From a candidate division FCPU426 bacterium (GTDB lineage: Bacteria; Oederibacteriota; Muellerivitia; Muellerivitales; Muellerivitaceae): DNA of 64,000 nt. Positions within the stretch are counted from its first letter, which is position 1. Every line of letters begins with the position of its first letter. Location of the stretch: positions 15,186-79,185 of the forward strand of contig CAWHOE010000042.1 in NCBI GenBank assembly GCA_963830915.1. Reading direction: 5' to 3'. The notes below the pieces were generated by a model, which was given only the letters and a program-made list of their open reading frames with translations, had not been told where the DNA came from and made no database searches. The translations under genes were made by a program, and so were the position numbers. This document shows, in pieces, positions 1 to 64,000 of the stretch.

Positions 1-1
1 T

Positions 2-1174
2 TACATCATGATTATCGACAAATCCCAATCGTATAAGACCCTTTGCCGCTTGGCGGGTGGCCGGTATCTCAACTACGACCTGGACAGCAAACATCACCTG
101 AATATTTTCGATTATCCCTTGGATGAGATTAAAGAGAAGGAAGGGGAGATCGACCCGGAGCATATTTCCAGCATCATCATGTATTTGGGGGTGGTGCTCG
201 CCAACATCAAGGAAAACCGTATCGAGGAAACGGAGGAATTGGACAAGGCACTGATTCAGGAAGCCGTCAAGCAGACCTACCTGAACACCCTCACTGAGAA
301 CCGGGTGCCTCTTTTAACCGACCTCAAGGAAACACTCTTGAAGAAAGCGGAGGACAAGAAAGTTCCCGCCGAGTTCCAATATCTCTGCCGCAAACAAGCA
401 GAAGTCTTAAAACTTTTCACCGGAAAGGGGATGTACGCCAACCTGACGGACAGGGAATCCACCATCAAAGCGGACAATTCATTCATCGTTTTCGACACGT
501 CAGGCATCAGCGACAACGACAAGAAGGCCGTGGGTTTGGCCGTATTCGTCATTTCCAATTACTGTCTTCAAAAGGCAAAACAGAACAAGGAATTGAACCG
601 GCTCTCCCAACTCGCCATGGACGAGTGCTGGTATTTGGCCCAATACCCGGCTGGTTTAGCTTTCCTTCTTAGAATCGCCAAGACCGCAAGGCATTTGAGA
701 CTTCAACCTATTTTCGCCACCCAGGAAATTGGGGAGTTTTTCGGGGTGAAGGGTGTTGAGGCGATCCTGAAGAACACATCAACCAAAATCCTCCTGAAGC
801 TGGTAGGGGACGACATTGAACACGCCAAAGGCCTGCTCCAATTGAATCCGACCCAAGTGGAAAAGGTCATGAATCTCCATTTGGTAAAAGGAGTCTATTC
901 CCAAGCCCTCATCCACCAGACCCTTCGGCAGGGAATCGTGAATATCTACCCCGACGAATTGGCCTACCACATCGCCACCACTTACGGGCCTGAAGCGGCA
1001 ATCCGTGACCTCTATCTGGACACTTACGCGCCGGATGAGGACCCGGTAGCGACTTTGGGAGCCATCGCCAAGTGGATAGAGGACAAGGAAAACAAAACGG
1101 TTTTAAAACCCACCCAAAAGGATAAAACCGGCCAAACGAGTTCGAAAAAACCGGACGAGGTATTAATGAAATGA
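2..1174 (+). CDS. Conjugative type IV secretion ATPase, VirB4/TrbE/TraC-like, C-terminal part (5' end lies outside window)
   Basis: Frame open from window edge; motifs MDECWYL (DEAW-type Walker B), IFATQ and basic RK segment typical of VirB4-family C-terminal ATPase domain. Confidence 0.6.
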   Translation, partial: YIMIIDKSQSYKTLCRLAGGRYLNYDLDSKHHLNIFDYPLDEIKEKEGEIDPEHISSIIMYLGVVLANIKENRIEETEELDKALIQEAVKQTYLNTLTENRVPLLTDLKETLLKKAEDKKVPAEFQYLCRKQAEVLKLFTGKGMYANLTDRESTIKADNSFIVFDTSGISDNDKKAVGLAVFVISNYCLQKAKQNKELNRLSQLAMDECWYLAQYPAGLAFLLRIAKTARHLRLQPIFATQEIGEFFGVKGVEAILKNTSTKILLKLVGDDIEHAKGLLQLNPTQVEKVMNLHLVKGVYSQALIHQTLRQGIVNIYPDELAYHIATTYGPEAAIRDLYLDTYAPDEDPVATLGAIAKWIEDKENKTVLKPTQKDKTGQTSSKKPDEVLMK

Positions 1175-1767
1175 CTGAACCGAAAAAGGAGGATGAACAT
1201 TCCATTCTTGACCTCATTGAGCAGGAGCCAAAGAAAAAGGGATACACCGGGAAAATCATCATTGGACTCATTGTGGCCGTGGTTGGTTTGGGTTCCACCC
1301 TCTTTTGGGGAAAAACCGCCCAAGTTGTTGATTCAAAGAAGGATGTTTCTGTGGGTAGTTCCCAAACGGTGGGGAAAGACCCCCAATACGGGGACGTAAC
1401 CGACTTCGCGGAGAAGTTCAGCATTATGGCTTTCAACATTAGTTATACGGACATCAACCATCAGGTGGACAAGGTGGCGGGTCTTATGAGTGACAACATG
1501 ATGTCCTATTACCAGGAAGCTTTTTTGGACCCCAAGTGGGTCGCCTTTCTATCGGATAACAAAGCTTATGTCTCCTACCAGCAGATCGACCGGTCGAGCG
1601 TGGAGAACACGGACGGGACCCATTACTGGGTGAAGGTTATCGGGAAGAACCTTTACAACTCGGATGCCAGGGGCCAAGGGTCACAGATTGAATTGCCTTT
1701 CCATTTAGTCGTAGTGGTCAAGAAGGACAACGGAAAACTTATTGTGACGGATTTCCAGAGGTTTTAG
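1171..1767 (+). CDS. Membrane-anchored conjugation-associated protein (single N-terminal TM + periplasmic domain; VirB8/TrbF-like layout, family not certain)
   Basis: ATGA overlap with upstream ATPase gene; TM segment IIIGLIVAVVGLGSTLFW; no catalytic motifs. Confidence 0.3.
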   Translation: MTEPKKEDEHSILDLIEQEPKKKGYTGKIIIGLIVAVVGLGSTLFWGKTAQVVDSKKDVSVGSSQTVGKDPQYGDVTDFAEKFSIMAFNISYTDINHQVDKVAGLMSDNMMSYYQEAFLDPKWVAFLSDNKAYVSYQQIDRSSVENTDGTHYWVKVIGKNLYNSDARGQGSQIELPFHLVVVVKKDNGKLIVTDFQRF

Positions 1768-1769
1768 CC

Positions 1770-3242
1770 ATGGAAGAGAATGTACTTCAAATCAACCCGG
1801 AATTAGCCAGGCGGTGCCTTCAGTCCGCCCATTTGTGCATGGAAACAAACCGGTTCAAAGAAGCCTTGAAGCTTTTTGACGAGATAATCGGAAAACACCA
1901 GCCTCAGAACGTGGAAGCTCACCTGGAATCCGCGAAGATATACGCCATATACAAACAGCCTAATTCCATCCTCAAAGTGATTAACCGGCTTCATAATTTT
2001 TCCCAGAAGACTCCGGAAAGCCTCGTTCTTCTTGCCCGCGCCCAACTTCAGATGAGCCTCTATTCCGATTGTCGGGAAAGTCTAAGGGAGATTTTTACCA
2101 TACAGAGGGATTTTCCTGAGGCAGTGGCTTTGGAGGGGGAATTGTGCATTAGGACGGCGAAATATGAAAGCGCCGTCGAGAAGTTCGAGTCCTTAAGCCT
2201 CCGTTATCCCAAAAATTACAACTATTTGACTTTCCTGGCCGTTTCCCATTTTGCCAGCGGCAAATTCCACCGGACCATCACCCTTTGTACCACCCTCATG
2301 CAAGCAGGGGTTTCAGACCCCAAAATCACCCGGCTTTATGAAATGGCGAAAACAAAAAGACGGCACGAGGCCTTGGGAAAGCTGAAAAAAGTAAAACCAC
2401 TCAAATGGCTGTTTGCCCAACTCTTCGATCCATTCCTGGAAAAGGAAATGAGGGCCGAATCGGAAAGCCAGACCACCCAGGAGGATCTTGTTCAGGAAAC
2501 CTTAGTGGACCACAGGACCGGCCTTTTGAACGATAGGGCGGCGATGCTGCAAATCCCAGCCCTTGCCGCCAGGAGAAAGAACCACTTTTACGTTGCCATG
2601 GCTGATATAGACTTTTTCAAATCCTTTAACGACGTCCATTACAACCACCAGGTCGGAAATTCCGTCTTGAAAGCCTTGGCAAAGGCGGGACAACAAATCT
2701 TCACCAAAAACAAAATTTGGCGTTACGGCGGTGAGGAAATCGTCTGGGTTCTGGACGGGTCAGAAGCCGAAGTCGTCGAAAAAGCCGAACAGTTCAGGAA
2801 GCAATGCGAGGAAAAAGTCGTGGGGGAAGCGAATGATATCAACCAAAAGGAGGACATCCGGCACTTCACGGACGGGTTGGACCATAAGAAGGACGACCCG
2901 TTCCTTATCCATTACCCGGTGACGATCAGCCAGGCCGTTGTGGAATGGGGGGAAGACGGGACAAATCTGGAAGGAATCCTAACGGCGGCGGATCACGGCC
3001 TTTACACGGCTAAGGAAGGCGGAAGGAACACGGTTGTTTTCCGGGGAACCCCCAGGTGCGTTGGGCTCAAGCCGGTCAAGTACACCCCCGAGATGCTTGG
3101 AATCCTTCACAAGTTTAGCGTCAAGAAAGGGTCCTCAAACTGGTGGGCCTATTTGGAGACTGTCGATGAGAAGGCGAAAAACGATGCTTTGGAATATGCC
3201 AGGAACACACTGGCCGACATGGAGGCGTTAAAGAAAAAATAG
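1770..3242 (+). CDS. TPR-like helical N-terminal domain fused to GGDEF (diguanylate-cyclase-like) domain, active-site variant GGEEI
   Basis: DHRTGLLN, FYVAMADIDFFKSFND, RYGGEEIVWVL, AADHGLYTAKEGGRN are GGDEF-family hallmarks. Confidence 0.75.
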   Translation: MEENVLQINPELARRCLQSAHLCMETNRFKEALKLFDEIIGKHQPQNVEAHLESAKIYAIYKQPNSILKVINRLHNFSQKTPESLVLLARAQLQMSLYSDCRESLREIFTIQRDFPEAVALEGELCIRTAKYESAVEKFESLSLRYPKNYNYLTFLAVSHFASGKFHRTITLCTTLMQAGVSDPKITRLYEMAKTKRRHEALGKLKKVKPLKWLFAQLFDPFLEKEMRAESESQTTQEDLVQETLVDHRTGLLNDRAAMLQIPALAARRKNHFYVAMADIDFFKSFNDVHYNHQVGNSVLKALAKAGQQIFTKNKIWRYGGEEIVWVLDGSEAEVVEKAEQFRKQCEEKVVGEANDINQKEDIRHFTDGLDHKKDDPFLIHYPVTISQAVVEWGEDGTNLEGILTAADHGLYTAKEGGRNTVVFRGTPRCVGLKPVKYTPEMLGILHKFSVKKGSSNWWAYLETVDEKAKNDALEYARNTLADMEALKKK

Positions 3243-3279
3243 TTTCGCATTGGTCATTAATTTCAAAAGGAGAAAGAAC

Positions 3280-3621
3280 ATGGGTTTAAAAGTCAGGATT
3301 ACCAGGATGTTTCCCTATGACGGGGAACACACGAAGGCTTTTGTTGGAGCCAAAGTCCAGATATCCGGTCGTGTTTTTGGTTACAACGAATTGACGCTCG
3401 TTAAAAAGAAAGAAGGGAATGGTTTGTTCCTGGGCCTTCCTTCTCGGCCTGGAAGGCAGGAGGGGGAGTATCACGATATTTGTTACATGGACGCGAACAC
3501 GCGAAAAGATATTGAGAAAGTCGCAATCGCCGAGTACGAGAAGAAAATCAAGGAAAGCGCACAGGTGCCCATAGGGGATAACCAAGGAGTGAGGGTAGAA
3601 CGGAGAAAAGTGAAAAGGTGA
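3280..3621 (+). CDS. spoVG: SpoVG-family nucleic-acid-binding regulator (paralog 1)
   Basis: NGLFLGLPSRPGRQEGEYHDICYMDANTRKDIE matches SpoVG core ([25 protein letters not shown]); RBS aaaggag upstream of ATG 3280. Confidence 0.7.
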   Translation: MGLKVRITRMFPYDGEHTKAFVGAKVQISGRVFGYNELTLVKKKEGNGLFLGLPSRPGRQEGEYHDICYMDANTRKDIEKVAIAEYEKKIKESAQVPIGDNQGVRVERRKVKR

Positions 3622-3652
3622 CGGGCGAAATAAAAATCAATGGAGGCAACAA

Positions 3653-3955
3653 ATGGCTTTAAAGATCAGTGTCACTAGGATGTATCCCTATGAAGGGGAG
3701 AATACCCAGGCGTTTTTCGATGTTAAGGTCGCAATATCGAGTTACGAGTTCTTCTTCAACGACCTAACTTTGGTGAAGAAGAAGGATGGCGATGGGTTAT
3801 TTGTGGGTTTCCCATCCAGGCCGGGCAAAAAGGATGGGGAGTATTTCCACTTCTGCAACGCCAACAAGAAAGCCAAGGAAGAGATCGAAAAGGCGGCTGT
3901 TGCGGAGTTTAAAAAGAAATCCAAGGCCAAGGAAACCGCCCCAGCCAAGGAATAA
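3653..3955 (+). CDS. spoVG: SpoVG-family protein (paralog 2) with Lys/Ala-rich tail
   Basis: DGLFVGFPSRPGKKDGEYFHFCNANKKAKEEIE; tandem with paralog 1. Confidence 0.7.
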   Translation: MALKISVTRMYPYEGENTQAFFDVKVAISSYEFFFNDLTLVKKKDGDGLFVGFPSRPGKKDGEYFHFCNANKKAKEEIEKAAVAEFKKKSKAKETAPAKE

Positions 3956-3977
3956 TCCAGGGGTTTTGGAGAGAAGA

Positions 3978-4241
3978 ATGGAAGACAGGAGAAGATGGGA
4001 CCGAAGAAGAAAGGCCCAGGATTGCCTGATGTCAGATAGTCAAATAGCCGATTTGGCGGGGGTTTCCAAACACACCGTTAAATTTTGGCGTCTGGCTGGG
4101 ACCATCCCTTATGTGAAGGTTGGGCGTCACCCGAGGATTTGGCTTTCGGCCTTCCAAAAAGTTTTCCATCAACCTGATCCAAGCGGACCTTGGGAATTGT
4201 CCCCTAAGTTTGGTAAAATACCAAACGGCAAGGGACATTAG
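3978..4241 (+). CDS. xis: Excisionase / AlpA-Xis family helix-turn-helix DNA-binding protein
   Basis: SQIADLAGVSKHTVKFWRLAGTIPYVKVGRHPRIW is an excisionase-type HTH; sits immediately 5' of integrase. The listed ORF 3786-4241 overlaps SpoVG in another frame, so the shorter start is preferred. Confidence 0.55.
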   Translation: MEDRRRWDRRRKAQDCLMSDSQIADLAGVSKHTVKFWRLAGTIPYVKVGRHPRIWLSAFQKVFHQPDPSGPWELSPKFGKIPNGKGH

Positions 4242-4249
4242 GAGGCAGT

Positions 4250-5320
4250 ATGAGCAAGCCTAATGTTCACGGATTGCCCCAACATCTTCGGAGAGATGAA
4301 GGGGGATATTTCCTGGATTTTTTTGTCCAGGAAGAAGGGGTTAAAAAACGTAAAAGGGTGCGTTTGGGACAGATACCTTTGCCTCAGGCAAAGAAGGTCT
4401 TGGCCCAACACATGCAAGAGATCGTTGAAAACAGTTATTTGGCGCAGGATAAGCCGAAGATCACTTTCAACGAAGCCGCCGATTCCTTTATGGATTATTC
4501 GGTGTCCAGGAAGAAAAGTTTTCATAGGGATAAGTATTACGTGGCAAACCTAAAGGCGTTTTTCGGTGACAAGCCTTTGGACAGCCTGAATCTTGACCTT
4601 GCGGAAAAATATCTGACCTGGAGAAGGAAAACCGGAAAACCCAAAGGGGAGGAGATGAAGGCGGCCACGCTCAACCGGGATATTGCCTGCTTAAAAACCA
4701 TCGTGAATAGGGCGAAGTTAAACAGGCAGATTGACAGGAATCCAATCGAGGGGATCAGGTTGTTTAAGGAAATCCCCAGGGATAGGACACTTACCCCGGA
4801 AGAGTTTAAGCAACTCTTGGAATGCTGCCCGCCCCACCTTAAATCAATGGTCGAGTTGGCTTATTACACGGCCATGAGAAAGGGTGAAATCCTAGGGCTA
4901 AGATGGGAACAAGTGGATTTCCAAAAAGGGGTTATTTTTCTTGAGGCGGAGGATACGAAAACTCAAGAAAAGCGGGAAATACCAATTGATGAGAAATTGA
5001 AGCAAATCATCAAGAAGATTCCCAAGACCTTAGGAAGCCAGTTAGTTTTCACTTACAAAGGAAAAAGGCTAACGGCTTGCAGGACCGGGTTTAAAAGCGC
5101 TTGTGAAAAGGCCGGATTGGGAAATTTCCATTTCCACGACCTTCGTCATTGTGCGATAACGAATATGCGCAAAGCGGGGGTGCCGGATTCGGTCATAATG
5201 AGTGTTAGCGGACACAAAACTAACGCGGTATTTCGGCGATATGACAAGATTGATAGGGAAGACCGAAAATTGGCGTTGGAGCGGGTCCGGGAGTTCAATG
5301 ACACCAAGTTTGGAAGCTGA
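4250..5320 (+). CDS. int: Tyrosine site-specific integrase (phage integrase family), copy 1
   Basis: C-terminal catalytic motifs HDLRHCAI, SGHKT, VFRRYDK (R-H-R-Y tetrad); N-terminal SAM-like domain. Confidence 0.9.
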   Translation: MSKPNVHGLPQHLRRDEGGYFLDFFVQEEGVKKRKRVRLGQIPLPQAKKVLAQHMQEIVENSYLAQDKPKITFNEAADSFMDYSVSRKKSFHRDKYYVANLKAFFGDKPLDSLNLDLAEKYLTWRRKTGKPKGEEMKAATLNRDIACLKTIVNRAKLNRQIDRNPIEGIRLFKEIPRDRTLTPEEFKQLLECCPPHLKSMVELAYYTAMRKGEILGLRWEQVDFQKGVIFLEAEDTKTQEKREIPIDEKLKQIIKKIPKTLGSQLVFTYKGKRLTACRTGFKSACEKAGLGNFHFHDLRHCAITNMRKAGVPDSVIMSVSGHKTNAVFRRYDKIDREDRKLALERVREFNDTKFGS

Positions 5321-5501
5321 TTGACACGGGAATGACAAACGCCCTTTTCTGGGCGGGGAAGGAGAGGGATAAAAGTTCGTTTTCCGCTTTAGCTGTAAGG
5401 GTTTTAGAAGATTTAAGAAGAGAAGATCAAGCCAACCATTGCGACCCTCAAAATCTATCGGGAGCAATCCCATGTCGGTTCAAGTCCGACCTCGGGCACC
5501 A
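5321..5501 (+). mobile_element. Integrase-distal junction: conserved int-downstream segment ending in a 30-nt tRNA 3'-end fragment (att core) ...ATGTCGGTTCAAGTCCGACCTCGGGCACCA
   Basis: T-arm GTCGG-TTCAAGT-CCGAC + acceptor 3' strand CTCGGGC + A + CCA. No matching 5' acceptor strand upstream, so fragment only. Same segment repeats at 14474-14654. Confidence 0.6.
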
Positions 5502-5550
5502 ATTTTCTTTTTTCGTTCAACAAAAAAGCTAAAAAATAATTTTTCCTGTG

Positions 5551-5579
5551 AACTTCCGAACTTGTCGGAAGTTTTTTTG
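5551..5579 (+). terminator. Rho-independent terminator
   Basis: AACTTCCG-aacttgt-CGGAAGTT followed by TTTTTT. Confidence 0.6.
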
Positions 5580-5843
5580 TTTGTGTCAATGGCCCTCCCA
5601 ATTGCGAATGACACGCATATGACAAGAATTTCGAAAGAAAAATCTATTGAGGTTATGTGTTTCGGAAAACATTTGTTTTGGGCGTGTAATTAAAAATTAT
5701 TCCCTACAAGACCATAGGGCTCAGTAGACTTTCTGTAACGTGTGCTGGTCGATTTTTTCCCTAATAAGCTTGTCAATTATGCTTGTGCGAAATTAGAATT
5801 TTTATGTTTGCATCTAAAGTTCTTTCGGGTAAAGGACAACGTA

Positions 5844-6107
5844 ATGAGAACTAAGGGATGTAGAAAACTAGGGGCCAAACTATTGACTGTTGGGTTGAAT
5901 TCTGGAAAAGCGGAGCTGTTCCAGGAAGCGGTTGTGGAAATAGTAGAGCAACTTGGTGGGGTTGAAGCCTTTGCGAAGAAAGCGAAAATGTCGGTACGGG
6001 AATTGAAAAGGGCCTTAGCTAGTCGAGAGGCCTTTCAAAGATGGGTGGATATAGCCAAGGTGGTAAAGGCTCTGAGTGAAAGCCGGATGGCATTTTATGC
6101 AAAATGA
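5844..6107 (+). CDS. Hypothetical small protein, possible HTH/antidote-like
   Basis: ORF with RBS; weak resemblance to addiction-module antidote proteins (GGVEAFAKKAKMSVRELKRAL). Confidence 0.3.
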   Translation: MRTKGCRKLGAKLLTVGLNSGKAELFQEAVVEIVEQLGGVEAFAKKAKMSVRELKRALASREAFQRWVDIAKVVKALSESRMAFYAK

Positions 6108-6156
6108 GCAAAATTTCCCGCTATTCAGGATATAACAATAATGTTATATTTAATCC

Positions 6157-6504
6157 ATGAAGGTTGATCTGTTTAGAAGTTCATCGGGGCGGTCGCCCGT
6201 TGAGGATTTTATCAGTAACCTTTCTAAAGAGGATCAGGCCCTTTTTAAGACTATCCATGACGGGATAGAGCGGGAAGGCTTGAAATATCCATACGTTATT
6301 TTCAAACCCTTAGAAGGGAAGCTCTGGGAGATCAAATTTAAGGGTTTGGACGGTTCTTACCGGATTGGCTATGTTTTGGTGACGGGGCCAAAGATGTTTT
6401 GGCTTCATGTTTTTAAAAAGAAAACGCAGAAGATATCCAGGCTGGACTTTGAGTTGGCCTGGAAGCGGATGAAGGAGATTTTGGAATATGAAAAAAACTC
6501 ATAA
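6157..6504 (+). CDS. RelE/ParE-superfamily toxin, phage Gp49-like / HigB-type
   Basis: About 115 aa, Gp49-like (DUF891) composition; 17-nt overlap with downstream XRE-HTH gene. Confidence 0.55.
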   Translation: MKVDLFRSSSGRSPVEDFISNLSKEDQALFKTIHDGIEREGLKYPYVIFKPLEGKLWEIKFKGLDGSYRIGYVLVTGPKMFWLHVFKKKTQKISRLDFELAWKRMKEILEYEKNS

Positions 6505-6802
6505 ACCCTACACGGACGGAAAAGCCTTTTTCCACAAGTTGGAAAAAGACCCTGAAATTCGTATTTTGGTAAAACAGCAAGAAGAAAAGTTTCGCCTTGC
6601 CACTGCGATCAAAAGAGCCCGAGAACATGCAGGATTAAGCCAAGTTGCTTTGGCTAAGAAAATTGGAACCAAACAAAGCGCAATTTCTCGTGCGGAAAGC
6701 GGTGTTTACCGCTCGGTGCCTTCCTTGAGTTTCCTACAGAAAATTGCGGCGGCCTGCGGGGCTCATTTAGGCATTACATTTGATTTCCGTAAGGCCAGTT
6801 AG
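6488..6802 (+). CDS. XRE-family HTH antitoxin (HigA-like)
   Basis: AREHAGLSQVALAKKIGTKQSAISRAESG is a canonical XRE helix-turn-helix; toxin-then-antitoxin order as in HigBA. Confidence 0.6.
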   Translation: MKKTHKPYTDGKAFFHKLEKDPEIRILVKQQEEKFRLATAIKRAREHAGLSQVALAKKIGTKQSAISRAESGVYRSVPSLSFLQKIAAACGAHLGITFDFRKAS

Positions 6803-6934
6803 TATTTCATCGGCCTTCTTTTCCTTGAGCCCCAAAGCCCGCAAAGAGTGTACGCCATTAGTTTGGACGATGAATAAAGTCAATGATCTTATTCATTGGA
6901 CCCCGATTTAAAAAGAGTATAATAAATTCAACCT

Positions 6935-6987
6935 AAGGGGATGGAGTTCTCCCAAAACCGCCAATTCAATTGGACGATGACTCCTAC
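6935..6987 (+). promoter_or_regulatory. Fluoride riboswitch (crcB RNA motif) aptamer
   Basis: GGGGAUGGAGUUCUCCC-AAAACCGCC-...-ACGAUGACUCCUAC matches conserved GGnGAUGGnGUUCnCC / AAACnGC / AUGAnUCCUAC blocks of the crcB motif; TATAAT-like box at about 6915-6922. Confidence 0.85.
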
Positions 6988-7030
6988 TGCATGATGAAAC
7001 ATGCGGTGGGGCCATGTACTAACAAGTCAA

Positions 7031-7056
7031 ACCCGCCGCCCGGCGGGTTTTTTTAT
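7031..7056 (+). terminator. Intrinsic terminator forming the riboswitch expression platform
   Basis: ACCCGCCGCCCGGCGGGT followed by TTTTTTT, lying between aptamer and first ORF. Confidence 0.7.
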
Positions 7057-7098
7057 TTCCCGCCCTTTCATCCTGCAAGTAAATCTTGGAGGCGGGAT

Positions 7099-8316
7099 AT
7101 GACCCACGTTTGGGCGGAAGCTACGTTGTGGATCGGGTTGGCGCTGGTCGCAGTACTCATTTCCATCTGGCTAAAAATTGCCACAGCCTTATCGGAGATT
7201 GTGGTCGGTACGGTGGCACAACTGGTAATCGGGGCCTTAGTAGGTCAGGCTTTTTTAGGCACAAGCGAAAGTTGGATTACCTTCTTAGCGGGTGCGGGCT
7301 CCATCGTTCTGACTTTCCTGGCTGGGGCCGAGCTGGACCCGGTGGTGTTCAAGGCCAAGTGGAAGGAAGCTTCGCTTTTGGGGCTGGTGGCTTTTTTCGC
7401 TCCTTTCCTGGGATGCACGGCAGCCGCCTTTTACCTGCTTCACTGGAATCCTCAGGCCTCTTGGCTGGCTGGCGTAGCCCTTTCCACCACCTCCGTGGCG
7501 GTAGTTTATGCCGTGATGCTGGAACTCGGATTAAACAAGACCGAATTCGGAAAAATCATCTTGGCCGCCTGTTTTATCAATGACCTTGCTACGGTCATCG
7601 CGCTTGGGCTTATCTTCGCGCCATTTACCCTCAAGACTCTCGTCTTCGTGGGTGTCAGCGTTCCTGTCTTTTTTATCCTTCCTTGGCTTACACCCCGGTT
7701 CTTTAAATTGTATGGTGACCGTCCCTCGGAATTGGAAACCAAATACCTCTTGTTCCTCATGTTTGGACTGGGGGCTTTGGCGACTTGGGCCGATAGCGAA
7801 GCAGTTCTTCCGGCCTACCTTATTGGAATGGTTTTGGCAGGAACAGTCGGCAAAGACCATGTCTTGGTACGCCGCTTGCGAACCGTAACTTTTGGACTGC
7901 TGACGCCGTTTTATTTCATTCGGGCAGGTTCCTTCGTATCAGTTCCCGCCCTGGTGGCCGCTCCCCTGGCTTTCGTGGTCCTGCTTTTGGCAAAGATGGG
8001 AAGTAAGTTTGTGGGTGTTTTTCCCGTCACGAAATACCAGGGTTATGCCCATAAAGAAGGAATGTACACAACCCTTCTGATGTCCACGGGGCTCACCTTT
8101 GGCACCATTTCAGCATTGTTTGGATTATCACACCACGTTATCGACCAAACCCAATATTCGTTTTTGGTGGCTACCGTTATTTTGAGTGCGGTAGTGCCGA
8201 CGCTTATCGCCAACGCCTATTTCTTACCGCACTATCTTTTGCCTAAAGTCCACAAACCTGAGGCTGAAGTCGTTCCATTGGCCCCAAATAACTCAGAAAA
8301 CGGAGGCGCTTTATGA
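7099..8316 (+). CDS. Cation:proton antiporter (CPA1/CPA2-type Na+/H+ exchanger)
   Basis: About 12 TM helices; family-typical glycine-rich helices; GGAGG RBS 6 nt upstream of ATG 7099. The listed ORF start at 6970 would run through the riboswitch terminator. Confidence 0.8.
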   Translation: MTHVWAEATLWIGLALVAVLISIWLKIATALSEIVVGTVAQLVIGALVGQAFLGTSESWITFLAGAGSIVLTFLAGAELDPVVFKAKWKEASLLGLVAFFAPFLGCTAAAFYLLHWNPQASWLAGVALSTTSVAVVYAVMLELGLNKTEFGKIILAACFINDLATVIALGLIFAPFTLKTLVFVGVSVPVFFILPWLTPRFFKLYGDRPSELETKYLLFLMFGLGALATWADSEAVLPAYLIGMVLAGTVGKDHVLVRRLRTVTFGLLTPFYFIRAGSFVSVPALVAAPLAFVVLLLAKMGSKFVGVFPVTKYQGYAHKEGMYTTLLMSTGLTFGTISALFGLSHHVIDQTQYSFLVATVILSAVVPTLIANAYFLPHYLLPKVHKPEAEVVPLAPNNSENGGAL

Positions 8317-8732
8317 TTCCCCAAAAAATCCTGGTGGCATTTGATGGTTCGATCCATTCCGAGAAATCTTTTCAATATGCCCTTGAGACGGCTAAACGTT
8401 TTCAGGCTTCCTTGTTAGTGCTTTCCGTTGCCCCGATTCCAGAATTTGACATCGCTGTAGAGATGGAATCGGTGTTGGAATCCGCCCAAGAGCATTTCGA
8501 GGAGCAATTCAAGGATCTGAAAAAAAAGGCCGAAGTGGCTGGGGTTTCCTTGACTACGGAGGTCGTGGTTGGTCATCCCGCCGAACACATCATCCGAAAA
8601 GCAATTGATGAAAAAATCGATTTGATCGTTGTGGGTCATCGGGGCAAGAGCAAGATTGGCGAATGGCTCTTAGGATCGGTAGCTAAACGCGTTTCTAGCT
8701 ATGCTCCCTGTGCGGTCACGATAGTACGATAA
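8313..8732 (+). CDS. uspA: Universal stress protein UspA family
   Basis: ILVAFDGS...IVVGHRGKSKIGEWLLGSVAKRV ATP-binding Usp motif; ATGA overlap with antiporter. Confidence 0.8.
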   Translation: MIPQKILVAFDGSIHSEKSFQYALETAKRFQASLLVLSVAPIPEFDIAVEMESVLESAQEHFEEQFKDLKKKAEVAGVSLTTEVVVGHPAEHIIRKAIDEKIDLIVVGHRGKSKIGEWLLGSVAKRVSSYAPCAVTIVR

Positions 8733-8744
8733 AGGAGGCTGATA

Positions 8745-9125
8745 GTGAGCTTAAGCCAGTTTTTTTTCATCGTCACTGGTGCGTCCATCGGGGCTTTGAG
8801 CCGTTTTGGTTTAGGTCTATGGGTGACCGCTAAATTAGGGTCGAATTTCGCTTATGGTACTTGGTTTATCAATTTGATCGGATCTTTTGTACTGGGATTA
8901 TTTTTGACCCTTCACTTGGACAGGGGATTGTTCCATCCTAATGTTCGATATTTCGTGGCTGTCGGATGGTGTGCTTCCTTTACCACTTATTCGACCTTCA
9001 GTTGGGAGACTTTCCGGTACTTCCAGGAAGGAGACTTTATGAGGGCGGGTTTGAATGTCACCTTGACCTTGGTAGGTTGTTTTTTGGCTTCATGGGGCGG
9101 TGTTGTTGTGGCAAGACTGTTGTAA
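8745..9125 (+). CDS. crcB: Fluoride ion channel CrcB/FluC
   Basis: GALSRF...GTWFINLIGSF...TTYSTFSWE motifs of Fluc family; 4 TM; GTG start with AAAGGAGG RBS. Confidence 0.85.
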   Translation: MSLSQFFFIVTGASIGALSRFGLGLWVTAKLGSNFAYGTWFINLIGSFVLGLFLTLHLDRGLFHPNVRYFVAVGWCASFTTYSTFSWETFRYFQEGDFMRAGLNVTLTLVGCFLASWGGVVVARLL

Positions 9126-9143
9126 AAAGAAGGAGGGCTCAAT

Positions 9144-9515
9144 ATGGACGTTATAGGTAAATGCAAGGTACTCCGCGTTTATGTGGACGAAGAACTGAAG
9201 TGGAAAGGCAAACTCCTTTACAAAGCTATCGTGGATCGGTTGTTGGCGGAAAAAGTGACCGCTGGTGCGACGGTCTTCAAGTGTGTAGAGGGCTTTGGGT
9301 CTTCTTCACATCTTCACACCAGTCGTATCATTGAAGTCATGGAAGAATTGCCCATGATCATCGAAATAGTGGACAAGCCTAATCGAGCCTTGAAGGCCCT
9401 GAACATTATCGAGGAAATGCTTCCAAACCATTGCTTGGTGACAGTTCATGAAACCCAGGTGCTTCATTATCACAAGGCGGACGGCAAGCATACCAAGACG
9501 AAGAAGTGGAAATAA
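9144..9515 (+). CDS. DUF190 (PII-like) protein commonly found in fluoride-riboswitch regulons
   Basis: VLRVYVDEELKWKGKLLYKAIVDRL...GATVFKCVEGFGSSSHLHTSRIIEV...PMIIEIVD matches DUF190 consensus. Confidence 0.8.
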   Translation: MDVIGKCKVLRVYVDEELKWKGKLLYKAIVDRLLAEKVTAGATVFKCVEGFGSSSHLHTSRIIEVMEELPMIIEIVDKPNRALKALNIIEEMLPNHCLVTVHETQVLHYHKADGKHTKTKKWK

Positions 9516-11224
9516 AAATGAAGGATTTTCCGGGTCAGGATGGCAATTCCACGCCAAGCCTCCCGAATGATTCTCGGACTATTTTTACTGAAGCGGGGGA
9601 TATCCTGTCATTTGCGGATTCCATCGCCCGCCGCTGGGGTATTTCAGTTCTTCTACCTCAAATCTATAATTTATCCGAATTTATAAATGAATCCGATTCC
9701 GTGGATGTGGTCTTGTTGGGAAGATTCAAGGCGGGAAAAAGTTCAATCTTGAACGCCTTATTGGGCAGGAATATTTTTCCGGTCGATGTCCTGCCGGCAA
9801 CTGCGGTCATAACCCGCGTGTCCGGCGGGTTGACTGATCACGTGAGTGTTTTGTACAGGGACGGGCACTTGGAAACGGTGCCCTTGAGTGAAATTAAAGA
9901 ATATGTCACCGAAAGGGGAAACCCCCAAAATATCAGGAAAGTCGTTAGGGTTGAAGTTCGTGCGACTGGCTTGCGATCTTTTGGCGGGATTCGGTGGGTG
10001 GATTCGCCTGGTCTCGGAAGCCTGCATGCAAGCAACACCGAAGCGACTTTGGATTGGCTCCCTAGGGTGGGAGCTGCCCTGGTGGCGGTAGCCGTGGATC
10101 AGCCTCTTGGCGAAGAAGATCGGGTTCTTCTTCGCAAACTGGAGGAACAAACCCCGTTTATTGTGATTCTTTTAACTAAGGCCGATCTAATATCTGGAGA
10201 ACAATTGGAATCGGTCGTTCAATATGTCGATTCGCAATTGACAGAGAATTTTGAGAGGGAATTGCCAGTTTTTCCCGTTTCAACCCGACCTGGGTACGAA
10301 GAATCCGTTTCAAGACTTAAAAACAGCCTCCAAGCCAGACTTGGAGGGAACCGCACCAGTGAAGAAAACAAGATTATCCTCTACAAATTAGAAGCCATCC
10401 TGAAAAACTGCCGGGGTTACCTGGGGCTTTCACTCCGAGCCGCCCGTTCCGGGACTTTATCCGGGACGAAGCTTTCCCAAGCCATTGAAGAGGAATGGGT
10501 CTTCCTTTCCACTTTAGAGGATAATTTCCATCTGGTGGTGGATCAGTCAAGTCGTCGAATCCGGGAGTCTCTTGAGAGCTGTTTCGTTTCAAAGTCGCAG
10601 GAGTTGACCCGTAAGCTCCAAAGGGAATTGAAAGAGAAACTTTTGGGTTGGCGGGGAAATTTAGCCGAGGAAAGCAGGTGGTTTCAGGAATGGCTCGATT
10701 CCCAGTTGGTTTCCGAGTTGGACCGATTGGGCCGGGAAAACCAGGATGTTTGGAAGGTCCATGTCCGGAAAGTGGAGGGCGGTCTCAACCGGGATCTCCA
10801 GGCCTTTGGGGACCGGATTTCGATCAAAATTAAGGAAGCCCTTCAATACGAATACGCCGGGACTTCCTTTGAGGCAAAGTCGACCCCTTTGGAAAAGCCA
10901 AGCACCCATCTTGACAGGGTATTTGATACGCCCTTTGAAATCATATGGTTCCTAATTCCAATGCCGGTCTTCCGGGTTCTGGTTCACAGGCATTTCATCA
11001 ATTCCTTGCCGTGGCAGGTCGAAAAACATCTTTACCGTTTATCGTCGGAATGGACGGAGAGAATCATGGATTCCATCCAGGGAATGATGGAAAAGGCCGG
11101 AAAGCATGTTCGGGACGAGTTGGAGTCCCTCGCGAACCTTTTGAAGGAAAGGATGGATGCAAGTGGAAGTATTGAGAAAGATTTGGGCCGATTAGGCGAG
11201 TTGGAGAGTTTAATCCGTTTATGA
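9506..11224 (+). CDS. Dynamin-family large GTPase (bacterial dynamin-like protein)
   Basis: G1 GRFKAGKSSILNALLG, G3 DSPG, G4 TKAD; long helical stalk; start overlaps DUF190 stop (alternative ATG at 9518). Confidence 0.75.
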   Translation: MEIKMKDFPGQDGNSTPSLPNDSRTIFTEAGDILSFADSIARRWGISVLLPQIYNLSEFINESDSVDVVLLGRFKAGKSSILNALLGRNIFPVDVLPATAVITRVSGGLTDHVSVLYRDGHLETVPLSEIKEYVTERGNPQNIRKVVRVEVRATGLRSFGGIRWVDSPGLGSLHASNTEATLDWLPRVGAALVAVAVDQPLGEEDRVLLRKLEEQTPFIVILLTKADLISGEQLESVVQYVDSQLTENFERELPVFPVSTRPGYEESVSRLKNSLQARLGGNRTSEENKIILYKLEAILKNCRGYLGLSLRAARSGTLSGTKLSQAIEEEWVFLSTLEDNFHLVVDQSSRRIRESLESCFVSKSQELTRKLQRELKEKLLGWRGNLAEESRWFQEWLDSQLVSELDRLGRENQDVWKVHVRKVEGGLNRDLQAFGDRISIKIKEALQYEYAGTSFEAKSTPLEKPSTHLDRVFDTPFEIIWFLIPMPVFRVLVHRHFINSLPWQVEKHLYRLSSEWTERIMDSIQGMMEKAGKHVRDELESLANLLKERMDASGSIEKDLGRLGELESLIRL

Positions 11225-11269
11225 GCCGGTTTTGGCATTGGGCGTTCATTACTTTTAAGGAGAAGTTAA

Positions 11270-12544
11270 ATGGCAAAGATATCCTCGGTTAAGGCAATGG
11301 AAATTTTGGACTCAAGGGGAAACCCGACAGTGAGGGTTTGGGCGGAATTGGAAAGCGGCGTGAAGGTTTCAGCTTCCGTGCCTTCCGGCGCTTCCACGGG
11401 AGAAAACGAAGCGGTAGAGCTTCGGGACGGGGACAAGAAACGCTTCGGCGGGAAAGGGGTCCTGAAAGCCGTTGAGAACGTGAACAAGGTGATTGCCTCG
11501 GCTATCAAGGGAATGGATGCGGAGCGGCAGGCGGAGTTGGACCGGCGCATGATCGAGTTGGATGGCACTCCCAACAAGGCCAAATTAGGGGCCAATGCCA
11601 TCCTGGGGGTTTCCATGGCGGTGGCGCGGGCGGCGTCGGTCGAAGCCGAAATTCCCCTTTATTCATATCTTGGAGGAACGGGAGCCGTAAGGCTTCCAGT
11701 TCCCCAGATGAACATCCTCAATGGGGGTAAGCACGCGGACAACAGCGTTGACTTCCAGGAATTCATGGCTATGCCGATAGGCGCTCCCAATTTTACAGAA
11801 GCCCTTCGGTGGGGGGCCGAGGTTTTTCATGCCTTGAGGGGTATCTTGCACCAAAAGAAATATGCGACGGGGGTGGGGGATGAGGGTGGTTTCGCGCCGA
11901 ATTTAAAAAGCAATGAGGAGGCTGTGGAGGTGATTGTCCAGGCCATCGAGGTGGCGGGCTATAAGCCGGGCAGGGATGTCGCCATAGCACTGGACCCTGC
12001 GGCCAGTTCCTTTTACGAGAAAGGGGTTTATGCACTGACCAAGTCAGGGCAAGGGAACAAATCCAGCAAAGAAATGACCGAACTTTACAAGGGATGGGTT
12101 GAGAAATTTCCCATTGTTTCCATCGAGGATGGGTTGGATGAGAACGATTGGGATGGTTTCAAGGAACATACGGCGGTCCTGGGGGGCAAGATCCAGATTG
12201 TTGGGGATGACATTTACGTTACGAACACGAAGTTTATCGCTCGTGGCATCAAAGAAAAAACCACCAATTCAGTACTGATAAAGCTCAACCAGATTGGTAC
12301 GGTCACGGAAACTATTGAGGCTATTCAACTCTGCCGCAAGGCTGGGTGGAGTTATGTCATCTCCCACAGGTCGGGGGAAACCGAGGACGCCTTCATGGCG
12401 GATTTCGCGGTCGCCATGGGGGGTGGACAGATCAAGACCGGATCGGCTTGCCGGAGTGAAAGAATCGCTAAGTACAACCGTCTCTTGGAAATAGAAGCCG
12501 AATTAGGCAAATCTGCGGTCTTCGGTAATCCATTCAAGGAATAG
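11270..12544 (+). CDS. eno: Enolase (phosphopyruvate hydratase)
   Basis: Full-length enolase signature ([31 protein letters not shown]). Confidence 0.95.
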
Positions 12545-12554
12545 GGGAAGGCCT

Positions 12555-13226
12555 TTGGAAAAACACACTCCATACTTCAAGGTTTTGGAAACCATTCAAA
12601 AAAGCCGGGATTGCGGGTTGTGTGTTCTGGAAAAGGGAGCGGTTCATTCCTATTTTGAGGCATTCCTTTACGAGAATGTGAATGACCATGGTGCCCGCGA
12701 AGCCTTGCGGGCTTCCAGGGGTTGGTGCCCGTTTCATGCACACCACTTGATTGGATTCCACGACACCCTTGCACTTTCCATCCTCTTCAAAGAACAGGCG
12801 CTCCTTGCCGGGTATTTTCTTGAGAAACAGATGGAGAAAACACACTTCTTTTCAGAATGGGTCAGCCATGCAAAGTGTCCTGCGTGTATCCAAACCATAC
12901 AGATACGACAGCATTACCTTGCTATCTTGGTGAAGGGATTAATAGAGGAAGAGGAAATGCGTTCGGCTTTTTTTGGGAATTTTCATGTCTGCCTCAATCA
13001 TTTTATGTTGGTAGTGGACGCGCTGTCGGACGATGCCTTCAAGAGGCAATTGGTGGACCGGATGTGGCAACGCCTAGCCGATTTGGCTGGACGACTGGAA
13101 CAATATTGCCAGGACTGCCAGATAAACGCGGCGGGTGAAACTTTCGATTCACCCCACCGCTATGCTTGGAAGGAAGCTGTTGAGACAGTTGCCGGGTTGA
13201 AAGACGTTTTCGAGTCGCCGTTGTAA
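12555..13226 (+). CDS. Cys-rich hypothetical protein (CGLC, WCPFH, CPAC, CLNH, CQDC motifs; metal-binding candidate)
   Basis: ORF immediately after eno, same strand; paired CxxC motifs. Confidence 0.45.
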   Translation: MEKHTPYFKVLETIQKSRDCGLCVLEKGAVHSYFEAFLYENVNDHGAREALRASRGWCPFHAHHLIGFHDTLALSILFKEQALLAGYFLEKQMEKTHFFSEWVSHAKCPACIQTIQIRQHYLAILVKGLIEEEEMRSAFFGNFHVCLNHFMLVVDALSDDAFKRQLVDRMWQRLADLAGRLEQYCQDCQINAAGETFDSPHRYAWKEAVETVAGLKDVFESPL

Positions 13227-13402
13227 TAAGACCCGTTATCGTTTTTGGTTCCCAGAACCCCATAAGTTTTTTCGGGAGATCATCAAAGGAAAAGAAAAAG
13301 TGAGGTGGGGGTGTTACTTCCTATGCCCCTAGGGAAAGTTGCTTTTGAATCTATCCTCAATCCTGGTAAAATGCCAAACAGCAAGGGACATTAGGAGGCA
13401 GT

Positions 13403-14473
13403 ATGAGCAAGCCTAATGTTCACGGACTTCCCCAACATCTTCGGAAAGATAGCGGGGGATATTTCCTGGATTTTTTTATCCAGGAGGAAGGGGTTAGTAA
13501 ACGTAAAAGAGTGCGGTTGGGACAGATTCCTTTGCCTCAGGCAAAGAAGGTCTTGGCTCAACACATGCAAGAAATCGTTGAAAACAGTTATTTGGCCCAA
13601 GAAAGGCCGAAGATCACTTTCAACGAAGCCGCTGATTCCTTTATGGCTTATTCGGTGTCCAGGAAGAAGAGTTTTCATAGGGACAAGTATTACGTGGCAA
13701 ACCTTAAGTCTTTTTTTGGTGACAAGCTTTTGGAGAGCCTGAACCTTGACCTTGCTGAAAAGTATTTAACTTGGAGAAGGAAAACCGGAAAACCCAAAGG
13801 GGAGGAAATGAAGGCGGCAACGCTCAACCGGGATATTGCCTGCTTAAAGACGATTATTAATAGGGCGAAGTTAAACAGGCAGATCGACAGGAATCCAATC
13901 GAGGGGATCAGGTTGTTTAAGGAAATCCCCAGGGATAGGACCCTAACCCCGGAGGAGTTCAAACGGCTTTTGGAATGCTGTCCTTCCCACCTGAAATCAA
14001 TGGTCGAGTTGGCTTATTACACGGCCATGAGGAAAGGTGAAATCCTAGGGATGAAATGGGATCAGGTAGATTTCCAAAAAGGGGTTATTTTTCTTGAGGC
14101 GGAGGATACGAAGACTCAGGAAAAGAGGGAAATACCGATTGATGAGAAATTGAAGGAAATCATCAAAAAGATTCCCAAGACCATAGGAAGCCCGTTTGTT
14201 TTTACCTATAAAGGGAAAAGGCTAACGGCTTGCAAGACCGGGTTCAAAAACGCTTGTCAAAAGGCTGGATTGGGAAATTTCCATTTTCACGACCTTCGCC
14301 ATTGCGCAATCACGAATATGCGCAAAGCGGGGGTGCCGGATTCGGTCATAATGAGCGTCAGCGGACACAAAACCAACGCGGTTTTCAGGCGATATGACAA
14401 GGTGGATAGGGAAGACCGAAAATTGGCGTTGGAGCGGGTCCGGGAGTTCAATGACACCAAATTCGGGACCTGA
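13403..14473 (+). CDS. int: Tyrosine site-specific integrase, copy 2 (about 89% identical to copy 1)
   Basis: Same motifs as 4250-5320; homology begins about 30 nt upstream of ATG (ggtaaaatRccaaacRgcaagggacattaggaggcagtATG). Confidence 0.9.
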   Translation: MSKPNVHGLPQHLRKDSGGYFLDFFIQEEGVSKRKRVRLGQIPLPQAKKVLAQHMQEIVENSYLAQERPKITFNEAADSFMAYSVSRKKSFHRDKYYVANLKSFFGDKLLESLNLDLAEKYLTWRRKTGKPKGEEMKAATLNRDIACLKTIINRAKLNRQIDRNPIEGIRLFKEIPRDRTLTPEEFKRLLECCPSHLKSMVELAYYTAMRKGEILGMKWDQVDFQKGVIFLEAEDTKTQEKREIPIDEKLKEIIKKIPKTIGSPFVFTYKGKRLTACKTGFKNACQKAGLGNFHFHDLRHCAITNMRKAGVPDSVIMSVSGHKTNAVFRRYDKVDREDRKLALERVREFNDTKFGT

Positions 14474-14654
14474 ATGACACGGGAATGACAAACGCCCTTT
14501 TCGGGGCGGGAAAGGAGAAGGAAAAAAGTTCGTTTTTCGCTTTAGCTGTAAGGGTTTTAGAAGCTTTAAGAAAACAAAATCAAGCAACCCATTGCGACTC
14601 TCAAAATCTATCGACCTCACGGTCATGTCGGTTCAAGTCCGACCTCGGGCACCA
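14474..14654 (+). mobile_element. Second copy of int-downstream segment ending in the same tRNA 3' fragment (att core 14625-14654)
   Basis: ATGTCGGTTCAAGTCCGACCTCGGGCACCA identical to 5472-5501; flanks diverge immediately after CACCA. Confidence 0.6.
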
Positions 14655-14684
14655 AATTTCTCCAATTTAAAATATATTATTGAA

Positions 14685-14920
14685 AATTTGGTTGTGCTTG
14701 GACGTAGTCCAAGTACACCATTTATCTTCAATTCTGTGTGGTTGTACCCAGACGACCTGCCTGCCGGAACTTTAGTGAAGGCAGGAGTCTGGGTGCACCA
14801 ATTACATTTGGTTGTGCTTGGACGTAGTCCAAGTACACCAATTTTCGTCTTTGATGAGTGGTTGTACTCAGACGACCCGCCTGGCGTAACTTTAGTGAAG
14901 GCAAGAGTCCAAGCGCGCCA
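14685..14920 (+). repeat. Two tandem copies of a 120-bp repeat, each with a GC-rich hairpin (CTTGGA-cgtag-TCCAAG) and a long nested stem-loop (ACCCAGAC-GA-CCTGCC-[14 nt]-GGCAGG-A-GTCTGGGT) ending GCACCA
   Basis: Period 120 nt (ggttgtgcttgg at 14691 and 14811), about 88% identity between units. Confidence 0.7.
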
Positions 14921-14993
14921 CGCTCCACTTGACATCGAAAAGGAAATGGATAATTATGTATATAGAAGTAAATAACTATATACGGAATTATCC

Positions 14994-15617
14994 ATGCCGC
15001 AAACAACGCCCAAACCAAAAACGTATGAGAAAGCCATCCGGGTCTTTCGAGACCGCGGAGGACTACTTTCGTCCACTGAAGCCCTGCGGGAGGGTATCCA
15101 TCCCAGGGACCTTTATGCCATGCGGGACGGTAAACTGCTGAATCAGCTAAGCCGGGGTCTTTACCGGCTTTCCGATATGCCGTCCCTGGAAAACCCAGAC
15201 ATCGTGACGGTGGCCAGACGGGTGCCGGAAGGTGTCCTTTGTCTTATTTCAGCGCTTGCCATTCATGAACTGACCACCCAAATACCCCATGAGATTTATG
15301 TGGCCCTTGAGATGGGTGCCAGGATTCCACGACTGGAGAATCCACCCATTAGGGTATTCCACTTTTCGGGCAAAGCCTTTACGGAGGGGATCGAGCAACG
15401 AAAGGTAGATGGCATAACCTACAGGGTTTATTCCCGAGAGAAAACCCTGGCGGATTGTTTCAAATACCGGAATGTCGTTGGTATGGATACGGCCCTGGAA
15501 GCGCTCCGCAACTATTGGAGGAGTAAGTGGAAGAAAACGGATGAACTCACGAAATTCTCTAAGATCTGCCGTGTGGAGAGGGTGATGGCACCCTACCTGG
15601 AGGCTATCCAAGAATGA
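14994..15617 (+). CDS. abiEi: AbiEi-family antitoxin / transcriptional regulator (type IV TA, abortive infection)
   Basis: N-terminal wHTH (LLSSTEALREGIHPRDLYAMRDGKL) typical of AbiEi; 4-nt overlap with downstream AbiEii. Confidence 0.7.
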   Translation: MPQTTPKPKTYEKAIRVFRDRGGLLSSTEALREGIHPRDLYAMRDGKLLNQLSRGLYRLSDMPSLENPDIVTVARRVPEGVLCLISALAIHELTTQIPHEIYVALEMGARIPRLENPPIRVFHFSGKAFTEGIEQRKVDGITYRVYSREKTLADCFKYRNVVGMDTALEALRNYWRSKWKKTDELTKFSKICRVERVMAPYLEAIQE

Positions 15618-16552
15618 ACAAGCCCATCGTCAATATGGCGGCCTCGGTGCATCAACGGCTTCTCAATAAGGCCCAAAAGTCGAAGCGCCCATTTAATGAG
15701 CTTCTCCACTATTACGCGATGGAGAGGTTCCTGTACCGCCTATCGCGGTCCAAGTACTCGGAAAAATTCATCCTGAAGGGGGCCCTTCTTTTTACCGCCT
15801 GGGAAGTCGCCGAATCCAGGCCGACCATGGACATCGACCTATTGGGGAAAATGAAGAATGAACCGGGGAGCATAGCCCAAGTCGTGAAGGAGATTTGTGG
15901 TCATGATGATGATCATAATGATGGTCTTCGGTTTGACCCTGCAACGGTGAAAGCGACCCGGATCGTTGAAGGGGCCGATTACCATGGAGTAAGGGTCATG
16001 TTCCTAGCCAAGCTAGCTAACGCCAGGATACCCATGCAGATCGACATAGGTTTCGGCGATCCTCATTCAGGGGGTTCGGTTTCTTTAGTGTACCCAACCC
16101 TTTTGGATCATCCAGCACCCCACCTTAAGGGTTATCGGCCAGAAAACGCCATCGCGGAGAAATTCGAGGCTATGTGCAAGCGTGGAATGACCAATACCCG
16201 GATGAAAGATTTTTTCGACGTTTGGCTTTTGGCGCGCCGGTTCGACTTTGACGGGAGCGCCCTTTCAAAAGCGATCATGGAAACCTTTGCGAGTCGCCAT
16301 GTAGAAGTACCTATGGAGCCAACGGCGTTCGGATCAGGCTTTTCCAGGGATAAGGTCAAAAACGTCCAATGGAAAGCTTTCTTGAAAAAGAGTCGGGCGC
16401 CGCATGCCCCGATGAATCTTGCCGTCGCGGTTAAGGTAATAAAAGGATTTCTAGGTCCCATCGCAAAGACTTTGGCCGAGAAAAAGAATTTCGTCGGGAA
16501 GTGGAAGGCACCAGGGCCGTGGAAAATTCCGAGCGGGCGTCAAAAACACTAA
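15614..16552 (+). CDS. abiEii: AbiEii/AbiGii-family nucleotidyltransferase toxin (DUF1814)
   Basis: N-terminus SVHQRLLNKAQKSKRPFNELLHYYAMERFLYRL and central GFGDPH...Y(R)PE block as in DUF1814 NTases. Confidence 0.75.
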   Translation: MNKPIVNMAASVHQRLLNKAQKSKRPFNELLHYYAMERFLYRLSRSKYSEKFILKGALLFTAWEVAESRPTMDIDLLGKMKNEPGSIAQVVKEICGHDDDHNDGLRFDPATVKATRIVEGADYHGVRVMFLAKLANARIPMQIDIGFGDPHSGGSVSLVYPTLLDHPAPHLKGYRPENAIAEKFEAMCKRGMTNTRMKDFFDVWLLARRFDFDGSALSKAIMETFASRHVEVPMEPTAFGSGFSRDKVKNVQWKAFLKKSRAPHAPMNLAVAVKVIKGFLGPIAKTLAEKKNFVGKWKAPGPWKIPSGRQKH

Positions 16553-16554
16553 AA

Positions 16555-16600
16555 CACAAACCCCTTAGTTATTAAGGGGTTTGTGAAATTTGTAGTTTTC
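16555..16600 (+). terminator. Hairpin terminator after AbiEii (also usable on minus strand)
   Basis: CACAAACCCCTTA-gttat-TAAGGGGTTTGTG, 13-bp perfect stem. Confidence 0.45.
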
Positions 16601-16631
16601 GTGTGTTGGGTCAGGCCTGACCCCAGGTTTA

Positions 16632-16691
16632 ACCGCCTGCCGGAACTTAGTGAAGGCAGGAGTCTGGGTGCACCATGAATTGGTTGTGCTT
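16632..16691 (+). repeat. Third (partial) copy of the 120-bp repeat hairpin, CCGCCTGCCGGAACTTAGTGAAGGCAGGAGTCTGGGTGCACCA + TGAATTGGTTGTGCTTT
   Basis: Near-identical to 14757-14812; together with 14685-14920 brackets the AbiE cassette. Confidence 0.7.
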
Positions 16692-16933
16692 TGCCGTTGT
16701 TGATGTTTTCTATTCGTTGTTTTTATCTGTGCCTCTTGATCCTTCGCTTTTCCTCTCCCCAGCCGATCAAATTGATCCTCGATTTATTATTTTGATAGAA
16801 CGAAATTTCAAGCTAGTTCTCCTCCCTCCATTGATGTTCGATCCCTAAACACCGATATTGAATCTAGGAATAATCAGAAGGACATTCCAAAGACTTGAGA
16901 ATTTTCAGGTCGTTTCAACAAAAGGAGCAGCCA

Positions 16934-17533
16934 ATGAAAGCGAAGGTATTCAGTTGCCTGTTAGTTTCAACCCTGCTCATGGGGTTGGCCGGGATATGCA
17001 AGGCGGATGACGATAACCGGGTCATCAGCAAATTGGGCCAAAACAGCCCTCAGGATCATCTCAGGACCGCCTCGTTCTATTTGGTCTTCAAGGACAACAA
17101 ATCGGACAGCCTTCCCGCGGTGCAATCAGGGGACACTGCCCGCTTCTATTCCAAGGTTTGGGACGGCCTCTATCTGCAGGTCACGACCGAGAACGGGGAT
17201 AGGGGAACCGCTGGTTATATGTTCTCATTTTCGACCGATGAGGCGGGTCTCACCCCCGTGGAAACGAATGAACTCAGGGATGTGCCCTCGCTTCGGGAAA
17301 TTACGGCCGGTGATTTCCGCTCCGATGATAATTTCTCGGTCCGTGTATTGAAGCCAGGTCCCGGTACCCCGAAAGACCGCGGCGCTTTCAGAATGGTCAA
17401 ATATGACGGATTTGACGTGGAGATCAGGGTGTTGGAATTCAGTATCGGCGACGCTGGATTGAAGAATAAGCCTTTCTTTAAATCCCTCTCGACCCTAGTG
17501 ACGGTCAGGGAAAAAGCGGAGAGTACCAAGTAA
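16934..17533 (+). CDS. Secreted hypothetical protein (signal peptide)
   Basis: MKAKVFSCLLVSTLLMGLAGICKA signal; AAAGGAG RBS. Confidence 0.5.
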   Translation: MKAKVFSCLLVSTLLMGLAGICKADDDNRVISKLGQNSPQDHLRTASFYLVFKDNKSDSLPAVQSGDTARFYSKVWDGLYLQVTTENGDRGTAGYMFSFSTDEAGLTPVETNELRDVPSLREITAGDFRSDDNFSVRVLKPGPGTPKDRGAFRMVKYDGFDVEIRVLEFSIGDAGLKNKPFFKSLSTLVTVREKAESTK

Positions 17534-17656
17534 ATACGATATCAACCCAAGGAACCGGTCCGAACCGCGAAAGTTCCGTTCGTACCGGTCCTGGAAGTTG
17601 AGGTCTTGCTTTAATTGAAGAGTGGTTTTTAAAATAAAAGTTAGGGGAGTTTTCAA

Positions 17657-17803
17657 ATGTTATACACGATCGCCGTTATCCTGCTGATCCTTTGGGTATT
17701 AGGTCTGGTCAGTTCTTACACCATGGGTGGGTTCATCCACCTTTTTCTGGTGATCGCCCTCATTGTCATCGTTGTCCGATTATTGCAAGGCCGCAAGTTA
17801 TAA
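17657..17803 (+). CDS. lmo0937-family small membrane protein (48 aa; below ORF-track cutoff)
   Basis: MLYTIAVILLILWVLGLVSSYTMGGFIHLFLVIALIVIVVRLLQGRKL matches the two-helix lmo0937 family pattern; RBS GGGGAG 8 nt upstream. Confidence 0.6.
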   Translation: MLYTIAVILLILWVLGLVSSYTMGGFIHLFLVIALIVIVVRLLQGRKL

Positions 17804-17865
17804 CTCTCCGCGTTATTATTTTCTGCGACAAATGAGCGCCTGAAATCGAAAGGTAGATCGAAACC

Positions 17866-18480
17866 TTGATCCATTGGCTTCAGTCCGTATTGGCCCATGA
17901 CGGCTACGGGATCCTGTTCCTACTGGTGTTCTTGAACGAACTGTGCCTGCCATCGCCCGGCGATAAAACGATGATGGTGGCAGGTTTCCTGGTGGGGAAG
18001 GGTGACCTTTCCTTGTGGGCGGTGATCGGCATCGGGACTGCGGCTGGCTTCCTGGGTTGCGCCCTCGCCTATTGGTCCGGAAGAAGGATGGGGAACCAGT
18101 TGTTGTTAAGGATCAAATGGTTGAGGATCACGCCTGATCGACTCAAAAAGATGGAAGGCTTTTTTGAAAAGTACGGGGCCAAGACGGTATTTTACGCCCG
18201 GTTCGTGGCCTTGCTCCATCCCATCACGGGCCTGTTAGCGGGCATATGGAAAACGCCCCCGCGGCCTTTCCTTCTGTATAACCTTGGGGGTACTTTCGCC
18301 AATGTGATCCTCTATACCCTCGCCGGCCGTTTTTTGGGGCACACATGGGAACTTCACAAAAACAGCATGGGAGCCATCATCCTTTACCTGCTTCTGGTTC
18401 TTTTGACCTATCTATTGATGGGTCTTTATTTGAAACGAGCCCTCCGGAAATTTTTCAAGGAACCTGAACTAACCCCGTGA
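17866..18480 (+). CDS. DedA/SNARE-associated family membrane protein
   Basis: DedA core (GYGILFLLVFLNELCLPSPGD...FYARFVALLHPITGLLAG). Confidence 0.8.
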   Translation: MIHWLQSVLAHDGYGILFLLVFLNELCLPSPGDKTMMVAGFLVGKGDLSLWAVIGIGTAAGFLGCALAYWSGRRMGNQLLLRIKWLRITPDRLKKMEGFFEKYGAKTVFYARFVALLHPITGLLAGIWKTPPRPFLLYNLGGTFANVILYTLAGRFLGHTWELHKNSMGAIILYLLLVLLTYLLMGLYLKRALRKFFKEPELTP

Positions 18481-18509
18481 TCTGGGGCCGGACGATCCTA
18501 TAAGTTGGC

Positions 18510-18540
18510 AAAAAAAGGGGACCCTTTTGGGGTCCCCTTT
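18510..18540. terminator. Bidirectional intrinsic terminator between convergent genes
   Basis: AAAAAAA-GGGGACCC-tttt-GGGTCCCC-TTT. Confidence 0.75.
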
Positions 18541-18552
18541 CGCGTGAAAGGA

Positions 18553-19776
18553 TCAGTCATCCTGGGATGTGGCCGCGTTGTAAGGGTTGCCTTGGGCGTC
18601 GAACAGGTCGAAAGACCCGTCATTCAATCTCAGGACGATCTCCAAAGGCCTGCCGTTGCTCACGTCCGAATACTGGATGCTTTGTACGCCTGAAGCCAGA
18701 TAGATGGGGCTGAAGGCCGAAGGGTCCGCCGTGTCGTACAAGAAGGCGTCACCTTCTCCTGGCACGATCTTGACTGACCGTTTGCCGTCCGGGCTGTTAT
18801 AGGCCGTCTCGCCGGCCTGCTCCTGGCCGCTCACGACCACTGGATCATCCGCGGAGTTGGCGGGGATGTAATTGTCGTCGTTATAGACGTAAAGCTCGCC
18901 GACGTGGTAAGGGTCCTGCCACCACCAATAATTGTCGTTGTAGAAGCACCAGCGGTTAAAGCCGCTGTCGTACCACCACCAACGGCCGTTGTAATTGCGG
19001 GTCCAAAAGAATTGATCCCCCGCGTACCAGCCGTACCAGTGGTATCCCGAATGGTCGATGTAATGGGAATAAGAAAAGCCGCCATCCGTATGCCAATAAT
19101 AATGGTCCCTTTCGGTCTCCACGCGGTTTTCCTGGTCGATCCTCTGCATGTAGGCCGGACGGTTCACGGCCGACATCTGGTTTCGCACTACCGAGCCGTT
19201 GAATTGGCGGGCGGAAACCATCGTTCCCTTGAACGCCTCCCCTTTGGGGCCGGTCCTGGGAGCCCCGATGATCGAATGGGCCCGGTCGGTAGAAACGATC
19301 TCGGACCGGTCGGTGATGTACTTGGGTTCGGTTTTCACGCCTATCTTGGCCATCTTTTGACGGACATAACCGGGCGTATAGGTGTGATGGCGGACCGCCA
19401 CGGCCTCCCTGGCGACAGGCGCGCGAGCGGTATTTGGTTGGCGCACGGGCTGGGATTGGACCGGCGCCGTTCTTTGAAAGGTATGTTGCGCGACCGGAGC
19501 GGTTCGGGTCCTTTGGACCTGCCCGTAAGAAGGCTGGTAGGCCTGGTGATAGCCTGTGCTGGGGCTGGTACGGTTCATCTGGATCCGCACTGGCTGGCGG
19601 AATTGCGCCTGGGCGCGGACCGTTCCTCTACTTCTGGCGATCGTGCTGTTTCCTCTCACTACTCCGACTTTACTATCCTTCGGATTCCCGCCATTTCCAT
19701 CCCTGTCTCCCGCCGCGTAGACGGCGGCCCCCATGGAAAAAGATAAGATCAAAGTTAATACCGTAATTCGTTTCAT
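18553..19776 (-). CDS. Secreted Trp/Tyr-rich hypothetical protein
   Basis: Signal peptide MKRITVLTLILSFSMGAAVYA; central W/Y-rich repeats (WWWYDSGFNRWCFYNDNYWWWQDPYH). Confidence 0.6.
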   Translation of the reverse strand: MKRITVLTLILSFSMGAAVYAAGDRDGNGGNPKDSKVGVVRGNSTIARSRGTVRAQAQFRQPVRIQMNRTSPSTGYHQAYQPSYGQVQRTRTAPVAQHTFQRTAPVQSQPVRQPNTARAPVAREAVAVRHHTYTPGYVRQKMAKIGVKTEPKYITDRSEIVSTDRAHSIIGAPRTGPKGEAFKGTMVSARQFNGSVVRNQMSAVNRPAYMQRIDQENRVETERDHYYWHTDGGFSYSHYIDHSGYHWYGWYAGDQFFWTRNYNGRWWWYDSGFNRWCFYNDNYWWWQDPYHVGELYVYNDDNYIPANSADDPVVVSGQEQAGETAYNSPDGKRSVKIVPGEGDAFLYDTADPSAFSPIYLASGVQSIQYSDVSNGRPLEIVLRLNDGSFDLFDAQGNPYNAATSQDD

Positions 19777-19814
19777 GTTGCCCCTTTAGAAAATGAAGTC
19801 CTGGTAGGGTTAAA

Positions 19815-19828
19815 GCAAGAAACGAGCC
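19815..19828 (-). promoter_or_regulatory. sigma-54 -24/-12 promoter (minus strand GGCTCGTTTCTTGC) for 18553-19776
   Basis: GG-N10-GC spacing, followed by TTTAAC as in the other copies; ATG about 40 nt downstream. Confidence 0.5.
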
Positions 19829-19905
19829 GTTCAAAACATGGCCTCTCATCCCGGGATCGTTATCAAAGGGATAGGAAAGGTCGTTAAACTTCAAATTAAT
19901 AAAAT

Positions 19906-19984
19906 GGATCGTTCGATCGAATCGAGTATGACCAAAAATAGGCTATCAATATGAGAGCGATCAGTTCGATCATTTAACATGGAA
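19906..19984. promoter_or_regulatory. Upstream paired GATC-A/T-tract sites (candidate enhancer/UAS) in the divergent region 19777-20185
   Basis: GGATCGTTCGATCGAATCGAG and ATCAATATGAG-N4-GATCAGTTCGATC. Confidence 0.4.
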
Positions 19985-20185
19985 TTTAGCCGAATACCCG
20001 CTTTATTTATTAATAAAGAGTAGTATGGACACTGTCGGGCGGTTCATCCCCCCTTCCTCCCAGGCCCCGGTGAATGTCTTCAAGGAATCCGGACCAAATT
20101 TTATCGTTTTGGTTCAACCAACTCGGCCCCCTCTACACTCTCACGTTGATCTACCGGCAGGCTGAACCCTGCCCAGGAGCCGAAC

Positions 20186-21814
20186 ATGCGCGTCGAAGAC
20201 CTCGACCTAAAAGAACTTTTGGAATATGACCCATCTGGAGGCAAGATCCGTTTTGCCGGACAAAGAGCCCTGATATTCGACGCCGTTTCCCAGGGGCTCC
20301 TTCGCAAAGAGTTGGTCGCCACCTATGGCGAAAGGATCGCCCGGGGCATCCTCAGCCGCTACGGCTATATCCACGGCCGTCGCCTGGCCGAGACCCTGAA
20401 GAACAAGTTCAACTGGGATACGGAAGAAGACTGGCAAAAGGCCGGAGCCCGGGTCTTTGCCCTGCAGGGATTATTCATGCAGGAGCCCGGCATGCCCATC
20501 GCCTTCGGCATGGAAGGCGGGACCTGGCGTGTTTCCTATGAGGCCGAACAGCACCTGCTCCATATGGGCCGTTCGGACGCCCCTGTCTGCTGGAACTTGT
20601 GCGGGCTCATCAGCGGCTACTTGAGCTACGTCGCCGAGAAGGAAATGTACGCGCTGGAGGACAAGTGCGTGGGCAAGGGCGATACGGCCTGCCACGTGAT
20701 GATCAAGACCGAGGAGGAGTGGGGCGAGATCGCGGGCGGGGAATTGGCGGTTTTCAAACGCATGGGCATCGATGACGCCTTGAAGGACGTCACCAGCTCG
20801 CTGAAGCGCACGGAAAGCGAGTTGCGGGAAAAGACCAGGAAGTTGACCCTCATCGCCAAGATCGAGGAGGACCCGGCGGAACTCATGGCGCGCAGCCCGG
20901 GGATGCGCAAATTGATGGAACTGGCCAAGACCATCGCCGCCATCGATTCCACGGTCCTGATCACGGGCGAGAGCGGCACCGGCAAGGAAAGGGTGGCGCG
21001 GTTCGTCCACGACCATTCGGCCCACGCGGACGGCCCCTTCATCGCGGTCAATTGCGGGGCCATCACCGAGACATTGCTGGAGAGCGAGCTCTTCGGCCAC
21101 GCCCGCGGGGCCTTCACCGGCGCGACCACGGACCGGGCCGGCCTTTTCGAGGCGGCCAACGGCGGGACCCTGTTGCTCGACGAGGTGGGCGAGATATCCC
21201 TGCCCATGCAGGTGAAGCTCCTCCGGGCCATCCAGGAGCGGGAAGTGCGAAGGGTCGGCGAGAACAAGAACCGGCCGGTCAGGGTGCGCATCGTCAGCGC
21301 CACCAACAAGGACCTGTCGATCGAGGTGGCAGAAAAAAGATTCCGGGACGACCTCTATTACCGCCTGAACGTGGTGGAACTGGCCGTGCCGCCCCTGCGC
21401 CAAAGGCGGGAGGACATCCTTCCCCTCGCGCGCCTGCTCCTGGCCGAATCGGCCCTTCAAATGAAGCGCCCCGTGGACGGGATGACGCCCGCGGCGGCGG
21501 ACAAATTGCTGGAATACTCCTGGCCCGGCAACGTGCGGGAACTGGCGAACGCCATGGAAAGGGCGGTGGCGGTTGCCAAGACCAACCGCGTGGACGTGGA
21601 GGACCTGCCCCCCCAGGTGCTTTTGATGACGCCGATGGCTTCCAACCAGGGGGATCCCCGGGCCATGAAGGATGTGGAGAAGGATTGCATCCTGAACGCC
21701 CTGGAAAAAACCGACGGCAACCGCCGGAAAGCGGCGGAATTGATGGGACTGGGCGTGGCGACCCTATACCGAAAACTCCGGGCCTACAAGTTGTTGGATA
21801 AGGTGCAGGAATGA
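20186..21814 (+). CDS. sigma-54-dependent transcriptional activator (bEBP) with XylR-N/V4R-type sensor domain and C-terminal Fis-type HTH
   Basis: GESGTGKE Walker A, GAFTGA sigma-54 contact loop, ESELFGH, C-terminal HTH (ALEKTDGNRRKAAELMGL). Confidence 0.85.
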   Translation: MRVEDLDLKELLEYDPSGGKIRFAGQRALIFDAVSQGLLRKELVATYGERIARGILSRYGYIHGRRLAETLKNKFNWDTEEDWQKAGARVFALQGLFMQEPGMPIAFGMEGGTWRVSYEAEQHLLHMGRSDAPVCWNLCGLISGYLSYVAEKEMYALEDKCVGKGDTACHVMIKTEEEWGEIAGGELAVFKRMGIDDALKDVTSSLKRTESELREKTRKLTLIAKIEEDPAELMARSPGMRKLMELAKTIAAIDSTVLITGESGTGKERVARFVHDHSAHADGPFIAVNCGAITETLLESELFGHARGAFTGATTDRAGLFEAANGGTLLLDEVGEISLPMQVKLLRAIQEREVRRVGENKNRPVRVRIVSATNKDLSIEVAEKRFRDDLYYRLNVVELAVPPLRQRREDILPLARLLLAESALQMKRPVDGMTPAAADKLLEYSWPGNVRELANAMERAVAVAKTNRVDVEDLPPQVLLMTPMASNQGDPRAMKDVEKDCILNALEKTDGNRRKAAELMGLGVATLYRKLRAYKLLDKVQE

Positions 21815-21838
21815 GCCGTTTTCCCAGGGGGTTCCTCC

Positions 21839-22759
21839 GTGGGGAATGAACCCGTCGTCACCCAAGGGTCCGCGCAGGAGAAATCGAAGATCAAGGTCCT
21901 TCTCGCGGAGGATCGGCCGGGAGGCTCGCCCTTTTGGGAACAGATCCTCGCCGAAGTCCCGGACGCGGAAATAGAATTCAGCCTGGTCGAGAAATTCGCC
22001 GATGACGCCAAACACTTCGAGGTCAGGACCCCGGACGTCATCATTCTGGACCTTTCCCTGCCGGCGGCGGGATTGGAGGCTTTTTTATCCGTCTATAACA
22101 CGGCCCCCAACATCCCCATCATCGTCGTGACCGGGACGGACAACCAAAAGTTGGCGGTCCAGGCCGCCCTGGCGGGCGCCCAGGACTGCCTGGTCAAGAG
22201 CGATATCAGCGGTTTCCTTTTGAGCCGTTCAATTCGTTACGCTATCGGCCGTCAAAACCATTTAAAACAACTTAAAGCCGTCTCGGTCATCGACGAATTG
22301 ACGGGCCTCTACAACCGGCGGGGTTTCCTGATCTTGGCCGACCAGCGGATCAAAATGTCCGAACGGACGGGGGAATCCCTCTTCCTGGTCTTCGCCGATG
22401 TGGACGGGTTGAAAGCCATCAATGACACTCTGGGGCACCACGGGGGGGACCTGGCGCTCATGGAAAGCGCCCATGTCCTGAGGGAAGCCTTCCGTGAGAC
22501 GGATATATTGGGAAGATTGGGCGGGGATGAGTTCGTGGCCCTTTTAGCCGACGGCGGGGGGGTCAGTCAAGGATCCTTGAGGGAGAGGTTCCAGGGGACG
22601 GTCCAGGAGCATAATGCCTATCGCACCCGAAGCTTCAAACTTTCCATTAGTATCGGCATATCCCTTTTCGATCCCCGCACACCTTGTTCCATCGGGGACC
22701 TGTTGGATAAAGCGGATAAGGAAATGTACGTGCAAAAAAAGGCGGGGAAGGTCGGGTAA
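21839..22759 (+). CDS. Response-regulator receiver domain fused to GGDEF diguanylate cyclase (PleD/WspR-like)
   Basis: REC: KVLLAEDR...DVIILDLSLP; GGDEF: IDELTGLYNRRGF, RLGGDEFVALL, KADKEMY; GTG start. Confidence 0.8.
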   Translation: MGNEPVVTQGSAQEKSKIKVLLAEDRPGGSPFWEQILAEVPDAEIEFSLVEKFADDAKHFEVRTPDVIILDLSLPAAGLEAFLSVYNTAPNIPIIVVTGTDNQKLAVQAALAGAQDCLVKSDISGFLLSRSIRYAIGRQNHLKQLKAVSVIDELTGLYNRRGFLILADQRIKMSERTGESLFLVFADVDGLKAINDTLGHHGGDLALMESAHVLREAFRETDILGRLGGDEFVALLADGGGVSQGSLRERFQGTVQEHNAYRTRSFKLSISIGISLFDPRTPCSIGDLLDKADKEMYVQKKAGKVG

Positions 22760-22823
22760 AAGAGGCGGTCTGAACGGCCAAAGACTTCTTTTGCGTCTCC
22801 AAAACCCTTATTCGCGGGATGTC

Positions 22824-23537
22824 TTAGTTCAGCAGCGCTGGTAGGTTGAAAAGTAATATTTCGGTTGGTTCCTGCGCGGTGAAAGATACCGCTATTTCCA
22901 CCGAGAACCCCGCCCCATCCCCCACGAGAAGTTGAAGGTCGGCCAGGTCGATCTTTCCTTTGACCACGTGCAGCCAGGCGTTCCGGCCGGGTTTCAGCTC
23001 GTGGACCATATGGTTCCCCTTGTGGATGAGCGTGGAATACATTTCCACGTCCTGGCGTATCTTGAGCGAGTCGTCCTTCCCGTCGGGTGAAGCGATGAGT
23101 TTGAGGATGCCCTTGCGGTCGGCCAGGGTGAAGTGCTTGTTTTCGCCGCCCGGTTCGGCCACGCCAGCGCCCGGCGCGAACCCGCTTTGGAATAGGCGGG
23201 CTTCATCGTCAGGGGAGACGTTCAGGGAAAATTGTTTGACGCCGGCCTGGGTTTCAGCCTGATGGAAATCGCCCGCCCGCATCAAGCCGCTCTTGCCCTG
23301 CTGGGGCCTATTGAAGACCATGACCCCTTCATGGAGGTAGGTCACGATCACCATGTCCTTTTGCGTTTGGAGGACGAAGGTCCGGCCCGGCTTTAGGATC
23401 TCCTCATTGAATATCTTGAGCACTCCGAAACCGTTCTGCAGGGGATCGGCTTGGTTTTCATGATCGAAGGTCATCCAGGTCTTTTGATTTTCTGACTCGA
23501 TATGGCGGCGATCCGCCGATCTTCGGATGGTGATCAT
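22824..23537 (-). CDS. Pirin-family cupin protein
   Basis: MITIRRSADR N-terminus and bicupin layout typical of pirin. Confidence 0.75.
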   Translation of the reverse strand: MITIRRSADRRHIESENQKTWMTFDHENQADPLQNGFGVLKIFNEEILKPGRTFVLQTQKDMVIVTYLHEGVMVFNRPQQGKSGLMRAGDFHQAETQAGVKQFSLNVSPDDEARLFQSGFAPGAGVAEPGGENKHFTLADRKGILKLIASPDGKDDSLKIRQDVEMYSTLIHKGNHMVHELKPGRNAWLHVVKGKIDLADLQLLVGDGAGFSVEIAVSFTAQEPTEILLFNLPALLN

Positions 23538-23971
23538 TTCATTTTCCTTAGACGCTTATTTTCCGGACTAACGCTCCCATTGACGATAGAACCGCTTTTA
23601 AACCCACCGACCAACGCCGACTCCACATCCGGAAAAGACCTTAAAAAAGTGTTGAATTCCAATAGCTTGTAGATATCCGTGACGTCCGGACTCATGCCCG
23701 CCAAGACCAGGTCCCCATTCTGCCCGCGGATCTTCTTGATCTCGCTGATGAAGATGCCCCAGCCGGCGCTGCTGATGTATTCCACGTCCGTCAGGTCGAT
23801 CACCAACTTGAACTTTTTATCGTTCAGGACCGACCGAAAGCGTTCCTCGAACTCGGAAGCCGTGACCGTGTCGATCACACCCTGGACTTTTATTAACGTG
23901 ATCCCTTTGTTTCGCTCGTTTTCGGATATGCCGACCGAAATGTGGCTTTTCCCCCCGTCGATATTCATCAC
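23534..23971 (-). CDS. STAS-domain anti-sigma-factor antagonist (SpoIIAA-like)
   Basis: VIDLTDVEYISSAGWGIFISEI, conserved phospho-Ser region of STAS proteins. Confidence 0.7.
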   Translation of the reverse strand: MMNIDGGKSHISVGISENERNKGITLIKVQGVIDTVTASEFEERFRSVLNDKKFKLVIDLTDVEYISSAGWGIFISEIKKIRGQNGDLVLAGMSPDVTDIYKLLEFNTFLRSFPDVESALVGGFKSGSIVNGSVSPENKRLRKMK

Positions 23972-24020
23972 TTTCGATGTCCCAACCGCGCGTTTTCACG
24001 AGAAGCTTTAAGAAAAAGAA

Positions 24021-24034
24021 GCAAGAAACAAGCC
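24021..24034 (-). promoter_or_regulatory. sigma-54 promoter (minus strand GGCTTGTTTCTTGC) for STAS gene
   Basis: GG-N10-GC with TTGC; about 50 nt upstream of ATG 23971. Confidence 0.5.
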
Positions 24035-24095
24035 GGTTCTTATTGGAAATTAGCAACGAATCAGGCTGGTCTTTGATCGGATTTCATCAATGAAA

Positions 24096-24130
24096 ATCAA
24101 AACGAGAATTGAGGGCGATCAATTTGATCG
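24096..24130. promoter_or_regulatory. Candidate UAS: ATCAAAACGAG-N10-GATCAATTTGATCG shared by divergent STAS and OMP promoters
   Basis: Same paired site recurs at about 10 other promoters in the window. Confidence 0.5.
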
Positions 24131-24205
24131 TTCGCGGTCTATAGAAGAACGCGCCGCGGAACGGAAACCGATTTTTATCCTGACCAGCGGAGGGTTTCTG
24201 GGGGG

Positions 24206-24219
24206 GTATGGAACTTGCT
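24206..24219 (+). promoter_or_regulatory. Degenerate sigma-54-like promoter (GGGTATGGAACTTGC, then TTAACACC) for OMP gene
   Basis: Homologous to the CTTGCTTTAACACC core, 1-nt deletion; GG-N10-GC retained. Confidence 0.35.
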
Positions 24220-24257
24220 TAACACCAATGGTCAAATGTTTTCTTGAGCAAAAATAA

Positions 24258-24836
24258 ATGAATGAAAGAGTGATCATGAAAAGGTTTTCTTTAGCGCTGG
24301 GTTGTTCTTTGCTTTTAACGTTGGGAAGCGGCTTCGCTTATGCCGATGAGTCCGTCTCGCCGGTAGGGCCCACGGTGCGTTTGGGCGTGGAGGGAGGTTT
24401 TAACCTGGCCAACTTGAACGGCGCGAACGTGAATGACGCGGTCGGTTCCCGATTAGGGTTCGTGGGGGGCGCTTTCCTGGGTCTGCCCTTGGGAACGAGC
24501 CTGACGCTCCAGCCCGAGATCCTCTATTCCCAAAAAGGCGGGAAGTACAACGGTAATCCCTATCAACTGGATTATTGGGAGATCCCCATTTTGTTGGACG
24601 TGAACCTGGTGGGGCCTTTGGGCCTGCTGCTGGGCCCTTCCTTCGATTTCAACGCGGCGAGTAACGGTGTGGCCAATATCAACAATTCGGACGTAGGGCT
24701 GGTCGTGGGCGGTCAAGTGAATCTCAGCCGTTTCCTGGTCAGCGGTCGTTATGAAGTGGGCCTGACGAACGTGACCAACAATCAAAGCGTCCAGAATGGG
24801 ACCTTCACCTTCATGGTCGGCCTTTCGTTCATTTAA
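24258..24836 (+). CDS. Outer-membrane beta-barrel protein (OmpW/OmpA-like small barrel)
   Basis: Signal peptide, alternating amphipathic strands, C-terminal FMVGLSFI aromatic terminus. Confidence 0.7.
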   Translation: MNERVIMKRFSLALGCSLLLTLGSGFAYADESVSPVGPTVRLGVEGGFNLANLNGANVNDAVGSRLGFVGGAFLGLPLGTSLTLQPEILYSQKGGKYNGNPYQLDYWEIPILLDVNLVGPLGLLLGPSFDFNAASNGVANINNSDVGLVVGGQVNLSRFLVSGRYEVGLTNVTNNQSVQNGTFTFMVGLSFI

Positions 24837-24866
24837 GTATAAAAAACCCATTTACCACGGAGACAC

Positions 24867-24955
24867 ATGCCGACCTTCAATAAAAAAGCTTTAAAAGAGG
24901 TCGGTATAGTACCGATTTCCAATTAATTCAAATTGGATAATCGGCACAGAGACAC
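24867..24955 (+). repeat. Structured repeat family A, copy 1 (ATGCCGACCTT...AGAGGTCGGTATAGTACCGATTTCC...AATCGGCACAGAG)
   Basis: Four-arm inverted-repeat element shared with 27584, 30560, 56252(-), 62172(+), 62289(-). Confidence 0.7.
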
Positions 24956-25050
24956 AGCTAGCTTTTCCACAAAAAATTTGGTTTTAAATCAAAAATCAAG
25001 TTGTAACTGTGAACTCTGTGAGCTGCCGAAGGCAGCCTGTGGTGAAAAGA
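24943..25050 (+). repeat. Repeat family B module: CACAGAG runs plus hairpin GCTGCCGAAGGCAGC-CTGTGGTGAAAAG
   Basis: Same module at 38176-38285 (GCGCCGCCGAAGGCGGC-CTGTGGTAAAAAG). Confidence 0.55.
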
Positions 25051-25100
25051 TTTTATGTTTCAGTGGTGAATAGGTTTTTTGTGAGGGGAAAGGGGCGGTG

Positions 25101-25709
25101 ATGTCCTACAAAGGCCAAAGTTACAAGAGCCTGATCGGAATGCCGGGATTCAGCGATGAATTACTGGATATCCACTTGAAGCTTTACGAGGGTTACGTCG
25201 CCCATTTCAGTTCCATGATCGATTCCCTGAACAAATCAACCAGGGATCCGGGAATGGTTGAGGAGATCGAACGGGAATTTTCCTGGGAGTTCAACGGTGT
25301 CCGGCTCCACGAGGCTTATTTCGGGAACGTGACGAAGCATTTCAATGTCCTGAACCCAGCCTCGGACCTGGCGTTACAGATCGTCAAGGATTTTGGGTCC
25401 GTGGAAGCCTGGGGGGATGATTTCAAGCGGGTGTGCCTCACCCCGGGGGCAGGCTGGGCGGTCCTGGCCTGGAACCCGGAAGAGAAGAGAATGGTCGATC
25501 TGTGGATCGAGGGGCACGAGGTGGGGCCCCTTTTCTACTGTGTTTCCATCCTGGTCAATGATTGTTTCGACCACGCCTATAGGACCGATTATGGGGACGA
25601 CCGGTCGGACTATACTGACGCTTTCCTCAATGTCATCGACTGGAAGGAAATCCAAAAACGATTCCAAACCGTTATCCAATTGTCGAGAGCTTTTGAGTAT
25701 TCCTTATGA
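25101..25709 (+). CDS. Fe/Mn superoxide dismutase family protein (divergent N-terminal motif)
   Basis: C-terminal DCFDHAYRTDYGDDRSDYTDAFLNVIDWKEIQKRF matches the DvWEHAYY...W-V-NW SOD signature; N-term HLKLYEGY in place of HHxKHH. Confidence 0.6.
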   Translation: MSYKGQSYKSLIGMPGFSDELLDIHLKLYEGYVAHFSSMIDSLNKSTRDPGMVEEIEREFSWEFNGVRLHEAYFGNVTKHFNVLNPASDLALQIVKDFGSVEAWGDDFKRVCLTPGAGWAVLAWNPEEKRMVDLWIEGHEVGPLFYCVSILVNDCFDHAYRTDYGDDRSDYTDAFLNVIDWKEIQKRFQTVIQLSRAFEYSL

Positions 25710-25971
25710 CCAAACGATCCATGAATAGACAAAAAGCTAAATTGATCCGGCGAAAAGTCACCCCTCTGTTGCCTCCACCCCAGAATAAAAGGGAAGGATC
25801 GCTTCCCCAGGAACCTGGTTTCCTCAACGAGGTGGATTGTTATGACGAGGGGATATTGTGGAAGCGTTTCAATGAAACAAGGCTTTCCGCCGCGTCCTAT
25901 AGCCGGGGTTGGCCCCGGTGGTATTCATAGTGGTTCGACCTGATGTTTTTCCATGGCGGAACTGGATAAGC

Positions 25972-27015
25972 ATGGGCCTTTTGATAATGCCATCCTGGGC
26001 CGTTGCCCAAACCCCGACGGCAAGCACCACGCCCGTTCCAAGCAAGAACCTGGTCTATGTGTTGGACAAGATATGGCCCGGGGATGGGACGAACGGGCTT
26101 AGCCTGAAGGACCCGGAAGCCTTGTCCTGCGCTCCTGACGGCTCGGTCTATATCGCCGACACGGGGAACAACCGCATCGTTCAATGGAAACAGGATAAAA
26201 AAGTCATCCGGACCATCGGAAAATTCGGCGCCCAGGCTGATTGGGCCAATCCTCCCGAGTTCAACCAACCCAGCGGCATCCTCATCCATCCTTCAGGCCG
26301 TATTTATGTGGGGGACACCCTTAACCACCGGATCGTGAAGTTGGACGCCGATGGGATGGTGGTGACGGTTTTTGGGGGGCAGGGTTCGGAAACTGGTTTC
26401 TTCAACATGCCGCGGACCATCGCCAATGACCGCTACGGGAATATATGGGTCCTGGATACGGGGAATTCCAGGATCCAGATCTTCAGCGCCATGGGCGAGT
26501 TCCAATTCGCTTGGGGGTCCTTTGGGACGGGTGATTATCAGCTCAATAATCCCATGGGCATGGCCATCAACCCGATCGACCAGGGAATCATCGCCGATAC
26601 GGGCAATTTCAGGTTCGAGGTTTTTAATGACGCCGCGGCCCCGGTCACCCAGGTGGGTTGGTACGGCAATGGGCCCCAGCAGTTCAAAGAGCCCTCGGGG
26701 ATCGCGGTCTCCAAAACGGGTCTAATGGCCATCGCCAACGCGGACCGGGTCGACTTTTATAACGATAACGACGGTGATTTTGAATATATGGGACGATGGA
26801 AACCGGATAGCCATTGGGATAGGTTGAAAACAGGTCCGCGGTTCCGTGGTATCGCCTGTGACCGGAAGAACCGGATCTATGTGACCGACGTCAATAATAA
26901 CTGGTTGGTCCGTCTTAAACCGGTGGACCGATTTAGGGTTCAGGCTACCCCGGAACCATCGCCAACCCCTCCGCCTTCTGAACCATATACCGGGAACGGT
27001 TATCCCATCCGATAA
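25972..27015 (+). CDS. NHL-repeat beta-propeller protein, secreted
   Basis: Repeated ...YIADTGNNRIV / YVGDTLNHRIVK / WVLDTGNSRIQIF blocks; signal peptide from M22 of the listed ORF. Confidence 0.75.
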   Translation: MGLLIMPSWAVAQTPTASTTPVPSKNLVYVLDKIWPGDGTNGLSLKDPEALSCAPDGSVYIADTGNNRIVQWKQDKKVIRTIGKFGAQADWANPPEFNQPSGILIHPSGRIYVGDTLNHRIVKLDADGMVVTVFGGQGSETGFFNMPRTIANDRYGNIWVLDTGNSRIQIFSAMGEFQFAWGSFGTGDYQLNNPMGMAINPIDQGIIADTGNFRFEVFNDAAAPVTQVGWYGNGPQQFKEPSGIAVSKTGLMAIANADRVDFYNDNDGDFEYMGRWKPDSHWDRLKTGPRFRGIACDRKNRIYVTDVNNNWLVRLKPVDRFRVQATPEPSPTPPPSEPYTGNGYPIR

Positions 27016-27102
27016 GTCCGCTATTAAAATTGTCTGATGAGTCAACGCCCGTGAGAAAAAATGATTTATAATTTCCCATCGGTAGGTAATGAAAGAGGGA
27101 AA

Positions 27103-27570
27103 ATGAGGACGAACACCCGAAAAATATTCGGTTTCATTTGTGGTGTCGGACTTATGATCGGATCGGCCGGGTGCGCGGTGACCCTTTATGATTGGCCGGC
27201 GGTCGCTCAAAAGCTGGATGGGGAAGGGTCCTATCCCGCCTTGAATACCAGCGAGGTCTATTTCTTTCTCTCGAAAGAAGCTTTCCCCCCGGACCTCCAT
27301 TGGGTGGAAGTCTGTACGCTCCTGCCGCCCCAGAGATGCGAATGGTCGGATCGGAAGCTGATCAGCGAGTTCCAGGTGAAAGCGGCGGAAAACGGCGCCA
27401 ACGCGGTCATATTCGATTCGGTGAATACGATCAAGACGGAATTCGGTTTCTTTGTTTATACCGGACGCGCCACCTGTTACAGGCTATACAAACAAGACCC
27501 CTCGGAGGATGTGGATCTTAGTTCCTCCCAATACGGGACCCAGGCCCCTAACCTAACAGAAGTTAAATAA
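27103..27570 (+). CDS. Hypothetical lipoprotein
   Basis: Lipobox LMIGSAGC after N-terminal basic stretch. Confidence 0.5.
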   Translation: MRTNTRKIFGFICGVGLMIGSAGCAVTLYDWPAVAQKLDGEGSYPALNTSEVYFFLSKEAFPPDLHWVEVCTLLPPQRCEWSDRKLISEFQVKAAENGANAVIFDSVNTIKTEFGFFVYTGRATCYRLYKQDPSEDVDLSSSQYGTQAPNLTEVK

Positions 27571-27583
27571 AAAACTATTCAGC

Positions 27584-27690
27584 ACAGTGCCGACCTTTAT
27601 ATAAGTAATTAAAGAGGTCGGTATTGTACCGATTTCTTATACATCTATTATTTTGGTGAATCTGTATAAGACACAGAGTCACATGCCGAG
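27584..27690 (+). repeat. Repeat family A, copy 2
   Basis: GTGCCGACCTTT...AGAGGTCGGTATTGTACCGATTTC...AATCTGTATAAGACACAGAG. Confidence 0.65.
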
Positions 27691-27727
27691 GCCGGGCCAA
27701 ATTACCGATATCGTTTATTTCGGGATT

Positions 27728-27904
27728 TTATCTCGTTCCGCTTCGTATGTATTTTTCAGCTTCGAGCCAATCGGTCAATTCATCTCCCGCCTGTTCGATC
27801 CTTCCCCGATTCAAATAACTGTAATAAGCGGCTTCCTCGATCTTCTGGGTGTTATCCACGCTCTTTGAGAGCGGGATGGTTTTCTCTGTTTTCTTATTGA
27901 ACAT
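27728..27904 (-). CDS. DUF2934 small protein (paralog 1)
   Basis: IEEAAYYSYLNRGRIEQAGDELTDWLEAEKYI matches DUF2934 core (AY..WE.RG.P.G.D..DW..AE); start chosen at MFNKKTEK downstream of the sigma-54 site. Confidence 0.65.
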   Translation of the reverse strand: MFNKKTEKTIPLSKSVDNTQKIEEAAYYSYLNRGRIEQAGDELTDWLEAEKYIRSGTR

Positions 27905-27972
27905 AACGACTTCCTTGATCGGATTATGCTGCCCAACCTGTTCGTTACATCGGCTTTTGCTTATCCGTAAAA

Positions 27973-27986
27973 GCAAGAAACGAGCC
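27973..27986 (-). promoter_or_regulatory. sigma-54 promoter (GGCTCGTTTCTTGC) for DUF2934 gene
   Basis: GG-N10-GC; about 57 nt upstream of ATG 27904. Confidence 0.5.
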
Positions 27987-28036
27987 GTGTTTTGATGGGC
28001 GAAAGTACCGAATTTTCACCTTTCATTATTTTTGGC

Positions 28037-28070
28037 GATCAAAACGAGAGGCAAATGTCTTTATTGATCG
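28037..28070. promoter_or_regulatory. Candidate UAS GATCAAAACGAG-N12-TTATTGATCG shared by divergent promoters
   Basis: Motif family as at 24096, 31343, 39674, 50944. Confidence 0.45.
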
Positions 28071-28110
28071 CATCGATGAAATAAATAGTCATGACAGCGG
28101 GAAAACCCGC

Positions 28111-28124
28111 GGCACGTTCCTTGC
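28111..28124 (+). promoter_or_regulatory. sigma-54 promoter GGCACGTTCCTTGC (+TTTAACACCCTCC) for DUF3494 gene
   Basis: Perfect match to TGGCACG-N4-TTGC consensus; 27-nt block identical to 39803-39830. Confidence 0.6.
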
Positions 28125-28188
28125 TTTAACACCCTCCATGGTTTTCGTTCTCAAAACAGAAATCCAAATAATACGCAAGGAAGTTAAA

Positions 28189-28986
28189 GTGAAAAAGTTC
28201 ATAGCTCTTTCGATCATGCTGGCACTGTTCCCGGCGGTCTTTATGACGGGATGTACCGGCTCAACGCCGACAGGTTCAAGCAACAATGGGGGCCCGACCG
28301 CAACACCAACGGCCACACCCATTCCGGGCATTTATTTAACGCCCCAAACCACCCCTCAAGCGCAGGTCTCCCTATTGACCGCGGCTAATTACGTGATCCT
28401 GTCCTACACGGGGATCACCAATAGCGGGCCCAGCACCACCTGCGGGGGTTATGGGGTCTATCCGGATGGATTGACCTCGGTAACGGGTTCTCCCGCGATC
28501 GTGGAGAATTGCGGCGGGGCCATTGATGTGGGCGATGCCACCGCGGATCAGGCCAAAAAAGACCTGGGAACGGCATATACCAACATCGGGAACCGGGTAG
28601 GCGGCGCGCCCATCCCGTCAGGCGCCGATATCGGGGGAACGACCCTGTATCCCGGTCTGTACATTGACAACGGGGACCTGAACATATCCTCCTCGGATTT
28701 GACCCTGGACGCCCAAGGCGACTCGACCGCCATCTTTATCTTCAAGGTTTCGGGCGTACTGACCGTCGCGACCAGCCGAAAGGTCACCCTGGCCAATAAC
28801 GCGAACGCCGCCAATGTCTATTGGTGGTTGACCAAGAACTGTACCTTGAACGCTTCCGTCCAAATGAAGGGGACCATCATGGCTTATACCTCCGTCACCT
28901 TCGGCAACAGTACCGTGCTGACCGGGCGGGCCCTGGCCGAAAACGGGGATGTAACTTTGCTGACCAATACCATTACCCATCCTTAA
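28189..28986 (+). CDS. DUF3494 / ice-binding-like family lipoprotein (beta-solenoid)
   Basis: Lipobox AVFMTGC; ILSYTGITNSG, IDVGDATADQAKKDLGTAY, GTTLYPGLY, NVYWWL, GTIMAYTSVTF, GRALAENGDVTL match the ice-binding-like fold family; GTG start (ATG at 28138 lies before the promoter-proximal segment). Confidence 0.65.
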   Translation: MKKFIALSIMLALFPAVFMTGCTGSTPTGSSNNGGPTATPTATPIPGIYLTPQTTPQAQVSLLTAANYVILSYTGITNSGPSTTCGGYGVYPDGLTSVTGSPAIVENCGGAIDVGDATADQAKKDLGTAYTNIGNRVGGAPIPSGADIGGTTLYPGLYIDNGDLNISSSDLTLDAQGDSTAIFIFKVSGVLTVATSRKVTLANNANAANVYWWLTKNCTLNASVQMKGTIMAYTSVTFGNSTVLTGRALAENGDVTLLTNTITHP

Positions 28987-29016
28987 ACGAAGGTAGAGGA
29001 GAACGTGAGTCAAAGG

Positions 29017-29052
29017 AAAGCGCGGACCAGGCCAAAGCCCGGTCCGCTTTTC
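29017..29052 (+). terminator. Rho-independent terminator
   Basis: GCGCGGACCAGG-ccaaag-CCCGGTCCGC followed by TTTT. Confidence 0.6.
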
Positions 29053-29110
29053 CATATTGAAGGGATTCAAAACTGTTGAACGGGTCTCAAAAATAAAGGA
29101 GGTTTCTGTC

Positions 29111-29401
29111 ATGGGCGCGAAAAGGGACGCTTACGTTGAGGAAATAAAAGGGAAGATCGACCATTGGAACCTGGAGATCGATAAGTTCCAGGCCAAGGCG
29201 GACATTGCCAAGGCGAAGGCCCAAGTCCAATACCTGAAACATATCGAGGAATTGAAGGACAAACGCAAGGAAGTCGAAGCGAAGCTGGATGAAATTCAGC
29301 GGTCCAGCGAAACGGCCTGGGAAGACGTGAAAGCCGGGGCGGATAAAGCATGGAAGTCCATGAGTGAGACGATCAAGATCGCTCGATCCAGGTTCAAATG
29401 A
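29111..29401 (+). CDS. Small coiled-coil hypothetical protein
   Basis: AAGGAGG RBS; heptad-rich KAKAQVQYLKHIEELKDKRKEVEAKLDEIQ. Confidence 0.45.
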   Translation: MGAKRDAYVEEIKGKIDHWNLEIDKFQAKADIAKAKAQVQYLKHIEELKDKRKEVEAKLDEIQRSSETAWEDVKAGADKAWKSMSETIKIARSRFK

Positions 29402-29415
29402 CGATCGAAGGGGGT

Positions 29416-30534
29416 ATGAAAGCCAGGACCAGCAGTTCAAATTCGCTTCTCATTCCTTTTCATTACAAGTCATTGAACATGCGCAACCGTTTTGTCATGG
29501 CCCCCATGACCCGTAATTTCTCGCCCAACGGTATACCCACCGCAGAGGTGGCCGCCTATTACCGACGCCGCGCCGAGGGGAATGTGGGGCTCATCCTTTC
29601 CGAAGGCACGGTCATTAATCGGCCGTCGAGCGCCAACTTGCCGGGTATTCCGCGTTTTTACGGGAAAGAATCCCTGGAGGGCTGGAAGGGAGTCATCGAT
29701 AGTGTCCATGAGGCGGGAGGGGTGATGGGTCCTCAGATCTGGCATGTGGGTATCGGGAGCCCGACCCCAACCGGGAATTGGAAACCCGATGCTCCTGCCG
29801 AGGGTCCCTCAGGCTTGTATGGCCCCAGTCTTTCCAACGGTGTCGCCATGAGCGAGAAGGACATCCAGGACACTATCCAGGCTTATGGGGACGCCGCGGG
29901 CGAGGCCAAGCGGATGGGATTCGATACGGTCGAGATCCACGGGGCCCATGGTTATCTTATCGATGAGTTTTTTTGGGCCGCCACCAATCAGCGGGAAGAT
30001 AGTTACGGCGGGAAGACCCTGCCAGAAAGATCCAGATTCGCGATCGAGGTGGTTGAGGCGGTGCGCCGAGCGGTCGGTGATGAATTCACTGTTATCTTGA
30101 GGCTTTCCCAATGGAAGCCCATGGACTACAAGGCCAAGCTGGCCCAAAACCCCAAGGAAATGGAAGCCTGGCTTGTTCCATTGGCCGAGGCGGGTGTGGA
30201 CATTTTCCATTGTTCCCAGCGCAGGTTCTGGGAGGCCGAGTTTCCTGAATCCAGTCTTAATTTCGCAGGATGGGCCAAAAGGTTGACCGGAAAACCGACC
30301 ATCACGGTGGGCTCGGTGGGTTTGACCGGGGAATTCATCGGCGCTTTCAAAGGCGAGGGCTCGGAAGCCCACTCGACCGATGACGTGATCCGCCGTTTCG
30401 AGAATGGGGAGTTCGACCTGGTGGCTGTGGGCCGGGCGGTGCTGTCCGACCCCAACTGGGTCCTTAAGATCGAGCGGGACCGGTTCACGGAATTGATTGG
30501 GTTCAACCAGGAAGACCTGAAAAGACTGACTTAG
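29416..30534 (+). CDS. Old Yellow Enzyme family NAD(P)H:flavin oxidoreductase (alkene reductase)
   Basis: FVMAPMTR, GLILSEGT, HGAHGYLIDEFF, VGRAVLSDPNW are canonical OYE motifs. Confidence 0.85.
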   Translation: MKARTSSSNSLLIPFHYKSLNMRNRFVMAPMTRNFSPNGIPTAEVAAYYRRRAEGNVGLILSEGTVINRPSSANLPGIPRFYGKESLEGWKGVIDSVHEAGGVMGPQIWHVGIGSPTPTGNWKPDAPAEGPSGLYGPSLSNGVAMSEKDIQDTIQAYGDAAGEAKRMGFDTVEIHGAHGYLIDEFFWAATNQREDSYGGKTLPERSRFAIEVVEAVRRAVGDEFTVILRLSQWKPMDYKAKLAQNPKEMEAWLVPLAEAGVDIFHCSQRRFWEAEFPESSLNFAGWAKRLTGKPTITVGSVGLTGEFIGAFKGEGSEAHSTDDVIRRFENGEFDLVAVGRAVLSDPNWVLKIERDRFTELIGFNQEDLKRLT

Positions 30535-30559
30535 AACTCAAAACGGAAATGTTCTTAAA

Positions 30560-30862
30560 CCACATGCCGACTTCCGATTAAAAAATATTTTAAAGATGTC
30601 GGTATTGTACCGATTTCAAAATTTTATATGGAGAATCGGCACAGAGTCGCACGGAGTCACACGTGCCGCTTTTCAATAGACATAATAAGAATGCGGTATT
30701 GTCCCGATTTCTTTGGCCTTTCGGGCCAAAGGGGACAGAGTTAAGTCTCTTTTTTGTAAATCCCATCAATCCCATTAATCTGTGGCTAAAACATCTTTTG
30801 GTTTAATGTGGAATCAAATCCCAATGTCTTACTCTGTGTGACTCCGTGCGACTCTGTGGTGA
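30560..30862 (+). repeat. Composite repeat: family A copy 3 (30560-30652) plus inverted CACAGAGTCGCACGGAGTCACAC / CTCTGTGTGACTCCGTGCGACTCTGTGG pair flanking about 160 nt
   Basis: CATGCCGACTTCC...AGATGTCGGTATTGTACCGATTTC...AATCGGCACAGAG; second TATTGTCCCGATTTC half-copy at 30693. Confidence 0.6.
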
Positions 30863-30871
30863 AAGCCTTGC

Positions 30872-31051
30872 TTATGGTTCTGTTAGGCTATCCCACACCT
30901 CTTTTTCAGCTTCGGCCCAGTCACACATCTTGTCGCCCGCCTGGGCGTAACGCTCCCGGTTCAAATAACAGTAATAGGCGGCTTGTTCGATCTGTTGGGT
31001 GATCTCAGTCTCGGTCAGCGCGACTTTTTTTTGTTTTGTGTCATCGCTCAT
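30872..31051 (-). CDS. DUF2934 small protein (paralog 2)
   Basis: IEQAAYYCYLNRERYAQAGDKMCDWAEAEKEV; start at MSDDTKQKK. Confidence 0.6.
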   Translation of the reverse strand: MSDDTKQKKVALTETEITQQIEQAAYYCYLNRERYAQAGDKMCDWAEAEKEVWDSLTEP

Positions 31052-31081
31052 TTCGGATCCTTTTTGGGAGTATTCATCATT

Positions 31082-31245
31082 AACCACCAAGGCACCAAGA
31101 CACCAAGAAAATCTTTTTGAAGGTGTTTGAAAAACCAAGAAGGCAATCTAAATGAATCTCTTGTTTGAATTTGTAACTTAAAGAATTTTTCTTCACAAAG
31201 ACTACAAGGGTTTCTTTGTGCCTTGGTGCCTTGGTGGTTCAAATT
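31082..31245. mobile_element. MITE-like element: inverted repeats TTAACCACCAAGGCACCAAGACACCAAGAAAAT / TTTGTGCCTTGGTGCCTTGGTGGTTCAAATT flanking about 105 bp
   Basis: Arms built from CCTTGGTG octamer iterations; second full copy at 52779-52952, solo arm at 45592-45628. Confidence 0.55.
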
Positions 31246-31267
31246 GTGTTTTGGGTTAACAGTGAGT

Positions 31268-31281
31268 GCAAGAAACAAGCC
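31268..31281 (-). promoter_or_regulatory. sigma-54 promoter (GGCTTGTTTCTTGCA) upstream of DUF2934 paralog 2
   Basis: GG-N10-GC with TTGCA; long (about 200 nt) leader containing the MITE-like element. Confidence 0.4.
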
Positions 31282-31342
31282 GAGTCGTTTCGATCCGATC
31301 TTTTGTAATTTGACCCTTTTTCGATGGTTCCATCCCAAGAAA

Positions 31343-31376
31343 ATCAAAACGAGACCGAAACCGATCATTTTGATCG
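31343..31376. promoter_or_regulatory. Candidate UAS ATCAAAACGAG-N9-GATCATTTTGATCG
   Basis: About 95-125 nt upstream of the sigma-54 core at 31468. Confidence 0.5.
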
Positions 31377-31467
31377 GGAAGTCAGCGTCACATACAGGGA
31401 CGCGGGTTCCGCCCCGCAAATATCGACCTTTCTCCTTTGTTCGGTGGGGTGGAGCCGCGCCAGCGGG

Positions 31468-31481
31468 GGCACGTTCCTTGC
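31468..31481 (+). promoter_or_regulatory. sigma-54 promoter GGCACGTTCCTTGC for SPFH/PRC-barrel/H+-ATPase operon
   Basis: Perfect -24/-12 consensus; ATG 31536. Confidence 0.6.
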
Positions 31482-31535
31482 TTTAACACTAACCTCAAGT
31501 CATGGGATCAAATATCTTTCACGGAGGCTTTTGAA

Positions 31536-32465
31536 ATGAGAAACGGAAGTTCTTTTCCGATGTTGGTGTTCTGCGTCATTGTGGCACTCGGCGGCGGTTT
31601 GGCTTATGTAATCTATCTCGGCAATCCATCCAATTTTCCTGTCAGCGTTTTCATCGGGGCACTTACTTTTGCCGCCGCCCTGATAAGCTCGCTCGCGATC
31701 AAGGTCGCGGACCAATGGGAAAGGGTCGTGATCCTGCGTCTGGGCAAGTATCGGTCCCTGGAAGGCCCCGGCCTGTTCTTCATCATCCCCATCATCGACG
31801 ATATCGCCTATTGGATCGACACCCGGGTGATCACCTCCGCCTTCAAGGCCGAGAAGACCCTGACCAAGGACACGGTGCCGGTGGACGTGGACGCGGTGCT
31901 GTTCTGGAAAGTGGTGGATCCCAAGAAAGCGGCCCTGGACGTGGCCGATTACCAGAGCGCCATCCAATGGGCCTCCCAGACGGCCCTGAGGGACGTGATC
32001 GGCAAGACCATGCTCTCCGACATGCTGGAAGGCCGGGAAAAGATCAGCAGCGAGCTCCAAAAGATCATCGATGTGCGCACCGAGCCCTGGGGCATCAACG
32101 TCATCTCGGTGGAGGTGAAGGACGTGCTGATCCCCGCGGCCTTGGAGGACGCCATGTCCATGCAGGCCCAGGCGGAAAGGGAGCGTCAGGCCCGCGTGAT
32201 CCTGGGTGATTCGGAACGCCAGGTGGCGGAGAAGTTCGGGGAAGCGGCCAAGACCTATATCAACAATCCGGTCGCCCTTCATTTGAGGGCCATGAACATG
32301 CTTTACGAGGGGTTGAAGGCCAATTCCACGATCGTCATCGTGCCAAGTTCGGTGGTGGAAACCATGCAGTTGGGAGGGATGGCAGGACTGACGGCCTTGA
32401 CCATGGGTATCGGGCAGGAACAGGCGAACAAAGCGAAGGTTATTGGACCAGGAACCCAAACGTGA
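31536..32465 (+). CDS. SPFH/band-7 (stomatin-like) membrane protein
   Basis: N-terminal TM + SPFH core (QWERVVILRLGKY...TKDTVPVDVDAVLFWKVVDP...) and coiled-coil tail. Confidence 0.8.
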   Translation: MRNGSSFPMLVFCVIVALGGGLAYVIYLGNPSNFPVSVFIGALTFAAALISSLAIKVADQWERVVILRLGKYRSLEGPGLFFIIPIIDDIAYWIDTRVITSAFKAEKTLTKDTVPVDVDAVLFWKVVDPKKAALDVADYQSAIQWASQTALRDVIGKTMLSDMLEGREKISSELQKIIDVRTEPWGINVISVEVKDVLIPAALEDAMSMQAQAERERQARVILGDSERQVAEKFGEAAKTYINNPVALHLRAMNMLYEGLKANSTIVIVPSSVVETMQLGGMAGLTALTMGIGQEQANKAKVIGPGTQT

Positions 32466-32508
32466 AGTCGGCGGTGAAAAGATACTCAAAGCTCGAAAGG
32501 AAATCAAA

Positions 32509-33279
32509 ATGTTGAATAAAGCAAAAAACATGCAGGGTTACAAATTGCACGGCAAGGATGGGGAATTGGGAACGATCCAGGAGTTCTTCTTCGACGACCA
32601 CCACTGGACGATCCGCTATCTGGTGGTTGACACGGGAACCTGGCTCGCTGGCCGACAGGTATTGATCTCTCCCTACGCGGTGACCTCGGTCCAACATGAG
32701 GGAAGATATGTCAGTGTCGAGTTGACCAAAAGGCAGATCGAGAACAGCCCGTCGTTGGAAAGCGACAAGCCGGTCTCGAGACAATTCGAGGAAACCTATC
32801 ACGACTATTACAAATTTCCCGTCTATTGGGGAGGCGCCTTCGCCTGGGGCCCCTATTCCTACATCAACCGCAACCGAGAAAACAGGGAAGAACCTGTAGC
32901 CGCTCATAAGGAGTGGGACCGCAACTTGCGCAGTACGGAAGACGTCACGAACCACCACATCCAGGCCCTGGACGGCGAGGTCGGATATGTCGAGGATTTC
33001 ATCATTGACGACGAGAACTGGGCGATCCGCTACCTGGTCGTCAGTACCAATAATTGGCTGCCGGGAAAACACGTCCTCTTGTCGACCCGCTGGATCCAGA
33101 GCGTGAGCTGGAACGAACAGAAGGTATTCGTCGGCCTGACCAGGGAGGCCATCAAGAACTCGCCTGAGTTCTCGGCCCATTCCCTCCTGACCCGGGAATA
33201 CGAGGTGGGACTGCACCGCCATTACGACCGCCATGGCTATTGGCTTGATGACCTGGAAGTTGTCAAAACCACCCATTGA
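32509..33279 (+). CDS. Tandem PRC-barrel domain protein (paralog A)
   Basis: Two repeats of LxGxxV.D..G..xG.V.DF..D...W.IRYLVV.T..WL.G..VL.S motif. Confidence 0.65.
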   Translation: MLNKAKNMQGYKLHGKDGELGTIQEFFFDDHHWTIRYLVVDTGTWLAGRQVLISPYAVTSVQHEGRYVSVELTKRQIENSPSLESDKPVSRQFEETYHDYYKFPVYWGGAFAWGPYSYINRNRENREEPVAAHKEWDRNLRSTEDVTNHHIQALDGEVGYVEDFIIDDENWAIRYLVVSTNNWLPGKHVLLSTRWIQSVSWNEQKVFVGLTREAIKNSPEFSAHSLLTREYEVGLHRHYDRHGYWLDDLEVVKTTH

Positions 33280-33328
33280 AATGGTCGTTCACCCGCCGTA
33301 CCGCAGTTGAAGTGGAAAGGAACTCTTT

Positions 33329-33649
33329 ATGATGGAAAAAGTCAGGCCGCTGAAAAACTACAAATTATTCGACCGCGCTGGCGTGTTGGGAAAGATCAAG
33401 GAATTCTATTTCGACGATAACCACTGGACCATCCGTTATTGGGCCGCGGGAATGGGAAAACTGCTTTCGGGCAGGGAAGTAACCATCTCACCCTACGAGC
33501 TGGCCGGGGTGAACAAGGGAAACCACCGCATCACGGTCGATCTGGGTAAAAAGCGGATGGAAGAGCGTCTGCCCGCGCGGGATGGACTGGCCGGTCTGCG
33601 CCTGCATTACAAACTCCAGGCTTGCTGGGTCGATGAGATGACCCGTTAA
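33329..33649 (+). CDS. Single PRC-barrel domain protein (paralog B)
   Basis: KLFDRAGVLGKIKEFYFDDNHWTIRYWAAGMGKLLSGREVTISPYEL. Confidence 0.55.
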   Translation: MMEKVRPLKNYKLFDRAGVLGKIKEFYFDDNHWTIRYWAAGMGKLLSGREVTISPYELAGVNKGNHRITVDLGKKRMEERLPARDGLAGLRLHYKLQACWVDEMTR

Positions 33650-33684
33650 AAACGGCCAAAACAAAGTCAAGGAAGGAATGAACC

Positions 33685-34461
33685 ATGCTGAACAAAACCA
33701 AAATTCTGAAGGGTTACAAATTGCACGGCCTGGACGGGGAAATAGGCGAGGTCAATGAGTTCTATTTCGATGACCAGTTTTGGACGGTCCGTTATCTGGT
33801 CGCCAACACGGTCCGGTGGCTTCCGGGACGGCCGGTGTTGATCTCGCCATACGCGCTGGGCGCGGTGGATAAGGAAAACCGGAGCATCACGGTCAAATTG
33901 ACGAAAAAACAGATCGAGGAAAGTCCCTCGTTGGAAAGCGATAAGCCCGTCTCGAGGCAGTTCGAGGAGGCTTACCACGAGCATTACGGTTGGCCTGCCT
34001 ATTGGAGCGGCGTATACGCTTGGGGACCTAATCCATTCATTTTGCCGGGTCGTGATAAACCTAAAAAAAACCTGTTCGGCGGTAAAAGGCCGGACCACCA
34101 TTTACGCAGTACGGATAAGGTGAGCGGATATGTCATCCAAGCGTCGGACGGTGAGATCGGCCATGTCTCTGATTTCATCATCGACGAAGAGACCTGGGCG
34201 ATCCGTTACCTGGTCATCGATACGAGGAATTGGCTGCCCGGAAAGTATGTCCTGGTCTCGACCAAATGGATCGAGCGGGTGAGCTGGGTTGAATCCAAGG
34301 TGTACGTCAATCTTTCCAGGGAGATGATCAAGTCTTCGCCCGAATACACGCCCGAATCCCTATTGACCCGGGATTACGAGATCGGCCTGCACCGTCATTA
34401 CGACCGCCACGGATATTGGGTGGAAGAGGTGGGAGCCGGAAAAAGCGCCCACATTGGGTAG
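33685..34461 (+). CDS. Tandem PRC-barrel domain protein (paralog C)
   Basis: About 65% identical to paralog A incl. SPSLESDKPVSRQFEE and LLTR(D/E)YE(I/V)GLHRHYDRHGYW blocks. Confidence 0.65.
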   Translation: MLNKTKILKGYKLHGLDGEIGEVNEFYFDDQFWTVRYLVANTVRWLPGRPVLISPYALGAVDKENRSITVKLTKKQIEESPSLESDKPVSRQFEEAYHEHYGWPAYWSGVYAWGPNPFILPGRDKPKKNLFGGKRPDHHLRSTDKVSGYVIQASDGEIGHVSDFIIDEETWAIRYLVIDTRNWLPGKYVLVSTKWIERVSWVESKVYVNLSREMIKSSPEYTPESLLTRDYEIGLHRHYDRHGYWVEEVGAGKSAHIG

Positions 34462-34566
34462 ATGGTCGGCGGGGCAGCCCTGCCGTTGGAAGAGGGAGGG
34501 TCCTATGGCAACGATGAGCCGAAAGCCCCGTGAATGGTTTAAAGAAAAAATGATGGGAGATAACCG

Positions 34567-37107
34567 ATGACAGAACAAGAAGGCAAAAAGAAACCTGAGC
34601 CTAAGGCCGGGTTGCAACTGATCCCTCAGGATGACCTGCAAAAACTGCCCCTGGCTGAAGTGGAGAAAAAGTTGGGATCGACGCCCGACGGCCTCACTCA
34701 GGCTGAGGCGCAAAAACGGCTGGCCCAATACGGGCCCAATGAGATCGAGGAAAAAAAGACCAACCTTTTCCTGAAATTCCTAGGCTATTTTTGGGGGCCC
34801 ATCCCCTGGATGATCGAGGCGGCCGTGATCCTTTCGGCGGCGGCGCGCCATTGGCCCGATTTTTTCATCATCCTTCTTCTGCTTTTCGCCAACGCCGTCG
34901 TCGGGTTCTGGGAAGAACACCAGGCGGGCAACGCTATCGAGGCCCTGAAGGCCAAGCTGGCGGTCAAGGCCAGGGTATTGCGGGATGGGAAGTGGACCAC
35001 TCCGCCGGCCAAGGAATTGGTGCCGGGCGATGTCATCCGCCTGCGCCTGGGCGACATCGTTCCGGCGGACGCGCGCCTGCTTTCGGGCGACGAAGTGGAG
35101 GTGGACCAGTCCGCCTTGACAGGGGAATCCCTGCCCGTCGTGAAAAAGTCCGGAGAAGCGGTGTTTTCGGGTTCGATCCTCCGGCAGGGGGAAATTGGCG
35201 CCATGGCCTATGCCACGGGCGGGAACACTTTTTTCGGAAAGACGGCCAAACTGGTGCAGGACGCCCATACCGTCAGCCATTTCCAAAAAGCGGTCTTGAA
35301 GATCGGCGATTACCTGATATTCCTCGCGGTGGCGTTGGTGGCGTTGATCATCATGGTCGCCATATTCCGCGGCGACCCGATCCTCACCACGCTCCAGTTC
35401 GCCCTGGTGCTGACGGTGGCCGCCATCCCCGTGGCGATGCCGACGGTCTTGTCGGTGACCATGGCGGTGGGGGCGCGCCTGCTCGCGAAAAAACAGGCGA
35501 TCGTCAGCAAACTGGTGGCCATCGAGGAATTGGCGGGAGTGGACGTGCTTTGCGCGGACAAGACCGGCACCCTGACCCAGAACAAGCTGACCCTGGGCGA
35601 TCCCTTCTGCCTGGATAAGATCACCCCGGAGCAGGTGATCCTCAACGCCGCGCTGGCCTCGCGTGCGGAAAATAACGACACCATTGACCTGGCCGTCCTG
35701 GGGGGGCTGAAGGACCCAGCGGTCCTGAAGGAATACCAGGTGGCTCATTTCACGCCCTTCGACGCCGTGCATAAGCGCACCGAGGCCACCGTCAAGGATA
35801 AGGATGGAAAGGAATTCAAGGTCACCAAGGGCGCGCCCCAGGTCATCTTGGCCCTGTCGGCGAATGCCTCGCAGGAAAAGCCCGCCGTTGAGAAGGCCGT
35901 CGATGAGTTCGCGGCCCGTGGTTTTCGTTCCTTGGGCGTGGCCCGGGCCGAGGGGGGAGGTCCTTGGCAGCTCCTGGGCGTCCTGCCTTTGTTCGACCCT
36001 CCCCGGGAAGACGCAAAGGAAACCATCGCGACCGCCCTGAAGATGGGCGTGAAGGTCAAGATGGTCACGGGCGACGCGCTGGCCATCGCCAAGGAAACCG
36101 CCAAAAAACTGGACATGGGCGTGAATATCCTGGACGCGGCCAGTCTAGGCGACTCCAAAAAAGAAGAATCGTCGGAGACGGCCGAATCCATCGAGAAGGC
36201 GGATGGGTTCGCCCAAGTGTTCCCCGAGCACAAGTTCCATATCGTGGATGTCCTTCAAAAACGCGGGCATCTGGTCGGGATGACCGGCGACGGGGTGAAC
36301 GACGCCCCGGCGTTGAAGAAGGCCGATTGCGGCATCGCCGTTTCGGGCGCCACGGACGCGGCCCGCGCCGCGGCCTCCATCGTATTGATGACCCCCGGTT
36401 TGTCGGTGATCATCGACGCGGTCAAGGAAAGCCGGAAAATTTTCCAACGGATGAACAGCTACGCCATCTACCGGATCTCCGAGACCCTGCGTGTGCTCTT
36501 ATTCATGACGGCGTCGATCCTGGCGTTCAACTTTTACCCCGTGACCGCCGTGATGATCGTGATGCTGGCCTTGCTCAATGACGGCGCCATCCTGTCTATC
36601 GCCTACGACAACGTAAAATACAAGGATCAGCCCGAGGCCTGGAACATGCGGATGGTCCTGGGAATATCCACGGTCCTTGGCGTCATTGGGGTTGTCTCCG
36701 CTTTCGGTTTGTTTTACCTCGGGGAAAGGGTTTTCCACCTTGACCGTTCCCATATCCAGACGCTGATGTATTTGAAGCTGTCCGTGGCGGGCCATCTGAC
36801 GATATTCCTCACGCGCACGCGCGGCGCTTTCTGGACCATACGTCCCGCGAAGATATTATGGATCGCCGTGCTTGGCACCCAGATCATCGCGACCTTGATC
36901 GCGGTCTATGGTTTCCTGATGACGCCGCTGGGTTGGGGCTGGGCGGGTTTCGTGTGGGGGTACGCGCTGGTTTGGTTCCTCATCAATGACCGGTTGAAAC
37001 TGCTGGCCTACCGGATATTCGATCCCTCGAAAACCGATGTTGGACCAAGGGAAGAGAATCGCAGAGTGGAAAAACTGGGCGCCGAAAGAAGCGCCAGCGT
37101 TGGTTAG
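34567..37107 (+). CDS. P-type ATPase, type IIIA plasma-membrane H+-ATPase-like
   Basis: CADKTGTLTQNKLT phosphorylation site, MVTGD, GMTGDGVNDAPALKKAD, TGESLPV; overall similarity to PMA1/AHA-type pumps. Confidence 0.9.
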   Translation: MTEQEGKKKPEPKAGLQLIPQDDLQKLPLAEVEKKLGSTPDGLTQAEAQKRLAQYGPNEIEEKKTNLFLKFLGYFWGPIPWMIEAAVILSAAARHWPDFFIILLLLFANAVVGFWEEHQAGNAIEALKAKLAVKARVLRDGKWTTPPAKELVPGDVIRLRLGDIVPADARLLSGDEVEVDQSALTGESLPVVKKSGEAVFSGSILRQGEIGAMAYATGGNTFFGKTAKLVQDAHTVSHFQKAVLKIGDYLIFLAVALVALIIMVAIFRGDPILTTLQFALVLTVAAIPVAMPTVLSVTMAVGARLLAKKQAIVSKLVAIEELAGVDVLCADKTGTLTQNKLTLGDPFCLDKITPEQVILNAALASRAENNDTIDLAVLGGLKDPAVLKEYQVAHFTPFDAVHKRTEATVKDKDGKEFKVTKGAPQVILALSANASQEKPAVEKAVDEFAARGFRSLGVARAEGGGPWQLLGVLPLFDPPREDAKETIATALKMGVKVKMVTGDALAIAKETAKKLDMGVNILDAASLGDSKKEESSETAESIEKADGFAQVFPEHKFHIVDVLQKRGHLVGMTGDGVNDAPALKKADCGIAVSGATDAARAAASIVLMTPGLSVIIDAVKESRKIFQRMNSYAIYRISETLRVLLFMTASILAFNFYPVTAVMIVMLALLNDGAILSIAYDNVKYKDQPEAWNMRMVLGISTVLGVIGVVSAFGLFYLGERVFHLDRSHIQTLMYLKLSVAGHLTIFLTRTRGAFWTIRPAKILWIAVLGTQIIATLIAVYGFLMTPLGWGWAGFVWGYALVWFLINDRLKLLAYRIFDPSKTDVGPREENRRVEKLGAERSASVG

Positions 37108-37180
37108 AAGGTTCCATTGGAATCAGGTGTGCCCTCAAAAGGGGTGATGGATGAAGTTAGAAGGACCAAGGAGGCGGTAC

Positions 37181-37552
37181 ATGAAGGGTTTAAGTTTTTT
37201 GATGGTCTCGATTTGGTTGTTAGGAACGGCAGGGTTGGCTTCGGCGCAAACGACGAACGCGCAGGGGCAATTCATCGAAGGCGCGCAAATGTCGAAGGCC
37301 CAGATATGGGGCCGGGTCCATGACCAGATCGCCAGGGTTAACGCGGCCTCCAAAGTGGGCAAGCTGCTCATAGGTGAAGCCGCCTCGCTCCTGGCTCAAT
37401 TGCAGTCGATCAGGGACACGATCAAGGCTGATTACGTCGAGAACGGGAAAAAAGAACTGAGCGACGACCAGAAGATCGCGTTGAATGACATGTTGGATGG
37501 GACCGCCAGAAGTATATCGGACAAGGGCGGGTATCAGTACGCTTCTCCCTGA
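37181..37552 (+). CDS. Secreted hypothetical protein
   Basis: Signal peptide MKGLSFLMVSIWLLGTAGLASA. Confidence 0.45.
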   Translation: MKGLSFLMVSIWLLGTAGLASAQTTNAQGQFIEGAQMSKAQIWGRVHDQIARVNAASKVGKLLIGEAASLLAQLQSIRDTIKADYVENGKKELSDDQKIALNDMLDGTARSISDKGGYQYASP

Positions 37553-37671
37553 ATAGGGGTTTGGTAGGGCCTGAAATTCTCCCGGGCTCGCTGTCCGGGA
37601 GGGCCCTCGTTCAACACAACTTTCCGGCTCTTTTGTTCTTCAAACAATGAAGTCAAACCCATCAAAAAGAT

Positions 37672-37760
37672 TTGCCACAGACGCATGGGATTCATGAGAT
37701 TTCAAAACTGTCATGATTTTAAACTGTTTCTTTGCCCATCCTGTGTGTCCCATGCATCTG
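37672..37760 (+). repeat. Repeat family C (GCCACAGAYSCATGGGAWWCATGWGATTT ... TGTTTCTTTGCCCMTCYTRTGYRTCCCATGCAT) at a convergent gene junction
   Basis: Second copy at 43960-44046, also between convergent genes. Confidence 0.5.
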
Positions 37761-37864
37761 TGGCTGATTTAGCCGTAGCTGTGCTTTTTGTTTTAAAACA
37801 ATAAAATCTTTTGACTTGATCATCTTTGGCATCGGGGTCACGCCTTTCTTGGACGAAAGCGCAA

Positions 37865-38119
37865 CTAAGTGTAGTTTTCATAGGTCCCGTCGGTGACCGA
37901 GGCCACCACGATCTTGTTGACCACTTCTCGAACCCCTCCGATCCCCTCGACCAAGGTATCGATCTCCCGCTTGGTCTTGAAATCGTCCGCGATGCCGGAC
38001 AGGGTGACCAGGCCTTCTTTTACTTGAACGTGCAGTTCGGTGCCCATCTGCCGGATACGGCTTTGGATCAGGGCTTCCAATTGGACATCTTTTGGATCGT
38101 TGTGGTTTCCAGTCGTCAT
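37865..38119 (-). CDS. BON-domain protein
   Basis: HVQVKEGLVTLSGIADDFKTKREIDTLVEGIGGVREVVNKIVV matches BON consensus. Confidence 0.7.
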   Translation of the reverse strand: MTTGNHNDPKDVQLEALIQSRIRQMGTELHVQVKEGLVTLSGIADDFKTKREIDTLVEGIGGVREVVNKIVVASVTDGTYENYT

Positions 38120-38175
38120 GTTGGACCTCTTTTTTTGAACCTTAATGATAAAAAAACTATTAATAACATCTATTC

Positions 38176-38285
38176 ACCACAGAGACACAGAGGGCACAGA
38201 GTAAGGCTTAAAGATTAAGATTTTTCTAATTAAAGATTTACTCTGTGAAACTCTGTGCGCCGCCGAAGGCGGCCTGTGGTAAAAA
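38176..38285 (+). repeat. Repeat family B module (CACAGAGACACAGAGGGCACAGAG ... ACTCTGTGAAACTCTGTGCGCCGCCGAAGGCGGCCTGTGGTAAAAAG)
   Basis: Matches 24943-25050. Confidence 0.55.
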
Positions 38286-38309
38286 GTATTTCCAGTCCTG
38301 AAAAATGAA

Positions 38310-38606
38310 TTACTTGGTTTTATCCGCTGAATCGGGGTGCGACATCATGGGAGAGCCGTAATCGCAATGTCCCCAGGTACAGCCGTCCCGATGGCGGTCC
38401 GTGAAGAAACAGAAAAGAGCGGCCAGGACCAATCCCAGGATCACTCCCTTGAAGATGCCTCCACAGTGACTGCAGCCATGCAGGCCCATGCCGGCCTCGT
38501 GGCTTGAGCAGCATTTTCCGCCGCCCGTCATGAGGCTTTTCGAGGTCTCGTGACGTAACTTTTGATCGGCGATGATGCGGTCTTTTTCTTCTTGCGTGAA
38601 TTCCAT
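38310..38606 (-). CDS. Small Cys/His-rich membrane protein, hypothetical
   Basis: Start MEFTQEEKDR downstream of sigma-54 site; GGGKCCSSHEAGMGLHGCSHCGG then TM helix. Confidence 0.4.
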   Translation of the reverse strand: MEFTQEEKDRIIADQKLRHETSKSLMTGGGKCCSSHEAGMGLHGCSHCGGIFKGVILGLVLAALFCFFTDRHRDGCTWGHCDYGSPMMSHPDSADKTK

Positions 38607-38646
38607 GTTCTCCCTTTCGAGTCTTATTAACTGAGGGATTAATAAA

Positions 38647-38660
38647 GCAAGAAGCAAGCC
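38647..38660 (-). promoter_or_regulatory. sigma-54 promoter (TGGCTTGCTTCTTGC) for 38310-38606
   Basis: GG-N10-GC, TTGC; about 40 nt upstream of ATG 38606. Confidence 0.5.
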
Positions 38661-38711
38661 ACGGGAACGAAGGGTTTATTCCGATATTTTCGGGCTGTTC
38701 GGGAGGGGATT

Positions 38712-38745
38712 ATCAAAATGAGAGTCCGGAGGGTTGTTTTGATCG
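38712..38745. promoter_or_regulatory. Candidate UAS ATCAAAATGAG-N10-GTTGTTTTGATCG
   Basis: Motif family. Confidence 0.45.
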
Positions 38746-38750
38746 ATGGC

Positions 38751-38963
38751 CTATTTGGTTCCGACCACCAAGGGAAGGGGATGGGTCCTGGGACGCCAGG
38801 ATAGGTCCAGCGTGAACACATAGGTCATGATGGCCGTCAGCATCAGGACCATGACGACCCAAAAACGCCAGTCCCGGTGGGCCCGGCGCCAATAAGGGGC
38901 GCGGAATTCAGCGGCCTCCAGTCCCGGATTCAGCGGATGGATCTCATGTTTGTGTTTGGTCAA
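38751..38963 (-). CDS. Small membrane protein, hypothetical
   Basis: 70-aa ORF with one TM (WRFWVVMVLMLTAIMTYVF). Confidence 0.35.
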   Translation of the reverse strand: MTKHKHEIHPLNPGLEAAEFRAPYWRRAHRDWRFWVVMVLMLTAIMTYVFTLDLSWRPRTHPLPLVVGTK

Positions 38964-39085
38964 GGTTTGCCTCTTTCAAGATAGGATAGGGAAGTTAAAG
39001 AAAAAGGGAGCGGAGTCCGATAACAGGGCCCGCTCCCTTGATCCGTTACAACAGACCGGCTCCCGATTTCGGGAGCCGATCAATA

Positions 39086-39334
39086 CTATTGATCCTCGTG
39101 CCACGGATGATCATGACGATATTGGTCGTCGTGATTGGTGTCGTAATCCCACCTGGCGAAGGAATGACCGCGATGATAATTGTCATCATAGTCATGGTCA
39201 TAATGCCAACGAGCGTCATGGGTCTCGATACCGATCCCGATACCGGCCCCATTCGCGTGCGCGTAACAGCCGGCGTTGATGACGCCGAACGCCGCGAAGA
39301 ACAACGAGTAAAAACTGAACACTAGAATCCTCAT
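39086..39334 (-). CDS. Secreted His/Asp-rich small protein (possible periplasmic metal binder)
   Basis: Signal peptide MRILVFSFYSLFFAAFGVINAGCYA; HDARWHYDHDYDDNYHRGH... Confidence 0.4.
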   Translation of the reverse strand: MRILVFSFYSLFFAAFGVINAGCYAHANGAGIGIGIETHDARWHYDHDYDDNYHRGHSFARWDYDTNHDDQYRHDHPWHEDQ

Positions 39335-39391
39335 CGGACACCTCCTGAAAGTTTCAGGATGACGCGAATCCGCCATCCCTTTTAGTCGCCT

Positions 39392-39571
39392 TTAAACGGA
39401 TCGGCTCTTGGGTCCCGCCGCGTACCAGATAATGAGTCCCAAAACCGGCAATAGGATCACCAGAAAGCACCATAGAAACTTGGCCCCTCCGGAAGCGGCG
39501 CTCCTCAAGATCGAGAGGATCGCTCCTATGTCGAGAATGAAAACGATCAAACCAACCAAACCAGTAAACAT
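39392..39571 (-). CDS. PLDc_N-family small membrane protein (59 aa; below ORF-track cutoff)
   Basis: MFTGLVGLIVFILDIGAILSILRSAASGGAKFLWCFLVILLPVLGLIIWYAAGPKSRSV matches ILDI..A....K.LW..L...P..G...Y pattern of PLD-nuclease N-terminal domain proteins. Confidence 0.6.
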   Translation of the reverse strand: MFTGLVGLIVFILDIGAILSILRSAASGGAKFLWCFLVILLPVLGLIIWYAAGPKSRSV

Positions 39572-39615
39572 TTCCCGCCCTCCTTCCGCTGTCGATACGT
39601 CTGCTTGTGGTCAAA

Positions 39616-39629
39616 GCAAGAAGCGGGCC
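39616..39629 (-). promoter_or_regulatory. sigma-54-like promoter (GGCCCGCTTCTTGC) for PLDc_N gene
   Basis: GG-N10-GC; about 45 nt upstream of ATG 39571. Confidence 0.4.
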
Positions 39630-39673
39630 GTGCCGCGAATGGAGCTCTATCCGCCGATCGGTCGTTCTGGAGG

Positions 39674-39708
39674 GATCAAAACAAGAGAAGGGAAGATCAT
39701 TTTGATCG
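39674..39708. promoter_or_regulatory. Candidate UAS GATCAAAACAAG-N9-GATCATTTTGATCG
   Basis: Shared by divergent PLDc_N and LysM promoters. Confidence 0.5.
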
Positions 39709-39802
39709 GGATCATCACCCCGAAACGAGGAAGGGAATGGAAGGGCGGCCTTTTATCGCCATTCCCCTTCATTTTGGGGTTCGGCCCGCCCAGGGACATA
39801 AG

Positions 39803-39816
39803 GGCACGTTCCTTGC
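39803..39816 (+). promoter_or_regulatory. sigma-54 promoter GGCACGTTCCTTGC (+TTTAACACCCTCCATGG) for LysM gene
   Basis: Identical 27-nt block to 28111-28137. Confidence 0.6.
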
Positions 39817-39886
39817 TTTAACACCCTCCATGGATTTCGTCGATGGCTTAGGAATCCAAATTCTGGAATGAAATTAGGGAAATGAA

Positions 39887-40321
39887 ATGAAAAAGACACT
39901 CAAAGCGGGAACGCTCCTCACTTTAGGGGCGGCGGTATTGTTGGTTTGCGGCTGCGCTGGTCCAAAGGTACAGAGCACGGAAGTTCCCAAGGGGCCGGAA
40001 GAGACCCAAGTCGTCAAGGCTGAGGAGCCGGTCCAAGCGGCGCCGGTCGAGCAGAAGTACACGGTCAAAGCCGGGGATACCCTTTGGGCGATCTCGGATA
40101 AAACCGGCATTTACTCCGATTCCTACCAATGGCCTTTGATCTTCAAGGCCGATCGGGACCAGATCCAGGACCCGGACATGATCGTCCCAGGGGAGATCCT
40201 TATCATCAGCCAGGGACAAACGGCACAGCAAGTGGCGCACGCCAGGCAATTGGCCAGCGATACGCCGGCTTTCGTGAAGCATGATGAGCCTCGTACGACC
40301 CTGCCGCTCAATTATTTCTGA
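39887..40321 (+). CDS. LysM-domain lipoprotein
   Basis: Lipobox LLVCGC; LysM YTVKAGDTLWAISDKTGIY...PGEILII. Confidence 0.75.
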   Translation: MKKTLKAGTLLTLGAAVLLVCGCAGPKVQSTEVPKGPEETQVVKAEEPVQAAPVEQKYTVKAGDTLWAISDKTGIYSDSYQWPLIFKADRDQIQDPDMIVPGEILIISQGQTAQQVAHARQLASDTPAFVKHDEPRTTLPLNYF

Positions 40322-40392
40322 TCAAAGATCAAGGGACAGCTCATGGTACTGGGATCCTTCTTTAACAGTCCGGCTGAAAAGGCGGTAAGGCT

Positions 40393-40749
40393 ATGAGCGG
40401 TTTGGTGATCGCGCGGGATTCTGAGAAGAACAAGACCCAAGAAAGCTGGGGTTCGTTGACCTGGATGGCCAACCAGTCCCTGTCGGGAAGTTCCGTGACG
40501 GTCGGGCGGTTGATCCTCTATCCCGGTCTTTCCGATTCCCTTCACAGCCATCCCAACGCCGATGAGGTGATCTTCCTTTTGAAGGGAAGGGTCAGCGTCC
40601 AGATGGGCGGGGCGGAATTCGACCTCCGCCCGGGGGACGCCTTGACCATCCCCTTGAAGCTCGTTCATCGGATCACGAACATCGGCGACCATGAGGCCGA
40701 AATGACCCTTTCCTACTCGTCCGGCATCCGTAAATACACGGCCGAATAA
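40393..40749 (+). CDS. Cupin-domain protein
   Basis: Two-His cupin motifs (HSHPNADEVIFLLKG ... PLKLVHRITN). Confidence 0.65.
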   Translation: MSGLVIARDSEKNKTQESWGSLTWMANQSLSGSSVTVGRLILYPGLSDSLHSHPNADEVIFLLKGRVSVQMGGAEFDLRPGDALTIPLKLVHRITNIGDHEAEMTLSYSSGIRKYTAE

Positions 40750-41960
40750 TGACACCGCCGTCCCCCCCACCGGAAAACTCCCCTCGGTTCGTCCGTTTCG
40801 AGCTGGCGCCCTCGACCATGATCACCCTGGTCGGGGTCATTGCCGGTTTGTGGCTGTTGTTCAAACTTCTCCCTGTTTTCCTCGTGCTGATCGCGGCTTT
40901 CTTCGTGGTGGGCACCCTGAACCCCGCGGTCCACTGGCTTGAAAAAAGGGGGATGGGCCGAAATCTCGCGATCGGGATCGTGTTCGGCTCCCTCCTGATC
41001 GTCGCGCTGGCGGCCGCCATCCTGATCATCCCGGCGCTTTTGGCCCAGGCGACCACTATCCTGGAGCAGGAACCGGTCATGCGCGCCCAATTGGCGGACC
41101 GGCTGTCCGGGTTCCCCTTGAGCGAAGCCCTGGCGAAATGGCTGCGTAATTTCAAATATGGCGGGCCCATCACCACCGCCGGGGCCTCGGCCTTCGCTTA
41201 TTCCATGGAAGCCCTCACCTTCGTCACCTACGCGCTCAGCGCGCTCTTTCTGGGGCTCTATATCATGTTGGACAGGGACCGATTGCGGGGGGGATTGTTC
41301 GCCGTCATGCCCCGGTCCCACCATATCCGCCTTTCCCGCGTCCTGATGAACCTGGAAACCATCGTGGGCGCCTATATCCGTGGCCAAGTCATCACCAGCG
41401 CGGCCATCGGCTTCTTCATCCTGATCCTTTTGATCTGCTGCGGGATCGAGAACGCCCTGGCCCTGGCTGTTTTCGGCTCGGTCGCCGATATCCTTCCTTA
41501 TATAGGGGTCTTCCTGCCTATCGCCGCCGCGGTCCTTTCCGCCGGGTCCCATGGGCCGGTGGTCACCATGGTGGTCCTGGCCTTGATGCTCCTCTATATG
41601 GAATTCGAAAGCAGGATATTGGTGCCCAGGGTCTACGGACAGGCCCTCCGTCTGCCTTCCACGGTGGTGCTCTTCTCGCTCCTGGTCGGGGGAACCTTGA
41701 TGGGCATCCCTGGTTTCCTGCTGTCCCTGCCTTTCGCGGCCGCCATCATGATGCTCATCGATGAGTTGAGGGTCCAATTGCCCGGGGAGCAGGTCCAGGT
41801 GGCGGACGGGATCCAGAAAGAAAAGGACGAAAAGGGCGAGGAAGAATACGAGCGCCGGACCGAGGGGCAGACGGCCCAGGAATCGGCCGCGATCGCGGTG
41901 GAGATCTCGGGAGACCGGGTAAAGGAAGAGAACCAGACCTTGGAAGATAAGGCGTTGTAA
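40749..41960 (+). CDS. AI-2E family transporter (PerM/YhhT-like)
   Basis: 8-TM topology, AI-2E conserved segments; C-terminal acidic tail. Confidence 0.8.
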   Translation: MTPPSPPPENSPRFVRFELAPSTMITLVGVIAGLWLLFKLLPVFLVLIAAFFVVGTLNPAVHWLEKRGMGRNLAIGIVFGSLLIVALAAAILIIPALLAQATTILEQEPVMRAQLADRLSGFPLSEALAKWLRNFKYGGPITTAGASAFAYSMEALTFVTYALSALFLGLYIMLDRDRLRGGLFAVMPRSHHIRLSRVLMNLETIVGAYIRGQVITSAAIGFFILILLICCGIENALALAVFGSVADILPYIGVFLPIAAAVLSAGSHGPVVTMVVLALMLLYMEFESRILVPRVYGQALRLPSTVVLFSLLVGGTLMGIPGFLLSLPFAAAIMMLIDELRVQLPGEQVQVADGIQKEKDEKGEEEYERRTEGQTAQESAAIAVEISGDRVKEENQTLEDKAL

Positions 41961-41984
41961 ATCGGGATAAAAAAGGAGACTCAT

Positions 41985-42779
41985 ATGCAAAGGAACAAAC
42001 GGTTGGAAGCGCTTCAGGAAAAATTGATCTCGATGTCCAAAAAGGTCTACGCGGGCCCTTGGAAAGTGGATAAATTCTCCAAGAACGACCGGGCCAACGA
42101 GATCATCAACAATATCGGGGAAAAGCCGCACGTTTTCGTCATGGGCTGCATCCTGGGCCACCGGATGCACGATGACAAGGGTTGGGAGACCTTGGCTTAC
42201 CTTGAAGAAAGGATCGGCACGCTGGACATCAAGAAATTGAGCCGGTTGACCCTGGCCGACTGGGAAAAGGCCTTCATGAAACCCACGCCCCTGCACCGCT
42301 TTTATTACGAGTCGGCCAGGGACATCCTGGCGGCCATCCAGAGGATCATGAGGGAATACGAGGGCGACGCCTCGCTGATCTGGAGCCATTCCCCCTCCAG
42401 CGCCACGGTGATCAAGCGGTTCCTGGAGTTCGACGGGATCGGCCAGAGGACTTCCACCATGGCCGCCGACATCCTGGCGAGGTATTTCAAGATCACCATG
42501 AGCGACTATTATTCCATAGACGCCACGGTGGACGCGCCCACGAAAAGGGTCCTGGCGAGGATGGGCATCGTGGACTCGAAAAAGCCCATTTACATCCAAC
42601 TGACGATGAGGGAAATGTATCCCAAATATCCTGGAATCTTCGATCCGGTCCTGTGGAATATCTCCAAGTACCATTGTTTCCCGGTCCGGCCGAATTGTTC
42701 GGAGTGCCCGGTCCATGAGCTGTGCCTTTACAGTTTGGAGCATGTCAAGGGATCAGGGACGCTCGTCGGGGCGCGTTGA
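41985..42779 (+). CDS. HhH-GPD superfamily protein with EndoIII-type [4Fe-4S] loop (DNA glycosylase-like)
   Basis: HhH GIGQRTSTMAADIL; C-terminal C-x6-C-x2-C-x5-C (CFPVRPNCSECPVHELC). Confidence 0.6.
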   Translation: MQRNKRLEALQEKLISMSKKVYAGPWKVDKFSKNDRANEIINNIGEKPHVFVMGCILGHRMHDDKGWETLAYLEERIGTLDIKKLSRLTLADWEKAFMKPTPLHRFYYESARDILAAIQRIMREYEGDASLIWSHSPSSATVIKRFLEFDGIGQRTSTMAADILARYFKITMSDYYSIDATVDAPTKRVLARMGIVDSKKPIYIQLTMREMYPKYPGIFDPVLWNISKYHCFPVRPNCSECPVHELCLYSLEHVKGSGTLVGAR

Positions 42780-42782
42780 CCC

Positions 42783-43886
42783 ATGAATAAGCCGGGGAGC
42801 TTTAGGGCGGGTCATGCCTGGGAATCCGCTTTTTTTCTCGCGCTCGCGATCCTTGGCCTCGTGGGATGCGGTTCTGTCCCACTCCGGATTGTTCCCCGGA
42901 CCCTCATTACGAGTTTTCCGCCCGTCAAACCCAGCCTGGTCCGTTTGCCGGTCGAGATCGTCTTTCCCAGCGGCGGCGATCTGCTCCAACATCTTTCCAA
43001 CATGGTCAAGGGAGGCCTGAAGCAGATCATGCCGGACCTGCGCGCCCTTCCCGGTCTGGCGATGGACTCCCACATCGCGGATGTTTGGCAGAAGATGCAG
43101 GAGCCTATCTTCCTGGAAAAGGATACCTGGCTTTTGATCCGTCCCGCGACCCTCGCGGTGGGCTTGATGAGGACCGACCTGAGAAGGGAATCGACCCTGC
43201 GCACGGTCCTGGAGATGACCGCCGAGCCGGAGGTGGTGTTCGGACCCATGCCCTTGGTGACGCCCCAGAAAAGACCGCCCCTTCAGACATTCAAGCCTGG
43301 CCCGGGGATATTCGAGGCGATGAGCAATACAAGGATCAGCTGGGAAGAGGCCACCCAATATCTGCTCGATCCCAGGCTGAAACTCCTTGGCATGGTCTTT
43401 CCCGGGACTGGGGGCCAGAAGGTGACCCTGATGGGTTTCCGGTTCTCAGGGTCGGAGGGGCAAGTGAAGGTCCGGGTGAAGCTCCATTACAACCCGCTGG
43501 TCATCAACTTAGGGGGCAAACCGGCGGACCTGACGGTCTACCTGAGGGGCACCCCTCGCTATCTTCCGAACCAGAGGGTGTTCGATTTTCCGGACCTGGA
43601 CTATGACATCAAGTCGGGCGACCTGGTGATCCAGGTGGCCGACTGGCTGAACAAGGGGGATTTCACCAAGCGTCTGCGCCGATATTTGAGGATACCGATC
43701 GGTCCCAAGTTGGATGAGTTCAAGGCGAGGATGAACAAGGTCCTGAACAGGAGGTTGAGCGAATTCACCCGTCTGAGCGCCCAGGTGAATTCCTTCAGGG
43801 TGTTAGGGGGCTTCGCGGATGATGAGGGCATCGAAATGAGGCTCTCGGTGAAGGGAACAGCCATCCTGGAAGTGAAGTGGAATTAA
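42783..43886 (+). CDS. DUF4403-family lipoprotein
   Basis: Lipobox LGLVGCGS; length/composition consistent with DUF4403. Confidence 0.45.
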   Translation: MNKPGSFRAGHAWESAFFLALAILGLVGCGSVPLRIVPRTLITSFPPVKPSLVRLPVEIVFPSGGDLLQHLSNMVKGGLKQIMPDLRALPGLAMDSHIADVWQKMQEPIFLEKDTWLLIRPATLAVGLMRTDLRRESTLRTVLEMTAEPEVVFGPMPLVTPQKRPPLQTFKPGPGIFEAMSNTRISWEEATQYLLDPRLKLLGMVFPGTGGQKVTLMGFRFSGSEGQVKVRVKLHYNPLVINLGGKPADLTVYLRGTPRYLPNQRVFDFPDLDYDIKSGDLVIQVADWLNKGDFTKRLRRYLRIPIGPKLDEFKARMNKVLNRRLSEFTRLSAQVNSFRVLGGFADDEGIEMRLSVKGTAILEVKWN

Positions 43887-43959
43887 CATGAAAACGAAAA
43901 TTGGCTGAGATGTTATGTGTTTGATTTGAAATATAAGATTTCACACACTTCAAAAAAAT

Positions 43960-44046
43960 TAGCCACAGATCCATGGGATACATGTGATTTTTACAAACGA
44001 CAAATAATAAGAATGTTTCTTTGCCCCTCTTATGCATCCCATGCAT
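43960..44046 (+). repeat. Repeat family C, copy 2
   Basis: TTAGCCACAGATCCATGGGATACATGTGATTTT ... TGTTTCTTTGCCCCTCTTATGCATCCCATGCATGCCGAC. Confidence 0.5.
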
Positions 44047-44078
44047 GCCGACTTGCTATTGGAATGAATGAAGGTTGA

Positions 44079-44426
44079 CTATTTTTTCCGTCGAGGACTG
44101 GGCTTTTTCCCCCGGAAGGCGGCCCAAAGGCTGCCGGCCAGGACCCCAGCGGCTGCCGCGATGGCCATGGCTTTTTTGGGGTTTTCCTCGATGTATCGTT
44201 CGGTTTTCTTCCCATAGTCCTCCAGATGACGCTTGGCGTTATGAATTTTTTTACCCATCCCGTTGGCTCCCCCGAGGAGTCTTTGTACTTTCTTATCGCC
44301 TCGGATGAGGCGCTCCAAGGACATCAACTTATTCTTTCCATCCACTAAATAGCGGCCGACCTTGGTCTTGAGCCCCGCGTTATTGTCATTCGCCATTGTT
44401 TTTTCCAGCCTTTCGTCCCTTTCCAT
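44079..44426 (-). CDS. DUF883 family (ElaB/YqjD-like) membrane-anchored ribosome-associated protein
   Basis: C-terminal ENPKKAMAIAAAAGVLAGSLWAAFRGKK TM anchor and N-terminal coiled coil typical of YqjD/ElaB. Confidence 0.65.
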   Translation of the reverse strand: MERDERLEKTMANDNNAGLKTKVGRYLVDGKNKLMSLERLIRGDKKVQRLLGGANGMGKKIHNAKRHLEDYGKKTERYIEENPKKAMAIAAAAGVLAGSLWAAFRGKKPSPRRKK

Positions 44427-44832
44427 CTTTCACCTCTCCTTTGTTCTTATTCCAGCCCGGCTTTGAAAATCTCAAGATCAAGAACCCCAAAAGCCCGCCG
44501 CCGATCAGGACGAACCCCCGGGGTATGTGGCCGTAATCCACCGCGATGAAGAAAAGGCCGAGGATCAGGAACATCATGCTCATGAAAATGGAAAGAACGT
44601 GGAAGGACGTCCAGAGGAGCCAATTTTGGAATGACTTCTTGTAGCCTTCCAGGTTTTTCTCCGCCTGGTCCTCAATGGCCAGAAGGGTCCTTAAGGATCG
44701 ATGGGCCGCCTTCCAAAGACCGCCGATGATCGAATCGTCCTCGGGTTTTGGGGGCAAGGGGTTGCCGGACTTTTGGACTAGGGTTGGATGGGGGATAAGG
44801 GTCTCCTGAATGAGCGGTCGAACGAATGTCAT
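44386..44832 (-). CDS. DUF1469 / phage-holin-like family membrane protein (YqjE-like)
   Basis: Two TM helices (WLLWTSFHVLSIFMSMMFLILGLFFIAVDY / GFVLIGGGLLGFLIL); gene order with DUF883 mirrors yqjD-yqjE; ATG at 44832 preferred over upstream TTG. Confidence 0.5.
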   Translation of the reverse strand: MTFVRPLIQETLIPHPTLVQKSGNPLPPKPEDDSIIGGLWKAAHRSLRTLLAIEDQAEKNLEGYKKSFQNWLLWTSFHVLSIFMSMMFLILGLFFIAVDYGHIPRGFVLIGGGLLGFLILRFSKPGWNKNKGEVKDGKGRKAGKNNGE

Positions 44833-44851
44833 GAATCTCCTCCTGAATAAA

Positions 44852-44865
44852 GCAAGAACCAAGCC
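44852..44865 (-). promoter_or_regulatory. sigma-54-like site (TGGCTTGGTTCTTGC) upstream of 44386-44832
   Basis: Good consensus but only about 8 nt between predicted TSS and ATG 44832. Confidence 0.3.
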
Positions 44866-45042
44866 ACGGTGCCAGGTCTATTCAGCCCACTGTCCCTTCC
44901 TTTTTTTGCCCTGGTTCCCCAAAGGAACTCAAATGGGGAATGGGCCTATCGTTTTGATCGGGAAGGGTCGGGGGAAGGTTGGGCGGGAAGGAAAGACCGG
45001 CGGAATAGAGAGGATTACGGTCATTCGCGCCGGATCGAGGAC

Positions 45043-45057
45043 GGCATATTCCTTGCA
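45043..45057 (+). promoter_or_regulatory. sigma-54 promoter GGCATATTCCTTGCA for GlsB-family gene
   Basis: GG-N10-GC with TTGCA; ATG 45129. Confidence 0.5.
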
Positions 45058-45128
45058 CTAAAGGGAAGGGTGATCCGGACCCAAGTGGAACGGAACGCGC
45101 ATCAACCATTTCAAAGGGAGCGTACAGC

Positions 45129-45407
45129 ATGAACGATTGGATAGGTTTTCACGGGATGTTCTGGTTTTTCGTCGTGGGCGGTTTGGCCGGTTGGTTGGGA
45201 AGCGTGTTGGTAACCGGCGGGGGCATGGGCGTCTTGGCGGATATCGCGGTCGGCATCGCGGGGGCCATCGTGGGCGGATTCATCGCCAATACCCTCAACT
45301 GGTACGTCTATGGTTTTTGGAGCGTCCTGGGGGTCTCGTTGTTGGGCTCGGTCATTTTGCTTGTTCTTTTCCGGGGCTTTAACGGCAGGCGGGGACTGCG
45401 CTCTTAA
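45129..45407 (+). CDS. GlsB/YeaQ/YmgE-family stress-response membrane protein
   Basis: GWLGSVLVTGGGMGVLADIAVGIAGAIVGGFIAN glycine-zipper helices. Confidence 0.8.
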   Translation: MNDWIGFHGMFWFFVVGGLAGWLGSVLVTGGGMGVLADIAVGIAGAIVGGFIANTLNWYVYGFWSVLGVSLLGSVILLVLFRGFNGRRGLRS

Positions 45408-45591
45408 TCCCGCTTCGAGATTATCAAGATCGATCTCATTTAAAGCCGCCAGGGCTTTCCGCATGGCGGCTTTTCTTTTGTGCCGATGAACCTGACTTCG
45501 ATAAATGAAATAGGGACATTCCCTTATTTTTTTTATTAAAAAGAGATTCATGGGAATGTGTGAAAGTTTAAAAAAAGTAATTAGATTTTGC

Positions 45592-45628
45592 TTTTCTTGG
45601 TGCCCTTGGTGCCCTTGGTGGTTCAATT
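45592..45628 (+). repeat. Solo arm of the CCTTGGTG-octamer inverted repeat (TTTTCTTGGTGCCCTTGGTGCCCTTGGTGGTTCAATT)
   Basis: Same arm as 31214-31245 and 52917-52952; its 3' end (GGTGGTTCAATTGC, 45617-45630) also fits GG-N10-GC. Confidence 0.5.
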
Positions 45629-45656
45629 GCCGTTTTTTGAAAGAAAGAAGGACGCC

Positions 45657-46298
45657 GTGAAAAGAAAAATATTGGTCCTGGCGGCCGCGCTGGCCGTGGG
45701 TGGGTTGGTCTGGAGCGCCGTCGCTTTGAACCGTGATTCCAATGGCCAACCGGGCCAGATCCCCCCCGACTTCCTGCGTGGCTCCCAGGTCTGGGTCGAG
45801 GGCAACTCGTCCCTCCACCGCTATTATTTGAATGTGGAAGGCATCTCCGCCCAGACCGACCTGGAGTCGTCCGGCTCCCTGGCGAAGGCCTTGCTGTCCA
45901 TGGTCCTGGGCCACAAGGGGCATAAGCTGGTCGTCACCCTGCCGGTGAGGGAACTGAAGTCGGGCAATCGGGGGATGGACCAGATCGCCCATGAGAAGCT
46001 CCGGGAAGGGAGATTCCCCAATGTCGTATTCACCCTGGGCGATTATGTGATCAAGGCTTTCCCCGGAAGCCTCACGACCTACGCCCTCCTCGTGTCGGGG
46101 AAACTCAGCATCGCGGGAGTGGAAAAGGACGTGGTCCTGGAGCCCACCATGGTCCTGGGAAGGGACGGTATCAGGATCTATGGAAGCCAGGACGTCTTCC
46201 AAAAAGATTACGGTATTTCCCCCTACAGCGTTGCGGTGGTCATGACCACGGACAACAAGATCGTGGTCCATTACATGATCGTGCTGGGGTTAAGATAG
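45657..46298 (+). CDS. YceI-like periplasmic protein
   Basis: GTG start before signal peptide KRKILVLAAALAVGGLVWSAVA; C-terminal YceI-like beta-barrel blocks. Confidence 0.5.
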   Translation: MKRKILVLAAALAVGGLVWSAVALNRDSNGQPGQIPPDFLRGSQVWVEGNSSLHRYYLNVEGISAQTDLESSGSLAKALLSMVLGHKGHKLVVTLPVRELKSGNRGMDQIAHEKLREGRFPNVVFTLGDYVIKAFPGSLTTYALLVSGKLSIAGVEKDVVLEPTMVLGRDGIRIYGSQDVFQKDYGISPYSVAVVMTTDNKIVVHYMIVLGLR

Positions 46299-46302
46299 GG
46301 TC

Positions 46303-47508
46303 ATGGCCAAACCAAGGAAAAAACCCTCAACCTCAAGTTCGCGCCAAGCCTGGACAGGGGAGAAGCTTTATTTCGAGGGAGATGACTATTTCAATGATGT
46401 CCTGAGAGCCATCCGGGGGGCCAAGCGCCGGGTGGACTTTGAGGTCTATATCTTTGAAAAAGGGGAGCTGGGGGACAGGGTCACCGCCGCCCTGCTTCAA
46501 GCGGCCCAAAGGGGGGTCAAGGTCCGCCTGCTGGTGGATGGCATCGGTTCCCCCCAATGCGCCGACGAATACGGCCCCAGGCTGTCCCAAGGCGGGGTAT
46601 CCTTCCGGGTCTATCGCTTTTTCCCCTCGTTATTCAGGATATTCCCCCGGTTCATCACATCCTGGTTCAACCGCAAGACCTCCCATCGGTTCCGGAGTTT
46701 CCGGTACCGCATGAACCGGCGGGACCACCGAAAATTGATCATGGTGGACGGGGAAAAAGTTTGGCTGGGAGGGTTCAATGTTTCCGACCAGCTTCTGGGG
46801 TCGATCGTGGGGAAAAAGGCTTGGCGGGACACGGGGCTGCGCCTTTCGGGCGTTCGGGAACCGGCGTTCAGGTTGGCCTTCGAGACGGCCTGGTATGACA
46901 AATTCCACCGTAGATCATGGAAGTTCTACCGGCATAAGCTGATCGACCGGCTGTCCCGAAGGACTTCCTCCGACCCCGTTCAGATCAACGCCACCCGCAG
47001 GCTTCGCGGCAAGTTCCATAAGCAATTGCTGGCGCGTCTGGGTTCGGCACGCCGGCGGATCTGGGTCACCACACCCTATTTCGTCCCGGCCTTGCCGGTC
47101 CTGCGGGCCTTGCTGGGCGCGGCCCAGAGGGGCTGCGAGGTGCGCCTGCTTCTCCCTGAAAAATCCGACGTTCCTTTCGTTCGGTGGGCTTCCATGACCT
47201 TTTTTCACGGCCTTCTAAGCGCGGGGTGCCGGATCTTCGAGTACCGCCGAAGCGTCCTGCACGCCAAAACCCTTTTGGTGGATGATTGGGCCCTGGTGGG
47301 CTCGAGCAATTTCAACCACCGTAGTTTCCTGTTCGACCTGGAGGTGGACGTGGTCTTGCGGAGCGCCGCCGCCGTGAGGGCGCTGGAGCGCCGGACGGTC
47401 CATGACTTCGAGCGGAGCGGGGAGATCAGGCTCCCGGGTTTCGAATCGCGTCCCTTTTGGGAAAGGTGCTTGACCCGGATATTTTTCCGGCTTCACCATT
47501 GGTTGTAG
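46303..47508 (+). CDS. Phospholipase D family protein (two HKD motifs; ClsB-like cardiolipin synthase)
   Basis: HRKLIMVDG...GGFN and HAKTLLVDDWALVGSSNFNHRS. Confidence 0.8.
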   Translation: MAKPRKKPSTSSSRQAWTGEKLYFEGDDYFNDVLRAIRGAKRRVDFEVYIFEKGELGDRVTAALLQAAQRGVKVRLLVDGIGSPQCADEYGPRLSQGGVSFRVYRFFPSLFRIFPRFITSWFNRKTSHRFRSFRYRMNRRDHRKLIMVDGEKVWLGGFNVSDQLLGSIVGKKAWRDTGLRLSGVREPAFRLAFETAWYDKFHRRSWKFYRHKLIDRLSRRTSSDPVQINATRRLRGKFHKQLLARLGSARRRIWVTTPYFVPALPVLRALLGAAQRGCEVRLLLPEKSDVPFVRWASMTFFHGLLSAGCRIFEYRRSVLHAKTLLVDDWALVGSSNFNHRSFLFDLEVDVVLRSAAAVRALERRTVHDFERSGEIRLPGFESRPFWERCLTRIFFRLHHWL

Positions 47509-47545
47509 CTTTTTTGTCCGACGGCCGATGAGGGCCTCGCGACTT

Positions 47546-47590
47546 CGATCAAATTGATTTCATAAGATCCATTCGCCATCATTTTGATAG
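47546..47590. promoter_or_regulatory. Paired GATC/A-T sites CGATCAAATTGATTTC ... CATCATTTTGATAG
   Basis: Motif family; upstream of 47706 gene. Confidence 0.35.
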
Positions 47591-47705
47591 AGGAATGACT
47601 CCCCGAAAATAATTATTTTCCGAACCGCCTTCCTTCCGCTTGTTTAATCCCTTCCGACGACCGATAGTGACCCTGTCGAAAAAATCAAAAAAAGGAAAAT
47701 CAAAA

Positions 47706-48104
47706 ATGAAGAATTTTTTGGCGGTCGTGATGAGCTTGTTTTTCTTGACGGCGGTCGGGGTTTCCCGGGCGGAGGAGTCGGCGCTGCAGAACGACAAGGA
47801 CAAGGCGGAGAAGAAGGTGGATGTGGACCAAAAGAACCTCGATAGATCCAATGACGAAATGAAAGCGGATAAAAGCGAGATCAAGAGCCACAACGAGAAC
47901 ATCAGCAGCGAGAAGAAGGAGATCAATAAGGACTCCAAGTCCTTGAAGAAACACCGCGCCAAGAGGGCCAAGAAGATCTCGGCCTTGAAGGATGAGCGCA
48001 AGGAAAACATGAAGATGACCAAGGACCTGGACGCCAGCAAACAGAACTTGGAAAAGACCGATGAGAAGATCGAGGATAAGAAACAGGACGGGGCCGCTAA
48101 GTAA
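47706..48104 (+). CDS. Secreted Lys/Glu-rich coiled-coil protein
   Basis: Signal peptide MKNFLAVVMSLFFLTAVGVSRA then KE-rich heptads. Confidence 0.45.
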   Translation: MKNFLAVVMSLFFLTAVGVSRAEESALQNDKDKAEKKVDVDQKNLDRSNDEMKADKSEIKSHNENISSEKKEINKDSKSLKKHRAKRAKKISALKDERKENMKMTKDLDASKQNLEKTDEKIEDKKQDGAAK

Positions 48105-48132
48105 TCAAAACTTCCTAACTTCAAGTCTCTCA

Positions 48133-48165
48133 AGGGCGGGCCTCAAAGCACCCGCCCTTTTTTAT
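48133..48165 (+). terminator. Rho-independent terminator
   Basis: AGGGCGGG-cctcaaagca-CCCGCCCT followed by TTTTTT. Confidence 0.7.
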
Positions 48166-48205
48166 TGCCGTGTTCGTGGCAAGCGCTTATTGGGGACGGG
48201 ACGAT

Positions 48206-48237
48206 GGATCATTTTGATAGTCCTTAGGATCATTTCG
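48206..48237. promoter_or_regulatory. Candidate UAS GGATCATTTTGATAG-N7-GATCATTTCG
   Basis: About 100 nt upstream of the sigma-54 core at 48332. Confidence 0.4.
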
Positions 48238-48331
48238 CCATGAAAGAGGCCGTCTTCCTCCGGGACCGATCCCGGAACAGGGATTTCCCAGGCCCGCGGA
48301 GGTCCTTGGCCGGTCGGATCGGGTCCGGCGG

Positions 48332-48345
48332 GGCACGATAGTTGC
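48332..48345 (+). promoter_or_regulatory. sigma-54 promoter GGCACGATAGTTGC (+TCTTAAC) for 48411 gene
   Basis: TGGCACG-N4-TTGC consensus. Confidence 0.55.
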
Positions 48346-48410
48346 TCTTAACTGAACAGGGTTAAACGGCCATTCGGTCATTAGCCGATCAAAACTTTAT
48401 CGGAGAAAAC

Positions 48411-49220
48411 ATGAGAACGAGATTTTTGGGCTTCCTGAAATTCGCTGGTGTTTGCGCGTTCCTATTCGTCGTCTCTTTCCTGGCGGGCACGAGGATCCTT
48501 TGCGCCGACCCCACCTTGCTTCACCTGGATTTCCAGGATGGCCAGGGAGGGAAGGTCCATGTGTCCCACGCCAAGCTGGTCCTGGTGGTGGACAATTACG
48601 TCGATAAGAAATACCTGCCGATCGGGGCGGACGGGGGCGTGGATATTCCCCTGGACGCTTCCTGGCTGAGGGCCAATTGGCCGGGCGGAAAGAACAGGAT
48701 CAAGAACCTGGAACGGGTCTATATCTTCCTGAAAGCACCGGGCTACGCCGCCGTCTGCTCGGACCCGATCCATTGGATGGGAACGGAGTCGGACGGTACG
48801 GAGAAGAACGTGGTGATCACCTTCCCCAGAGGCAAGACCGCGGCCATCTCGAAAGGCGACAAATTCTCCATGACCGTGAGTTTCCGCAAGCCGGTCGACC
48901 GTTCGGTGAAGGTTTCCGACGGGAAGGGACATCCCCTCCCGGGAGTCCTGGTGAAGTCCTTCGTTTATTGGTCCAAGACGGATAAAGGGGCATTGAACGG
49001 CGCTGATTTCCTGGGGGTGGGGACAAGCGACGCCGACGGCAAGGTGCCGGTGATCGACGGGGATTTTACCTATGCCCTGCAGGTGACCCGCCCGGAGGTT
49101 GATGGAAAAGCCTCGGGAACCATCCTGGTGGTGAAGAAGTTCGAGGATAAGGACCAGGAAGCCCCCGTCGCTGTGCCGACCGACGGCCCGACGGTGATCG
49201 ATATGCAAAAGGCCCAATAA
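48411..49220 (+). CDS. Secreted hypothetical protein
   Basis: Signal peptide FLKFAGVCAFLFVVSFLAGTRILCA. Confidence 0.5.
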   Translation: MRTRFLGFLKFAGVCAFLFVVSFLAGTRILCADPTLLHLDFQDGQGGKVHVSHAKLVLVVDNYVDKKYLPIGADGGVDIPLDASWLRANWPGGKNRIKNLERVYIFLKAPGYAAVCSDPIHWMGTESDGTEKNVVITFPRGKTAAISKGDKFSMTVSFRKPVDRSVKVSDGKGHPLPGVLVKSFVYWSKTDKGALNGADFLGVGTSDADGKVPVIDGDFTYALQVTRPEVDGKASGTILVVKKFEDKDQEAPVAVPTDGPTVIDMQKAQ

Positions 49221-49232
49221 ACCGACAAAAGG

Positions 49233-49427
49233 ATGGAATTGATGAAATTACTTATGGCTGGGTTGTTCTCCTGCTTTTTACTTTTATACACTGCCTTCGG
49301 GACGGGCTGTGAACCCTATCACCATCACAATGACGTTCGGGTGAATAAGGATGACCCGGACAACCACCATAACCACCAGGGCGGTAATCCTGAGAACATC
49401 ACCGACCACCAAGAGGATAACCATTGA
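49233..49427 (+). CDS. Small His-rich lipoprotein candidate
   Basis: Lipobox-like FGTGC; HHHNDV...NHHNHQGG; short, low complexity. Confidence 0.3.
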   Translation: MELMKLLMAGLFSCFLLLYTAFGTGCEPYHHHNDVRVNKDDPDNHHNHQGGNPENITDHQEDNH

Positions 49428-49479
49428 CCAAAGGAAGACCCTTCCTGGCGCTGGTTCGCGTCAGGAAGGGTCTTGGGTC

Positions 49480-50556
49480 TTACGCCTTCAGGATCACCTT
49501 CAGGGCCTTGGCCTGGGCGGCGTTGGCGAAAGTCTCATAGGCCTTGATCATTTCGGTGAGGGCGTATTCATGGGTGCCCATCTTCTTGGCGTCCAGTTTT
49601 CCCGACACTAATACCTTCAACAACATGGGCGTGGTCGCGGTATCCACCAGCCTGGTGGTGATGGCGATGTTCCTGTCCCAAAGCCTTTCCAGATGCAATT
49701 CCACCGGTTTGCCGTGCACCCCGATGTTCGCGATCCTTCCGCCCGCCCCAATGATGGACTGGCAGGTATCGAAAGAGCCGGGCGTCCCGACGGCCTCGAT
49801 GGCCACATCCACCCCGTCCCCGTTGGTCAAGGCCTTGATCTTTTCCTCCACCTTCTCCAGCTTGAAGTTGATGGTATGGGTAGCCCCGAAGGACTTGGCC
49901 ACTTTGAGCCGGTTGTCGTCCATATCGATCATGATCAGCTTGGCGGGGGAATAGAACTGGGCGGTCAGGAGGGCGGCCAACCCGATGGGGCCGGATCCCA
50001 CGATGGCGACCGTATCCCCGGGTTTCACCTGGCCGTTCAAGACCCCGCACTCATGTCCCGTGGGAAAGATGTCCGACAGCATCACCAGGGCGCCCTCATC
50101 CACGCCCTCGGGGGCGTGATAAAGGCTGTTATCCGCGTGGGGAATGAGGACATATTGGGCCTGGGTGCCGTCGATGGTGTTGCCCAGTATCCAGCCGCCG
50201 TTTCGGCAATGGGAAAACATCCCCTTCTTGCAGAAATCGCATTTACCGCAGGACGTGACGCAGGAAATAAGGACCTTGTCCCCTTTCTTGAAATTGGTGA
50301 CCGCTGTCCCGCATTCCTCGATGACGCCGACCCCCTCATGGCCCAGGATCCTTCCGTCCGTGACGGCCGGTACGTCGCCTTTCATGATGTGCAGGTCCGT
50401 CCCGCAGATGGTCGTGGTGGTGATACGGACGACCGCGTCGGTGGTCTTTCCCAGGACCGGTTTGGGTTTGTCCTCCCAGGCTTTTTGGTTCGGCCCGTGG
50501 TAGACCAGGGCCTTCATGGTGGCGGTCTTGACCTCTTCCTTGATCATCGTGCTCAT
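49480..50556 (-). CDS. adh: Zinc-dependent alcohol dehydrogenase (MDR family)
   Basis: GHEGVGVIEECG, catalytic/structural Zn Cys cluster CVTSCGKCDFCKKG, Rossmann GSGPIGL. Confidence 0.9.
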   Translation of the reverse strand: MSTMIKEEVKTATMKALVYHGPNQKAWEDKPKPVLGKTTDAVVRITTTTICGTDLHIMKGDVPAVTDGRILGHEGVGVIEECGTAVTNFKKGDKVLISCVTSCGKCDFCKKGMFSHCRNGGWILGNTIDGTQAQYVLIPHADNSLYHAPEGVDEGALVMLSDIFPTGHECGVLNGQVKPGDTVAIVGSGPIGLAALLTAQFYSPAKLIMIDMDDNRLKVAKSFGATHTINFKLEKVEEKIKALTNGDGVDVAIEAVGTPGSFDTCQSIIGAGGRIANIGVHGKPVELHLERLWDRNIAITTRLVDTATTPMLLKVLVSGKLDAKKMGTHEYALTEMIKAYETFANAAQAKALKVILKA

Positions 50557-50635
50557 AACGTCTCCCCTCGTTTATTTGGTGCCCGTTCGAATGGTCCGAA
50601 AGGGTTCTGCGACTAATGGATGGGTAGGAATTAAA

Positions 50636-50649
50636 GCAAGAAATGAGCC
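50636..50649 (-). promoter_or_regulatory. sigma-54 promoter (GGCTCATTTCTTGC+TTTAAT) for ADH
   Basis: GG-N10-GC; about 68 nt upstream of ATG 50556. Confidence 0.5.
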
Positions 50650-50943
50650 GACCAAGACCCGGCTTTGTCATGGATCTACATGTCTATCAGCAAAGCGCAC
50701 CTATATATGGACTTTAGTCAATTTGTTAGAAGCACAATCTCCCCCTCTGAAAGAGGGGGAACAAGGGGGAGTTAGTTTTTATAGGTTATTTCGGTAACGA
50801 CTAATACCCCCCTACCCCCCTTTTTCACCCCCATTTCTTCATTTAAAAATCACAAAAATGAGAATGGGGACGTCCCCATGCCCCGTGATATTTTCCCAAA
50901 AGAGGCATGGGGGAATGGGGGTGTCTGTACCTGGTCCTGAAAA

Positions 50944-50977
50944 ATCAAAATGAGGGTCGGAACGATCAATTTGATCG
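50944..50977. promoter_or_regulatory. Candidate UAS ATCAAAATGAG-N9-GATCAATTTGATCG shared by divergent ADH and rhodanese promoters
   Basis: Motif family. Confidence 0.5.
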
Positions 50978-51038
50978 TAATCGATCCCTAAGTTGAGGAA
51001 CGGGGAAGGGTTAAGGGTGTAAACGCTTGGATTCCAAC

Positions 51039-51052
51039 GGTACAGAACTTGC
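51039..51052 (+). promoter_or_regulatory. sigma-54-like promoter GGTACAGAACTTGC (+TTTAACCC) for rhodanese gene
   Basis: GG-N10-GC, TTGC. Confidence 0.45.
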
Positions 51053-51099
51053 TTTAACCCACAGGCAAGTACCTAACAAAATCTCAAGGAGTGAAACGC

Positions 51100-51462
51100 A
51101 TGCCGATATCCAAAGAAGGCGTCAAGGACAGGATGAAGGACCAGAACGTGGTGGTGTTGGATGTTCTGCCCGAGGCCGAATTCGCGAAGCTTCACATCAA
51201 GGGATCGGAAAACTTTCCTTTGAGCCAGAACGTGGCTGAATTCGTCCAGGCAGTCGAGGCTAAATACGGAAAGAATAAGTTCCTCATCACCTATTGCGCG
51301 GACGTGACCTGCAACGCGGGCCCGAACGCGGCCAAGGTCCTGAAGGAAAAAGGCTTCAAAGCCATCGATTACGCTGGCGGGATCAAGGAGTGGTCGGAGG
51401 CTGGTTACCCGACCGAAGGTTCACAAGCGAAGGTTTCAACGGCACCAGCGGCTTCCAAGTAA
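51100..51462 (+). CDS. Rhodanese-domain (sulfurtransferase) protein
   Basis: Catalytic loop ITYCADVTCNAGPNAA with active-site Cys. Confidence 0.75.
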   Translation: MPISKEGVKDRMKDQNVVVLDVLPEAEFAKLHIKGSENFPLSQNVAEFVQAVEAKYGKNKFLITYCADVTCNAGPNAAKVLKEKGFKAIDYAGGIKEWSEAGYPTEGSQAKVSTAPAASK

Positions 51463-51657
51463 ATTATTTTATTAGGCCCCGTGTTTTTCCAAGCGGATGC
51501 GGGCACCCTTAACAATGTCTTGGTTCACCGTGGGGAAGGAATGACCCCCTTAGGACCATTCGGTCGGCTTTTTAAACCGAAAAGCGGTCTATAGGGTTCC
51601 CCGCAAAAAACAATAAAGCCGTGAAAGAGGAAACCATGTTCTTCGTTTTTCAAGAAA

Positions 51658-52149
51658 ATGTTGGTGATGTTTTTGATGATGGGCGGGATGTTTTTGGCGC
51701 CGGCCCTGGCCAAGGCGGATTCGGGATATAGCCCCACCGAATACGGCGGAAATTTCGGCTTAGGGTTGGAGTTCGGCGAGCCTGGATCCTGGGGAGCGAC
51801 GGGAAAGATCTGGCTGGACCGGGATAACGCCTTTCAACCGGCGGTGAAGTTCAATGACGGCGGATCGGCGATCCTCCAATTGGATTATCTATGGCACAAC
51901 TTCGACATCATCAACATGAGGAATTCCAGCGGGGAAATGCCTCTGTACATCGGTGTGGGCGGCAATTTGGTACTTCAAAACACGGTGGAGATCGCGGCCC
52001 GTCTACCCCTGGGAATTTCCTACATCTTCAACAAACGGAATGTCCCGGTGGATATCTATCTACAGGCCGTCCCGACCCTCTGGTTCCCGACCGGGAATAC
52101 CACGGTATTCGATATCTATGGCGAATTGGGTGCCCATTACTACTTCTGA
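51658..52149 (+). CDS. Small outer-membrane beta-barrel protein (paralog 1)
   Basis: Signal peptide; C-terminal ...GELGAHYYF. Confidence 0.5.
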   Translation: MLVMFLMMGGMFLAPALAKADSGYSPTEYGGNFGLGLEFGEPGSWGATGKIWLDRDNAFQPAVKFNDGGSAILQLDYLWHNFDIINMRNSSGEMPLYIGVGGNLVLQNTVEIAARLPLGISYIFNKRNVPVDIYLQAVPTLWFPTGNTTVFDIYGELGAHYYF

Positions 52150-52253
52150 GTTCCTGCTGAAAATGCAAATTAAGGACCATAGGGCGGCCTCTGTTTCGGG
52201 GCCGCCTTATGTTTTTGGCAACCGCGTATCGAAGGTAGCTCAAGGAAAAGAAA

Positions 52254-52760
52254 ATGACGCCTTTCATTAAAAAACTCATGATGGCTTTGGGAGTGATGGG
52301 GATGTTCGTGCTTCCGGTTTATTCCCAAACCGAAACTTCCCAAGAACCTGTGGAAAAGGGAAGTATCGGTTTGGGATTGGAATTGGGCGAGCCTGGCACC
52401 TGGGGCGCTCTGGGCATCATTTGGATCGACCCGACCTTCGCCTTTCAACCGGCGGTCAAGGCCGACAGCGGGGGGAAGATCATCCTGCAAGTGGACGCCC
52501 TCTTGCATGATTTCGGGATATTTCCCATGAAGGCGTCGGACGGCGCCCTGCCTTTATATATCGGGGTGGGATTCGACGGATTGTTTCCCAGCTCCTCGCA
52601 GATGGCCGTCAGGTTCCCCTTGGGCATCTCCTACATTTTCGACAAAGCTAAGGCGCCGTTGGATTTCTACCTGCAGGCCGTACCGACCTATTGGTTCATG
52701 GACTTAGGTCCGACGGGTTGGGATCTTTATGTGGAAGCCGGCTCCCGGTTTTATTTTTGA
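52254..52760 (+). CDS. Small outer-membrane beta-barrel protein (paralog 2)
   Basis: About 45% identical to 51658-52149 (LG.ELGEPG.WGA.G.IW.D...AFQPAVK, PLYIGVG, LGISYIF, YLQAVPT.WF); ends ...GSRFYF. Confidence 0.5.
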   Translation: MTPFIKKLMMALGVMGMFVLPVYSQTETSQEPVEKGSIGLGLELGEPGTWGALGIIWIDPTFAFQPAVKADSGGKIILQVDALLHDFGIFPMKASDGALPLYIGVGFDGLFPSSSQMAVRFPLGISYIFDKAKAPLDFYLQAVPTYWFMDLGPTGWDLYVEAGSRFYF

Positions 52761-52778
52761 TTAAAGGAAGAATTGAAT

Positions 52779-52952
52779 AATTAACCACCAAGGGCACCAA
52801 GTTCACCAAGAACTAATAAAGACTTAAATTGAAAGATTTTGGAAATCGATACGACGCCGACTGCCTTAAATGTTTTCGGTGTTGGTGAATGTTCAAACAA
52901 GTGATTCTTTTTTGATTTTCTTGGTGCCCTTGGTGCCTTGGTGGTTCAATTC
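52779..52952. mobile_element. MITE-like element, copy 2: AATTAACCACCAAGGGCACCAAGTTCACCAAGAACT ... TTTTCTTGGTGCCCTTGGTGCCTTGGTGGTTCAATT flanking about 100 bp
   Basis: Same inverted-repeat family as 31082-31245. Confidence 0.55.
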
Positions 52953-52967
52953 CTATTTTTTGATTAA

Positions 52968-55277
52968 TTGTTTGGAGGACTTATCCCAAAATCCATCGTA
53001 CCCAAAGCTGTCCGCAAGATCGCCATGCTGGGCAGTCATTTGCCCCGTCTTTGCGGCATCGCGACCTTCACGTCCGACCTGAGCGACGCCCTCCAGGGCC
53101 AATCCCCCGATATCGACCTGTTCGTTCTGGCCATGAACGACGGCGAGAAGCGCTACCCCTACCCGGGCCGGGTCCGGTTCGAACTGGCCGAAAGCGACTT
53201 GGCTTCCTACCGTCGGGCGGCGGATTTCCTCAACGTCAACACGGTGGATGTGCTGTGCCTTCAGCACGAGTACGGCATCTTCGGCGGCAAGGCCGGGGGC
53301 CATGTGCTGGCGCTCTTGCGGGAACTGCGTATGCCGGTGGTGACGACCCTTCACACCATCCTGACCGAGCCCAACGAGACCCAGAGAGCCGTCATGGACG
53401 AGATCACCCGTCTTTCCGAACGCCTGGTCGTCATGACCGCCCACGGCGCCGCCACGCTCAAGGAAGTGCACGGGGTATCCGCCGATAAGATCGACCTGAT
53501 CCCCCACGGCATCCCTTACGTGCCATTCGACTGCGTGAACAAGGACCAGCTGGGCGTGGAAGGCAAAAAGGTGCTCCTGACCTTCGGGCTTCTCTCGCCG
53601 GACAAGGGCATCGAGAACGTCATTGAGGCCCTGCCCGCCATCCTGGCCAAGCACCCGGACACGGTCTATATCGTGCTGGGCGCCACCCATCCGCACGTCA
53701 AGGCCAACCACGGCGAGATGTACCGGCTGGGGCTGGAGAACCTGGCCAAGAAACTGGGCGTGGATTCGGCCATCATTTTCCACAACCGCTTCGTCAGCCA
53801 GATGGAACTTACCCAGTTCCTTTCCGCCGCCGACATCTACGTCACCCCCTATCTCAACAAGGAACAAACCACTTCCGGCACCCTGGCCTACGCCATGGGG
53901 TCGGGCAGGGCCGTTATTTCCACCCCTTACTGGCACGCCAGCGAGCTTCTGGCTGATGGGCGGGGAGTGCTGGTGCCTTGGAAGGACCCTACAGCTATCG
54001 CCGCCGCGGTGAACGATCTTCTTTCCAACGACGACAAAAGGCTGGCCATGCGCCGGCGGGCCGCAGACCTGGGCAAGGAAATGCTCTGGCCCGCGGTGGG
54101 GAACAGGTACCTTCGCAGTTTCGAGCAGGCCAGCGGGGAGCATTCGGTCAGGCTTAAATCCGTTTTCCAGGCCAAGACCCTGGTCGAACAACCGGCCGAC
54201 TGGCCCGACATCAAACTGGAACATCTCCAGTTAATGACGGACGAGACAGGCCTGCTTCAGCACGCGGCCTTCAGCGTGCCCCGTTACGAGGACGGCTACT
54301 GTCTGGATGACAACGCCCGGGCCCTGTTGCTGATGACCCTCATCGAGGACTCGGAAGCGGGAAGCGTCAAGGAAACCCGCGCCCTGGCTTCCCGCTATTT
54401 GGCTTTCGTGAATCACGCGTTCAACGTGGAAAAGGGAAGGTTCCGTAATTTCCTGCCCTACTCCCGCCATTGGGTGGAGGAACTGGGTTCGGAAGAAAGC
54501 CATGGGCGGGCCCTCTGGGCCCTGGGGAGCGTGGTGGGCCGGGCGGTCAACCCTGGCCATCTGAGTTTGAGCCGTGACCTGTTCCAATCGGCCCTGCCGG
54601 CGATCCAAAGTTTTTCCAGCCCCCGGGCCTGGGCCTACTCCCTGTTGGGGATCGAGGAATATCTGAGGGCCTTTGACGGGGACCGGGGCGTGCAAAACAT
54701 CCGTAAGACCATCGCGGAGAGACTTCTGGGGCTTTACCAACGAACCAGCGGGTCCAATTGGCCCTGGTTCGAGAATAAGGTGACCTATTGCAACGCCAGG
54801 CTGTGCCAGGCCTTGATCGTCTCGGGAAGTTGGATGGGGGACAAAACGATGCTAGAGGCTGGCCTAGCCTCTCTGACTTGGCTGGCCGGTATCCAACGGA
54901 CGGAGGAAGGCCTTTTCGCCCCCGTCGGTTCCAACGGTTTCTACACCAAGGACGGAGCCAAAGCGATCTTCGATCAACAGCCAGTGGAAGCCTGCGGGAT
55001 GGTCTCGGCTTGCCTGGAAGCGCTCCGGGCCACAGGGGACCGAACGTGGTTGGACCAGGCCCGTCGGGCTTTCAACTGGTTCCTGGGGGAAAACCAACTG
55101 CGCCAATCCCTCTATGAGATCACGACGGGCGGGTGCAGGGACGGGTTACACGCTGAGCGTGTGAACGAGAACCAGGGGGCGGAATCGACTTTGTCGTTCC
55201 TGCTCGCCCTTTGTGAGATGAGGTCCGCCGATGTCGCTGGCGGGGTCGATCCAGACGGACGGAGGACAAGACGATGA
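52968..55277 (+). CDS. GT4-family glycosyltransferase fused to a C-terminal (alpha/alpha)6-barrel-like domain
   Basis: N-terminal GT-B fold blocks (KIAMLGSH..., EX7E-like LAYAMGSGRAVISTPY); C-terminal about 350 aa helical domain; TTG start, ATG alternative at 53025. Confidence 0.7.
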   Translation: MFGGLIPKSIVPKAVRKIAMLGSHLPRLCGIATFTSDLSDALQGQSPDIDLFVLAMNDGEKRYPYPGRVRFELAESDLASYRRAADFLNVNTVDVLCLQHEYGIFGGKAGGHVLALLRELRMPVVTTLHTILTEPNETQRAVMDEITRLSERLVVMTAHGAATLKEVHGVSADKIDLIPHGIPYVPFDCVNKDQLGVEGKKVLLTFGLLSPDKGIENVIEALPAILAKHPDTVYIVLGATHPHVKANHGEMYRLGLENLAKKLGVDSAIIFHNRFVSQMELTQFLSAADIYVTPYLNKEQTTSGTLAYAMGSGRAVISTPYWHASELLADGRGVLVPWKDPTAIAAAVNDLLSNDDKRLAMRRRAADLGKEMLWPAVGNRYLRSFEQASGEHSVRLKSVFQAKTLVEQPADWPDIKLEHLQLMTDETGLLQHAAFSVPRYEDGYCLDDNARALLLMTLIEDSEAGSVKETRALASRYLAFVNHAFNVEKGRFRNFLPYSRHWVEELGSEESHGRALWALGSVVGRAVNPGHLSLSRDLFQSALPAIQSFSSPRAWAYSLLGIEEYLRAFDGDRGVQNIRKTIAERLLGLYQRTSGSNWPWFENKVTYCNARLCQALIVSGSWMGDKTMLEAGLASLTWLAGIQRTEEGLFAPVGSNGFYTKDGAKAIFDQQPVEACGMVSACLEALRATGDRTWLDQARRAFNWFLGENQLRQSLYEITTGGCRDGLHAERVNENQGAESTLSFLLALCEMRSADVAGGVDPDGRRTRR

Positions 55278-56233
55278 CCACCAAGAACGGCTATGAAGTA
55301 TTGTTCGAGCGGCACGGGAAGAACCCCATCCTGACGGCGGACGATTGGCCCTATCCGGTCCATTCGGTCTTCAACGCGGGGGCGACCAAACTTCAGGACG
55401 GCACGACCCTTTTGCTCTGCCGGGTCGAGGACCGGCGGGGGCATTCCCATCTCTGCGCGGCCCGTTCCAAGAATGGTGTGGACGGCTGGGTTGTCGACAA
55501 AGAACCGACCCTTCTTCCCGATCCGGCGCATTTTCCGGAGGAACTTTGGGGCATCGAGGACCCCCGTATCACATTCCTGGCCGAGACCGGCCTGTACATG
55601 GTGGCTTACACGGCCTACAGCAAGGGCGGGCCCGGCGTGGCCCTGGCCGAGACGCAGGATTTTCATGTCTTCAAGCGCTACGGCATGGTCATGCAGCCTG
55701 ATGACAAGGACGCGGCCTTGTTCCCCCGTCGGATCGACGGAAGTTTCGCCCTGATCCACCGGCCCCTGACCGACCAGGGGGCCAATATCTGGATCTCTTA
55801 CTCGCCCGACCTGCAGAACTGGGGTAACCATAAACTGGTCCTGCCTGCCCGCCGGGGGGCCTGGTGGGACGCCAATAAGGTGGGGTTGACCGGGCCATTG
55901 ATCGAAACGACCAGGGGATGGCTGATGCTTTATCACGGGGTGCGCCAGACGGCATCGGGATGTATTTACAGGCTGGGGGCGGCGCTTTTGGACCTAGCCA
56001 ACCCGGAGAAATGCCTGCTCCGGGGTGATTCCTGGATATTCAGCCCCGAGGCCCCCTATGAGCGGTCGGGGGACGTGGCCAATGTGGTTTTCCCCTGCGG
56101 GCAGACCATAGACGAGGATGGGGATACCATCCGGCTTTATTACGGCGCGGCTGATACCAGCATCGCCCTGGCTACCGGGTCCATCCGCCAACTTTTACAG
56201 TGGTTGGATGAGCATGGGCAAATAACGGCCTAA
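55274..56233 (+). CDS. GH130-family glycoside hydrolase/phosphorylase (beta-mannoside phosphorylase-like)
   Basis: ATGA overlap with upstream GT; FNAGATKLQDGTTLLLCRVEDR, EDPRITFL, five-bladed propeller blocks typical of GH130. Confidence 0.75.
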   Translation: MTTKNGYEVLFERHGKNPILTADDWPYPVHSVFNAGATKLQDGTTLLLCRVEDRRGHSHLCAARSKNGVDGWVVDKEPTLLPDPAHFPEELWGIEDPRITFLAETGLYMVAYTAYSKGGPGVALAETQDFHVFKRYGMVMQPDDKDAALFPRRIDGSFALIHRPLTDQGANIWISYSPDLQNWGNHKLVLPARRGAWWDANKVGLTGPLIETTRGWLMLYHGVRQTASGCIYRLGAALLDLANPEKCLLRGDSWIFSPEAPYERSGDVANVVFPCGQTIDEDGDTIRLYYGAADTSIALATGSIRQLLQWLDEHGQITA

Positions 56234-56251
56234 ATTTGAGCCCAGCTGTCA

Positions 56252-56336
56252 TTGTGCCGATTTACCAATGAAATAAATGTATTGGAAATCGGTACTACAC
56301 CGACCTCTTTAATGGATTTATGGGAAGGTCGGCATG
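56252..56336 (-). repeat. Repeat family A, copy 4 (inverted orientation)
   Basis: Revcomp reads CATGCCGACCTTCC...AGAGGTCGGTGTAGTACCGATTTCC...AATCGGCACA. Confidence 0.65.
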
Positions 56337-57268
56337 CGACGAGTGACCGCCGAATAGGCGGTCGATTACGAGGTGGCAACCTCAGTCCGGGATAAGCCTT
56401 TTCACAATCCCTCCCCGTCGCCCGGGTGGATTTATAACGCCGTTATAAATTAAGGGGTCTGAATTATCACGGCGTGGTAATTTCTGATGCCTAACCCCCG
56501 CACCCATACCCCCAAATATTACCGGGTAATAAAAATTGGCAAGTGCCGGTAAATGTGCCGGTCACCGATGACATTAATTGGCAAGTCAAAAGGGGGGATT
56601 GTCGGATACTCCGACAATTAAAATAAGGGAATTTGGTGTATTTTCGAACCCAGCCCCGCTCTTGCCCAGCCGCTGGACAAAAATCCCCCGCTTGCCCCGC
56701 CGCGGGGCCCCTGTGCTGATGGTCCTTTTGCCCCGACTCGGGGCAAAGCAGTTCAGATTCTGAAAAAACTCAAATGTCCGTGACAACATTGAGGTCTTCT
56801 GTAGAGAGGGGTAAGGTGTATACGTCCAAGAGCTGTCAGCTGTTAGCTGTCGACTGCCAGCTGCCGTTAGTGAGCTGTCGACCGTCAACTGTCGACTGTT
56901 GTTCGTTGTCTCTCGGCTATCGTCCGCCCACTTGACCAATAACTTGACCGATCATTAACGAATGCAAAGAGGGAATTGGGTCCAGAGAATTTGAATGTTT
57001 CCGATCCGTAATATTTGGCCCGATGGTAAGAGGACGCTTTGATCAGAACCGTCGTACCACCGCCCCGTTTTTCACGAGAGCTCAGGTCTTATATATCGTT
57101 AAAACGCCCCTTTCTTAAAGGGTGCACTAATTCTGTCCGCTTTTGAAAAGTTCGGAAAACGCTCCCTTCGAAGGATGGATTCCGACAAAAGATATGCCTG
57201 TGAAATTAGTTTTATGTTTTAATGAGCCCCGTTGATTTGGCCATTTACCATTTCGAGGGAGGCTTCTC

Positions 57269-57954
57269 ATGATGTCGTTCCCCAAAGTATCCAGGTTGAC
57301 CATTTGTATTTTGACCCTGTTGGCGTGTTTTTATTTCGCGGGCGGGAAGGCCTATTCACAAGCCGATAAACCCGCCGCCGTGGAAACGGCCGCGCCCCCG
57401 GCGGCACCCGCGCCCCCGCCAGCCTCTCCCTCCATCCCCGATTTCGAGACCAAACTGATCGCGTCAACCCCCCTGGGGTCCTTGTGGACCTGCTTCTCGC
57501 GGGCGTGGTGACCGGGGCCATCGGCGGTCTGGGCCATCGTTTGAGCCTGATGGACGAAGCTCCCTTCGCCGACCTGTCCTGGAGCCAATTGGAACAGAAA
57601 CCCGCCTTCCTGGGTGACATTCTGCTGGGCGTCATTGGGGCCTTCGCCTTCAATTACTTCTTGAAGACCGATACATTCCTCGGTTTCTGGTCCATCGCCT
57701 TATTGGGCGGGTACGGCGGCAAGGCCCTGTTGAACGGCCTGATCACCAAATTCCAACTCTCGGCGGCCCAAGCGGCCCTGAAGAAAACATCCGACGATAA
57801 GGATGAGCTGACGAAGACCCTCAAAAAGGTCCACGACGCGGTGAACACCGCGCCGGCCGCTCTTACCGCGACGGCCCAAGTTGCGGGCCAGACCGCGGAC
57901 CCCCGCCTGGACCTTATCACCCAGGCGCTGAATGAGCATAAATTCCAGGTTTGA
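57269..57954 (+). pseudogene. Signal-peptide/membrane protein split by an apparent frameshift at a C6 run (57469-57480); ORFs 57269-57511 and 57484-57954
   Basis: Upstream ORF has signal peptide + Pro/Ala linker; downstream ORF continues in +1 frame with TM helices; junction at aaCCCCCCtgggg. Confidence 0.35.
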
Positions 57955-57996
57955 TATTGGTGGTTGGCCGTACCTATGAATAAAAACAGGAGGCAT

Positions 57997-58932
57997 ATGA
58001 TGGGTCCGATGAAAATGCTGATGGCGATATTTCTGGTCCTGGGGACGGGGGCCGCGTTCGCGCAGGACTCCACGCCCACCCCCGGCGCCGCCGTGCCGGC
58101 CGCCAAAAAAGCCCACAAGGCCCAGGTCAAGGCCGCCCCAGAGGCGGGCAAGCCCGTCACCGTGACGACCACGACCGATCTGGGAAAATTACGCCGTGAC
58201 TGCATGAGGGTGTTCAACCTGGACGACAGCGGTAAGAACGTGAAGGGCGGGGACAAGAACCAGGTCGTTTTCGATTACAAGAGCCAGACCCCCTTGTGGC
58301 AGTTGAGGAAGGTGGATTTCGGGGACACGGTAACGTTCCATGTGGTGAATTTCGACTCGGGCGTCACCATCCAGATCCTCGCCCAGGTCGTCCAACCGGA
58401 CCTTTCCGCCGTCGCTTCCATGGTCAGTTCCATGAAGAACGCCCAGGGGGTGACGCTCACCTCGGCGAACCCCGTTTCACAAGGGCCCGACCCGGGGGTC
58501 ACCGTCAATCACGTGTCCTCGGTCCCGACACTGGCGACCGGCAAATATATCCTGTACTCCATGATCGTCAACGACGGCAGCGGCCCGACGACCATCAGCA
58601 ATTTCTATAAGGTCCGGGTGAAAGGGGCCATTTTCGAGTCGTCCGTGGGCCTGATGGGGGTCTTTGACGGCCTTTCGTCCCCTTTTACCATCACCCAAAC
58701 CACCCCCGCGATCTTCGCCCATCTGGAGTTCATCCCCGAGCTATTCACCATCCAGGACCTTTCCGTCGCCGGTACGGTCGGATTGGGGACCAACGGTTCG
58801 CAGAATTTGGGGTATTTCTTCGGCCTTTCCTTCCTGTATGGAAGCGACCAACGGTTGGTCCTTTCAGGCGGAACGAGCCTCTGGGCCGACCGGACCTATC
58901 CCACCCTGGCCGTTTCCTTCGCGGGTTTTTGA
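57997..58932 (+). CDS. Outer-membrane beta-barrel hypothetical protein
   Basis: AGGAGG RBS; signal peptide MMGPMKMLMAIFLVLGTGAAFA; C-terminal ...LAVSFAGF. Confidence 0.5.
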   Translation: MMGPMKMLMAIFLVLGTGAAFAQDSTPTPGAAVPAAKKAHKAQVKAAPEAGKPVTVTTTTDLGKLRRDCMRVFNLDDSGKNVKGGDKNQVVFDYKSQTPLWQLRKVDFGDTVTFHVVNFDSGVTIQILAQVVQPDLSAVASMVSSMKNAQGVTLTSANPVSQGPDPGVTVNHVSSVPTLATGKYILYSMIVNDGSGPTTISNFYKVRVKGAIFESSVGLMGVFDGLSSPFTITQTTPAIFAHLEFIPELFTIQDLSVAGTVGLGTNGSQNLGYFFGLSFLYGSDQRLVLSGGTSLWADRTYPTLAVSFAGF

Positions 58933-58962
58933 CGGCGGGTCATCCCTAGGCAAGGTGAGAGA

Positions 58963-59349
58963 ATGGGAAAATTCATCGATGTCATCAAAGAATTCCTCGA
59001 AAAATTCTGGAAAATAGGATTTTGGGGGCGTGTTTTCGTCGGTGTCATCATTTTGATATTGGTTTCAGCTTATTTTTTCAAGATCGCTCAGGTCAAACCG
59101 GACGCGTTCCTGAAATCCCTCGTCGAGATGGCCAGGCCTGCGCCAACCCCAACGCCTGTCCCGAAACTGTCCTTCAAGGACTGCGCGGAAAAATACAAGA
59201 CCTGGAGGGGGAAATCCCAGAAGGCGTTCGATGACCTGACCGTGGATGAAAAGATCGAGAACTGTAAGAAACTGGAAGTGTGCGATAACGGCGAATCGAG
59301 CCTGCAAAAGCAAAAAAACGACAAATGGTCGGAGGGGAAACTGCCATGA
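58963..59349 (+). CDS. Membrane-anchored hypothetical protein
   Basis: One TM (FWGRVFVGVIILILVSAYFF). Confidence 0.4.
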   Translation: MGKFIDVIKEFLEKFWKIGFWGRVFVGVIILILVSAYFFKIAQVKPDAFLKSLVEMARPAPTPTPVPKLSFKDCAEKYKTWRGKSQKAFDDLTVDEKIENCKKLEVCDNGESSLQKQKNDKWSEGKLP

Positions 59350-60314
59350 AAAATCATCTATGGTTGATCCTCCTGTTGGGCCTGGGTCTTTCCCCCGTTT
59401 ACGGCGATTCGGTCTCCGGTTCCATCGATAGTTATAACCAGGCCTTGGCCTTGATCGCCCAAAGCCGGTTCGACGACGCCATCTCCATATTGAACGGGCT
59501 CAAGGAACAACAGATAAATTATAAATATCTCTATGTGACCTTGGGCGACGCGTACGCGGGGAAAGGGGACTACGCTTCGGCCCAGGAAAACATGCTGTTC
59601 TATTTGAACGATATCGGCAATAAAACGGAAGACCCGGAGCGCTATGGGATCGCCCTCGGTCATTATTTGGAGGTCCTGAGCAAATTGAAGGATTGCGCGG
59701 GCGTGGACCTCTATTTCAAAAAATCCCTGGATTCCCCCGTGACGGTCTATGACGACCAGATCGACCGCGTCCAGACCTATCTCGATATAGCGGGTTTCAA
59801 GGGATGCCGCCCCGCGGATAAATTGAGATATATCAAGGAAGGGATCAAGATCCTCGGCTCGCTCGAGGCCTCGGCCTCCCAAAAAACCTGGTTCAATAAC
59901 GACTTTGGGCACGCGCTCATCCTGAAACAGACCTTTTATAACGCCGAAAGCGCGACCAAGGCCGGGGATCTGGCCCTGGCCCACCAGTATTTCCTGAACG
60001 AGAAAAAAATAAACCCAAGCGCCGTGGTGGATTGCAATATTTCCGTTTCCACCAGGCTGTTGGGCGAGAATTACAAGGAGCTGTTCTTGACCCATGTGGA
60101 TCAGGCGGGGGCGGATGGGAAAACATTGGCGGGCTACGCCAAGAACGCCGTCTCTTACTTTGAAAAGGCCTTGTCCGAATTGGAAATGGCGAAACAAGAG
60201 AAGGATTTCCCCAAATATCAGGACAGGTACACGAAATTAGCAAGTTTCGGCCAGTCCTTATTGGATTCTTTTAAGAACAGGGAAGTGGTCAAGAAGTATC
60301 TCGAGGAAAAATGA
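59346..60314 (+). CDS. TPR-like helical repeat lipoprotein, hypothetical
   Basis: Signal peptide MKNHLWLILLLGLGLSPVYG; helical repeat content. Confidence 0.5.
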   Translation: MKNHLWLILLLGLGLSPVYGDSVSGSIDSYNQALALIAQSRFDDAISILNGLKEQQINYKYLYVTLGDAYAGKGDYASAQENMLFYLNDIGNKTEDPERYGIALGHYLEVLSKLKDCAGVDLYFKKSLDSPVTVYDDQIDRVQTYLDIAGFKGCRPADKLRYIKEGIKILGSLEASASQKTWFNNDFGHALILKQTFYNAESATKAGDLALAHQYFLNEKKINPSAVVDCNISVSTRLLGENYKELFLTHVDQAGADGKTLAGYAKNAVSYFEKALSELEMAKQEKDFPKYQDRYTKLASFGQSLLDSFKNREVVKKYLEEK

Positions 60315-60316
60315 GG

Positions 60317-60394
60317 CCTTCCCGGAGAGGGGAAGGTTTTGGGCGTTCATTGGGGTTTGAAAGGGATGTGTCCAAAGGCACATCCCTTTTTTTA
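60317..60394 (+). terminator. Two tandem intrinsic terminators
   Basis: CCTTCCC-ggagag-GGGAAGG-TTTT and GGGATGTG-tccaaagg-CACATCCC-TTTTTTT. Confidence 0.65.
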
Positions 60395-60795
60395 TGCCTA
60401 AATCGAGCGGCCGTCTGTTTTATTAGATATAGACAACCAAAAGGGAAGCGTGCCAGCTCACCCGTTTCAACCGGGTGGTCTTTTTTATTTCCGGGGGTTG
60501 ATCATGTTCGATCGTGGACCAGGATGGGGAAGGGTCCCGCATCCGCTCCACCGCCCTGTTCGATCCCTTGGGCCTGGGGGGCCAGTTCTATGGGTGGTTC
60601 CTTTTTCCCATCCACAAGCTCATTTTCCGGGGCATGCTCCGGGCCATCGTCCGAAAAGCCCAAGCCAAAAAGGGGTCTTGACGCCCTCTGCTGGCCAAGC
60701 GCTACCCGGACCTAAATTTTTGAAATAAGATTACCTTAGCCGTATGATGGTTCATTGCCGATGCTGTGAACATCAACATATTGAAAGTTTAAAAA

Positions 60796-61383
60796 ATGAG
60801 AACCAGACCTACCGTTTATGTGATCGCCGGGCCGAACGGCACGGGCAAGACCACTTTCGCCACGCAGTTCTTGCCCAAGATCGCGGATTGCCGCAATTTC
60901 ATCAACGCGGACCTGATCGCCAAAGGTTTATCGCCCTTCAATGTGGATGCCGCCGCCATGCAAGCGGGGCGTCTATTCCTGGGAGGCATCCAGGAACAGG
61001 TCCGGCGAGGGGCCGATTTCGGGTTTGAAACCACTTTGTCGGGCAAGGGGTACGTGAACTTGTTCAAGGATCTTCGGGCCAAGGGTTATCTCATAAAGCT
61101 TTATTTCCTTTGGATCCCTGGGCTGGCTTTGGCCCTCAAACGGATCGCCGACCGCGTGAGCATGGGTGGTCATGATGTGCCTGCGGAAGTGGTGCAACGC
61201 CGGTTCACCAAAGGGTTGAACAACCTCTTTCAAACCTATATGGAATTAGCGGATTACTCCGCCATATTCGACAATTCTTCTTCCGCTCCAAGGCTGGTGT
61301 TTGAACGGTCCTTAGGCCGTGATAGCATTATTGAACCGAATACTTACGGAATGATCGTCAAGATGCTGGAGGAAAGTAAATGA
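60796..61383 (+). CDS. Zeta-toxin-like P-loop kinase (COG4185-type predicted ATPase)
   Basis: VYVIAGPNGTGKTTFA Walker A at N-terminus, about 190 aa. Confidence 0.6.
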   Translation: MRTRPTVYVIAGPNGTGKTTFATQFLPKIADCRNFINADLIAKGLSPFNVDAAAMQAGRLFLGGIQEQVRRGADFGFETTLSGKGYVNLFKDLRAKGYLIKLYFLWIPGLALALKRIADRVSMGGHDVPAEVVQRRFTKGLNNLFQTYMELADYSAIFDNSSSAPRLVFERSLGRDSIIEPNTYGMIVKMLEESK

Positions 61384-61688
61384 AGCCTTCCAAAAAACAA
61401 AGTCCTTTGAGAGCCTCCAGGGCCGCGAAAGTCGTCAAGGGTCATCCGTCCAAAGAGGGATTGATGGCCGAAAAGGCGTTGAAGATGGCCGTGGCCGGCG
61501 TCATCGAGGAACATCGGCGCCTGGGTTTGCCCATCGCCGTCATGAAGAACGGCAAAGCTGTTTATGTGAGCGTGAATGAAAAAGTACCGGCTCTTTCAGA
61601 GGTTCGAGAACTTCCGGCGCCTTACGCGGGTAAAAAACCCCTGACGGATAGACCGATAAAGAAGGTGAAGCGCAAGGGAATGGCCTGA
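61380..61688 (+). CDS. Small basic protein overlapping the zeta-like gene stop (possible partner/antitoxin)
   Basis: ATGA overlap; 102 aa; no recognised domain. Confidence 0.35.
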   Translation: MKPSKKQSPLRASRAAKVVKGHPSKEGLMAEKALKMAVAGVIEEHRRLGLPIAVMKNGKAVYVSVNEKVPALSEVRELPAPYAGKKPLTDRPIKKVKRKGMA

Positions 61689-62164
61689 CCTAGGGCTTAT
61701 CCTATAGCGGTCCTTTCTGTAGGCCTTGCTCACCGGCTTGACCAATAACTTGACTAATACTTGACTAATAATTTGGGGCAGTTTGTGGTGGATTTCTTCT
61801 TTCGGCCGACCTGCCCATCGACCTGCCCTCCGTAACCTTGGTGAAGGAGGGAGCCTTGGCGTAGGCGGATGGCGTAGGCCGAGGGTGCCCAAAAAACGAG
61901 GAAAATCATTTAGCCTTTTGATGAGGGTGTAGGTTCAATCGTGGGCCAGGTCGGAGGGACCCGATAAACGGAGAAAATCTATTTTCTACGGTTTGGGGGA
62001 CGGCCCCTGTAGCAGAGCCTATCGGCACGCTACAGGGCATGCTGTAAGGGCAACGCCATGAAGTGTGCCCGCAGGGCTCTACTTCATGGGTGGTCCAAAG
62101 GACCAACCACGATTATCTTTATCTATATCGGTGTTCATCGGTGGCTAAATCGATTTTGATGTAT

Positions 62165-62385
62165 CTGTGTCCATGCCGACCTTCATATGATTATTTATTG
62201 AGGTCGGTATAGTACCGATTTCCATATTATTAATTTCATTAGGGGAATCGGCACATCTGTGGCAAAGAATGTCTTACTCTGTGTGACTCTGTGCCGATTC
62301 ACAGAAGAAATAGAAAAATAGGAAATCGGTACTATACCGACCTCTTTAACATATTTTAAAAGATGGTCGGCATGTTAACTCTGTG
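62165..62385. repeat. Repeat family A, head-to-head pair (copies 5 and 6: 62172-62255 plus, 62289-62375 minus)
   Basis: CATGCCGACCTTC...GAGGTCGGTATAGTACCGATTTCC...AATCGGCACA | TGTGCCGATT...GGAAATCGGTACTATACCGACCTC...GGTCGGCATG. Confidence 0.7.
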
Positions 62386-62482
62386 GTTAATTGCTTTTTC
62401 TGCTGTCTGTCAGCTTTTAGCTGTCATCTGTCGACCGTCGACTGCCTTTCCATCTATGGCGAATATTATTTTTAGGACGGTT

Positions 62483-62797
62483 ATGGCTGAAGTCAAGAAA
62501 AGCGCCGGGTCCATCATCCTCAATGGGAAGCAGGCGGATTATTTCCTCCAATGGGATGGCGCGTCCTACCTGGATCTTCAGGTGCGCTGGGCCAGACCCG
62601 GCCTATTCGAAAAGACCTACGACCATTCGTTCATCCTTTCCGACGGCGGGGAAGGGATCAGGGATTGCGATAAGAAATTCCCCGGCCTACGTCCCCTCCT
62701 GGCCAAGCGATACCCTGACTTGGGTCCTATCCTTCTGTTACGGACCTCTCTTTCCCTGCCGCTTGACAGGAACCAGCGTAAGACCGATAATGTCTAA
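62483..62797 (+). CDS. Hypothetical protein
   Basis: AGGACGG RBS before ATG 62483; a degraded homologous fragment lies at about 60600-60720 (CTGGCCAAGCGMTACCCKGAC). Confidence 0.35.
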   Translation: MAEVKKSAGSIILNGKQADYFLQWDGASYLDLQVRWARPGLFEKTYDHSFILSDGGEGIRDCDKKFPGLRPLLAKRYPDLGPILLLRTSLSLPLDRNQRKTDNV

Positions 62798-62831
62798 CTG
62801 AAAGTACAACATTCAATTAGGCAGGCCCCTT

Positions 62832-64000
62832 GTGATCCCTCGAATCCTTGAAAAAAAGCTTCTTTCCACAGCCCGGCAATACCCGATCGTGACGGTCACC
62901 GGTCCCAGGCAATCCGGCAAAACCACCCTGGTCCGGCACGCCTTTCCAAAGCACCCCTATATTTCCATGGAAAATCCCAGCCAGCGCCAACTGGCGATGG
63001 AGGACCCTCAAGCTTTCCTGGCCCGTTATCCTCAAGGGGTCATCCTGGACGAGGCTCAACGCGTACCCGATCTGTTTTCCTATCTACAGGGCGTCGTGGA
63101 TGAAAACCCGACTCCGGGCCGTTTTATCCTGACAGGTTCGGAAAATTTCCTGCTTCTAAGGACCATCTCCCAATCGCTGGCTGGTCGGTGCGGCATCCTG
63201 CATTTGCTACCGCTTTCGCTCGCGGAGTTGGAAGCCCGCGGACCTTATGACCTTGAGAAATCGGGGGTCCTTTCAGGGAAAGGTCTTCATCCGGCCAAGC
63301 GGGTCAAAGCCGGCCGCCAATGGCCGTCGGTCCTTTGGAGGGGTTTTTATCCGGCCATTCACGATAAAAAGCTGGAACCCTCCGATTGGCTGGACCCCTA
63401 TGTTCAAACCTATCTGGAAAGGGATGTCCGGGACCTTCTAAACGTAGGAAACCTGGAGACTTTTGGACGGTTCCTGAGGCTTTGCGCCGGCCGGTCAGGC
63501 CAGCTTTTGAGCCTTTCAGGCCTCGCGACCGATTGCGGCGTCAGCCAGCCGACCGCGCGCCAATGGTTGTCGGTCCTCAAAGCCAGCTTCATCGTCACGC
63601 TGGTGGAACCCTACCACCGCAACTTCAACAAACGGATCATCAAGACACCCAAGCTATATTTCCTGGATACGGGTCTGCTTTGCAATCTGCTGCGGATAAG
63701 CACGCCGGAAAACCTGGCCCAACACAGCCTTCGGGGCGCGGTTTTCGAGACGTTCGTCGCGTCCGAATTAGTGAAGAATTTTATGAACCGGGGATCCCGG
63801 CCTGAATTGTATTTCTGGAAGGATAAGACGGGCCATGAGGTCGATTTTGTGGTCGAGGGGGCCAAAGGTTGTGTCGCCCTGGAGGCTAAATCAGGGGAAA
63901 CGGTCCAGGACGATCTTTTTACCGGTTTGCGTTACTGGAAAAGCCACAACCCTGCCGGGACCAAAGCGATGGTTTTGCTTTATGGAGGCGCCGAAGCCTA
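62832..64000 (+). CDS. AAA+ ATPase with DUF4143 C-terminal domain (3' end outside window)
   Basis: GTG start; PIVTVTGPRQSGKTTLVRH Walker A, ILDEAQRVPDLF Walker B; frame open to window end (absent from ORF track because no stop). Confidence 0.7.
   Translation, partial: MIPRILEKKLLSTARQYPIVTVTGPRQSGKTTLVRHAFPKHPYISMENPSQRQLAMEDPQAFLARYPQGVILDEAQRVPDLFSYLQGVVDENPTPGRFILTGSENFLLLRTISQSLAGRCGILHLLPLSLAELEARGPYDLEKSGVLSGKGLHPAKRVKAGRQWPSVLWRGFYPAIHDKKLEPSDWLDPYVQTYLERDVRDLLNVGNLETFGRFLRLCAGRSGQLLSLSGLATDCGVSQPTARQWLSVLKASFIVTLVEPYHRNFNKRIIKTPKLYFLDTGLLCNLLRISTPENLAQHSLRGAVFETFVASELVKNFMNRGSRPELYFWKDKTGHEVDFVVEGAKGCVALEAKSGETVQDDLFTGLRYWKSHNPAGTKAMVLLYGGAEA

Follow-up and report, generated by a model that had tools for sequence, protein, structure and literature searches.

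The window analysed here is the whole 64,000-nt stretch of DNA from a candidate division FCPU426 bacterium (GCA_963830915.1, CAWHOE010000042.1:15186-79185). All genes described for positions 2-5320 were found at the places given, on the + strand, and the features of this end of the window are the following:

2..1174, + strand, VirB4/TraC-type ATPase, C-terminal 390 aa (PF19044 57 bits; TIGR02746 117 bits)
1171..1767, + strand, 198-aa protein with one N-terminal hydrophobic segment (synteny; conserved in every family locus)
1770..3242, + strand, TPR-GGDEF protein, 490 aa, cytoplasmic (PF00990 65 bits; TIGR00254 81 bits)
2658..2660, + strand, Asn297 codon, the PleD Asp344 / GacA Ser348 position (HMM alignment to PleD)
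2727..2741, + strand, GGEEI active-site motif, residues 320-324 (motif comparison in the family)
3280..3621, + strand, SpoVG-like protein 1, 113 aa (PF04026 30.5 bits, cut-off 29.6)
3653..3955, + strand, SpoVG-like protein 2, 100 aa (PF04026 27.3 bits, just under the cut-off of 29.6; AF2 model and Foldseek)
3978..4241, + strand, Xis, excisionase-type HTH protein, 87 aa (PF12728 HTH_17 27 bits; TIGR01764 24.6 bits)
4250..5320, + strand, tyrosine integrase, 356 aa (PF00589 106 bits; phrog_1 239 bits)
5321..5339, + strand, arm-type repeat TTGACACGGGAATGACAAA, putative integrase arm site (P arm), directly 3′ of the int stop codon
5447..5501, + strand, att core, 3′ part of a tRNA-Leu(CAA)-like gene (read from sequence)
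5550..5584, + strand, the sole strong intrinsic terminator on this strand in 1-6200 (10-bp stem, then a T run)
5608..5626, + strand, second arm-type repeat ATGACACGCATATGACAAG, past the att core (motif comparison)

All seven gene calls of the sequence-only reading (VirB4 fragment, membrane protein, TPR-GGDEF protein with GGEEI, two SpoVG-like proteins, xis and int) were reproduced, and its picture of a type IV secretion module adjoining an xis-int recombination module on a mobile island was supported. The window begins inside the VirB4 gene, whose counterpart in locus L002 (99% identical) encodes 857 aa. A full-length homologue scored 173 bits against the Mbov_0397 ICE VirB4 family and 171 bits against F-type TraC, in both cases far below the equivalog cut-offs. 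The start of the 198-aa gene overlaps the VirB4 stop codon (ATGA). Its product gave no family match in Pfam, NCBIfam, PHROGs or PADLOC and none in a PDB profile search. From its architecture, a VirB8-like protein would be only a guess, and this identity was dropped for lack of Pfam, NCBIfam or PDB-profile support. The start of Xis was chosen in the light of L002 and L012, whose homologues have 91-92 aa. From VirB4 to int, the intergenic gaps measure -4, 2, 37, 31, 22, and 8 nt, and the strong + strand terminator is found only after the att core, with none before the att site. From the spacing and the absence of terminators only, we infer that the array may be co-transcribed. A prophage reading was discarded, as no phage structural matches were obtained and the PHROGs matches were limited to integrase and excisionase.

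The att core spans the anticodon loop, variable arm, T arm and acceptor strand, up to the CCA. ARAGORN and Rfam called no tRNA at the core, and with the 5′ half missing from the sequence, an intact tRNA at the att site was rejected. Homology between the core and its copy behind the second integrase ends just past the CCA, and an identical 25-mer of the core also lies behind int in three related loci (L001, L013, L023). In most related loci int is directly followed by a motif related to the putative P arm, GACACGNATA[AT]GACA; the two sites behind int in the window (5321-5339 and 14474-14492) are more diverged versions of it. Sharing this att site, a further island with its own integrase lies in tandem in the window, and the repeat at 5608..5626 is read as the P′ arm belonging to that next island of the array. 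The order of int, P arm, tRNA-like core, terminator and motif recurs in L011, L019, L023, L102, and L103, and the arm-type motif was present only at the right ends of elements. BLAST comparison of right-end att regions with as much as 20 kb of sequence preceding the GGDEF gene (L102 vs. L097, L006 vs. L106, and L017 vs. L107) gave no significant direct repeat, and inspection of candidate left junctions in L106 and L107 revealed nothing.

The related loci come nearly all from MAGs of candidate division FCPU426, two of which hold five copies each. VirB4, the membrane protein and TPR-GGDEF are encoded in the same order in 24 of 24 loci. One or two SpoVG-like genes follow in all 21 loci that extend past the GGDEF gene, and xis and int come next in most of the 24. 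The same gene order was observed in extra contigs, including the divergent branch L109. The conserved backbone comprises ~14 kb and begins with a divergently oriented XRE-type HTH gene. Its rightward array opens with a surface protein, a DNRLRE lipoprotein, a porin-like protein and several small envelope proteins, continues with TrbL/VirB6, a 96-aa VirB3-like protein, VirB4 and the 198-aa membrane protein, and closes with TPR-GGDEF, one or two SpoVG-like proteins, Xis and Int, followed by att (a tRNA gene or a 3′ tRNA fragment). Variable content is located upstream of the HTH gene and consists mostly of defence genes (type I R-M, BREX, AbiE, DUF1156/DUF499). The integrases have diverged to 56-98% identity, VirB4 remains at 77-99%, and the copies occupy different tRNA sites; the divergence of the integrases vs. 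the conserved secretion block, together with the multiple tRNA sites, indicates frequent independent mobility. TPR-GGDEF homologues form a close set of 57-100% identity, after which there is a drop to ~30% for generic GGDEF proteins. For both the TPR and the GGDEF parts dN/dS is 0.05-0.06, i.e., strong purifying selection. A SpoVG-like ORF within 10 kb was found in none of 57 unrelated GGDEF loci, which agrees with the earlier remark that the pairing is uncommon. The GGDEF and SpoVG-like genes had also been described as cargo. In view of their invariant position, their tight translational packing with the secretion genes, and a dN/dS of ~0.05 for the GGDEF gene, they are rather to be regarded as fixed core genes of an FCPU426 mobile island family. 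PADLOC gave no match for the GGDEF, SpoVG-like or 198-aa proteins at E ≤ 0.01, and a defence-system role of the GGDEF/SpoVG genes was dropped on this account.

In the TPR-GGDEF protein, about five TPR pairs (residues 10-180) are joined by a helical linker to the GGDEF domain (~245-430), into which ~30 aa are inserted at 350-381; a conserved extension of three helices follows at the C-terminus (440-489), and there is no RxxD I-site. Its AF2 model (pLDDT 80, with substrate loop residues 284-291 below 50) retrieved the diguanylate cyclases SiaD, DgcZ, and Dcsbis in Foldseek, with TM of 0.75-0.8 on target, and PDB profile matches of the GGDEF domain (PleD, WspR and others) reached E-values down to 1e-17. 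Loss of the catalytic residues would have spoken against the earlier GGDEF assignment. In the profile alignment with PleD they are retained: D279/D281, N287, G320-G321-E322-E323 (within the RYGGEEI motif, residues 318-324), K415 and R419 correspond to PleD D327, N335, GGEEF, K442, and R446 (for their roles, see PMC7288161). D279, N287, GGEE, K415, and R419 are invariant in 18 aligned members with identity down to 57%, so that the metal-binding Asp (PleD D327), the base-binding Asn (N335), the phosphate-binding Lys/Arg (K442, R446) and the catalytic residues are all kept in the family. The guanine-reading Asp (PleD D344) is not: its place is taken by Asn297, and Asn is found here in 46 of 46 family proteins vs. 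Asp in 83 of 83 comparison GGDEF domains. This position (S348 in GacA) reads the Watson-Crick face of the substrate base (PMC6456294, PMC7288161) and takes part in specificity (PMC6456294), and PleD D344 was reported to be essential for activity (PMC7288161). The substrate loop shows in addition a one-residue insertion and a GH to NH change.

The fifth residue of the family motif is I, L, M or V (GGEE[ILMV]), never F. GGEEI had been put forward as the unusual trait of the protein; yet I, L, V or M occupies this position in 17 of the 83 comparison domains, a set with a bias, IWRYGGEE having been one of the two patterns used to collect it. GGEEI was dropped as the main oddity, and the distinctive change is the Asp to Asn replacement (46/46 vs. 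0/83). With the Hypr GGDEF enzymes (GacA of Geobacter, Bd0367 of Bdellovibrio; PMC6456294, PMC9140294) the family shares a natural substitution at the same base-reading position with the other catalytic machinery kept. Hypr enzymes, however, combine Ser/Thr at the GacA 348 position with only GGDE[F/Y] (PMC6456294), whereas the FCPU426 family has Asn and GGEE[ILMV]. The family hence falls outside the Hypr GGDEF enzymes, and its product is not predictable from the Hypr rule. No cyclic-dinucleotide receptor (PilZ, MshEN or similar) was recognised among the backbone proteins.

The two SpoVG-like genes are ~50% identical to each other. The proposed membership in PF04026 was borne out at the Pfam threshold for the first copy; the second misses it by 2 bits, and for this one the family assignment is supported by fold evidence. 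Its AF2 model (pLDDT 73) matched SpoVG structures only (2i9z/2ia9, Foldseek probability 1.0, TM 0.6-0.7; next match at E ~2), and the SpoVG-like family profile also matched only SpoVG in the PDB (2ia9, 2i9z, 2i9x; E ~3e-3). Both domain calls, GGDEF and SpoVG, were correct. Most loci with a single SpoVG-like gene have the paralogue type of the second protein. Among 1.84 billion representatives, an exhaustive search yielded only 113 matches at E ≤ 1e-3, and the more distant sequence relatives are Pfam SpoVG proteins. By tblastn, no match to the SpoVG-like genes was obtained on known plasmids or phages. There was a lone weak PHROG match, to a PHROG of unknown function. Known members of the SpoVG family bind DNA/RNA. 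The FCPU426 proteins resemble SpoVG of Bacillus, Staphylococcus, and Borrelia (PF04026) in the succession of a beta-sheet and a C-terminal basic helix and in the length of ~100 aa. They differ in being very divergent, at or just below the Pfam cut-off, and in the location of their genes, which are not chromosomal housekeeping genes but belong to a mobile element, where they immediately precede xis-int and often form a pair of paralogues.

The VirB4 fragment and its membrane partner had been taken to show that the island is conjugative, an ICE or IME. The integrase and att site expected of an ICE are present (PF00589 106 bits, Xis upstream, a tRNA-Leu 3′ fragment, arm repeats), and so are VirB4 (PF19044, TIGR02746, NF045975) and other mating-pair-formation genes, namely TrbL/VirB6 (PF04610 35.5 bits) and, in L011/L002, the 96-aa VirB3-like membrane protein with envelope proteins. 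Searches of the conserved ~14 kb of backbone and of eight independent left flanks (2-10 kb each, from L083, L092, L097, L106, L107, L108, L109, L110) detected neither a relaxase (MOB) nor a type IV coupling protein (VirD4/TraG/TcpA type); the sole P-loop ATPase found was VirB4. Housekeeping-type genes lie within a few kb in 4 of the 8 flanks. Because relaxase and coupling protein were not found in the backbone or in these flanks, the ICE status of the island family is unproven, and the earlier claim goes too far.

To the best explanation as a whole we give an even chance. It holds that positions 2-5501 are the right-hand end of an integrative element of an FCPU426 lineage-specific family, in which the core cyclase and SpoVG-like genes are expressed with the secretion machine and the excision genes. 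The HTH repressor would hold the array silent, and induction would give one transcript encoding the cyclase, the envelope machine and the SpoVG-like proteins as well as Xis and Int, of which the last two would cut the element out at its att site in tRNA-Leu. The cyclase, produced alongside the secretion and excision proteins, would most likely yield a cyclic dinucleotide signal. Dimerised or docked via its TPR domain, it would form most simply c-di-GMP and, having no I-site, would therefore do so without product feedback; with Asn invariably in place of the base-reading Asp, its specificity for the base may be relaxed or altered. The signal could then switch host surface behaviour or the machine itself, in favour of cell contact. 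As to the SpoVG-like proteins, one may speculate that they act in the element as small nucleic-acid binders, either tuning the expression of the adjacent xis-int or coating DNA/RNA.

These genes can be explained in other ways. We hold it to be very improbable that the GGDEF and SpoVG genes were inserted as accessory cargo where the transfer module of an ICE/IME meets its recombination module, and serve entry exclusion or host modulation as do the diguanylate cyclases in the variable regions of SXT/R391. Cyclases borne by ICEs and genomic islands do alter biofilm formation and motility (PMC10672970, PMC2791158), PF04026 was reported to be enriched on mobile elements of gut Firmicutes (PMC6907783), and the genes are located at the junction of two modules. 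However, they keep the identical position in every family locus, the divergent branch included, are tightly packed and under strong purifying selection, and belong, in the case of TPR-GGDEF, to a family known in this context only, while the real variation between elements lies upstream of the HTH gene. Such evidence bears on accessory status and not on host modulation as output. We find it unlikely that the GGDEF domain, with the base-reading Asp replaced, is not a cyclase here and serves as a nucleotide-binding or purely structural module. TPR-GGDEF would then be a cytoplasmic adaptor of VirB4, possibly substituting for the coupling protein, and the SpoVG-like proteins would bind the nucleic acid that is moved. 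A residue described as essential (PMC7288161) is replaced in all members, the substrate loop carries an insertion and is poorly modelled, and coupling protein and relaxase were not found in backbone or flanks. Moreover, besides VirB4, HTH, Xis and Int, only TPR-GGDEF and the SpoVG-like proteins are cytoplasmic in the backbone, and the TPR part weakly matches type III secretion TPR chaperones (SctY 32 bits, LcrH/SycD 20 bits, both below cut-off). Yet a scaffold would have no need of the metal-binding, phosphate-binding and catalytic residues, which are invariant down to 57% identity. Asn is also a conservative hydrogen-bonding substitute that could still read a purine, and degenerate GGDEF domains usually lose the GG[DE]EF motif itself (PMC7288161).

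Doubtful, too, is a secretion module that serves DNA uptake, protein secretion or adhesion instead of conjugation, on a genomic island mobilised in trans or by transformation/transduction, where the GGDEF protein would regulate a surface machine. The gene content agrees with such a system, since VirB3-like, VirB4, VirB6 and envelope proteins occur without relaxase or coupling protein, VirB4 falls far under every conjugation-specific equivalog cut-off, and a distant homologue of the lipoprotein was found without VirB4 (L104/L105). The ComB DNA-uptake type IV system of Helicobacter pylori is similarly VirB4-centred, with VirB3-like, VirB4, VirB6 and envelope proteins and with neither relaxase nor coupling protein. 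ComB is, however, chromosomal and not linked to xis-int, and VirB4-family membership is the only sequence relation to the FCPU426 machine that was shown. On the other hand, the five copies per genome at different tRNA sites and the integrases more diverged than VirB4 point to mobility, the machine and xis-int invariably share one array, the best VirB4 matches are conjugative ATPases, and a relaxase could be non-canonical or encoded outside the sampled flanks. Self-transmission without canonical relaxase and coupling protein, with the invariant cytoplasmic trio next to VirB4 (the Asn-variant GGDEF cyclase with its TPR adaptor domain, the SpoVG-like binders, and Xis/Int) as a new licensing or coupling solution for DNA transfer, appears to us quite improbable. 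One possibility for it would be a private non-c-di-GMP cyclic dinucleotide gating the machine, another the direct recruitment of the substrate.

ICEs with tandem tRNA accretion share with the FCPU426 islands a tyrosine integrase with Xis, a displaced tRNA 3′ fragment as att, arm-type repeats, a machine built on VirB4, defence genes as cargo and, in tandem at the same att, another island with its own integrase. The FCPU426 islands differ in that relaxase and type IV coupling protein were not detected in them and in a secretion-system type that current models fail to classify. Members of the family occur in multiple copies, have diversified in integrase and tRNA target and bring defence systems with them; relaxase and coupling protein are seemingly missing. 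Should this absence hold, it would bear on the movement of DNA in an uncultured phylum of soil and peat bacteria about which little is known.

Diguanylate cyclases on mobile elements are already known, as optional cargo. Like DgcK/DgcL of SXT/R391 and the cyclase of a Vibrio alginolyticus island, the FCPU426 protein is a GGDEF enzyme on an integrative mobile element, for which altered biofilm, motility or contact behaviour of the host would be a plausible output. In contrast to those enzymes, which are encoded in accessory, variable regions and have canonical active sites, the FCPU426 gene is invariant inside a secretion-excision array, and its product has a TPR input domain, no I-site and Asn at the guanine-reading position. 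A cyclase fixed within a putative operon for secretion and excision suggests that making a second messenger belongs to the life cycle of the element, and the family-wide Asp to Asn change at the specificity position offers a defined, readily testable candidate for altered nucleotide specificity.

The genes at 2-5320 are part of an integrative type IV secretion element into which an atypical GGDEF enzyme and SpoVG-like proteins are built. The gene calls of the sequence-only reading (VirB4 fragment, membrane protein, TPR-GGDEF protein, two SpoVG genes, xis and int) were upheld by ORF listing and HMM scans. The following features were found in and directly behind the array.

2-1174, + strand: VirB4/TraC-family ATPase, last 390 codons
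1171-1767, + strand: 198-aa protein with a single N-terminal hydrophobic segment, its ATG overlapping the VirB4 stop
1770-3242, + strand: TPR-GGDEF protein, 490 aa
3280-3621 and 3653-3955, + strand: two SpoVG-like genes
3978-4241, + strand: excisionase-type HTH gene (xis)
4250-5320, + strand: tyrosine integrase gene (int)
directly 3′ of the int stop: arm-type repeat TTGACACGGGAATGACAAA
5447-5501: truncated tRNA-Leu(CAA)-like gene, its 3′ part retaining the anticodon loop, a long variable arm, the T arm and the acceptor strand with CCA

From VirB4 to int the genes are spaced by -4, 2, 37, 31, 22 and 8 nt, and the single strong + strand terminator within 1-6200 lies at ~5550-5574. The 5′ half of the tRNA gene is absent at 5447-5501, where neither ARAGORN nor Rfam gave a tRNA call. 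The observation made from the sequence alone is thus confirmed, and its interpretation is supported in part.

We read 5502-14654 as a second island, devoid of a secretion system, that was integrated at the same att site in tandem with the first. Its integrase is 93% identical to the first, and homology between the two int-att modules ends just past the CCA. The arm-type motif occurs again past the first core, at 5608-5626, as it does in five related loci (L011, L019, L023, L102, and L103). No xis was found within 5502-14654, whose features are as follows.

6157-6802: HigB-like (Gp49)/HTH antitoxin pair
6928-6993: fluoride riboswitch (49 bits)
after the riboswitch: genes for a Na+/H+ exchanger, Usp, CrcB, DUF190, a dynamin-like GTPase, enolase and DUF6062
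13403-14473: second integrase gene
14600-14654: second tRNA-Leu 3′ fragment

The two tRNA-Leu fragments are identical in T arm and acceptor strand and show compensatory differences in the variable-arm hairpin (GGGAGCAATCCC at 5459-5473 vs. GACCTCACGGTC at 14612-14626); they therefore stem from different tRNA-Leu copies, one element-borne and one chromosomal. Directly 3′ of the second att core, a 120-bp unit is repeated 1.9 times (14686-14909, 87% match).

A homology search with the TPR-GGDEF protein returned about 46 proteins at 57–100% identity, followed by generic GGDEF proteins at about 30%. Scanning one genome per species gave 23 family loci, nearly all in FCPU426 MAGs, two of which carry five each. 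The order VirB4, 198-aa protein, TPR-GGDEF and one or two SpoVG genes was seen in every locus, usually with xis and int next, and further contigs, among them a divergent branch, share it. All 21 loci reaching beyond the GGDEF gene contained a SpoVG-like ORF, compared with 0 of 57 unrelated GGDEF loci, so outside this family the pairing is uncommon, as had been proposed. Together with a dN/dS of 0.05–0.06 in both the TPR and GGDEF parts, this constancy contradicts the earlier description of these genes as cargo: they are element backbone. It is the integrase that is the variable partner, being 56–98% identical between loci or swapped for a distant type, and the tRNA target also varies (Leu-CAA fragment, Leu-CAG, Phe-GAA, or a Gly-Cys-Val cluster). 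In some family members an intact tRNA, Leu-CAG in L006/L009 and Phe-GAA in L102/L103, comes just 3′ of int and is co-oriented with it, its 5′ end thus pointing at the element. This contrasts with the displaced 3′ fragment of the window and is unusual among tRNA-targeting integrases.

Some loci depart from the common form. In L012, L017/L107 (19570-19923), L022, and L024, the genes for the 198-aa and GGDEF proteins are separated by an extra ORF of ~117 aa, whose 30–38% identity to the N-terminal TPR portion of the GGDEF protein suggests a partial duplication. Decayed copies were seen in L018, L110, L019, L020, L022, and L024. L018 has a truncated VirB4 of 572 aa with TonB-receptor, ExbBD and UmuDC genes on its flanks; the L110 copy is fragmented. 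Several decayed copies have frameshifts in the VirB4, 198-aa or GGDEF gene, possibly caused by long-read sequencing errors.

The upstream backbone could be followed in L002, a 99%-identical locus, and in others. It encodes a variable surface protein, a DNRLRE-domain lipoprotein, a porin-like 405-aa protein, small envelope proteins (one of them bPH_2), a TrbL/VirB6 protein (PF04610, 35.5 bits), a 96-aa VirB3-like protein and the 857-aa VirB4. Against the Mycoplasma-ICE VirB4 family and F-type TraC alike, this VirB4 reaches about 170 bits, far under both equivalog cut-offs. Left of the backbone stands a divergent XRE-type HTH gene, past which the content is unlike in every locus: type I R-M (L092), BREX pglZ/brxL (L097), an NYN protein (L083), AbiE (L106), HigBA-like and unknown genes (L107), or DUF1156/DUF499 (L108). 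Housekeeping-type genes (among them SOD, AhpC, ferritin; cell-envelope sugar genes; HtrA; trpDG/sucCD) lie 2–7 kb from the HTH gene in L106, L107, L109, and L110. A left att copy was not found by att-region comparison, motif search or junction inspection of the upstream flanks; neither a relaxase nor a coupling protein was found in the backbone or in the eight left flanks sampled, and the claim of their absence is therefore confined to these sequences.

The family profile of the TPR-GGDEF protein aligns with PleD, WspR, DgcZ and others. In its AF2 model (pLDDT 80), five TPR pairs are followed by a helical linker, a GGDEF domain into which about 30 residues are inserted, and three helices that extend the C terminus; Foldseek matched the model to diguanylate cyclases. 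The catalytic residues, whose loss on alignment was to be checked, are kept: D279, N287, G320-G321-E322-E323, K415, and R419 correspond to D327, N335, GGEE, K442, and R446 of PleD (roles in PMC7288161) and do not vary in the family. No RxxD I-site is present in the protein. The family differs from canonical diguanylate cyclases at the position of PleD D344 and GacA S348, which reads the Watson-Crick face of the base and determines specificity (PMC6456294): Asn was found in 46/46 family proteins vs. Asp in 83/83 comparison domains. At the fifth motif position the family has I, L, M or V and never F, but the same residues occur in 17 of the 83 comparison domains, a set biased because IWRYGGEE was one of two search patterns; hence the isoleucine of GGEEI, earlier called unusual, is not the distinguishing trait. 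Nor is the domain of the Hypr type, which combines Ser/Thr with GGDE[F/Y], whereas the family has Asn with GGEE[I/L/M/V].

As for the SpoVG-like proteins, the first copy passes the PF04026 cut-off of 29.6 bits (30.5 bits), while the second falls below it (27.3 bits). With the family profile, SpoVG structures were the sole matches in the PDB, and the AF2 model (pLDDT 73) matched only SpoVG (2i9z/2ia9; probability 1.0, TM 0.6–0.7), the next-best match having an E of about 2. When 1.84 billion representatives were searched exhaustively with HMMER, just 113 proteins reached E<=1e-3, and the remoter ones among them are ordinary Pfam SpoVG proteins. Judged by profile and model, the pair are genuine, very divergent SpoVG-fold proteins. 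Enrichment of PF04026 on mobile elements has been reported (PMC6907783).

Most likely, a rightward operon under a repressor would jointly express the envelope machine, the cyclase, the SpoVG-like proteins, and Xis and Int. The cyclase would lack product inhibition, so that a cyclic dinucleotide would rise when the element excises; this signal would alter host surface behaviour or gate the machine, and nucleic acid beside xis-int would be the target of the SpoVG-like proteins. Enzyme activity, product and targets are what we infer here; element-borne diguanylate cyclases that alter biofilm formation and motility provide a precedent (PMC10672970, PMC2791158). Since Asn replaces a residue reported as essential, the GGDEF domain may instead serve as an adaptor or receptor. 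Likewise, with no relaxase or coupling protein found in the backbone and the sampled flanks, the secretion machine may not conjugate, and the earlier statement that the island is shown to be conjugative is not supported.

Defence-rich variable regions adjoin the elements in L092, L097, L108, L011 (13.6–21.3 kb), and L019 (13.9–21.3 kb), with type I R-M, BREX (pglZ/brxL), DUF1156/DUF499 with HEPN and a JAB/E1-like cluster. The tRNA sites concerned have the look of defence-island hotspots. Behind the second att core of the window stands an AbiEi/AbiEii pair (14994-16552; PADLOC 235 and 327 bits). L023 has a closely similar one (13629-15172) after att core and arm motif, and in L106 a different AbiE-type pair (6255-8140; AbiEi_2 and a weak AbiEii match) immediately borders the HTH/secretion module on its left. 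These positions suggest AbiE as a left-end marker for elements of this kind. The DNRLRE lipoprotein has a 49%-identical homologue (database protein P0173; L104/L105) in another small-gene cluster, which is without VirB4, adjoins a kdp operon and lies near a DUF6876 gene. In P0175, a giant database protein of 5048 aa, 56 separate stretches match positions 19–63 of the SpoVG-like profile; it may be a repeat protein of beta-hairpin-like units.

Follow-up and report, generated by a model that had tools for sequence, protein, structure and literature searches.

The window, that is, the whole 64-kb stretch of DNA analysed, belongs to a member of candidate phylum FCPU426, an uncultured lineage of peat and soil. 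At its left edge lies the right-hand part of an ICE-like element, island A, followed by a fluoride-resistance island, island B, and then by native chromosome (Table 1). The fluoride-resistance character of island B had been missed in the preliminary description of this DNA, as had the tRNA-derived 55-nt block with its swapped variable arm.

Table 1. Features of the two islands and the adjoining flank, in window coordinates
Feature	Position	Strand	Basis or remark
Island A, ICE-like, right-hand part	1-5501	+	VirB4/TraG P-loop ATPase at 8-1174; left end beyond window
Probable excisionase (Xis/RDF) of island A	4026-4241 (maximal ORF 3786-4241)	+	HTH_17; directly 5' of int1
int-att module, copy 1 (leader, int1, P arm, tRNA-derived block)	4211-5501	+	90.6% identity to copy 2
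int1, tyrosine integrase, 356 aa	4250-5320	+	Pfam Phage_integrase 2.9e-30 and SAM-like N-terminal domain; PHROG_1 integrase 4e-70
P arm of copy 1, with putative arm-type Int sites	5321-5446	+	113/126 identical to 14474-14599
Hybrid att, A/B: tRNA-Leu(CAA) 3' portion with island-type arm V1	5447-5501	+	Identical to positions 33-87 of intact tRNA in L004
Island B, fluoride-resistance integrative island, 9153 bp	5502-14654	+	Flanked by two 55-nt tRNA-derived repeats
P' arm of island B	5502-5640	+	Terminator scan; conserved motifs
Conserved left-end protein, 87 aa, possibly DNA-binding regulator	5844-6107	+	Weak PHROG repressor match, E 1.2e-3
Toxin-antitoxin pair: Gp49/HigB-like toxin 6157-6504, HTH_3 antitoxin 6488-6802	6157-6802	+	Pfam Gp49 1.7e-15, HTH_3 1.2e-14
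Fluoride riboswitch: aptamer 6928-6993, terminator-type expression platform 7029-7050 and T run	6928-7060	+	Rfam RF01734; terminator scan
Fluoride-response gene cluster	7099-13226	+	Pfam and NCBIfam; all co-directional, short gaps
Na+/H+ exchanger (CPA2), first gene of cluster	within 7099-13226	+	Pfam/NCBIfam
Usp	8313-8732	+	Pfam/NCBIfam
CrcB	8745-9125	+	Pfam/NCBIfam
DUF190	9144-9515	+	Pfam/NCBIfam
Dynamin-like GTPase	9506-11224	+	Pfam/NCBIfam
Enolase	11270-12544	+	Pfam/NCBIfam
DUF6062	12555-13226	+	Pfam/NCBIfam
int-att module, copy 2	13364-14654	+	90.6% identity to copy 1
int2, tyrosine integrase, 356 aa	13403-14473	+	Pfam Phage_integrase 1.5e-30
Terminal tRNA-Leu(CAA) 3' portion with host-type arm V2, right array end	14600-14654	+	V2 commonest arm; native flank 3'
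Native chromosomal flank (B')	14655-14930	+	Homologous flank in L015, L016, L017

Island A carries genes for type IV secretion (mating-pair formation) of the kind expected of an ICE. Besides the VirB4/TraG ATPase in the window, TrbL and an 857-aa VirB4-like protein are encoded in contig L001, which is 97% identical to island A and continues 6.9 kb further left. Neither a left end nor a tRNA was reached by walking leftward through these 6.9 kb, through a related element of more than 21 kb in L074 (no tRNA within it) and by using the methylase fragment of L074 as a query, which did not retrieve the exact protein; no relaxase, coupling protein or oriT was seen in about 20 kb of L074. L075, tried as a leftward continuation, proved to be a different element; it shares a contig with the L016 region and lies right of it. 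Directly upstream of int1, where an excisionase had been proposed, we found an HTH_17-type gene whose 70-aa form scored 27.1 bits in Pfam (cut-off 27), with 23.2 bits, under the cut-off, for TIGR01764 'excise' and weak matches to PHROG excisionase families. It is probably the excisionase of island A.

The riboswitch of island B scored 49 bits (gathering score 34), and the crcB motif places the cluster behind it in a fluoride riboswitch regulon. At the left end, the P' arm contains an intrinsic terminator (5550-5574 and a T run) that could serve the rebuilt tRNA, and putative arm-type sites at 5583 (minus strand), 5607 and 5619 that are invariant in seven island left ends. The second module copy had been called xis-less. 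This stands insofar as int2 is preceded by DUF6062 and no excisionase was recognised in island B with Pfam, NCBIfam or PHROG; yet the 87-aa left-end protein, which falls in no Pfam family and does not resemble the Xis of island A, is still a candidate, and its gene was called at the equivalent left-end place in sister islands. None of the island's 12 proteins matched relaxase or mobilisation families (an oriT being beyond the reach of the tools used), so island B is not a demonstrated IME; nor is it a CIME, because its integrase gene is present and intact. A prophage or phage satellite was rejected, Pfam and PHROGs showing only the integrase, HTH proteins and the Gp49-type toxin, with no capsid, terminase or primase. 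There was no match in the phage collection, and none in PLSDB that would indicate plasmid origin.

The repetition of an int-att module of about 1.3 kb, previously noticed, was confirmed by nucleotide alignment: the module is 1.29 kb long, and the aligned block (4211-5508 and 13364-14661) is 90.6% identical over 1298 nt. On the left it begins abruptly, 39 nt 5' of the start codon of both int1 and int2, while on the right similarity stops after CCA and the flanks differ, as had been stated. The integrases were said to be about 89% identical in amino acids, but the actual value is 93% (331/356 aa), 89% being near the nucleotide figure. Both belong to the Phage_integrase family (PF00589, about 1e-30), and their catalytic region is alignable to the XerA and lambda Int structures; the structure-based alignment of int2 to XerA 4a8e spans the R...HxxR...H...Y region. 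An identical int2 protein was found on 17 contigs. Copy 1 contains putative arm-type Int sites (AWTGACAM) at 5297, 5320 and 5331. Enrichment of this motif was rejected for the whole window (13 observed, 7.9 expected; not significant), and it is clustering and conservation that are suggestive of arm-type sites.

The two int coding sequences differ by 98 substitutions (dS 0.39), and the dN/dS of 0.09 indicates that both are under purifying selection. The int1-att-island B junction of the window also occurs in the independent assemblies L006, which is collinear with the window over 11.3 kb at 98.9% identity, and L007, both with the same A-att-B-att order. The two copies are therefore old, selected alleles and no assembly duplicate. 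The preliminary description had raised the possibility of an assembly artefact; this, or a chimera of two strains joined through the repeat, might be suspected considering that the data are metagenomic and that one sample yielded related modules from several strains. With copies differing at 9.4% of positions under such selection, and with the same array assembled independently in L006 and L007, an assembly duplicate is ruled out, and an artefact or chimera of any kind is very unlikely.

Both copies had been reported to end in an identical 30 nt. The 30-mer ATGTCGGTTCAAGTCCGACCTCGGGCACCA indeed occurs exactly twice, at 5472-5501 and 14625-14654 (0 expected by chance), but the tRNA-derived block is longer. 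It comprises 55 nt, from the anticodon loop CTCAAAA of tRNA-Leu(CAA) to CCA, and its copies (5447-5501 and 14600-14654) agree at 47 of 55 positions, all eight differences lying inside the 12-nt variable arm: V1, GGGAGCAATCCC (5460-5471), versus V2, GACCTCACGGTC (14613-14624). The arm forms a 4-bp stem in both. As direct repeats derived from the tRNA 3' portion, the blocks delimit island B, and their description as att fragments rather than tRNAs held good: ARAGORN predicted no complete tRNA in the window, Rfam (E<=10) gave no tRNA match over either att end, and a complete tRNA overlapping 5424-5501 or 14578-14654 was thereby rejected. The flank beyond the terminal block contains a structured repeat of 2 x 120 nt (14686-14909, TRF; fold z-score -8.5). 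In three other genomes (L015, L016 and L017) the terminal att is likewise followed by a homologous flank, with TATTGAAATTTG and a hairpin whose changes are paired. The terminal tRNA copy of L016 lacks an encoded CCA, as expected of host-derived sequence, and the 55-nt block, when any variable arm is allowed, is present in L015 and L017. No empty site with the window's own right flank was found by AbiEi look-up, among 51 tRNA loci or by BLAST of the flank.

The variable arm moves with the DNA downstream of it. Among 34 intact tRNA-Leu(CAA) genes of this backbone, V2 was the commonest arm (12/34); V1 was present in four, and the left end of the island B family followed all four of these and none of the others. 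The arm variants V1, V2 and V3 each give a valid tRNA-Leu(CAA) prediction. Upstream of the island B left end the arm was always V1, whether it was preceded by a tRNA 5' half, the int1 P arm or a variant int2 P arm, while the int2 P arm was followed by V1, V2 or V3 according to the downstream DNA. Since V1 tracks the island B left end and the int2 P arm pairs with any of the three, the exchange point would lie to the left of the variable arm. Homologous recombination between int-att modules and left ends, rather than integrase, could in principle have been the chief cause of this shuffling, as modules 90-100% identical across 1.3 kb and left ends conserved for about 300 bp offer ample RecA substrate. 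However, recombination of this kind would spread breakpoints over the modules, and all junction breakpoints fall at one 13-nt segment, where P arm and variable arm reassort exactly. A defined exchange site is thus favoured, and we consider homologous recombination very unlikely as the main agent. Some of the context diversity could nevertheless stem from it, or from assembly joins through the 1.3-kb module and the left ends, instead of from Int.

Island B was found in contigs L004 to L011 at 98.9-100% identity and in varied contexts, with at least three left and about eight right-hand neighbours. In L004, a 398-kb contig, an intact tRNA-Leu(CAA) (2013-2099) directly abuts an island B that is 99.9% identical, with the 55-nt repeat at its far end; in L027 and L064, too, an intact tRNA-Leu(CAA) is joined to the island B left end. 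Island B is therefore a unit of its own with the tRNA on its left, and the claim that the islands are separate is borne out, considering that island A is missing from all three loci. The earlier placement of the intact tRNA to the left holds for island B in these contigs, while for island A in the present contig we infer it. In contig L009, island B is circularly permuted and lacks 52 nt, pointing to a circle or a B-B tandem. It is comparative context that supports independent mobility of island B, and its near-identity across many assemblies suggests that it spread recently. Sister islands in other contigs carry nif/molybdate, KatG/molybdate and sigma-54-regulator genes.

On the other hand, islands A and B might now form one composite element, the internal att (5447-5501) being a fossil and the block moving, or no longer moving, as a unit. 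In favour of this, three assemblies retain the A-B junction, namely L006, L007 and the window itself; no Xis, relaxase or oriT is recognisable in island B; and co-transfer of tandem elements is on record (PMC5704250). The occurrence of island B without island A at the tRNA, its diverse right-hand neighbours, the circularly permuted contig and an intact int2 under purifying selection argue against it, and we regard a composite as improbable.

Taken together, we are confident that two distinct integrative elements, the ICE-like A and the fluoride island B, lie in tandem at tRNA-Leu(CAA) of an FCPU426 host. This supports the original reading of two islands stacked at one tRNA attachment site, through the module repeat, the 55-nt repeats and island B at an intact tRNA in L004. 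The attP of each element holds a tRNA copy from the anticodon loop to CCA, followed by the terminator and P' arm. In the mechanism we propose, Int would exchange strands within the 13 nt CTCAAAATCTATC, that is, the anticodon loop and the 3' strand of the anticodon stem, so that the incoming element's own 55 nt would replace the 3' 55 nt of the tRNA and rebuild it, and the displaced original 55 nt would end up at the far end, beside int. A second element could enter via the rebuilt tRNA or via the far-end att of the first, and the resulting order would be tRNA(5')-[A...int1]-att-[B...int2]-att-native flank. Excision of island B may use the Xis of island A in trans, proceed by co-excision with island A, or need no RDF.

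More speculatively, and with a low probability in our estimate, the fluoride island and its sisters might represent a family of small cargo-cassette islands whose int-att module was copied from a co-resident conjugative element. Lacking an excisionase of their own, they would accumulate side by side at tRNA-Leu(CAA) in an array open to exchange, with excision and transfer provided by the conjugative element. Because int2 lies 176 nt 3' of the riboswitch-controlled cluster, co-directional and with no terminator predicted in between, fluoride could raise integrase expression and island mobility.

Stacked islands at one tRNA site are a well-known arrangement, of which this is a clean example, and our findings leave the understanding of how such islands work unchanged. 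We found no earlier description of mobile elements with their attachment site in FCPU426 in the literature. The array is a clear natural example of one int-att module distributing very different adaptive cargo, which comprises conjugation genes, catalase, fluoride resistance, and genes for the nitrogenase cofactor and for molybdate uptake. Both attP and attB are defined in sequence and might find use as a tool for integration or as a marker with which these islands are tracked in metagenomes.

The Williams 2002 sublocation scheme reportedly includes tyrosine integrases whose crossover lies in the tRNA anticodon loop and which supply the tRNA anew with its 3' part. The present islands resemble such systems in their identity block, which runs from the anticodon loop to the tRNA 3' end, and in the restoration of a functional tRNA by the element; they differ in the variable arm of the island-borne tRNA copy, which is a different one and compensated. 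Accretion in tandem is an established phenomenon at tRNA and tmRNA genes (PMC3146451; PMC5704250). Streptococcal ICEs, IMEs and CIMEs accrete in this way at tRNA genes, as in ICESt1/ICESt3-CIME and the composite of a decayed ICE with IME_Sag2603_tRNAlys, and these tandems are capable of joint as well as separate excision and of mobilisation in cis (PMC5704250). As here, elements of the same specificity lie side by side at a tRNA 3' end in the order attL-element1-hybrid att-element2-attR; however, the partner integrases there are usually distantly related, whereas ours are both intact and 93% identical, and our host belongs to an uncultured candidate phylum. The Dehalococcoides ssrA islands likewise form tandem arrays 3' of one small-RNA gene, each flanked by a directly repeated 3' end of that gene, with a conserved integration module, differing adaptive cargo and an insertion point inferred from repeat alignments (PMC3146451). 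In contrast, they use a serine recombinase beside attL and a 20-bp tmRNA repeat, in place of a tyrosine integrase at the far end and a 55-nt repeat from the tRNA anticodon loop. As for the cargo, GI3 of Enterobacter cloacae FRM is a genomic island that confers fluoride resistance through an operon that contains crcB, eno and uspA and is controlled by a fluoride riboswitch (PMC5533749). GI3 contains ppaC and gpmA, whereas island B has the Na+/H+ exchanger, DUF190, the dynamin-like GTPase and DUF6062; island B also belongs to another host phylum and is compact (9.2 kb), with its own integrase, defined att sites and many contexts. Finally, NBU1 in Bacteroides tRNA-Leu, whose excision depends on CTnDOT (PMC5704250), is an earlier case of a small element at tRNA-Leu relying on a conjugative helper.

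A single block of 1298 nt was found twice in the window (4211-5508 and 13364-14661), with 90.6% identity by alignment and self-BLAST, which bears out the duplicated integrase-attachment (int-att) module of the preliminary description. The left edge of the block is sharp, lying 39 nt 5' of a 356-aa open reading frame in each copy, and the flanking DNA is unrelated between copies on both sides. Both frames encode tyrosine integrases, int1 in island A (ending at 5501) and int2 in the fluoride-resistance island B. The high similarity noted earlier for the two proteins was found, but the identity is 93% (331/356) rather than about 89%. Their coding sequences differ at 98 sites, with a dS of 0.39 and a dN/dS of 0.09; a duplicated assembly was ruled out on these figures as the source of the two modules, and int1 and int2 are two old, selected alleles. 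The shared 30-mer reported before indeed occurs exactly twice (5472-5501 and 14625-14654), with none expected by chance in the window.

No tRNA was detected in the window by ARAGORN, and neither module end matched a tRNA in Rfam, even at E<=10, so that the ends are att fragments, as had been proposed, with no complete tRNA overlapping them. An intact 87-nt tRNA-Leu(CAA) was predicted by ARAGORN at 2013-2099 of L004, a 398-kb contig, and the DNA directly after it was 99.9% identical to window 5447-14661. By comparison with this tRNA, each window copy contains 55 nt from tRNA-Leu(CAA) (5447-5501 and 14600-14654), extending from the anticodon loop CTCAAAA to the CCA; the intact tRNA expected at the left end of island A would join a 5' half, GCCCGAGTGGCGAAATTGGCAGACGCAATAGA, to such a 3' part at CTCAAAA. 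The 55-nt copies are alike at 47 positions, and all eight differences fall within the 12-nt variable arm, which is V1 (GGGAGCAATCCC) in copy 1 and V2 (GACCTCACGGTC) in copy 2. Both variants form a 4-bp stem with different base pairs, and either block gave a valid tRNA-Leu(CAA) prediction when joined to the 5' half.

V1 precedes the left end of island B in every context, whatever lies upstream, and the P arm of int2 (the int-side att arm) leads into V1, V2 or a third variant, V3 (GGACCTCCGGTC), depending on the downstream DNA. The variable arm thus moves with the downstream DNA, which would place strand exchange after the final base of the P arm (5446) and before the variable arm begins at 5460. 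The proposed exchange segment is the 13 nt CTCAAAATCTATC, comprising the anticodon loop together with the 3' strand of its stem. Metagenomes gave 34 intact tRNA-Leu(CAA) genes with this backbone; four of them have V1, each followed by the left end of the island family, and V2 is the commonest arm (12/34). Considering this distribution, V1 is element-borne and V2 host-type. Integration would then rewrite the variable arm of the tRNA, substituting a compensated version.

The terminal tRNA copy of contig L016 ends ...GGGCC/TAAA, without an encoded CCA. Beyond the terminal copy, the window, L015, L016 and L017 share a homologous flank with TATTGAAATTTG and a hairpin carrying paired changes. The rightmost copy is therefore displaced host sequence, with the native flank starting at 14655. 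The genes right of 14654 look chromosomal (AbiE toxin-antitoxin, sigma-54 activator, superoxide dismutase, outer-membrane protein and others); the AbiEi/AbiEii type IV pair lies at 14994-16552, in the native flank directly after the array. Just past the terminal att, two tandem 120-nt units (14686-14909, 87% matches; partial third copy at 16635-16700) each contain two strong hairpins, with a fold z-score of -8.5 and nothing matching in Rfam. In the homologous flank of L015, L016 and L017, paired changes preserve the first hairpin. The units, lying downstream of tRNA-Leu, could represent an sRNA or a REP-like element. A dispersed family of intergenic repeats of ~75-120 nt (74-80% identity, both orientations), possibly REP- or MITE-like, occurs in the chromosomal part of the window. 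There are also two adjacent paralogous segment pairs, 32509-33275 versus 33685-34451 (71% nt) and 51748-52086 versus 52359-52697 (66% nt).

An int2 protein of identical sequence occurs on 17 public contigs. Island B has at least three kinds of left-hand neighbours, at 98.9-100% island identity, and about eight different right-hand neighbours. The whole of contig L009 (9101 nt) is a circular permutation of island B, starting at window 10895 and ending at 10842 with 52 nt absent, consistent with either an excised circle or two B copies in tandem. Part of this diversity could come from homologous recombination or assembly joins via the shared modules, but the breakpoints all coincide at one 13-nt segment. 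An empty site bearing the window's own right flank, expected as tRNA(V2)-AATTTCTCCAATTTAAAATAT, was not found. The contexts of island B support the earlier interpretation of two islands stacked at one tRNA site and, on comparative evidence only, islands A and B as separate, mobile units.

Features of the window and of related contigs, with the neighbours of island B
Feature	Location	Description
int1	4250-5320	tyrosine integrase, 356 aa; Pfam PF00589 ~1e-30; PHROG_1
Left-end terminator	5550-5574 + T run	intrinsic; terminator prediction
Island B	5502-14654	9153 bp; fluoride-resistance island
int2	13403-14473	tyrosine integrase, 356 aa; Pfam PF00589 ~1e-30; PHROG_1
Dispersed repeats	24842-24956, 27588-27683, 30561-30657, 56247-56336, 62172-62399	
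L015 island	251-11252	nifEN-like, nifB-like, homocitrate synthase, modABC-like molybdate-transport genes
L016 island	675-11255	Nramp, peroxidase-family (catalase-peroxidase-like) protein, modABC-like genes, FAD oxidoreductase
Left neighbour of B	L004, L027, L064	tRNA 5' half
Left neighbour of B	window, L006, L007	island A int1 P arm
Left neighbour of B	L009	variant int2 P arm
Right neighbour of B	window	native flank
Right neighbour of B	L004, L006, L007/L012, L008/L010/L013	sister islands, conserved left end
Right neighbour of B	L005, L011	second element family
Right neighbour of B	L009	island B itself

Seven island left ends have ~125 nt in common after the CCA, including the invariant motifs GTGTCAAT, AATGACAC and TATGACAA and an intrinsic terminator that would end transcription of the rebuilt tRNA. 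In each P arm, three more copies of AWTGACAM span the region of the int stop codon. Of its 13 matches in the window, nine are within att arms, the count over the whole window being not significant by itself; we read motifs of this type as putative arm-type Int binding sites.

The genes left of 5501 encode a VirB4/TraG-type ATPase, a TPR-GGDEF protein, two SpoVG-like proteins, an HTH_17/excisionase-type protein (4026-4241) and int1. Contig L001, 97% identical to island A, continues further left with TrbL and an 857-aa VirB4-like protein. Island A is thus ICE-like, with its left end outside the window; an intact tRNA at that end was not seen for this contig. The recognisable excisionase-type gene is confined to island A, the cargo islands having none 5' of int, consistent with the excisionase described upstream of copy 1 only.

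Island B begins with an 87-aa protein of no assigned family, a Gp49/HigB-type toxin, an HTH_3 antitoxin and a fluoride riboswitch with a terminator-type platform (Rfam RF01734, 49 bits against a gathering score of 34), followed by genes for a Na+/H+ exchanger, Usp, CrcB, DUF190, a dynamin-like GTPase, enolase, DUF6062 and int2. It contains no relaxase, no phage gene and no recognisable excisionase, and had no match in plasmid or phage collections. The riboswitch-headed, co-directional cluster (6928-13226) holds the usual fluoride genes (CrcB, enolase, Usp, Na+/H+ exchanger and DUF190) and includes the 568-572-aa dynamin-like GTPase and DUF6062, neither of which, to our knowledge, is established as a fluoride-response gene.

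Integrases 92-96% identical to int2 were found on MAG contigs labelled candidate division FCPU426, and on one labelled uncultured proteobacterium, where the int-att module closes islands of differing cargo; those of L015 and L016 share 95-96% aa identity with int2. In L016, a 250-nt relic of the int 5' end (4453-4704, 93% identical to 13362-13614) runs in frame into the beginning of an ORF (4493-5512) for a molybdate-binding protein and looks like a scar left by an earlier deletion or island junction. Group II introns occur in L007 (9521-11293), L012 (2005-3300) and L016 (20828-20964), based on Rfam D1-D4 in L007 and L016 and RT/maturase ORFs in L007 and L012; the sister-island left end in L007 and L012 diverges from the others directly after TATGACA, 5' of the intron. 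A second, unrelated element family adjoins tRNA-Leu(CAA) in L028, L037, L042, L051, L052, L060, L062, L069 and others, and is present in L005 from 9208 and L011 from 4128 (left-end motif ...CTTCAAAATCATTGTYCC...). Since it can also lie after the island B att, both families can occur in one array. In L020 (10001-11339), a 49%-identical integrase lies directly 5' of an intact tRNA-Lys(TTT) on the same strand, a layout different from that of the module family of islands A and B.

The main interest lies in a compact mobile fluoride-resistance island, and further in what it shows of a modular family of islands from an uncultured phylum. Island B is not a CIME because it has an integrase, and not an IME because a mobilisation function was not found; the most fitting term is integrative genomic island, one that may need island A to be excised or transferred. 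Tandem accretion of same-specificity elements at tRNA/tmRNA genes is well documented, as are their separate or joint excision and cis-mobilisation (PMC5704250, PMC3146451), and a genomic island bearing a fluoride-riboswitch resistance operon is also known (PMC5533749). Islands A and B fit these patterns.

Follow-up and report, generated by a model that had tools for sequence, protein, structure and literature searches.

Two questions are raised by this locus: whether the genes led by a fluoride riboswitch travel together as a mobile island, and whether all of them belong to the fluoride response. The window, i.e., the whole stretch of DNA that was analysed (64 kb), had been described in an earlier note as harbouring a horizontally mobile fluoride-tolerance unit, and we consider it very probable that positions 5447-14599 indeed represent a 9,153-bp site-specific integrative island in a tRNA-Leu(CAA) gene, which carries a riboswitch-led fluoride operon. 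From left to right, the island comprises a tRNA 3' half, an 87-aa open reading frame (ORF), a HigB/HigA-like pair, a promoter-like site with the riboswitch, the operon, an integrase gene and an arm (Table 1). The second question leads to a dynamin-like GTPase (DLP), a result that we regard as weightier than the island itself.

Table 1. Features of the island and of its tandem neighbour, in positions of the window
Feature	Position	Strand	Basis or detail
ICE-like element A, right-hand part	8-5446	+	gene/domain calls
TraG-type P-loop ATPase, element A	8-1174		
TPR-GGDEF gene, element A	1770-3242		
HTH_17 Xis-like gene, element A	~3978-4241		
Integrase A, element A	4250-5320		
Island left end: tRNA-Leu(CAA) 3' half	5447-5508	+	anticodon loop CTCAAAA to CCA (ends 5501) plus 7 nt
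WTGACAMR cluster	5582-5626		copies at 5582 (-), 5608, 5619
87-aa ORF, conserved at left end of this island's element family	5844-6107	+	gene calls
Gp49/HigB-like toxin (6157-6504) overlapping HTH_3 antitoxin (6488-6802)	6157-6802	+	domain search
Promoter-like site	6896-6923	+	TTGGAC, 16 nt, TATAAT; read from sequence
Fluoride riboswitch aptamer (crcB motif, RF01734)	6928-6993	+	49.0 bits, gathering score 34
Expression platform	6994-7057	+	intrinsic terminator 7029-7050 plus U-run
CPA2-type monovalent cation:proton antiporter (Na_H_Exchanger), 405 aa	7099-8316	+	Pfam; start ATG 7099
Universal stress protein (Usp)	8313-8732	+	Pfam
CrcB/Fluc fluoride channel	8745-9125	+	Pfam PF02537
DUF190 (COG1993) protein	9144-9515	+	Pfam
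Dynamin-like GTPase (DLP), IniA/BDLP type, 568 aa	9518-11224	+	Pfam Dynamin_N
Enolase	11270-12544	+	Pfam; TIGR01060 659 bits, cut-off 300
DUF6062 Cys/His-rich protein, repeated CxxC/CxxH motifs	12555-13226	+	Pfam
Integrase B, tyrosine recombinase of the island itself	13403-14473	+	PF00589 106.6 bits
Integrase-side arm	14474-14599	+	WTGACAMR pair at 14474, 14485
attR: displaced tRNA-Leu(CAA) 3' half	14600-14661	+	variable-arm variant B, ACCTCACGGT

The canonical crcB-motif aptamer claimed in the earlier note was confirmed by the covariance-model search proposed there as a check: in the 64-kb window, RF01734 was the sole Rfam match, significant (E 1.6e-10) and covering the full model (1-64). The start of the unit had been given as 6935, which cuts 7 nt off the aptamer. 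The terminator said to follow is present as well, and its hairpin and U-run constitute the top terminator-like structure within 5400-14800. The 3' end of the aptamer is located 105 nt upstream of the antiporter start codon, and on the other side a perfect -10 element (6918-6923) ends 4 nt short of the aptamer match. The promoter-like site was missed by a consensus scan, because its -35 hexamer matches just 3 of 6 positions.

The expression platform contains an element, GCGGUGGGG (~7003-7011), which can pair either with the 3' strand of the aptamer or, as an antiterminator, with the 5' arm of the terminator. The terminator is present in the unconstrained fold of the riboswitch region and is replaced by a GCGGUGGGG/CCCGCCGC antiterminator in folds where the aptamer (6928 to 6984..6992) is sequestered. 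Read in this way, the riboswitch acts at the level of transcription as an ON switch, for which binding of and activation by fluoride are predicted. Without fluoride, the aptamer 3' strand would pair with 7000-7011, and the terminator would form; with fluoride, the aptamer would retain its 3' strand, and GCGGUGGGG would be freed to pair with the terminator 5' arm, allowing RNA polymerase to read through. Judging from the riboswitch family, fluoride is expected to induce the operon.

The operon consists of seven close-packed genes on the + strand, which are separated by -4 to 45 nt and were identified by Pfam. Thus, the co-directional, tightly spaced or overlapping arrangement described previously holds, as do the identities given for the antiporter, UspA, CrcB, DUF190, enolase and dynamin-like GTPase, and the Cys-rich protein also assigned to the unit corresponds to DUF6062. 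The dynamin-like gene had been placed after the enolase gene and actually lies between the DUF190 and enolase genes. CrcB scores 86.8 bits with PF02537 (cut-off 32.9) and 78.4 bits with TIGR00494, slightly below the cut-off of 80.45, and its translation shows the motifs GALSR and TTYSTF. CrcB would export fluoride, the CPA2 antiporter would offset the cytoplasmic acidification accompanying HF entry, and the enolase may be a second, inducible copy that stands in for the fluoride-inhibited enzyme, while Usp and DUF190 would act as customary accessory proteins. By analogy to these protein families, the operon is predicted to confer fluoride resistance.

The physiological triggers of bacterial dynamin-like proteins are mostly obscure. 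The DLP in the operon starts at ATG 9518, yielding a protein identical to P0001; the alternative start GTG 9506 gave no exact protein match. The Dynamin_N domain (PF00350) was detected with 62.1 bits (cut-off 27), and the dynamin motifs G1 (GxxxxGKS), G3 (DxxG) and G4 (TKxD) are present, with G1-G4 intact and the residues G68..K74 S75, D162 P164 G165 and T220 K221 D223 invariant in a 19-sequence family alignment. A structural model (pLDDT 81.5) was compared by Foldseek with solved structures and aligned over the full length with its best matches, IniA (6j72, E 3.8e-18) and BDLP (2j69, E 6e-17); as modelled, the DLP has a helical neck/trunk fold like that of these two proteins. An NCBIfam search returned no model covering the protein. 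It belongs to a separate family of approximately 400 clusters at 50% identity, which is present in at least 531 species genomes; its closest relatives are encoded in candidate division FCPU426 MAGs. Matches to the P-type H+-ATPase number in the thousands at 83-91% identity, with a single named source (Thermoanaerobaculaceae), and give no pointer to the host lineage.

The link between this family and fluoride was assessed at the 80 best-matching genome loci using our own riboswitch model. A fluoride riboswitch is located upstream on the same strand in 65 of these loci, which are spread over many phyla, and in 50 it directly precedes the DLP gene at a distance of at most 400 nt, often without any intervening fluoride gene. 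At eight loci the model was checked against Rfam, and 11 of 11 matches were upheld. The other 15 loci lack a strong upstream match; four of them have weaker, correctly placed matches, and several others are on contigs that end early. Five of five DLP homologues that were looked up reside in riboswitch-led operons, and in two loci (L007, L008) the antiporter is preceded by one riboswitch and the DLP by a further one of its own. DUF6062 is found beside the DLP in 7-10 of the 80 loci and partners it in some lineages.

These patterns bear on the reading that the island is real but that DLP and DUF6062 ride along as passengers without a connection to fluoride, for instance as a module for phage or envelope stress inserted into the operon. 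To our knowledge, bacterial DLPs such as IniA, DynA and LeoA come from antibiotic, phage and envelope-stress settings and not from fluoride, which agrees with a passenger role, as does the small share of loci with DUF6062. A full-text literature search for fluoride riboswitch or crcB combined with dynamin, the scope of which lay outside Baker 2012 and its supplement, likewise found nothing relevant. Yet, the riboswitches upstream of the DLP across many phyla, their position directly in front of the gene, the additional copies in L007 and L008, and the start of the DLP 2 nt after the DUF190 stop in the present operon speak against mere passengers, and we consider this reading very unlikely.

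Neither the dynamin-like protein nor DUF6062 is among the genes listed in PMC2864571, PMC11139923 and PMC5533749, and the association of the DLP with fluoride riboswitches is apparently unreported within the literature covered. We favour, with some reservation, the view that the DLP family, generally transcribed from its own fluoride riboswitch, is an unrecognised core component of the fluoride response. The most probable task of the DLP is to remodel or repair the cytoplasmic membrane of fluoride-stressed cells, a task in which DUF6062 may take part. If so, fluoride stress harms or remodels this membrane, and the cells reply with a dynamin-type repair or fission machine, to which DUF6062 would contribute as a lineage-specific Cys/His-rich partner. 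The result hints at membrane damage in fluoride toxicity, in addition to the known enzyme inhibition and acidification, and it puts forward fluoride as a defined inducer of bacterial DLPs, with dozens of riboswitch-DLP cassettes available in nature for testing.

Turning to the island, the att-like repeats at 5501 and 14654 noted earlier are real and bound the element, and they can be refined to 3' halves of tRNA-Leu(CAA). The 25-nt repeat GGTTCAAGTCCGACCTCGGGCACCA, for which 0 matches are expected by chance, ends exactly at both positions and corresponds to the T-arm/acceptor end of the tRNA. A 1.3-kb duplication with a spacing of 9153 (4211-5508 and 13364-14661) has this repeat at its tail and includes two integrases with 93% protein identity. 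The unit had been placed between two integrase copies; integrase B is the island's own and reveals the catalytic residues R, HxxR, H/W and Y in an alignment (MRKGE, HDLRH, SGHK, FRRY), whereas the upstream integrase A belongs to the neighbouring element. The motif WTGACAMR occurs 18 times in the window, 11 times within approximately 400 bp of the two att copies, and its cluster in the left arm represents candidate arm-type integrase sites.

The tRNA half at the left end carries the variable-arm variant A, GGGAGCAATCCC, while attR carries variant B, which unoccupied tRNA genes have most often. The left-end sequence is found behind integrase A in the window, where an intact tRNA-Leu(CAA) is absent over the full 64 kb, and completes an intact tRNA (2013-2099) in the 399-kb contig L092. 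There, RND-pump and pseudouridine-synthase genes precede the tRNA, and the island begins inside the anticodon loop (L092 2045 equals window 5447); the same junction is present in L106 (277-kb contig) and L143. Variant A always occurs with the island left end, and the variant past integrase B varies among contigs, indicating that the element supplies the tRNA 3' half. The island targets the tRNA-Leu(CAA) gene, presumably with a crossover at or near the anticodon loop, and since it brings its own 3' half, the tRNA gene stays intact. A T-loop/acceptor crossover, at the 3' end of the tRNA, was considered as well; it was rejected, since the variable-arm variant goes along with the DNA downstream and not with the integrase arm.

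Among the remaining island genes, the 87-aa ORF showed no Pfam or NCBIfam match, and the HigB-like/HTH_3 pair probably stabilises the island as an addiction module. The island was not taken for a prophage or satellite, as it is devoid of structural or replication genes and Gp49 here denotes a HigB-type toxin family.

The island sequence recurs at 99.0-100% identity in L001, L002, L004, L005, L006 and L092-L099. Five of these independent metagenome contigs (L001, L004, L005, L006, L092) are 99.7-99.99% identical to the island. At this level of identity, the left and right neighbours differ between independent assemblies; hence, the locus is not fixed in synteny. Every contig match to the window ends at 14654-14661, and homology breaks in the anticodon loop (5447) and just beyond the tRNA fragment (14661). 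The 9,101-bp contig L095 is a circularly permuted version of the island and shows the attP junction to be expected on excision, an arrangement that a tandem duplication would mimic.

The tRNA-Leu(CAA) gene was found in 51 metagenome loci, and those with 4-8 kb past the tRNA contain no integrase or fluoride genes in that DNA. In L107, L110, L124 and L145 the tRNA runs into 2-3 kb homologues (73-81% nt) of the post-attR DNA of L001/L093, and in L116, L122 and L142 likewise over ~230-320 nt at 82-85%; a tRNA running straight into post-attR DNA in relatives is an empty site. For the right flank of the window itself (14662 onwards), an unoccupied counterpart was sought via AbiEii relatives and not found. 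Its nearest relatives, at 94-95% identity, are L100, which stops ~350 bp upstream of AbiEi, and L101, which stops ~240 bp upstream of it; the first 460 nt of L100 and 348 nt of L101 do not match the window. The composition is divergent, too, with a GC content of 0.48 and GC3 of 0.49-0.63 for the island versus 0.57-0.62 and 0.69-0.83 for five host genes. Taken together, the differing neighbours, intact-tRNA junctions, empty sites and composition bear out the horizontal mobility proposed in the earlier note, and the mobility of the island is well supported. Of the two refuting outcomes named there, a lack of a significant RF01734 match and a locus conserved in synteny, neither was observed.

The comparison sequences are all metagenome contigs or MAGs, in which att/integrase-type repeats can break or chimerise assemblies. 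The tandem array and the varying contexts might thus be artefacts, with contigs of different organisms joined at the 1.3-kb integrase/tRNA repeat, and some contigs do stop at this repeat, L001 and L004 with their left ends and L100 and L101 near the att region. Yet, the junction between integrase A and the island recurs in four assemblies across ENA, JGI and NCBI (the window, L002, L003, L006), and the tRNA-island junction does so in three (L092, L106, L143). Moreover, the repeat copies differ at approximately 1 base in 12, which short-read assemblers can resolve, and the variable-arm variants segregate as a single crossover model predicts. The probability of an assembly artefact is therefore slight, a shade below that of the passenger reading. 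Least probable of all is a local segmental duplication of the integrase/att copies around an ancestral, immobile operon caught between them by chance. It would agree with two observations: the copies are repeated directly, with equal orientation and a spacing of 9,153 bp, and integrase A is the left neighbour also in L002, L003 and L006. It is contradicted, however, by the ~8% difference in DNA between the copies despite the near-identity of the island between samples, by the islands in L092, L106 and L143, which follow an intact tRNA-Leu and housekeeping genes rather than integrase A, by right neighbours of four or more kinds, by the empty tRNA site in relatives, and by an island GC3 far under that of the tested host genes.

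In the window, element A and the integrative island form a tandem array as adjoining but separate units, element A being the first and the island the second. Element A also contains two SpoVG-like genes. Domain searches of the island ORFs revealed no excisionase or transfer gene, and neither a relaxase/oriT nor type IV secretion/coupling domains were detected in any of them, the TraG-type ATPase being confined to element A. Autonomous movement between cells is consequently just one possibility: the island may move after excising on its own or jointly with its ICE-like neighbour. Beyond the island, 120-bp hairpin-CCA repeats are located at 14686-14920, which gave no Rfam match at a permissive threshold.

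As a mobile element, the island is of an ordinary sort. Crossover sublocations in tRNA genes were reportedly treated by Williams in 2002, and the accretion of ICEs with cis-mobilizable elements is said to have been worked out for Streptococcus ICESt3 and CIMEs. In common with tandem islands that target tRNA genes, a tyrosine integrase lies beside att, the identity block spans the tRNA from its anticodon loop to the 3' end, insertion of the element reconstitutes the tRNA and leaves the displaced 3' fragment as the distal repeat, and related elements are stacked at one tRNA. In contrast to a CIME, the island retains its own integrase and therefore is not a bare CIME, nor does it qualify as a typical IME or ICE, given that it has no recognisable relaxase, oriT or Xis.

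The closest precedent is GI3 of Enterobacter cloacae FRM, a horizontally acquired island with a fluoride-riboswitch-controlled operon including crcB, eno and uspA, for which raised fluoride tolerance was shown experimentally. The present island thus joins an already known kind of fluoride island. However, GI3 is flanked by transposases and carries ppaC, gpmA and a small ATPase fragment, whereas the island described here employs a tyrosine integrase and tRNA-Leu(CAA), carries the CPA2 antiporter, DUF190, DLP and DUF6062, and resides in a different, uncultured lineage. It represents a clean natural case of a self-contained, site-specific vehicle for presumed fluoride tolerance in uncultured soil/sediment bacteria, and bears on the ways in which communities are shaped by fluoride and organofluorine stress.

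The operon conforms to the fluoride riboswitch regulon (Weinberg 2010, PMC2864571; review PMC11139923) in its aptamer family, its terminator-based ON platform and a core cargo of CrcB/Fluc, Na+/H+ antiporter, enolase, Usp and COG1993/DUF190, genes that are listed or known to be riboswitch-associated, and departs from it by adding an IniA/BDLP-like dynamin GTPase and DUF6062. The DLP shares its full-length fold and helical stalk with IniA (6j72), Nostoc BDLP (2j68/2j69) and Campylobacter DLP1/2 (5owv), and it has a conserved hydrophobic segment, FEIIWFLIPMPVF, at the would-be paddle/membrane-insertion region. Yet, it is just 15-18% identical in sequence to these proteins, and its regulation appears to lie with a fluoride riboswitch and not with cell-wall drug stress.

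The cargo genes of the island are preceded by a single RF01734 fluoride riboswitch, which was identified by an Rfam scan with 49.0 bits (gathering score 34 bits; E 1.6e-10) over the full model and represents the sole match above any family's curated threshold in the whole window. The earlier note had claimed a crcB-motif aptamer followed by a terminator, and both are borne out, the latter as the top terminator-like hairpin within 5400-14800, which is followed by a U-run. A perfect -10 hexamer (TATAAT, 6918-6923) with TTGGAC 16 nt upstream precedes the aptamer, and a Shine-Dalgarno-like GGAGG lies ahead of the ATG at 7099. In the free fold of 6928-7075 (z = -3.2 versus shuffles), CAUGCGGUGGG at about 7000-7010 pairs with the aptamer 3' strand CCUACUGCAUG, and the terminator forms. 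When the ligand-bound pseudoknot was mimicked by withholding the aptamer up to 6984-6992 from pairing, the minimum-energy fold joined the terminator 5' arm CCCGCCGC to GCGGUGGGG, and the terminator hairpin was lost. As modelled, these alternative folds correspond to the usual transcriptional ON logic of fluoride riboswitches, and family membership predicts that the aptamer binds fluoride.

Seven co-directional genes lie 3' of the riboswitch, separated by intergenic gaps of -4 to 45 nt. The content of the gene list in the earlier note stands; its order does not, since the gene for the dynamin-like GTPase (DLP) falls between DUF190 and enolase. Both the riboswitch and the core cargo belong to the classic fluoride regulon.

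Positions of the riboswitch, operon genes, integrases and downstream repeats in the window
Feature	Position	Strand	Basis
Integrase A	4250-5320		
RF01734 fluoride riboswitch	6928-6993	+	Rfam
Terminator-like hairpin	7029-7050		
CPA2/Na_H_Exchanger	7099-8316	+	Pfam, NCBIfam
Usp	8313-8732	+	Pfam
CrcB	8745-9125	+	Pfam
DUF190	9144-9515	+	Pfam
Dynamin_N GTPase (DLP)	9518-11224	+	Pfam
Enolase	11270-12544	+	Pfam, NCBIfam
DUF6062	12555-13226	+	Pfam
Integrase B	13403-14473		
Two 120-bp tandem units	14686-14920		
AbiEi/AbiEii pair	14994-16552		
Partial third 120-bp copy	16636-16700		

DLP is strongly associated with fluoride riboswitches. All five homologues whose contigs were examined (38-49% identity) reside in fluoride operons with an RF01734 match upstream, and two FCPU426 MAG contigs have a riboswitch dedicated to DLP besides the one ahead of the antiporter. 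At E <= 1e-30, an exhaustive HMMER search counted 407 representatives of 50%-identity clusters. Relatives were present in at least 531 genomes when each GTDB species was scanned through one genome, and the best 80 loci lie in FCPU426, NC10/Methylomirabilota, Goldiibacteriota, Sumerlaeota, Deferrimicrobiaceae, Syntrophales, other Desulfobacterota, Acidobacteria, Planctomycetota, Gemmatimonadota, Thermoleophilia, Verrucomicrobiia, Spirochaetota and others. With a covariance model built on nine Rfam-confirmed aptamers (cut >= 34 bits), a plus-strand riboswitch was found upstream of DLP in 65 of these 80 best loci, in 50 of them at most 400 nt from the DLP protein match. Four further loci hold weaker matches in the same place, and several of the remaining ones are contigs that end early upstream. 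Rfam's own model upheld 11 of 11 matches in eight loci with identical coordinates. Known fluoride genes lie on the same strand within 5 kb in 41 of the 80 loci (antiporter 23, enolase 17, Usp 14, CrcB 11, DUF190 11); DUF6062, which is 63-65% identical in FCPU426 relatives, does so in 7.

The MAG GCA_015075175.1 contains the same operon in a chromosomal version without integrase. Here, a separate fluoride riboswitch heads two tandem MutS_V-domain genes (L009/L020 1030-4109), just upstream of a second riboswitch with antiporter, Usp, CrcB, a DUF190-CBS fusion, DLP, enolase and MFS.

DLP comprises 568 amino acids from the ATG at 9518 and harbours intact G1, G3 and G4 motifs as well as a conserved hydrophobic segment, all of which show little or no variation among 19 aligned homologues. 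Its AlphaFold model (pLDDT 81.5) best matches IniA (6j72, E 3.8e-18) and Nostoc BDLP (2j69/2j68), followed by Campylobacter DLP1/2 and SynDLP; a PDB-sequence profile search agrees, and no NCBIfam model matched the protein. IniA and DynA-type proteins are active at membranes that are damaged or under stress, and fluoride, entering as HF, acidifies the cytoplasm and leads to lysis in some bacteria. One report describes fluoride-triggered lysis in S. mutans (PMC12700350). Most simply, a fluoride-induced DLP would repair or remodel membranes. Alternatively, metal-fluoride complexes might act on the nucleotide state of this GTPase itself, or DLP might help to handle the membrane transporters of the operon. 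As a factor for membrane repair or remodelling, DLP would work beside CrcB (export), the CPA2 antiporter (pH control) and enolase (enzyme replacement).

The island's integrase B and integrase A of element A, the ICE-like tandem neighbour on the left, are tyrosine integrases of 356 amino acids each and 93% identical. The repeats that the earlier note placed at 5501 and 14654 are real: the 25-mer GGTTCAAGTCCGACCTCGGGCACCA has exactly two occurrences, against a chance expectation of 0. It forms the tail of a 1.3-kb duplication (4211-5508 versus 13364-14661, about 92% identical), which covers the integrase gene and the DNA 3' of it. The final 55 nt have the layout of a tRNA 3' half, opening with the anticodon loop CTCAAAA and continuing with the anticodon-stem 3' strand, a long variable arm, T-arm, acceptor strand and CCA; ARAGORN found no whole tRNA in the window. 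The variable arms of the two copies differ by compensatory changes (variant A, GGGAGCAATCCC, versus variant B, GACCTCACGGTC). In an alignment of seven junctions, variant A always precedes the island left end, and 3' of integrase B, the window, L001 and L005 have variant B and L092 has variant A (L numbers denote metagenome or MAG contigs or loci). Because variant A tracks the left end while the variant after integrase B varies, the tRNA 3' half travels with its downstream DNA. This pattern would be expected if crossover took place in or close to the anticodon loop and each element donated its own 3' half; the island unit therefore spans about 5447-14599, i.e., 9,153 bp. Both flanks of the att core contain clusters of WTGACAMR repeats (5321/5332, 14474/14485 and 5582/5608/5619), a suggestive arrangement that may reflect arm-type integrase sites.

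Contigs carrying the island were gathered from public assemblies by exact enolase and integrase B protein look-up. L001, L004, L005, L006 and L092 are 99.7-99.99% identical to the window over island sequence, L002 is 99.0% identical over a span also taking in part of element A, and L003 95.6%. Each match ends at 14654-14661, past which the contigs diverge. There, the window contains 120-bp repeats and the AbiEi/AbiEii pair, L001/L093 contain unrelated genes past attR (the displaced tRNA-Leu(CAA) 3' half), and L002, L005, L092, L096 and L099 contain the left end of a third element (about 90% similar) with the same 87-aa/Gp49/HTH module and other cargo, in L005 a sigma-54 activator. In L004 and L098 this left end is split about 116 bp beyond attR by a group II intron (RF02003 domain match plus RT/GIIM ORF; L004 9521-11293, L098 about 1500-3300). 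On the left, L002, L003 and L006 carry integrase A, as in the window. On the left of the 398,825-bp contig L092 lie genes for an RND pump and a pseudouridine synthase, along with an intact tRNA-Leu(CAA) (2013-2099); the island starts within the anticodon loop of this tRNA (L092 2045 = window 5447), from where both sequences are 99.89% identical over 9,215 bp. This tRNA-island junction recurs in L106 (277-kb contig, 100%) and L143 (99.98%).

A tRNA-core scan of JGI metagenomes yielded 51 loci, most of which keep the pseudouridine synthase-tRNA-Leu synteny. The majority bear variant B or some other variant, variant A being confined to loci in which an element of the island's family follows (L106, L143, L150). 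No integrase or fluoride genes were found downstream of the tRNA in loci with 4-8 kb of downstream sequence. The search for an empty att site in relatives was successful: the tRNA runs straight into 2-3 kb homologous (73-81% nt) to the post-attR DNA of L001/L093 in L107, L110, L124 and L145, and the same homology covers about 230-320 nt (82-85%) in L116, L122 and L142. All of these loci are empty sites. The composition check gave a GC content of 0.48 for the island and a GC3 of 0.49-0.63 for its genes, versus 0.57-0.62 and 0.69-0.83, respectively, for five host genes from the right part of the window. The 9,101-bp contig L095 is a circular permutation of the island. Its integrase B-variant A-left end junction is what attP should look like, and the contig could represent either an excised circle or a tandem copy. 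The horizontal mobility proposed earlier for this putative fluoride-tolerance island is well supported by near-identical copies with differing neighbours, tRNA junctions, empty sites and distinct GC3.

Sibling elements at L005 7225-10864, L092 11260-14300 and L150 6234-9246 have in common the tRNA half, 87-aa ORF and Gp49/HTH module of the left end (82-90% identity) and differ in cargo (sigma-54 GAF activator; DUF6876/TPR). The pattern points to small modular islands that form one family and stack at tRNA-Leu(CAA).

The right-hand part of element A, which adjoins the island, encodes a TraG-type P-loop ATPase and a TPR-GGDEF protein, along with two SpoVG-like genes, an HTH_17 Xis-like gene and integrase A. 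Since no Xis, relaxase or transfer gene was found among the island ORFs by Pfam and NCBIfam, and since integrases A and B and their arms are close relatives, the island most likely would spread between cells by excising with, or helped by, an ICE-like neighbour of this kind (accretion, cis-mobilisation). A TPR-GGDEF gene resembling window 1770-3242 of element A is also present in the FCPU426 MAG contig_18730 (L007 24-1520), and the nearest DLP relatives (48-50% identity, FCPU426 MAGs) are located a few kb from a TPR-GGDEF gene. The FCPU426 riboswitch-antiporter / riboswitch-DLP-TPR-DUF6062 module may itself be cargo of a related element.

The 120-bp units downstream of the island are 84% alike, and each comprises two hairpins, one of 10 bp trailed by ACCA and a longer, bulged one trailed by GCACCA; both resemble the acceptor end of a tRNA. 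The 29-mer TTAGTGAAGGCAGGAGTCTGGGTGCACCA is present without mismatch at 14772 and again at 16647, within the partial copy that lies past the AbiEi/AbiEii pair. No Rfam family matched these repeats, which may have been left behind by another element or be its secondary att sites. Elsewhere, an intergenic repeat built around the palindromic core AAAGAGGTCGGTATAGTACCGATTTCC is scattered in either orientation (24885, 27608, 56252, 62195, 62296 and about 30561); the related contig L100 contains it too, and it resembles a REP/MITE-like element or a shared operator. A gene for an ice-binding-like protein (PF11999) lies at 28138-28986, and diverged PRC-barrel paralogues, arranged in tandem with repeats 64-75% identical, occupy 32440-34461.

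Integrase islands that target tRNAs and form tandem arrays are well known. The fluoride-island finding is correct, well supported and belongs to already known kinds; added here is its exact anatomy, namely tRNA-Leu(CAA), a probable anticodon-loop crossover, 9,153-bp unit, tandem array and empty sites. Also added is the strong DLP-riboswitch association, of which no report was found in the literature searched: full-text searches, with Baker 2012 and its supplement outside their coverage, retrieved no paper on fluoride riboswitch and dynamin, none joining riboswitch, dynamin-like and fluoride, and no mention of DUF6062, and the seven co-mentions of crcB and dynamin were unrelated cell-biology papers. 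A 2024 review of fluoride resistance (PMC11139923) covers exporters, antiporters, pyrophosphatase, HAD phosphatases, enolase and formate hydrogen lyase and names no GTPase; Weinberg 2010 (PMC2864571) lists mutS, K+/Cl- transport and formate hydrogen lyase. Experimental precedent for a horizontally acquired fluoride island is provided by GI3 of E. cloacae FRM, which, in contrast to the island described here, is transposase-flanked and carries different accessory genes.
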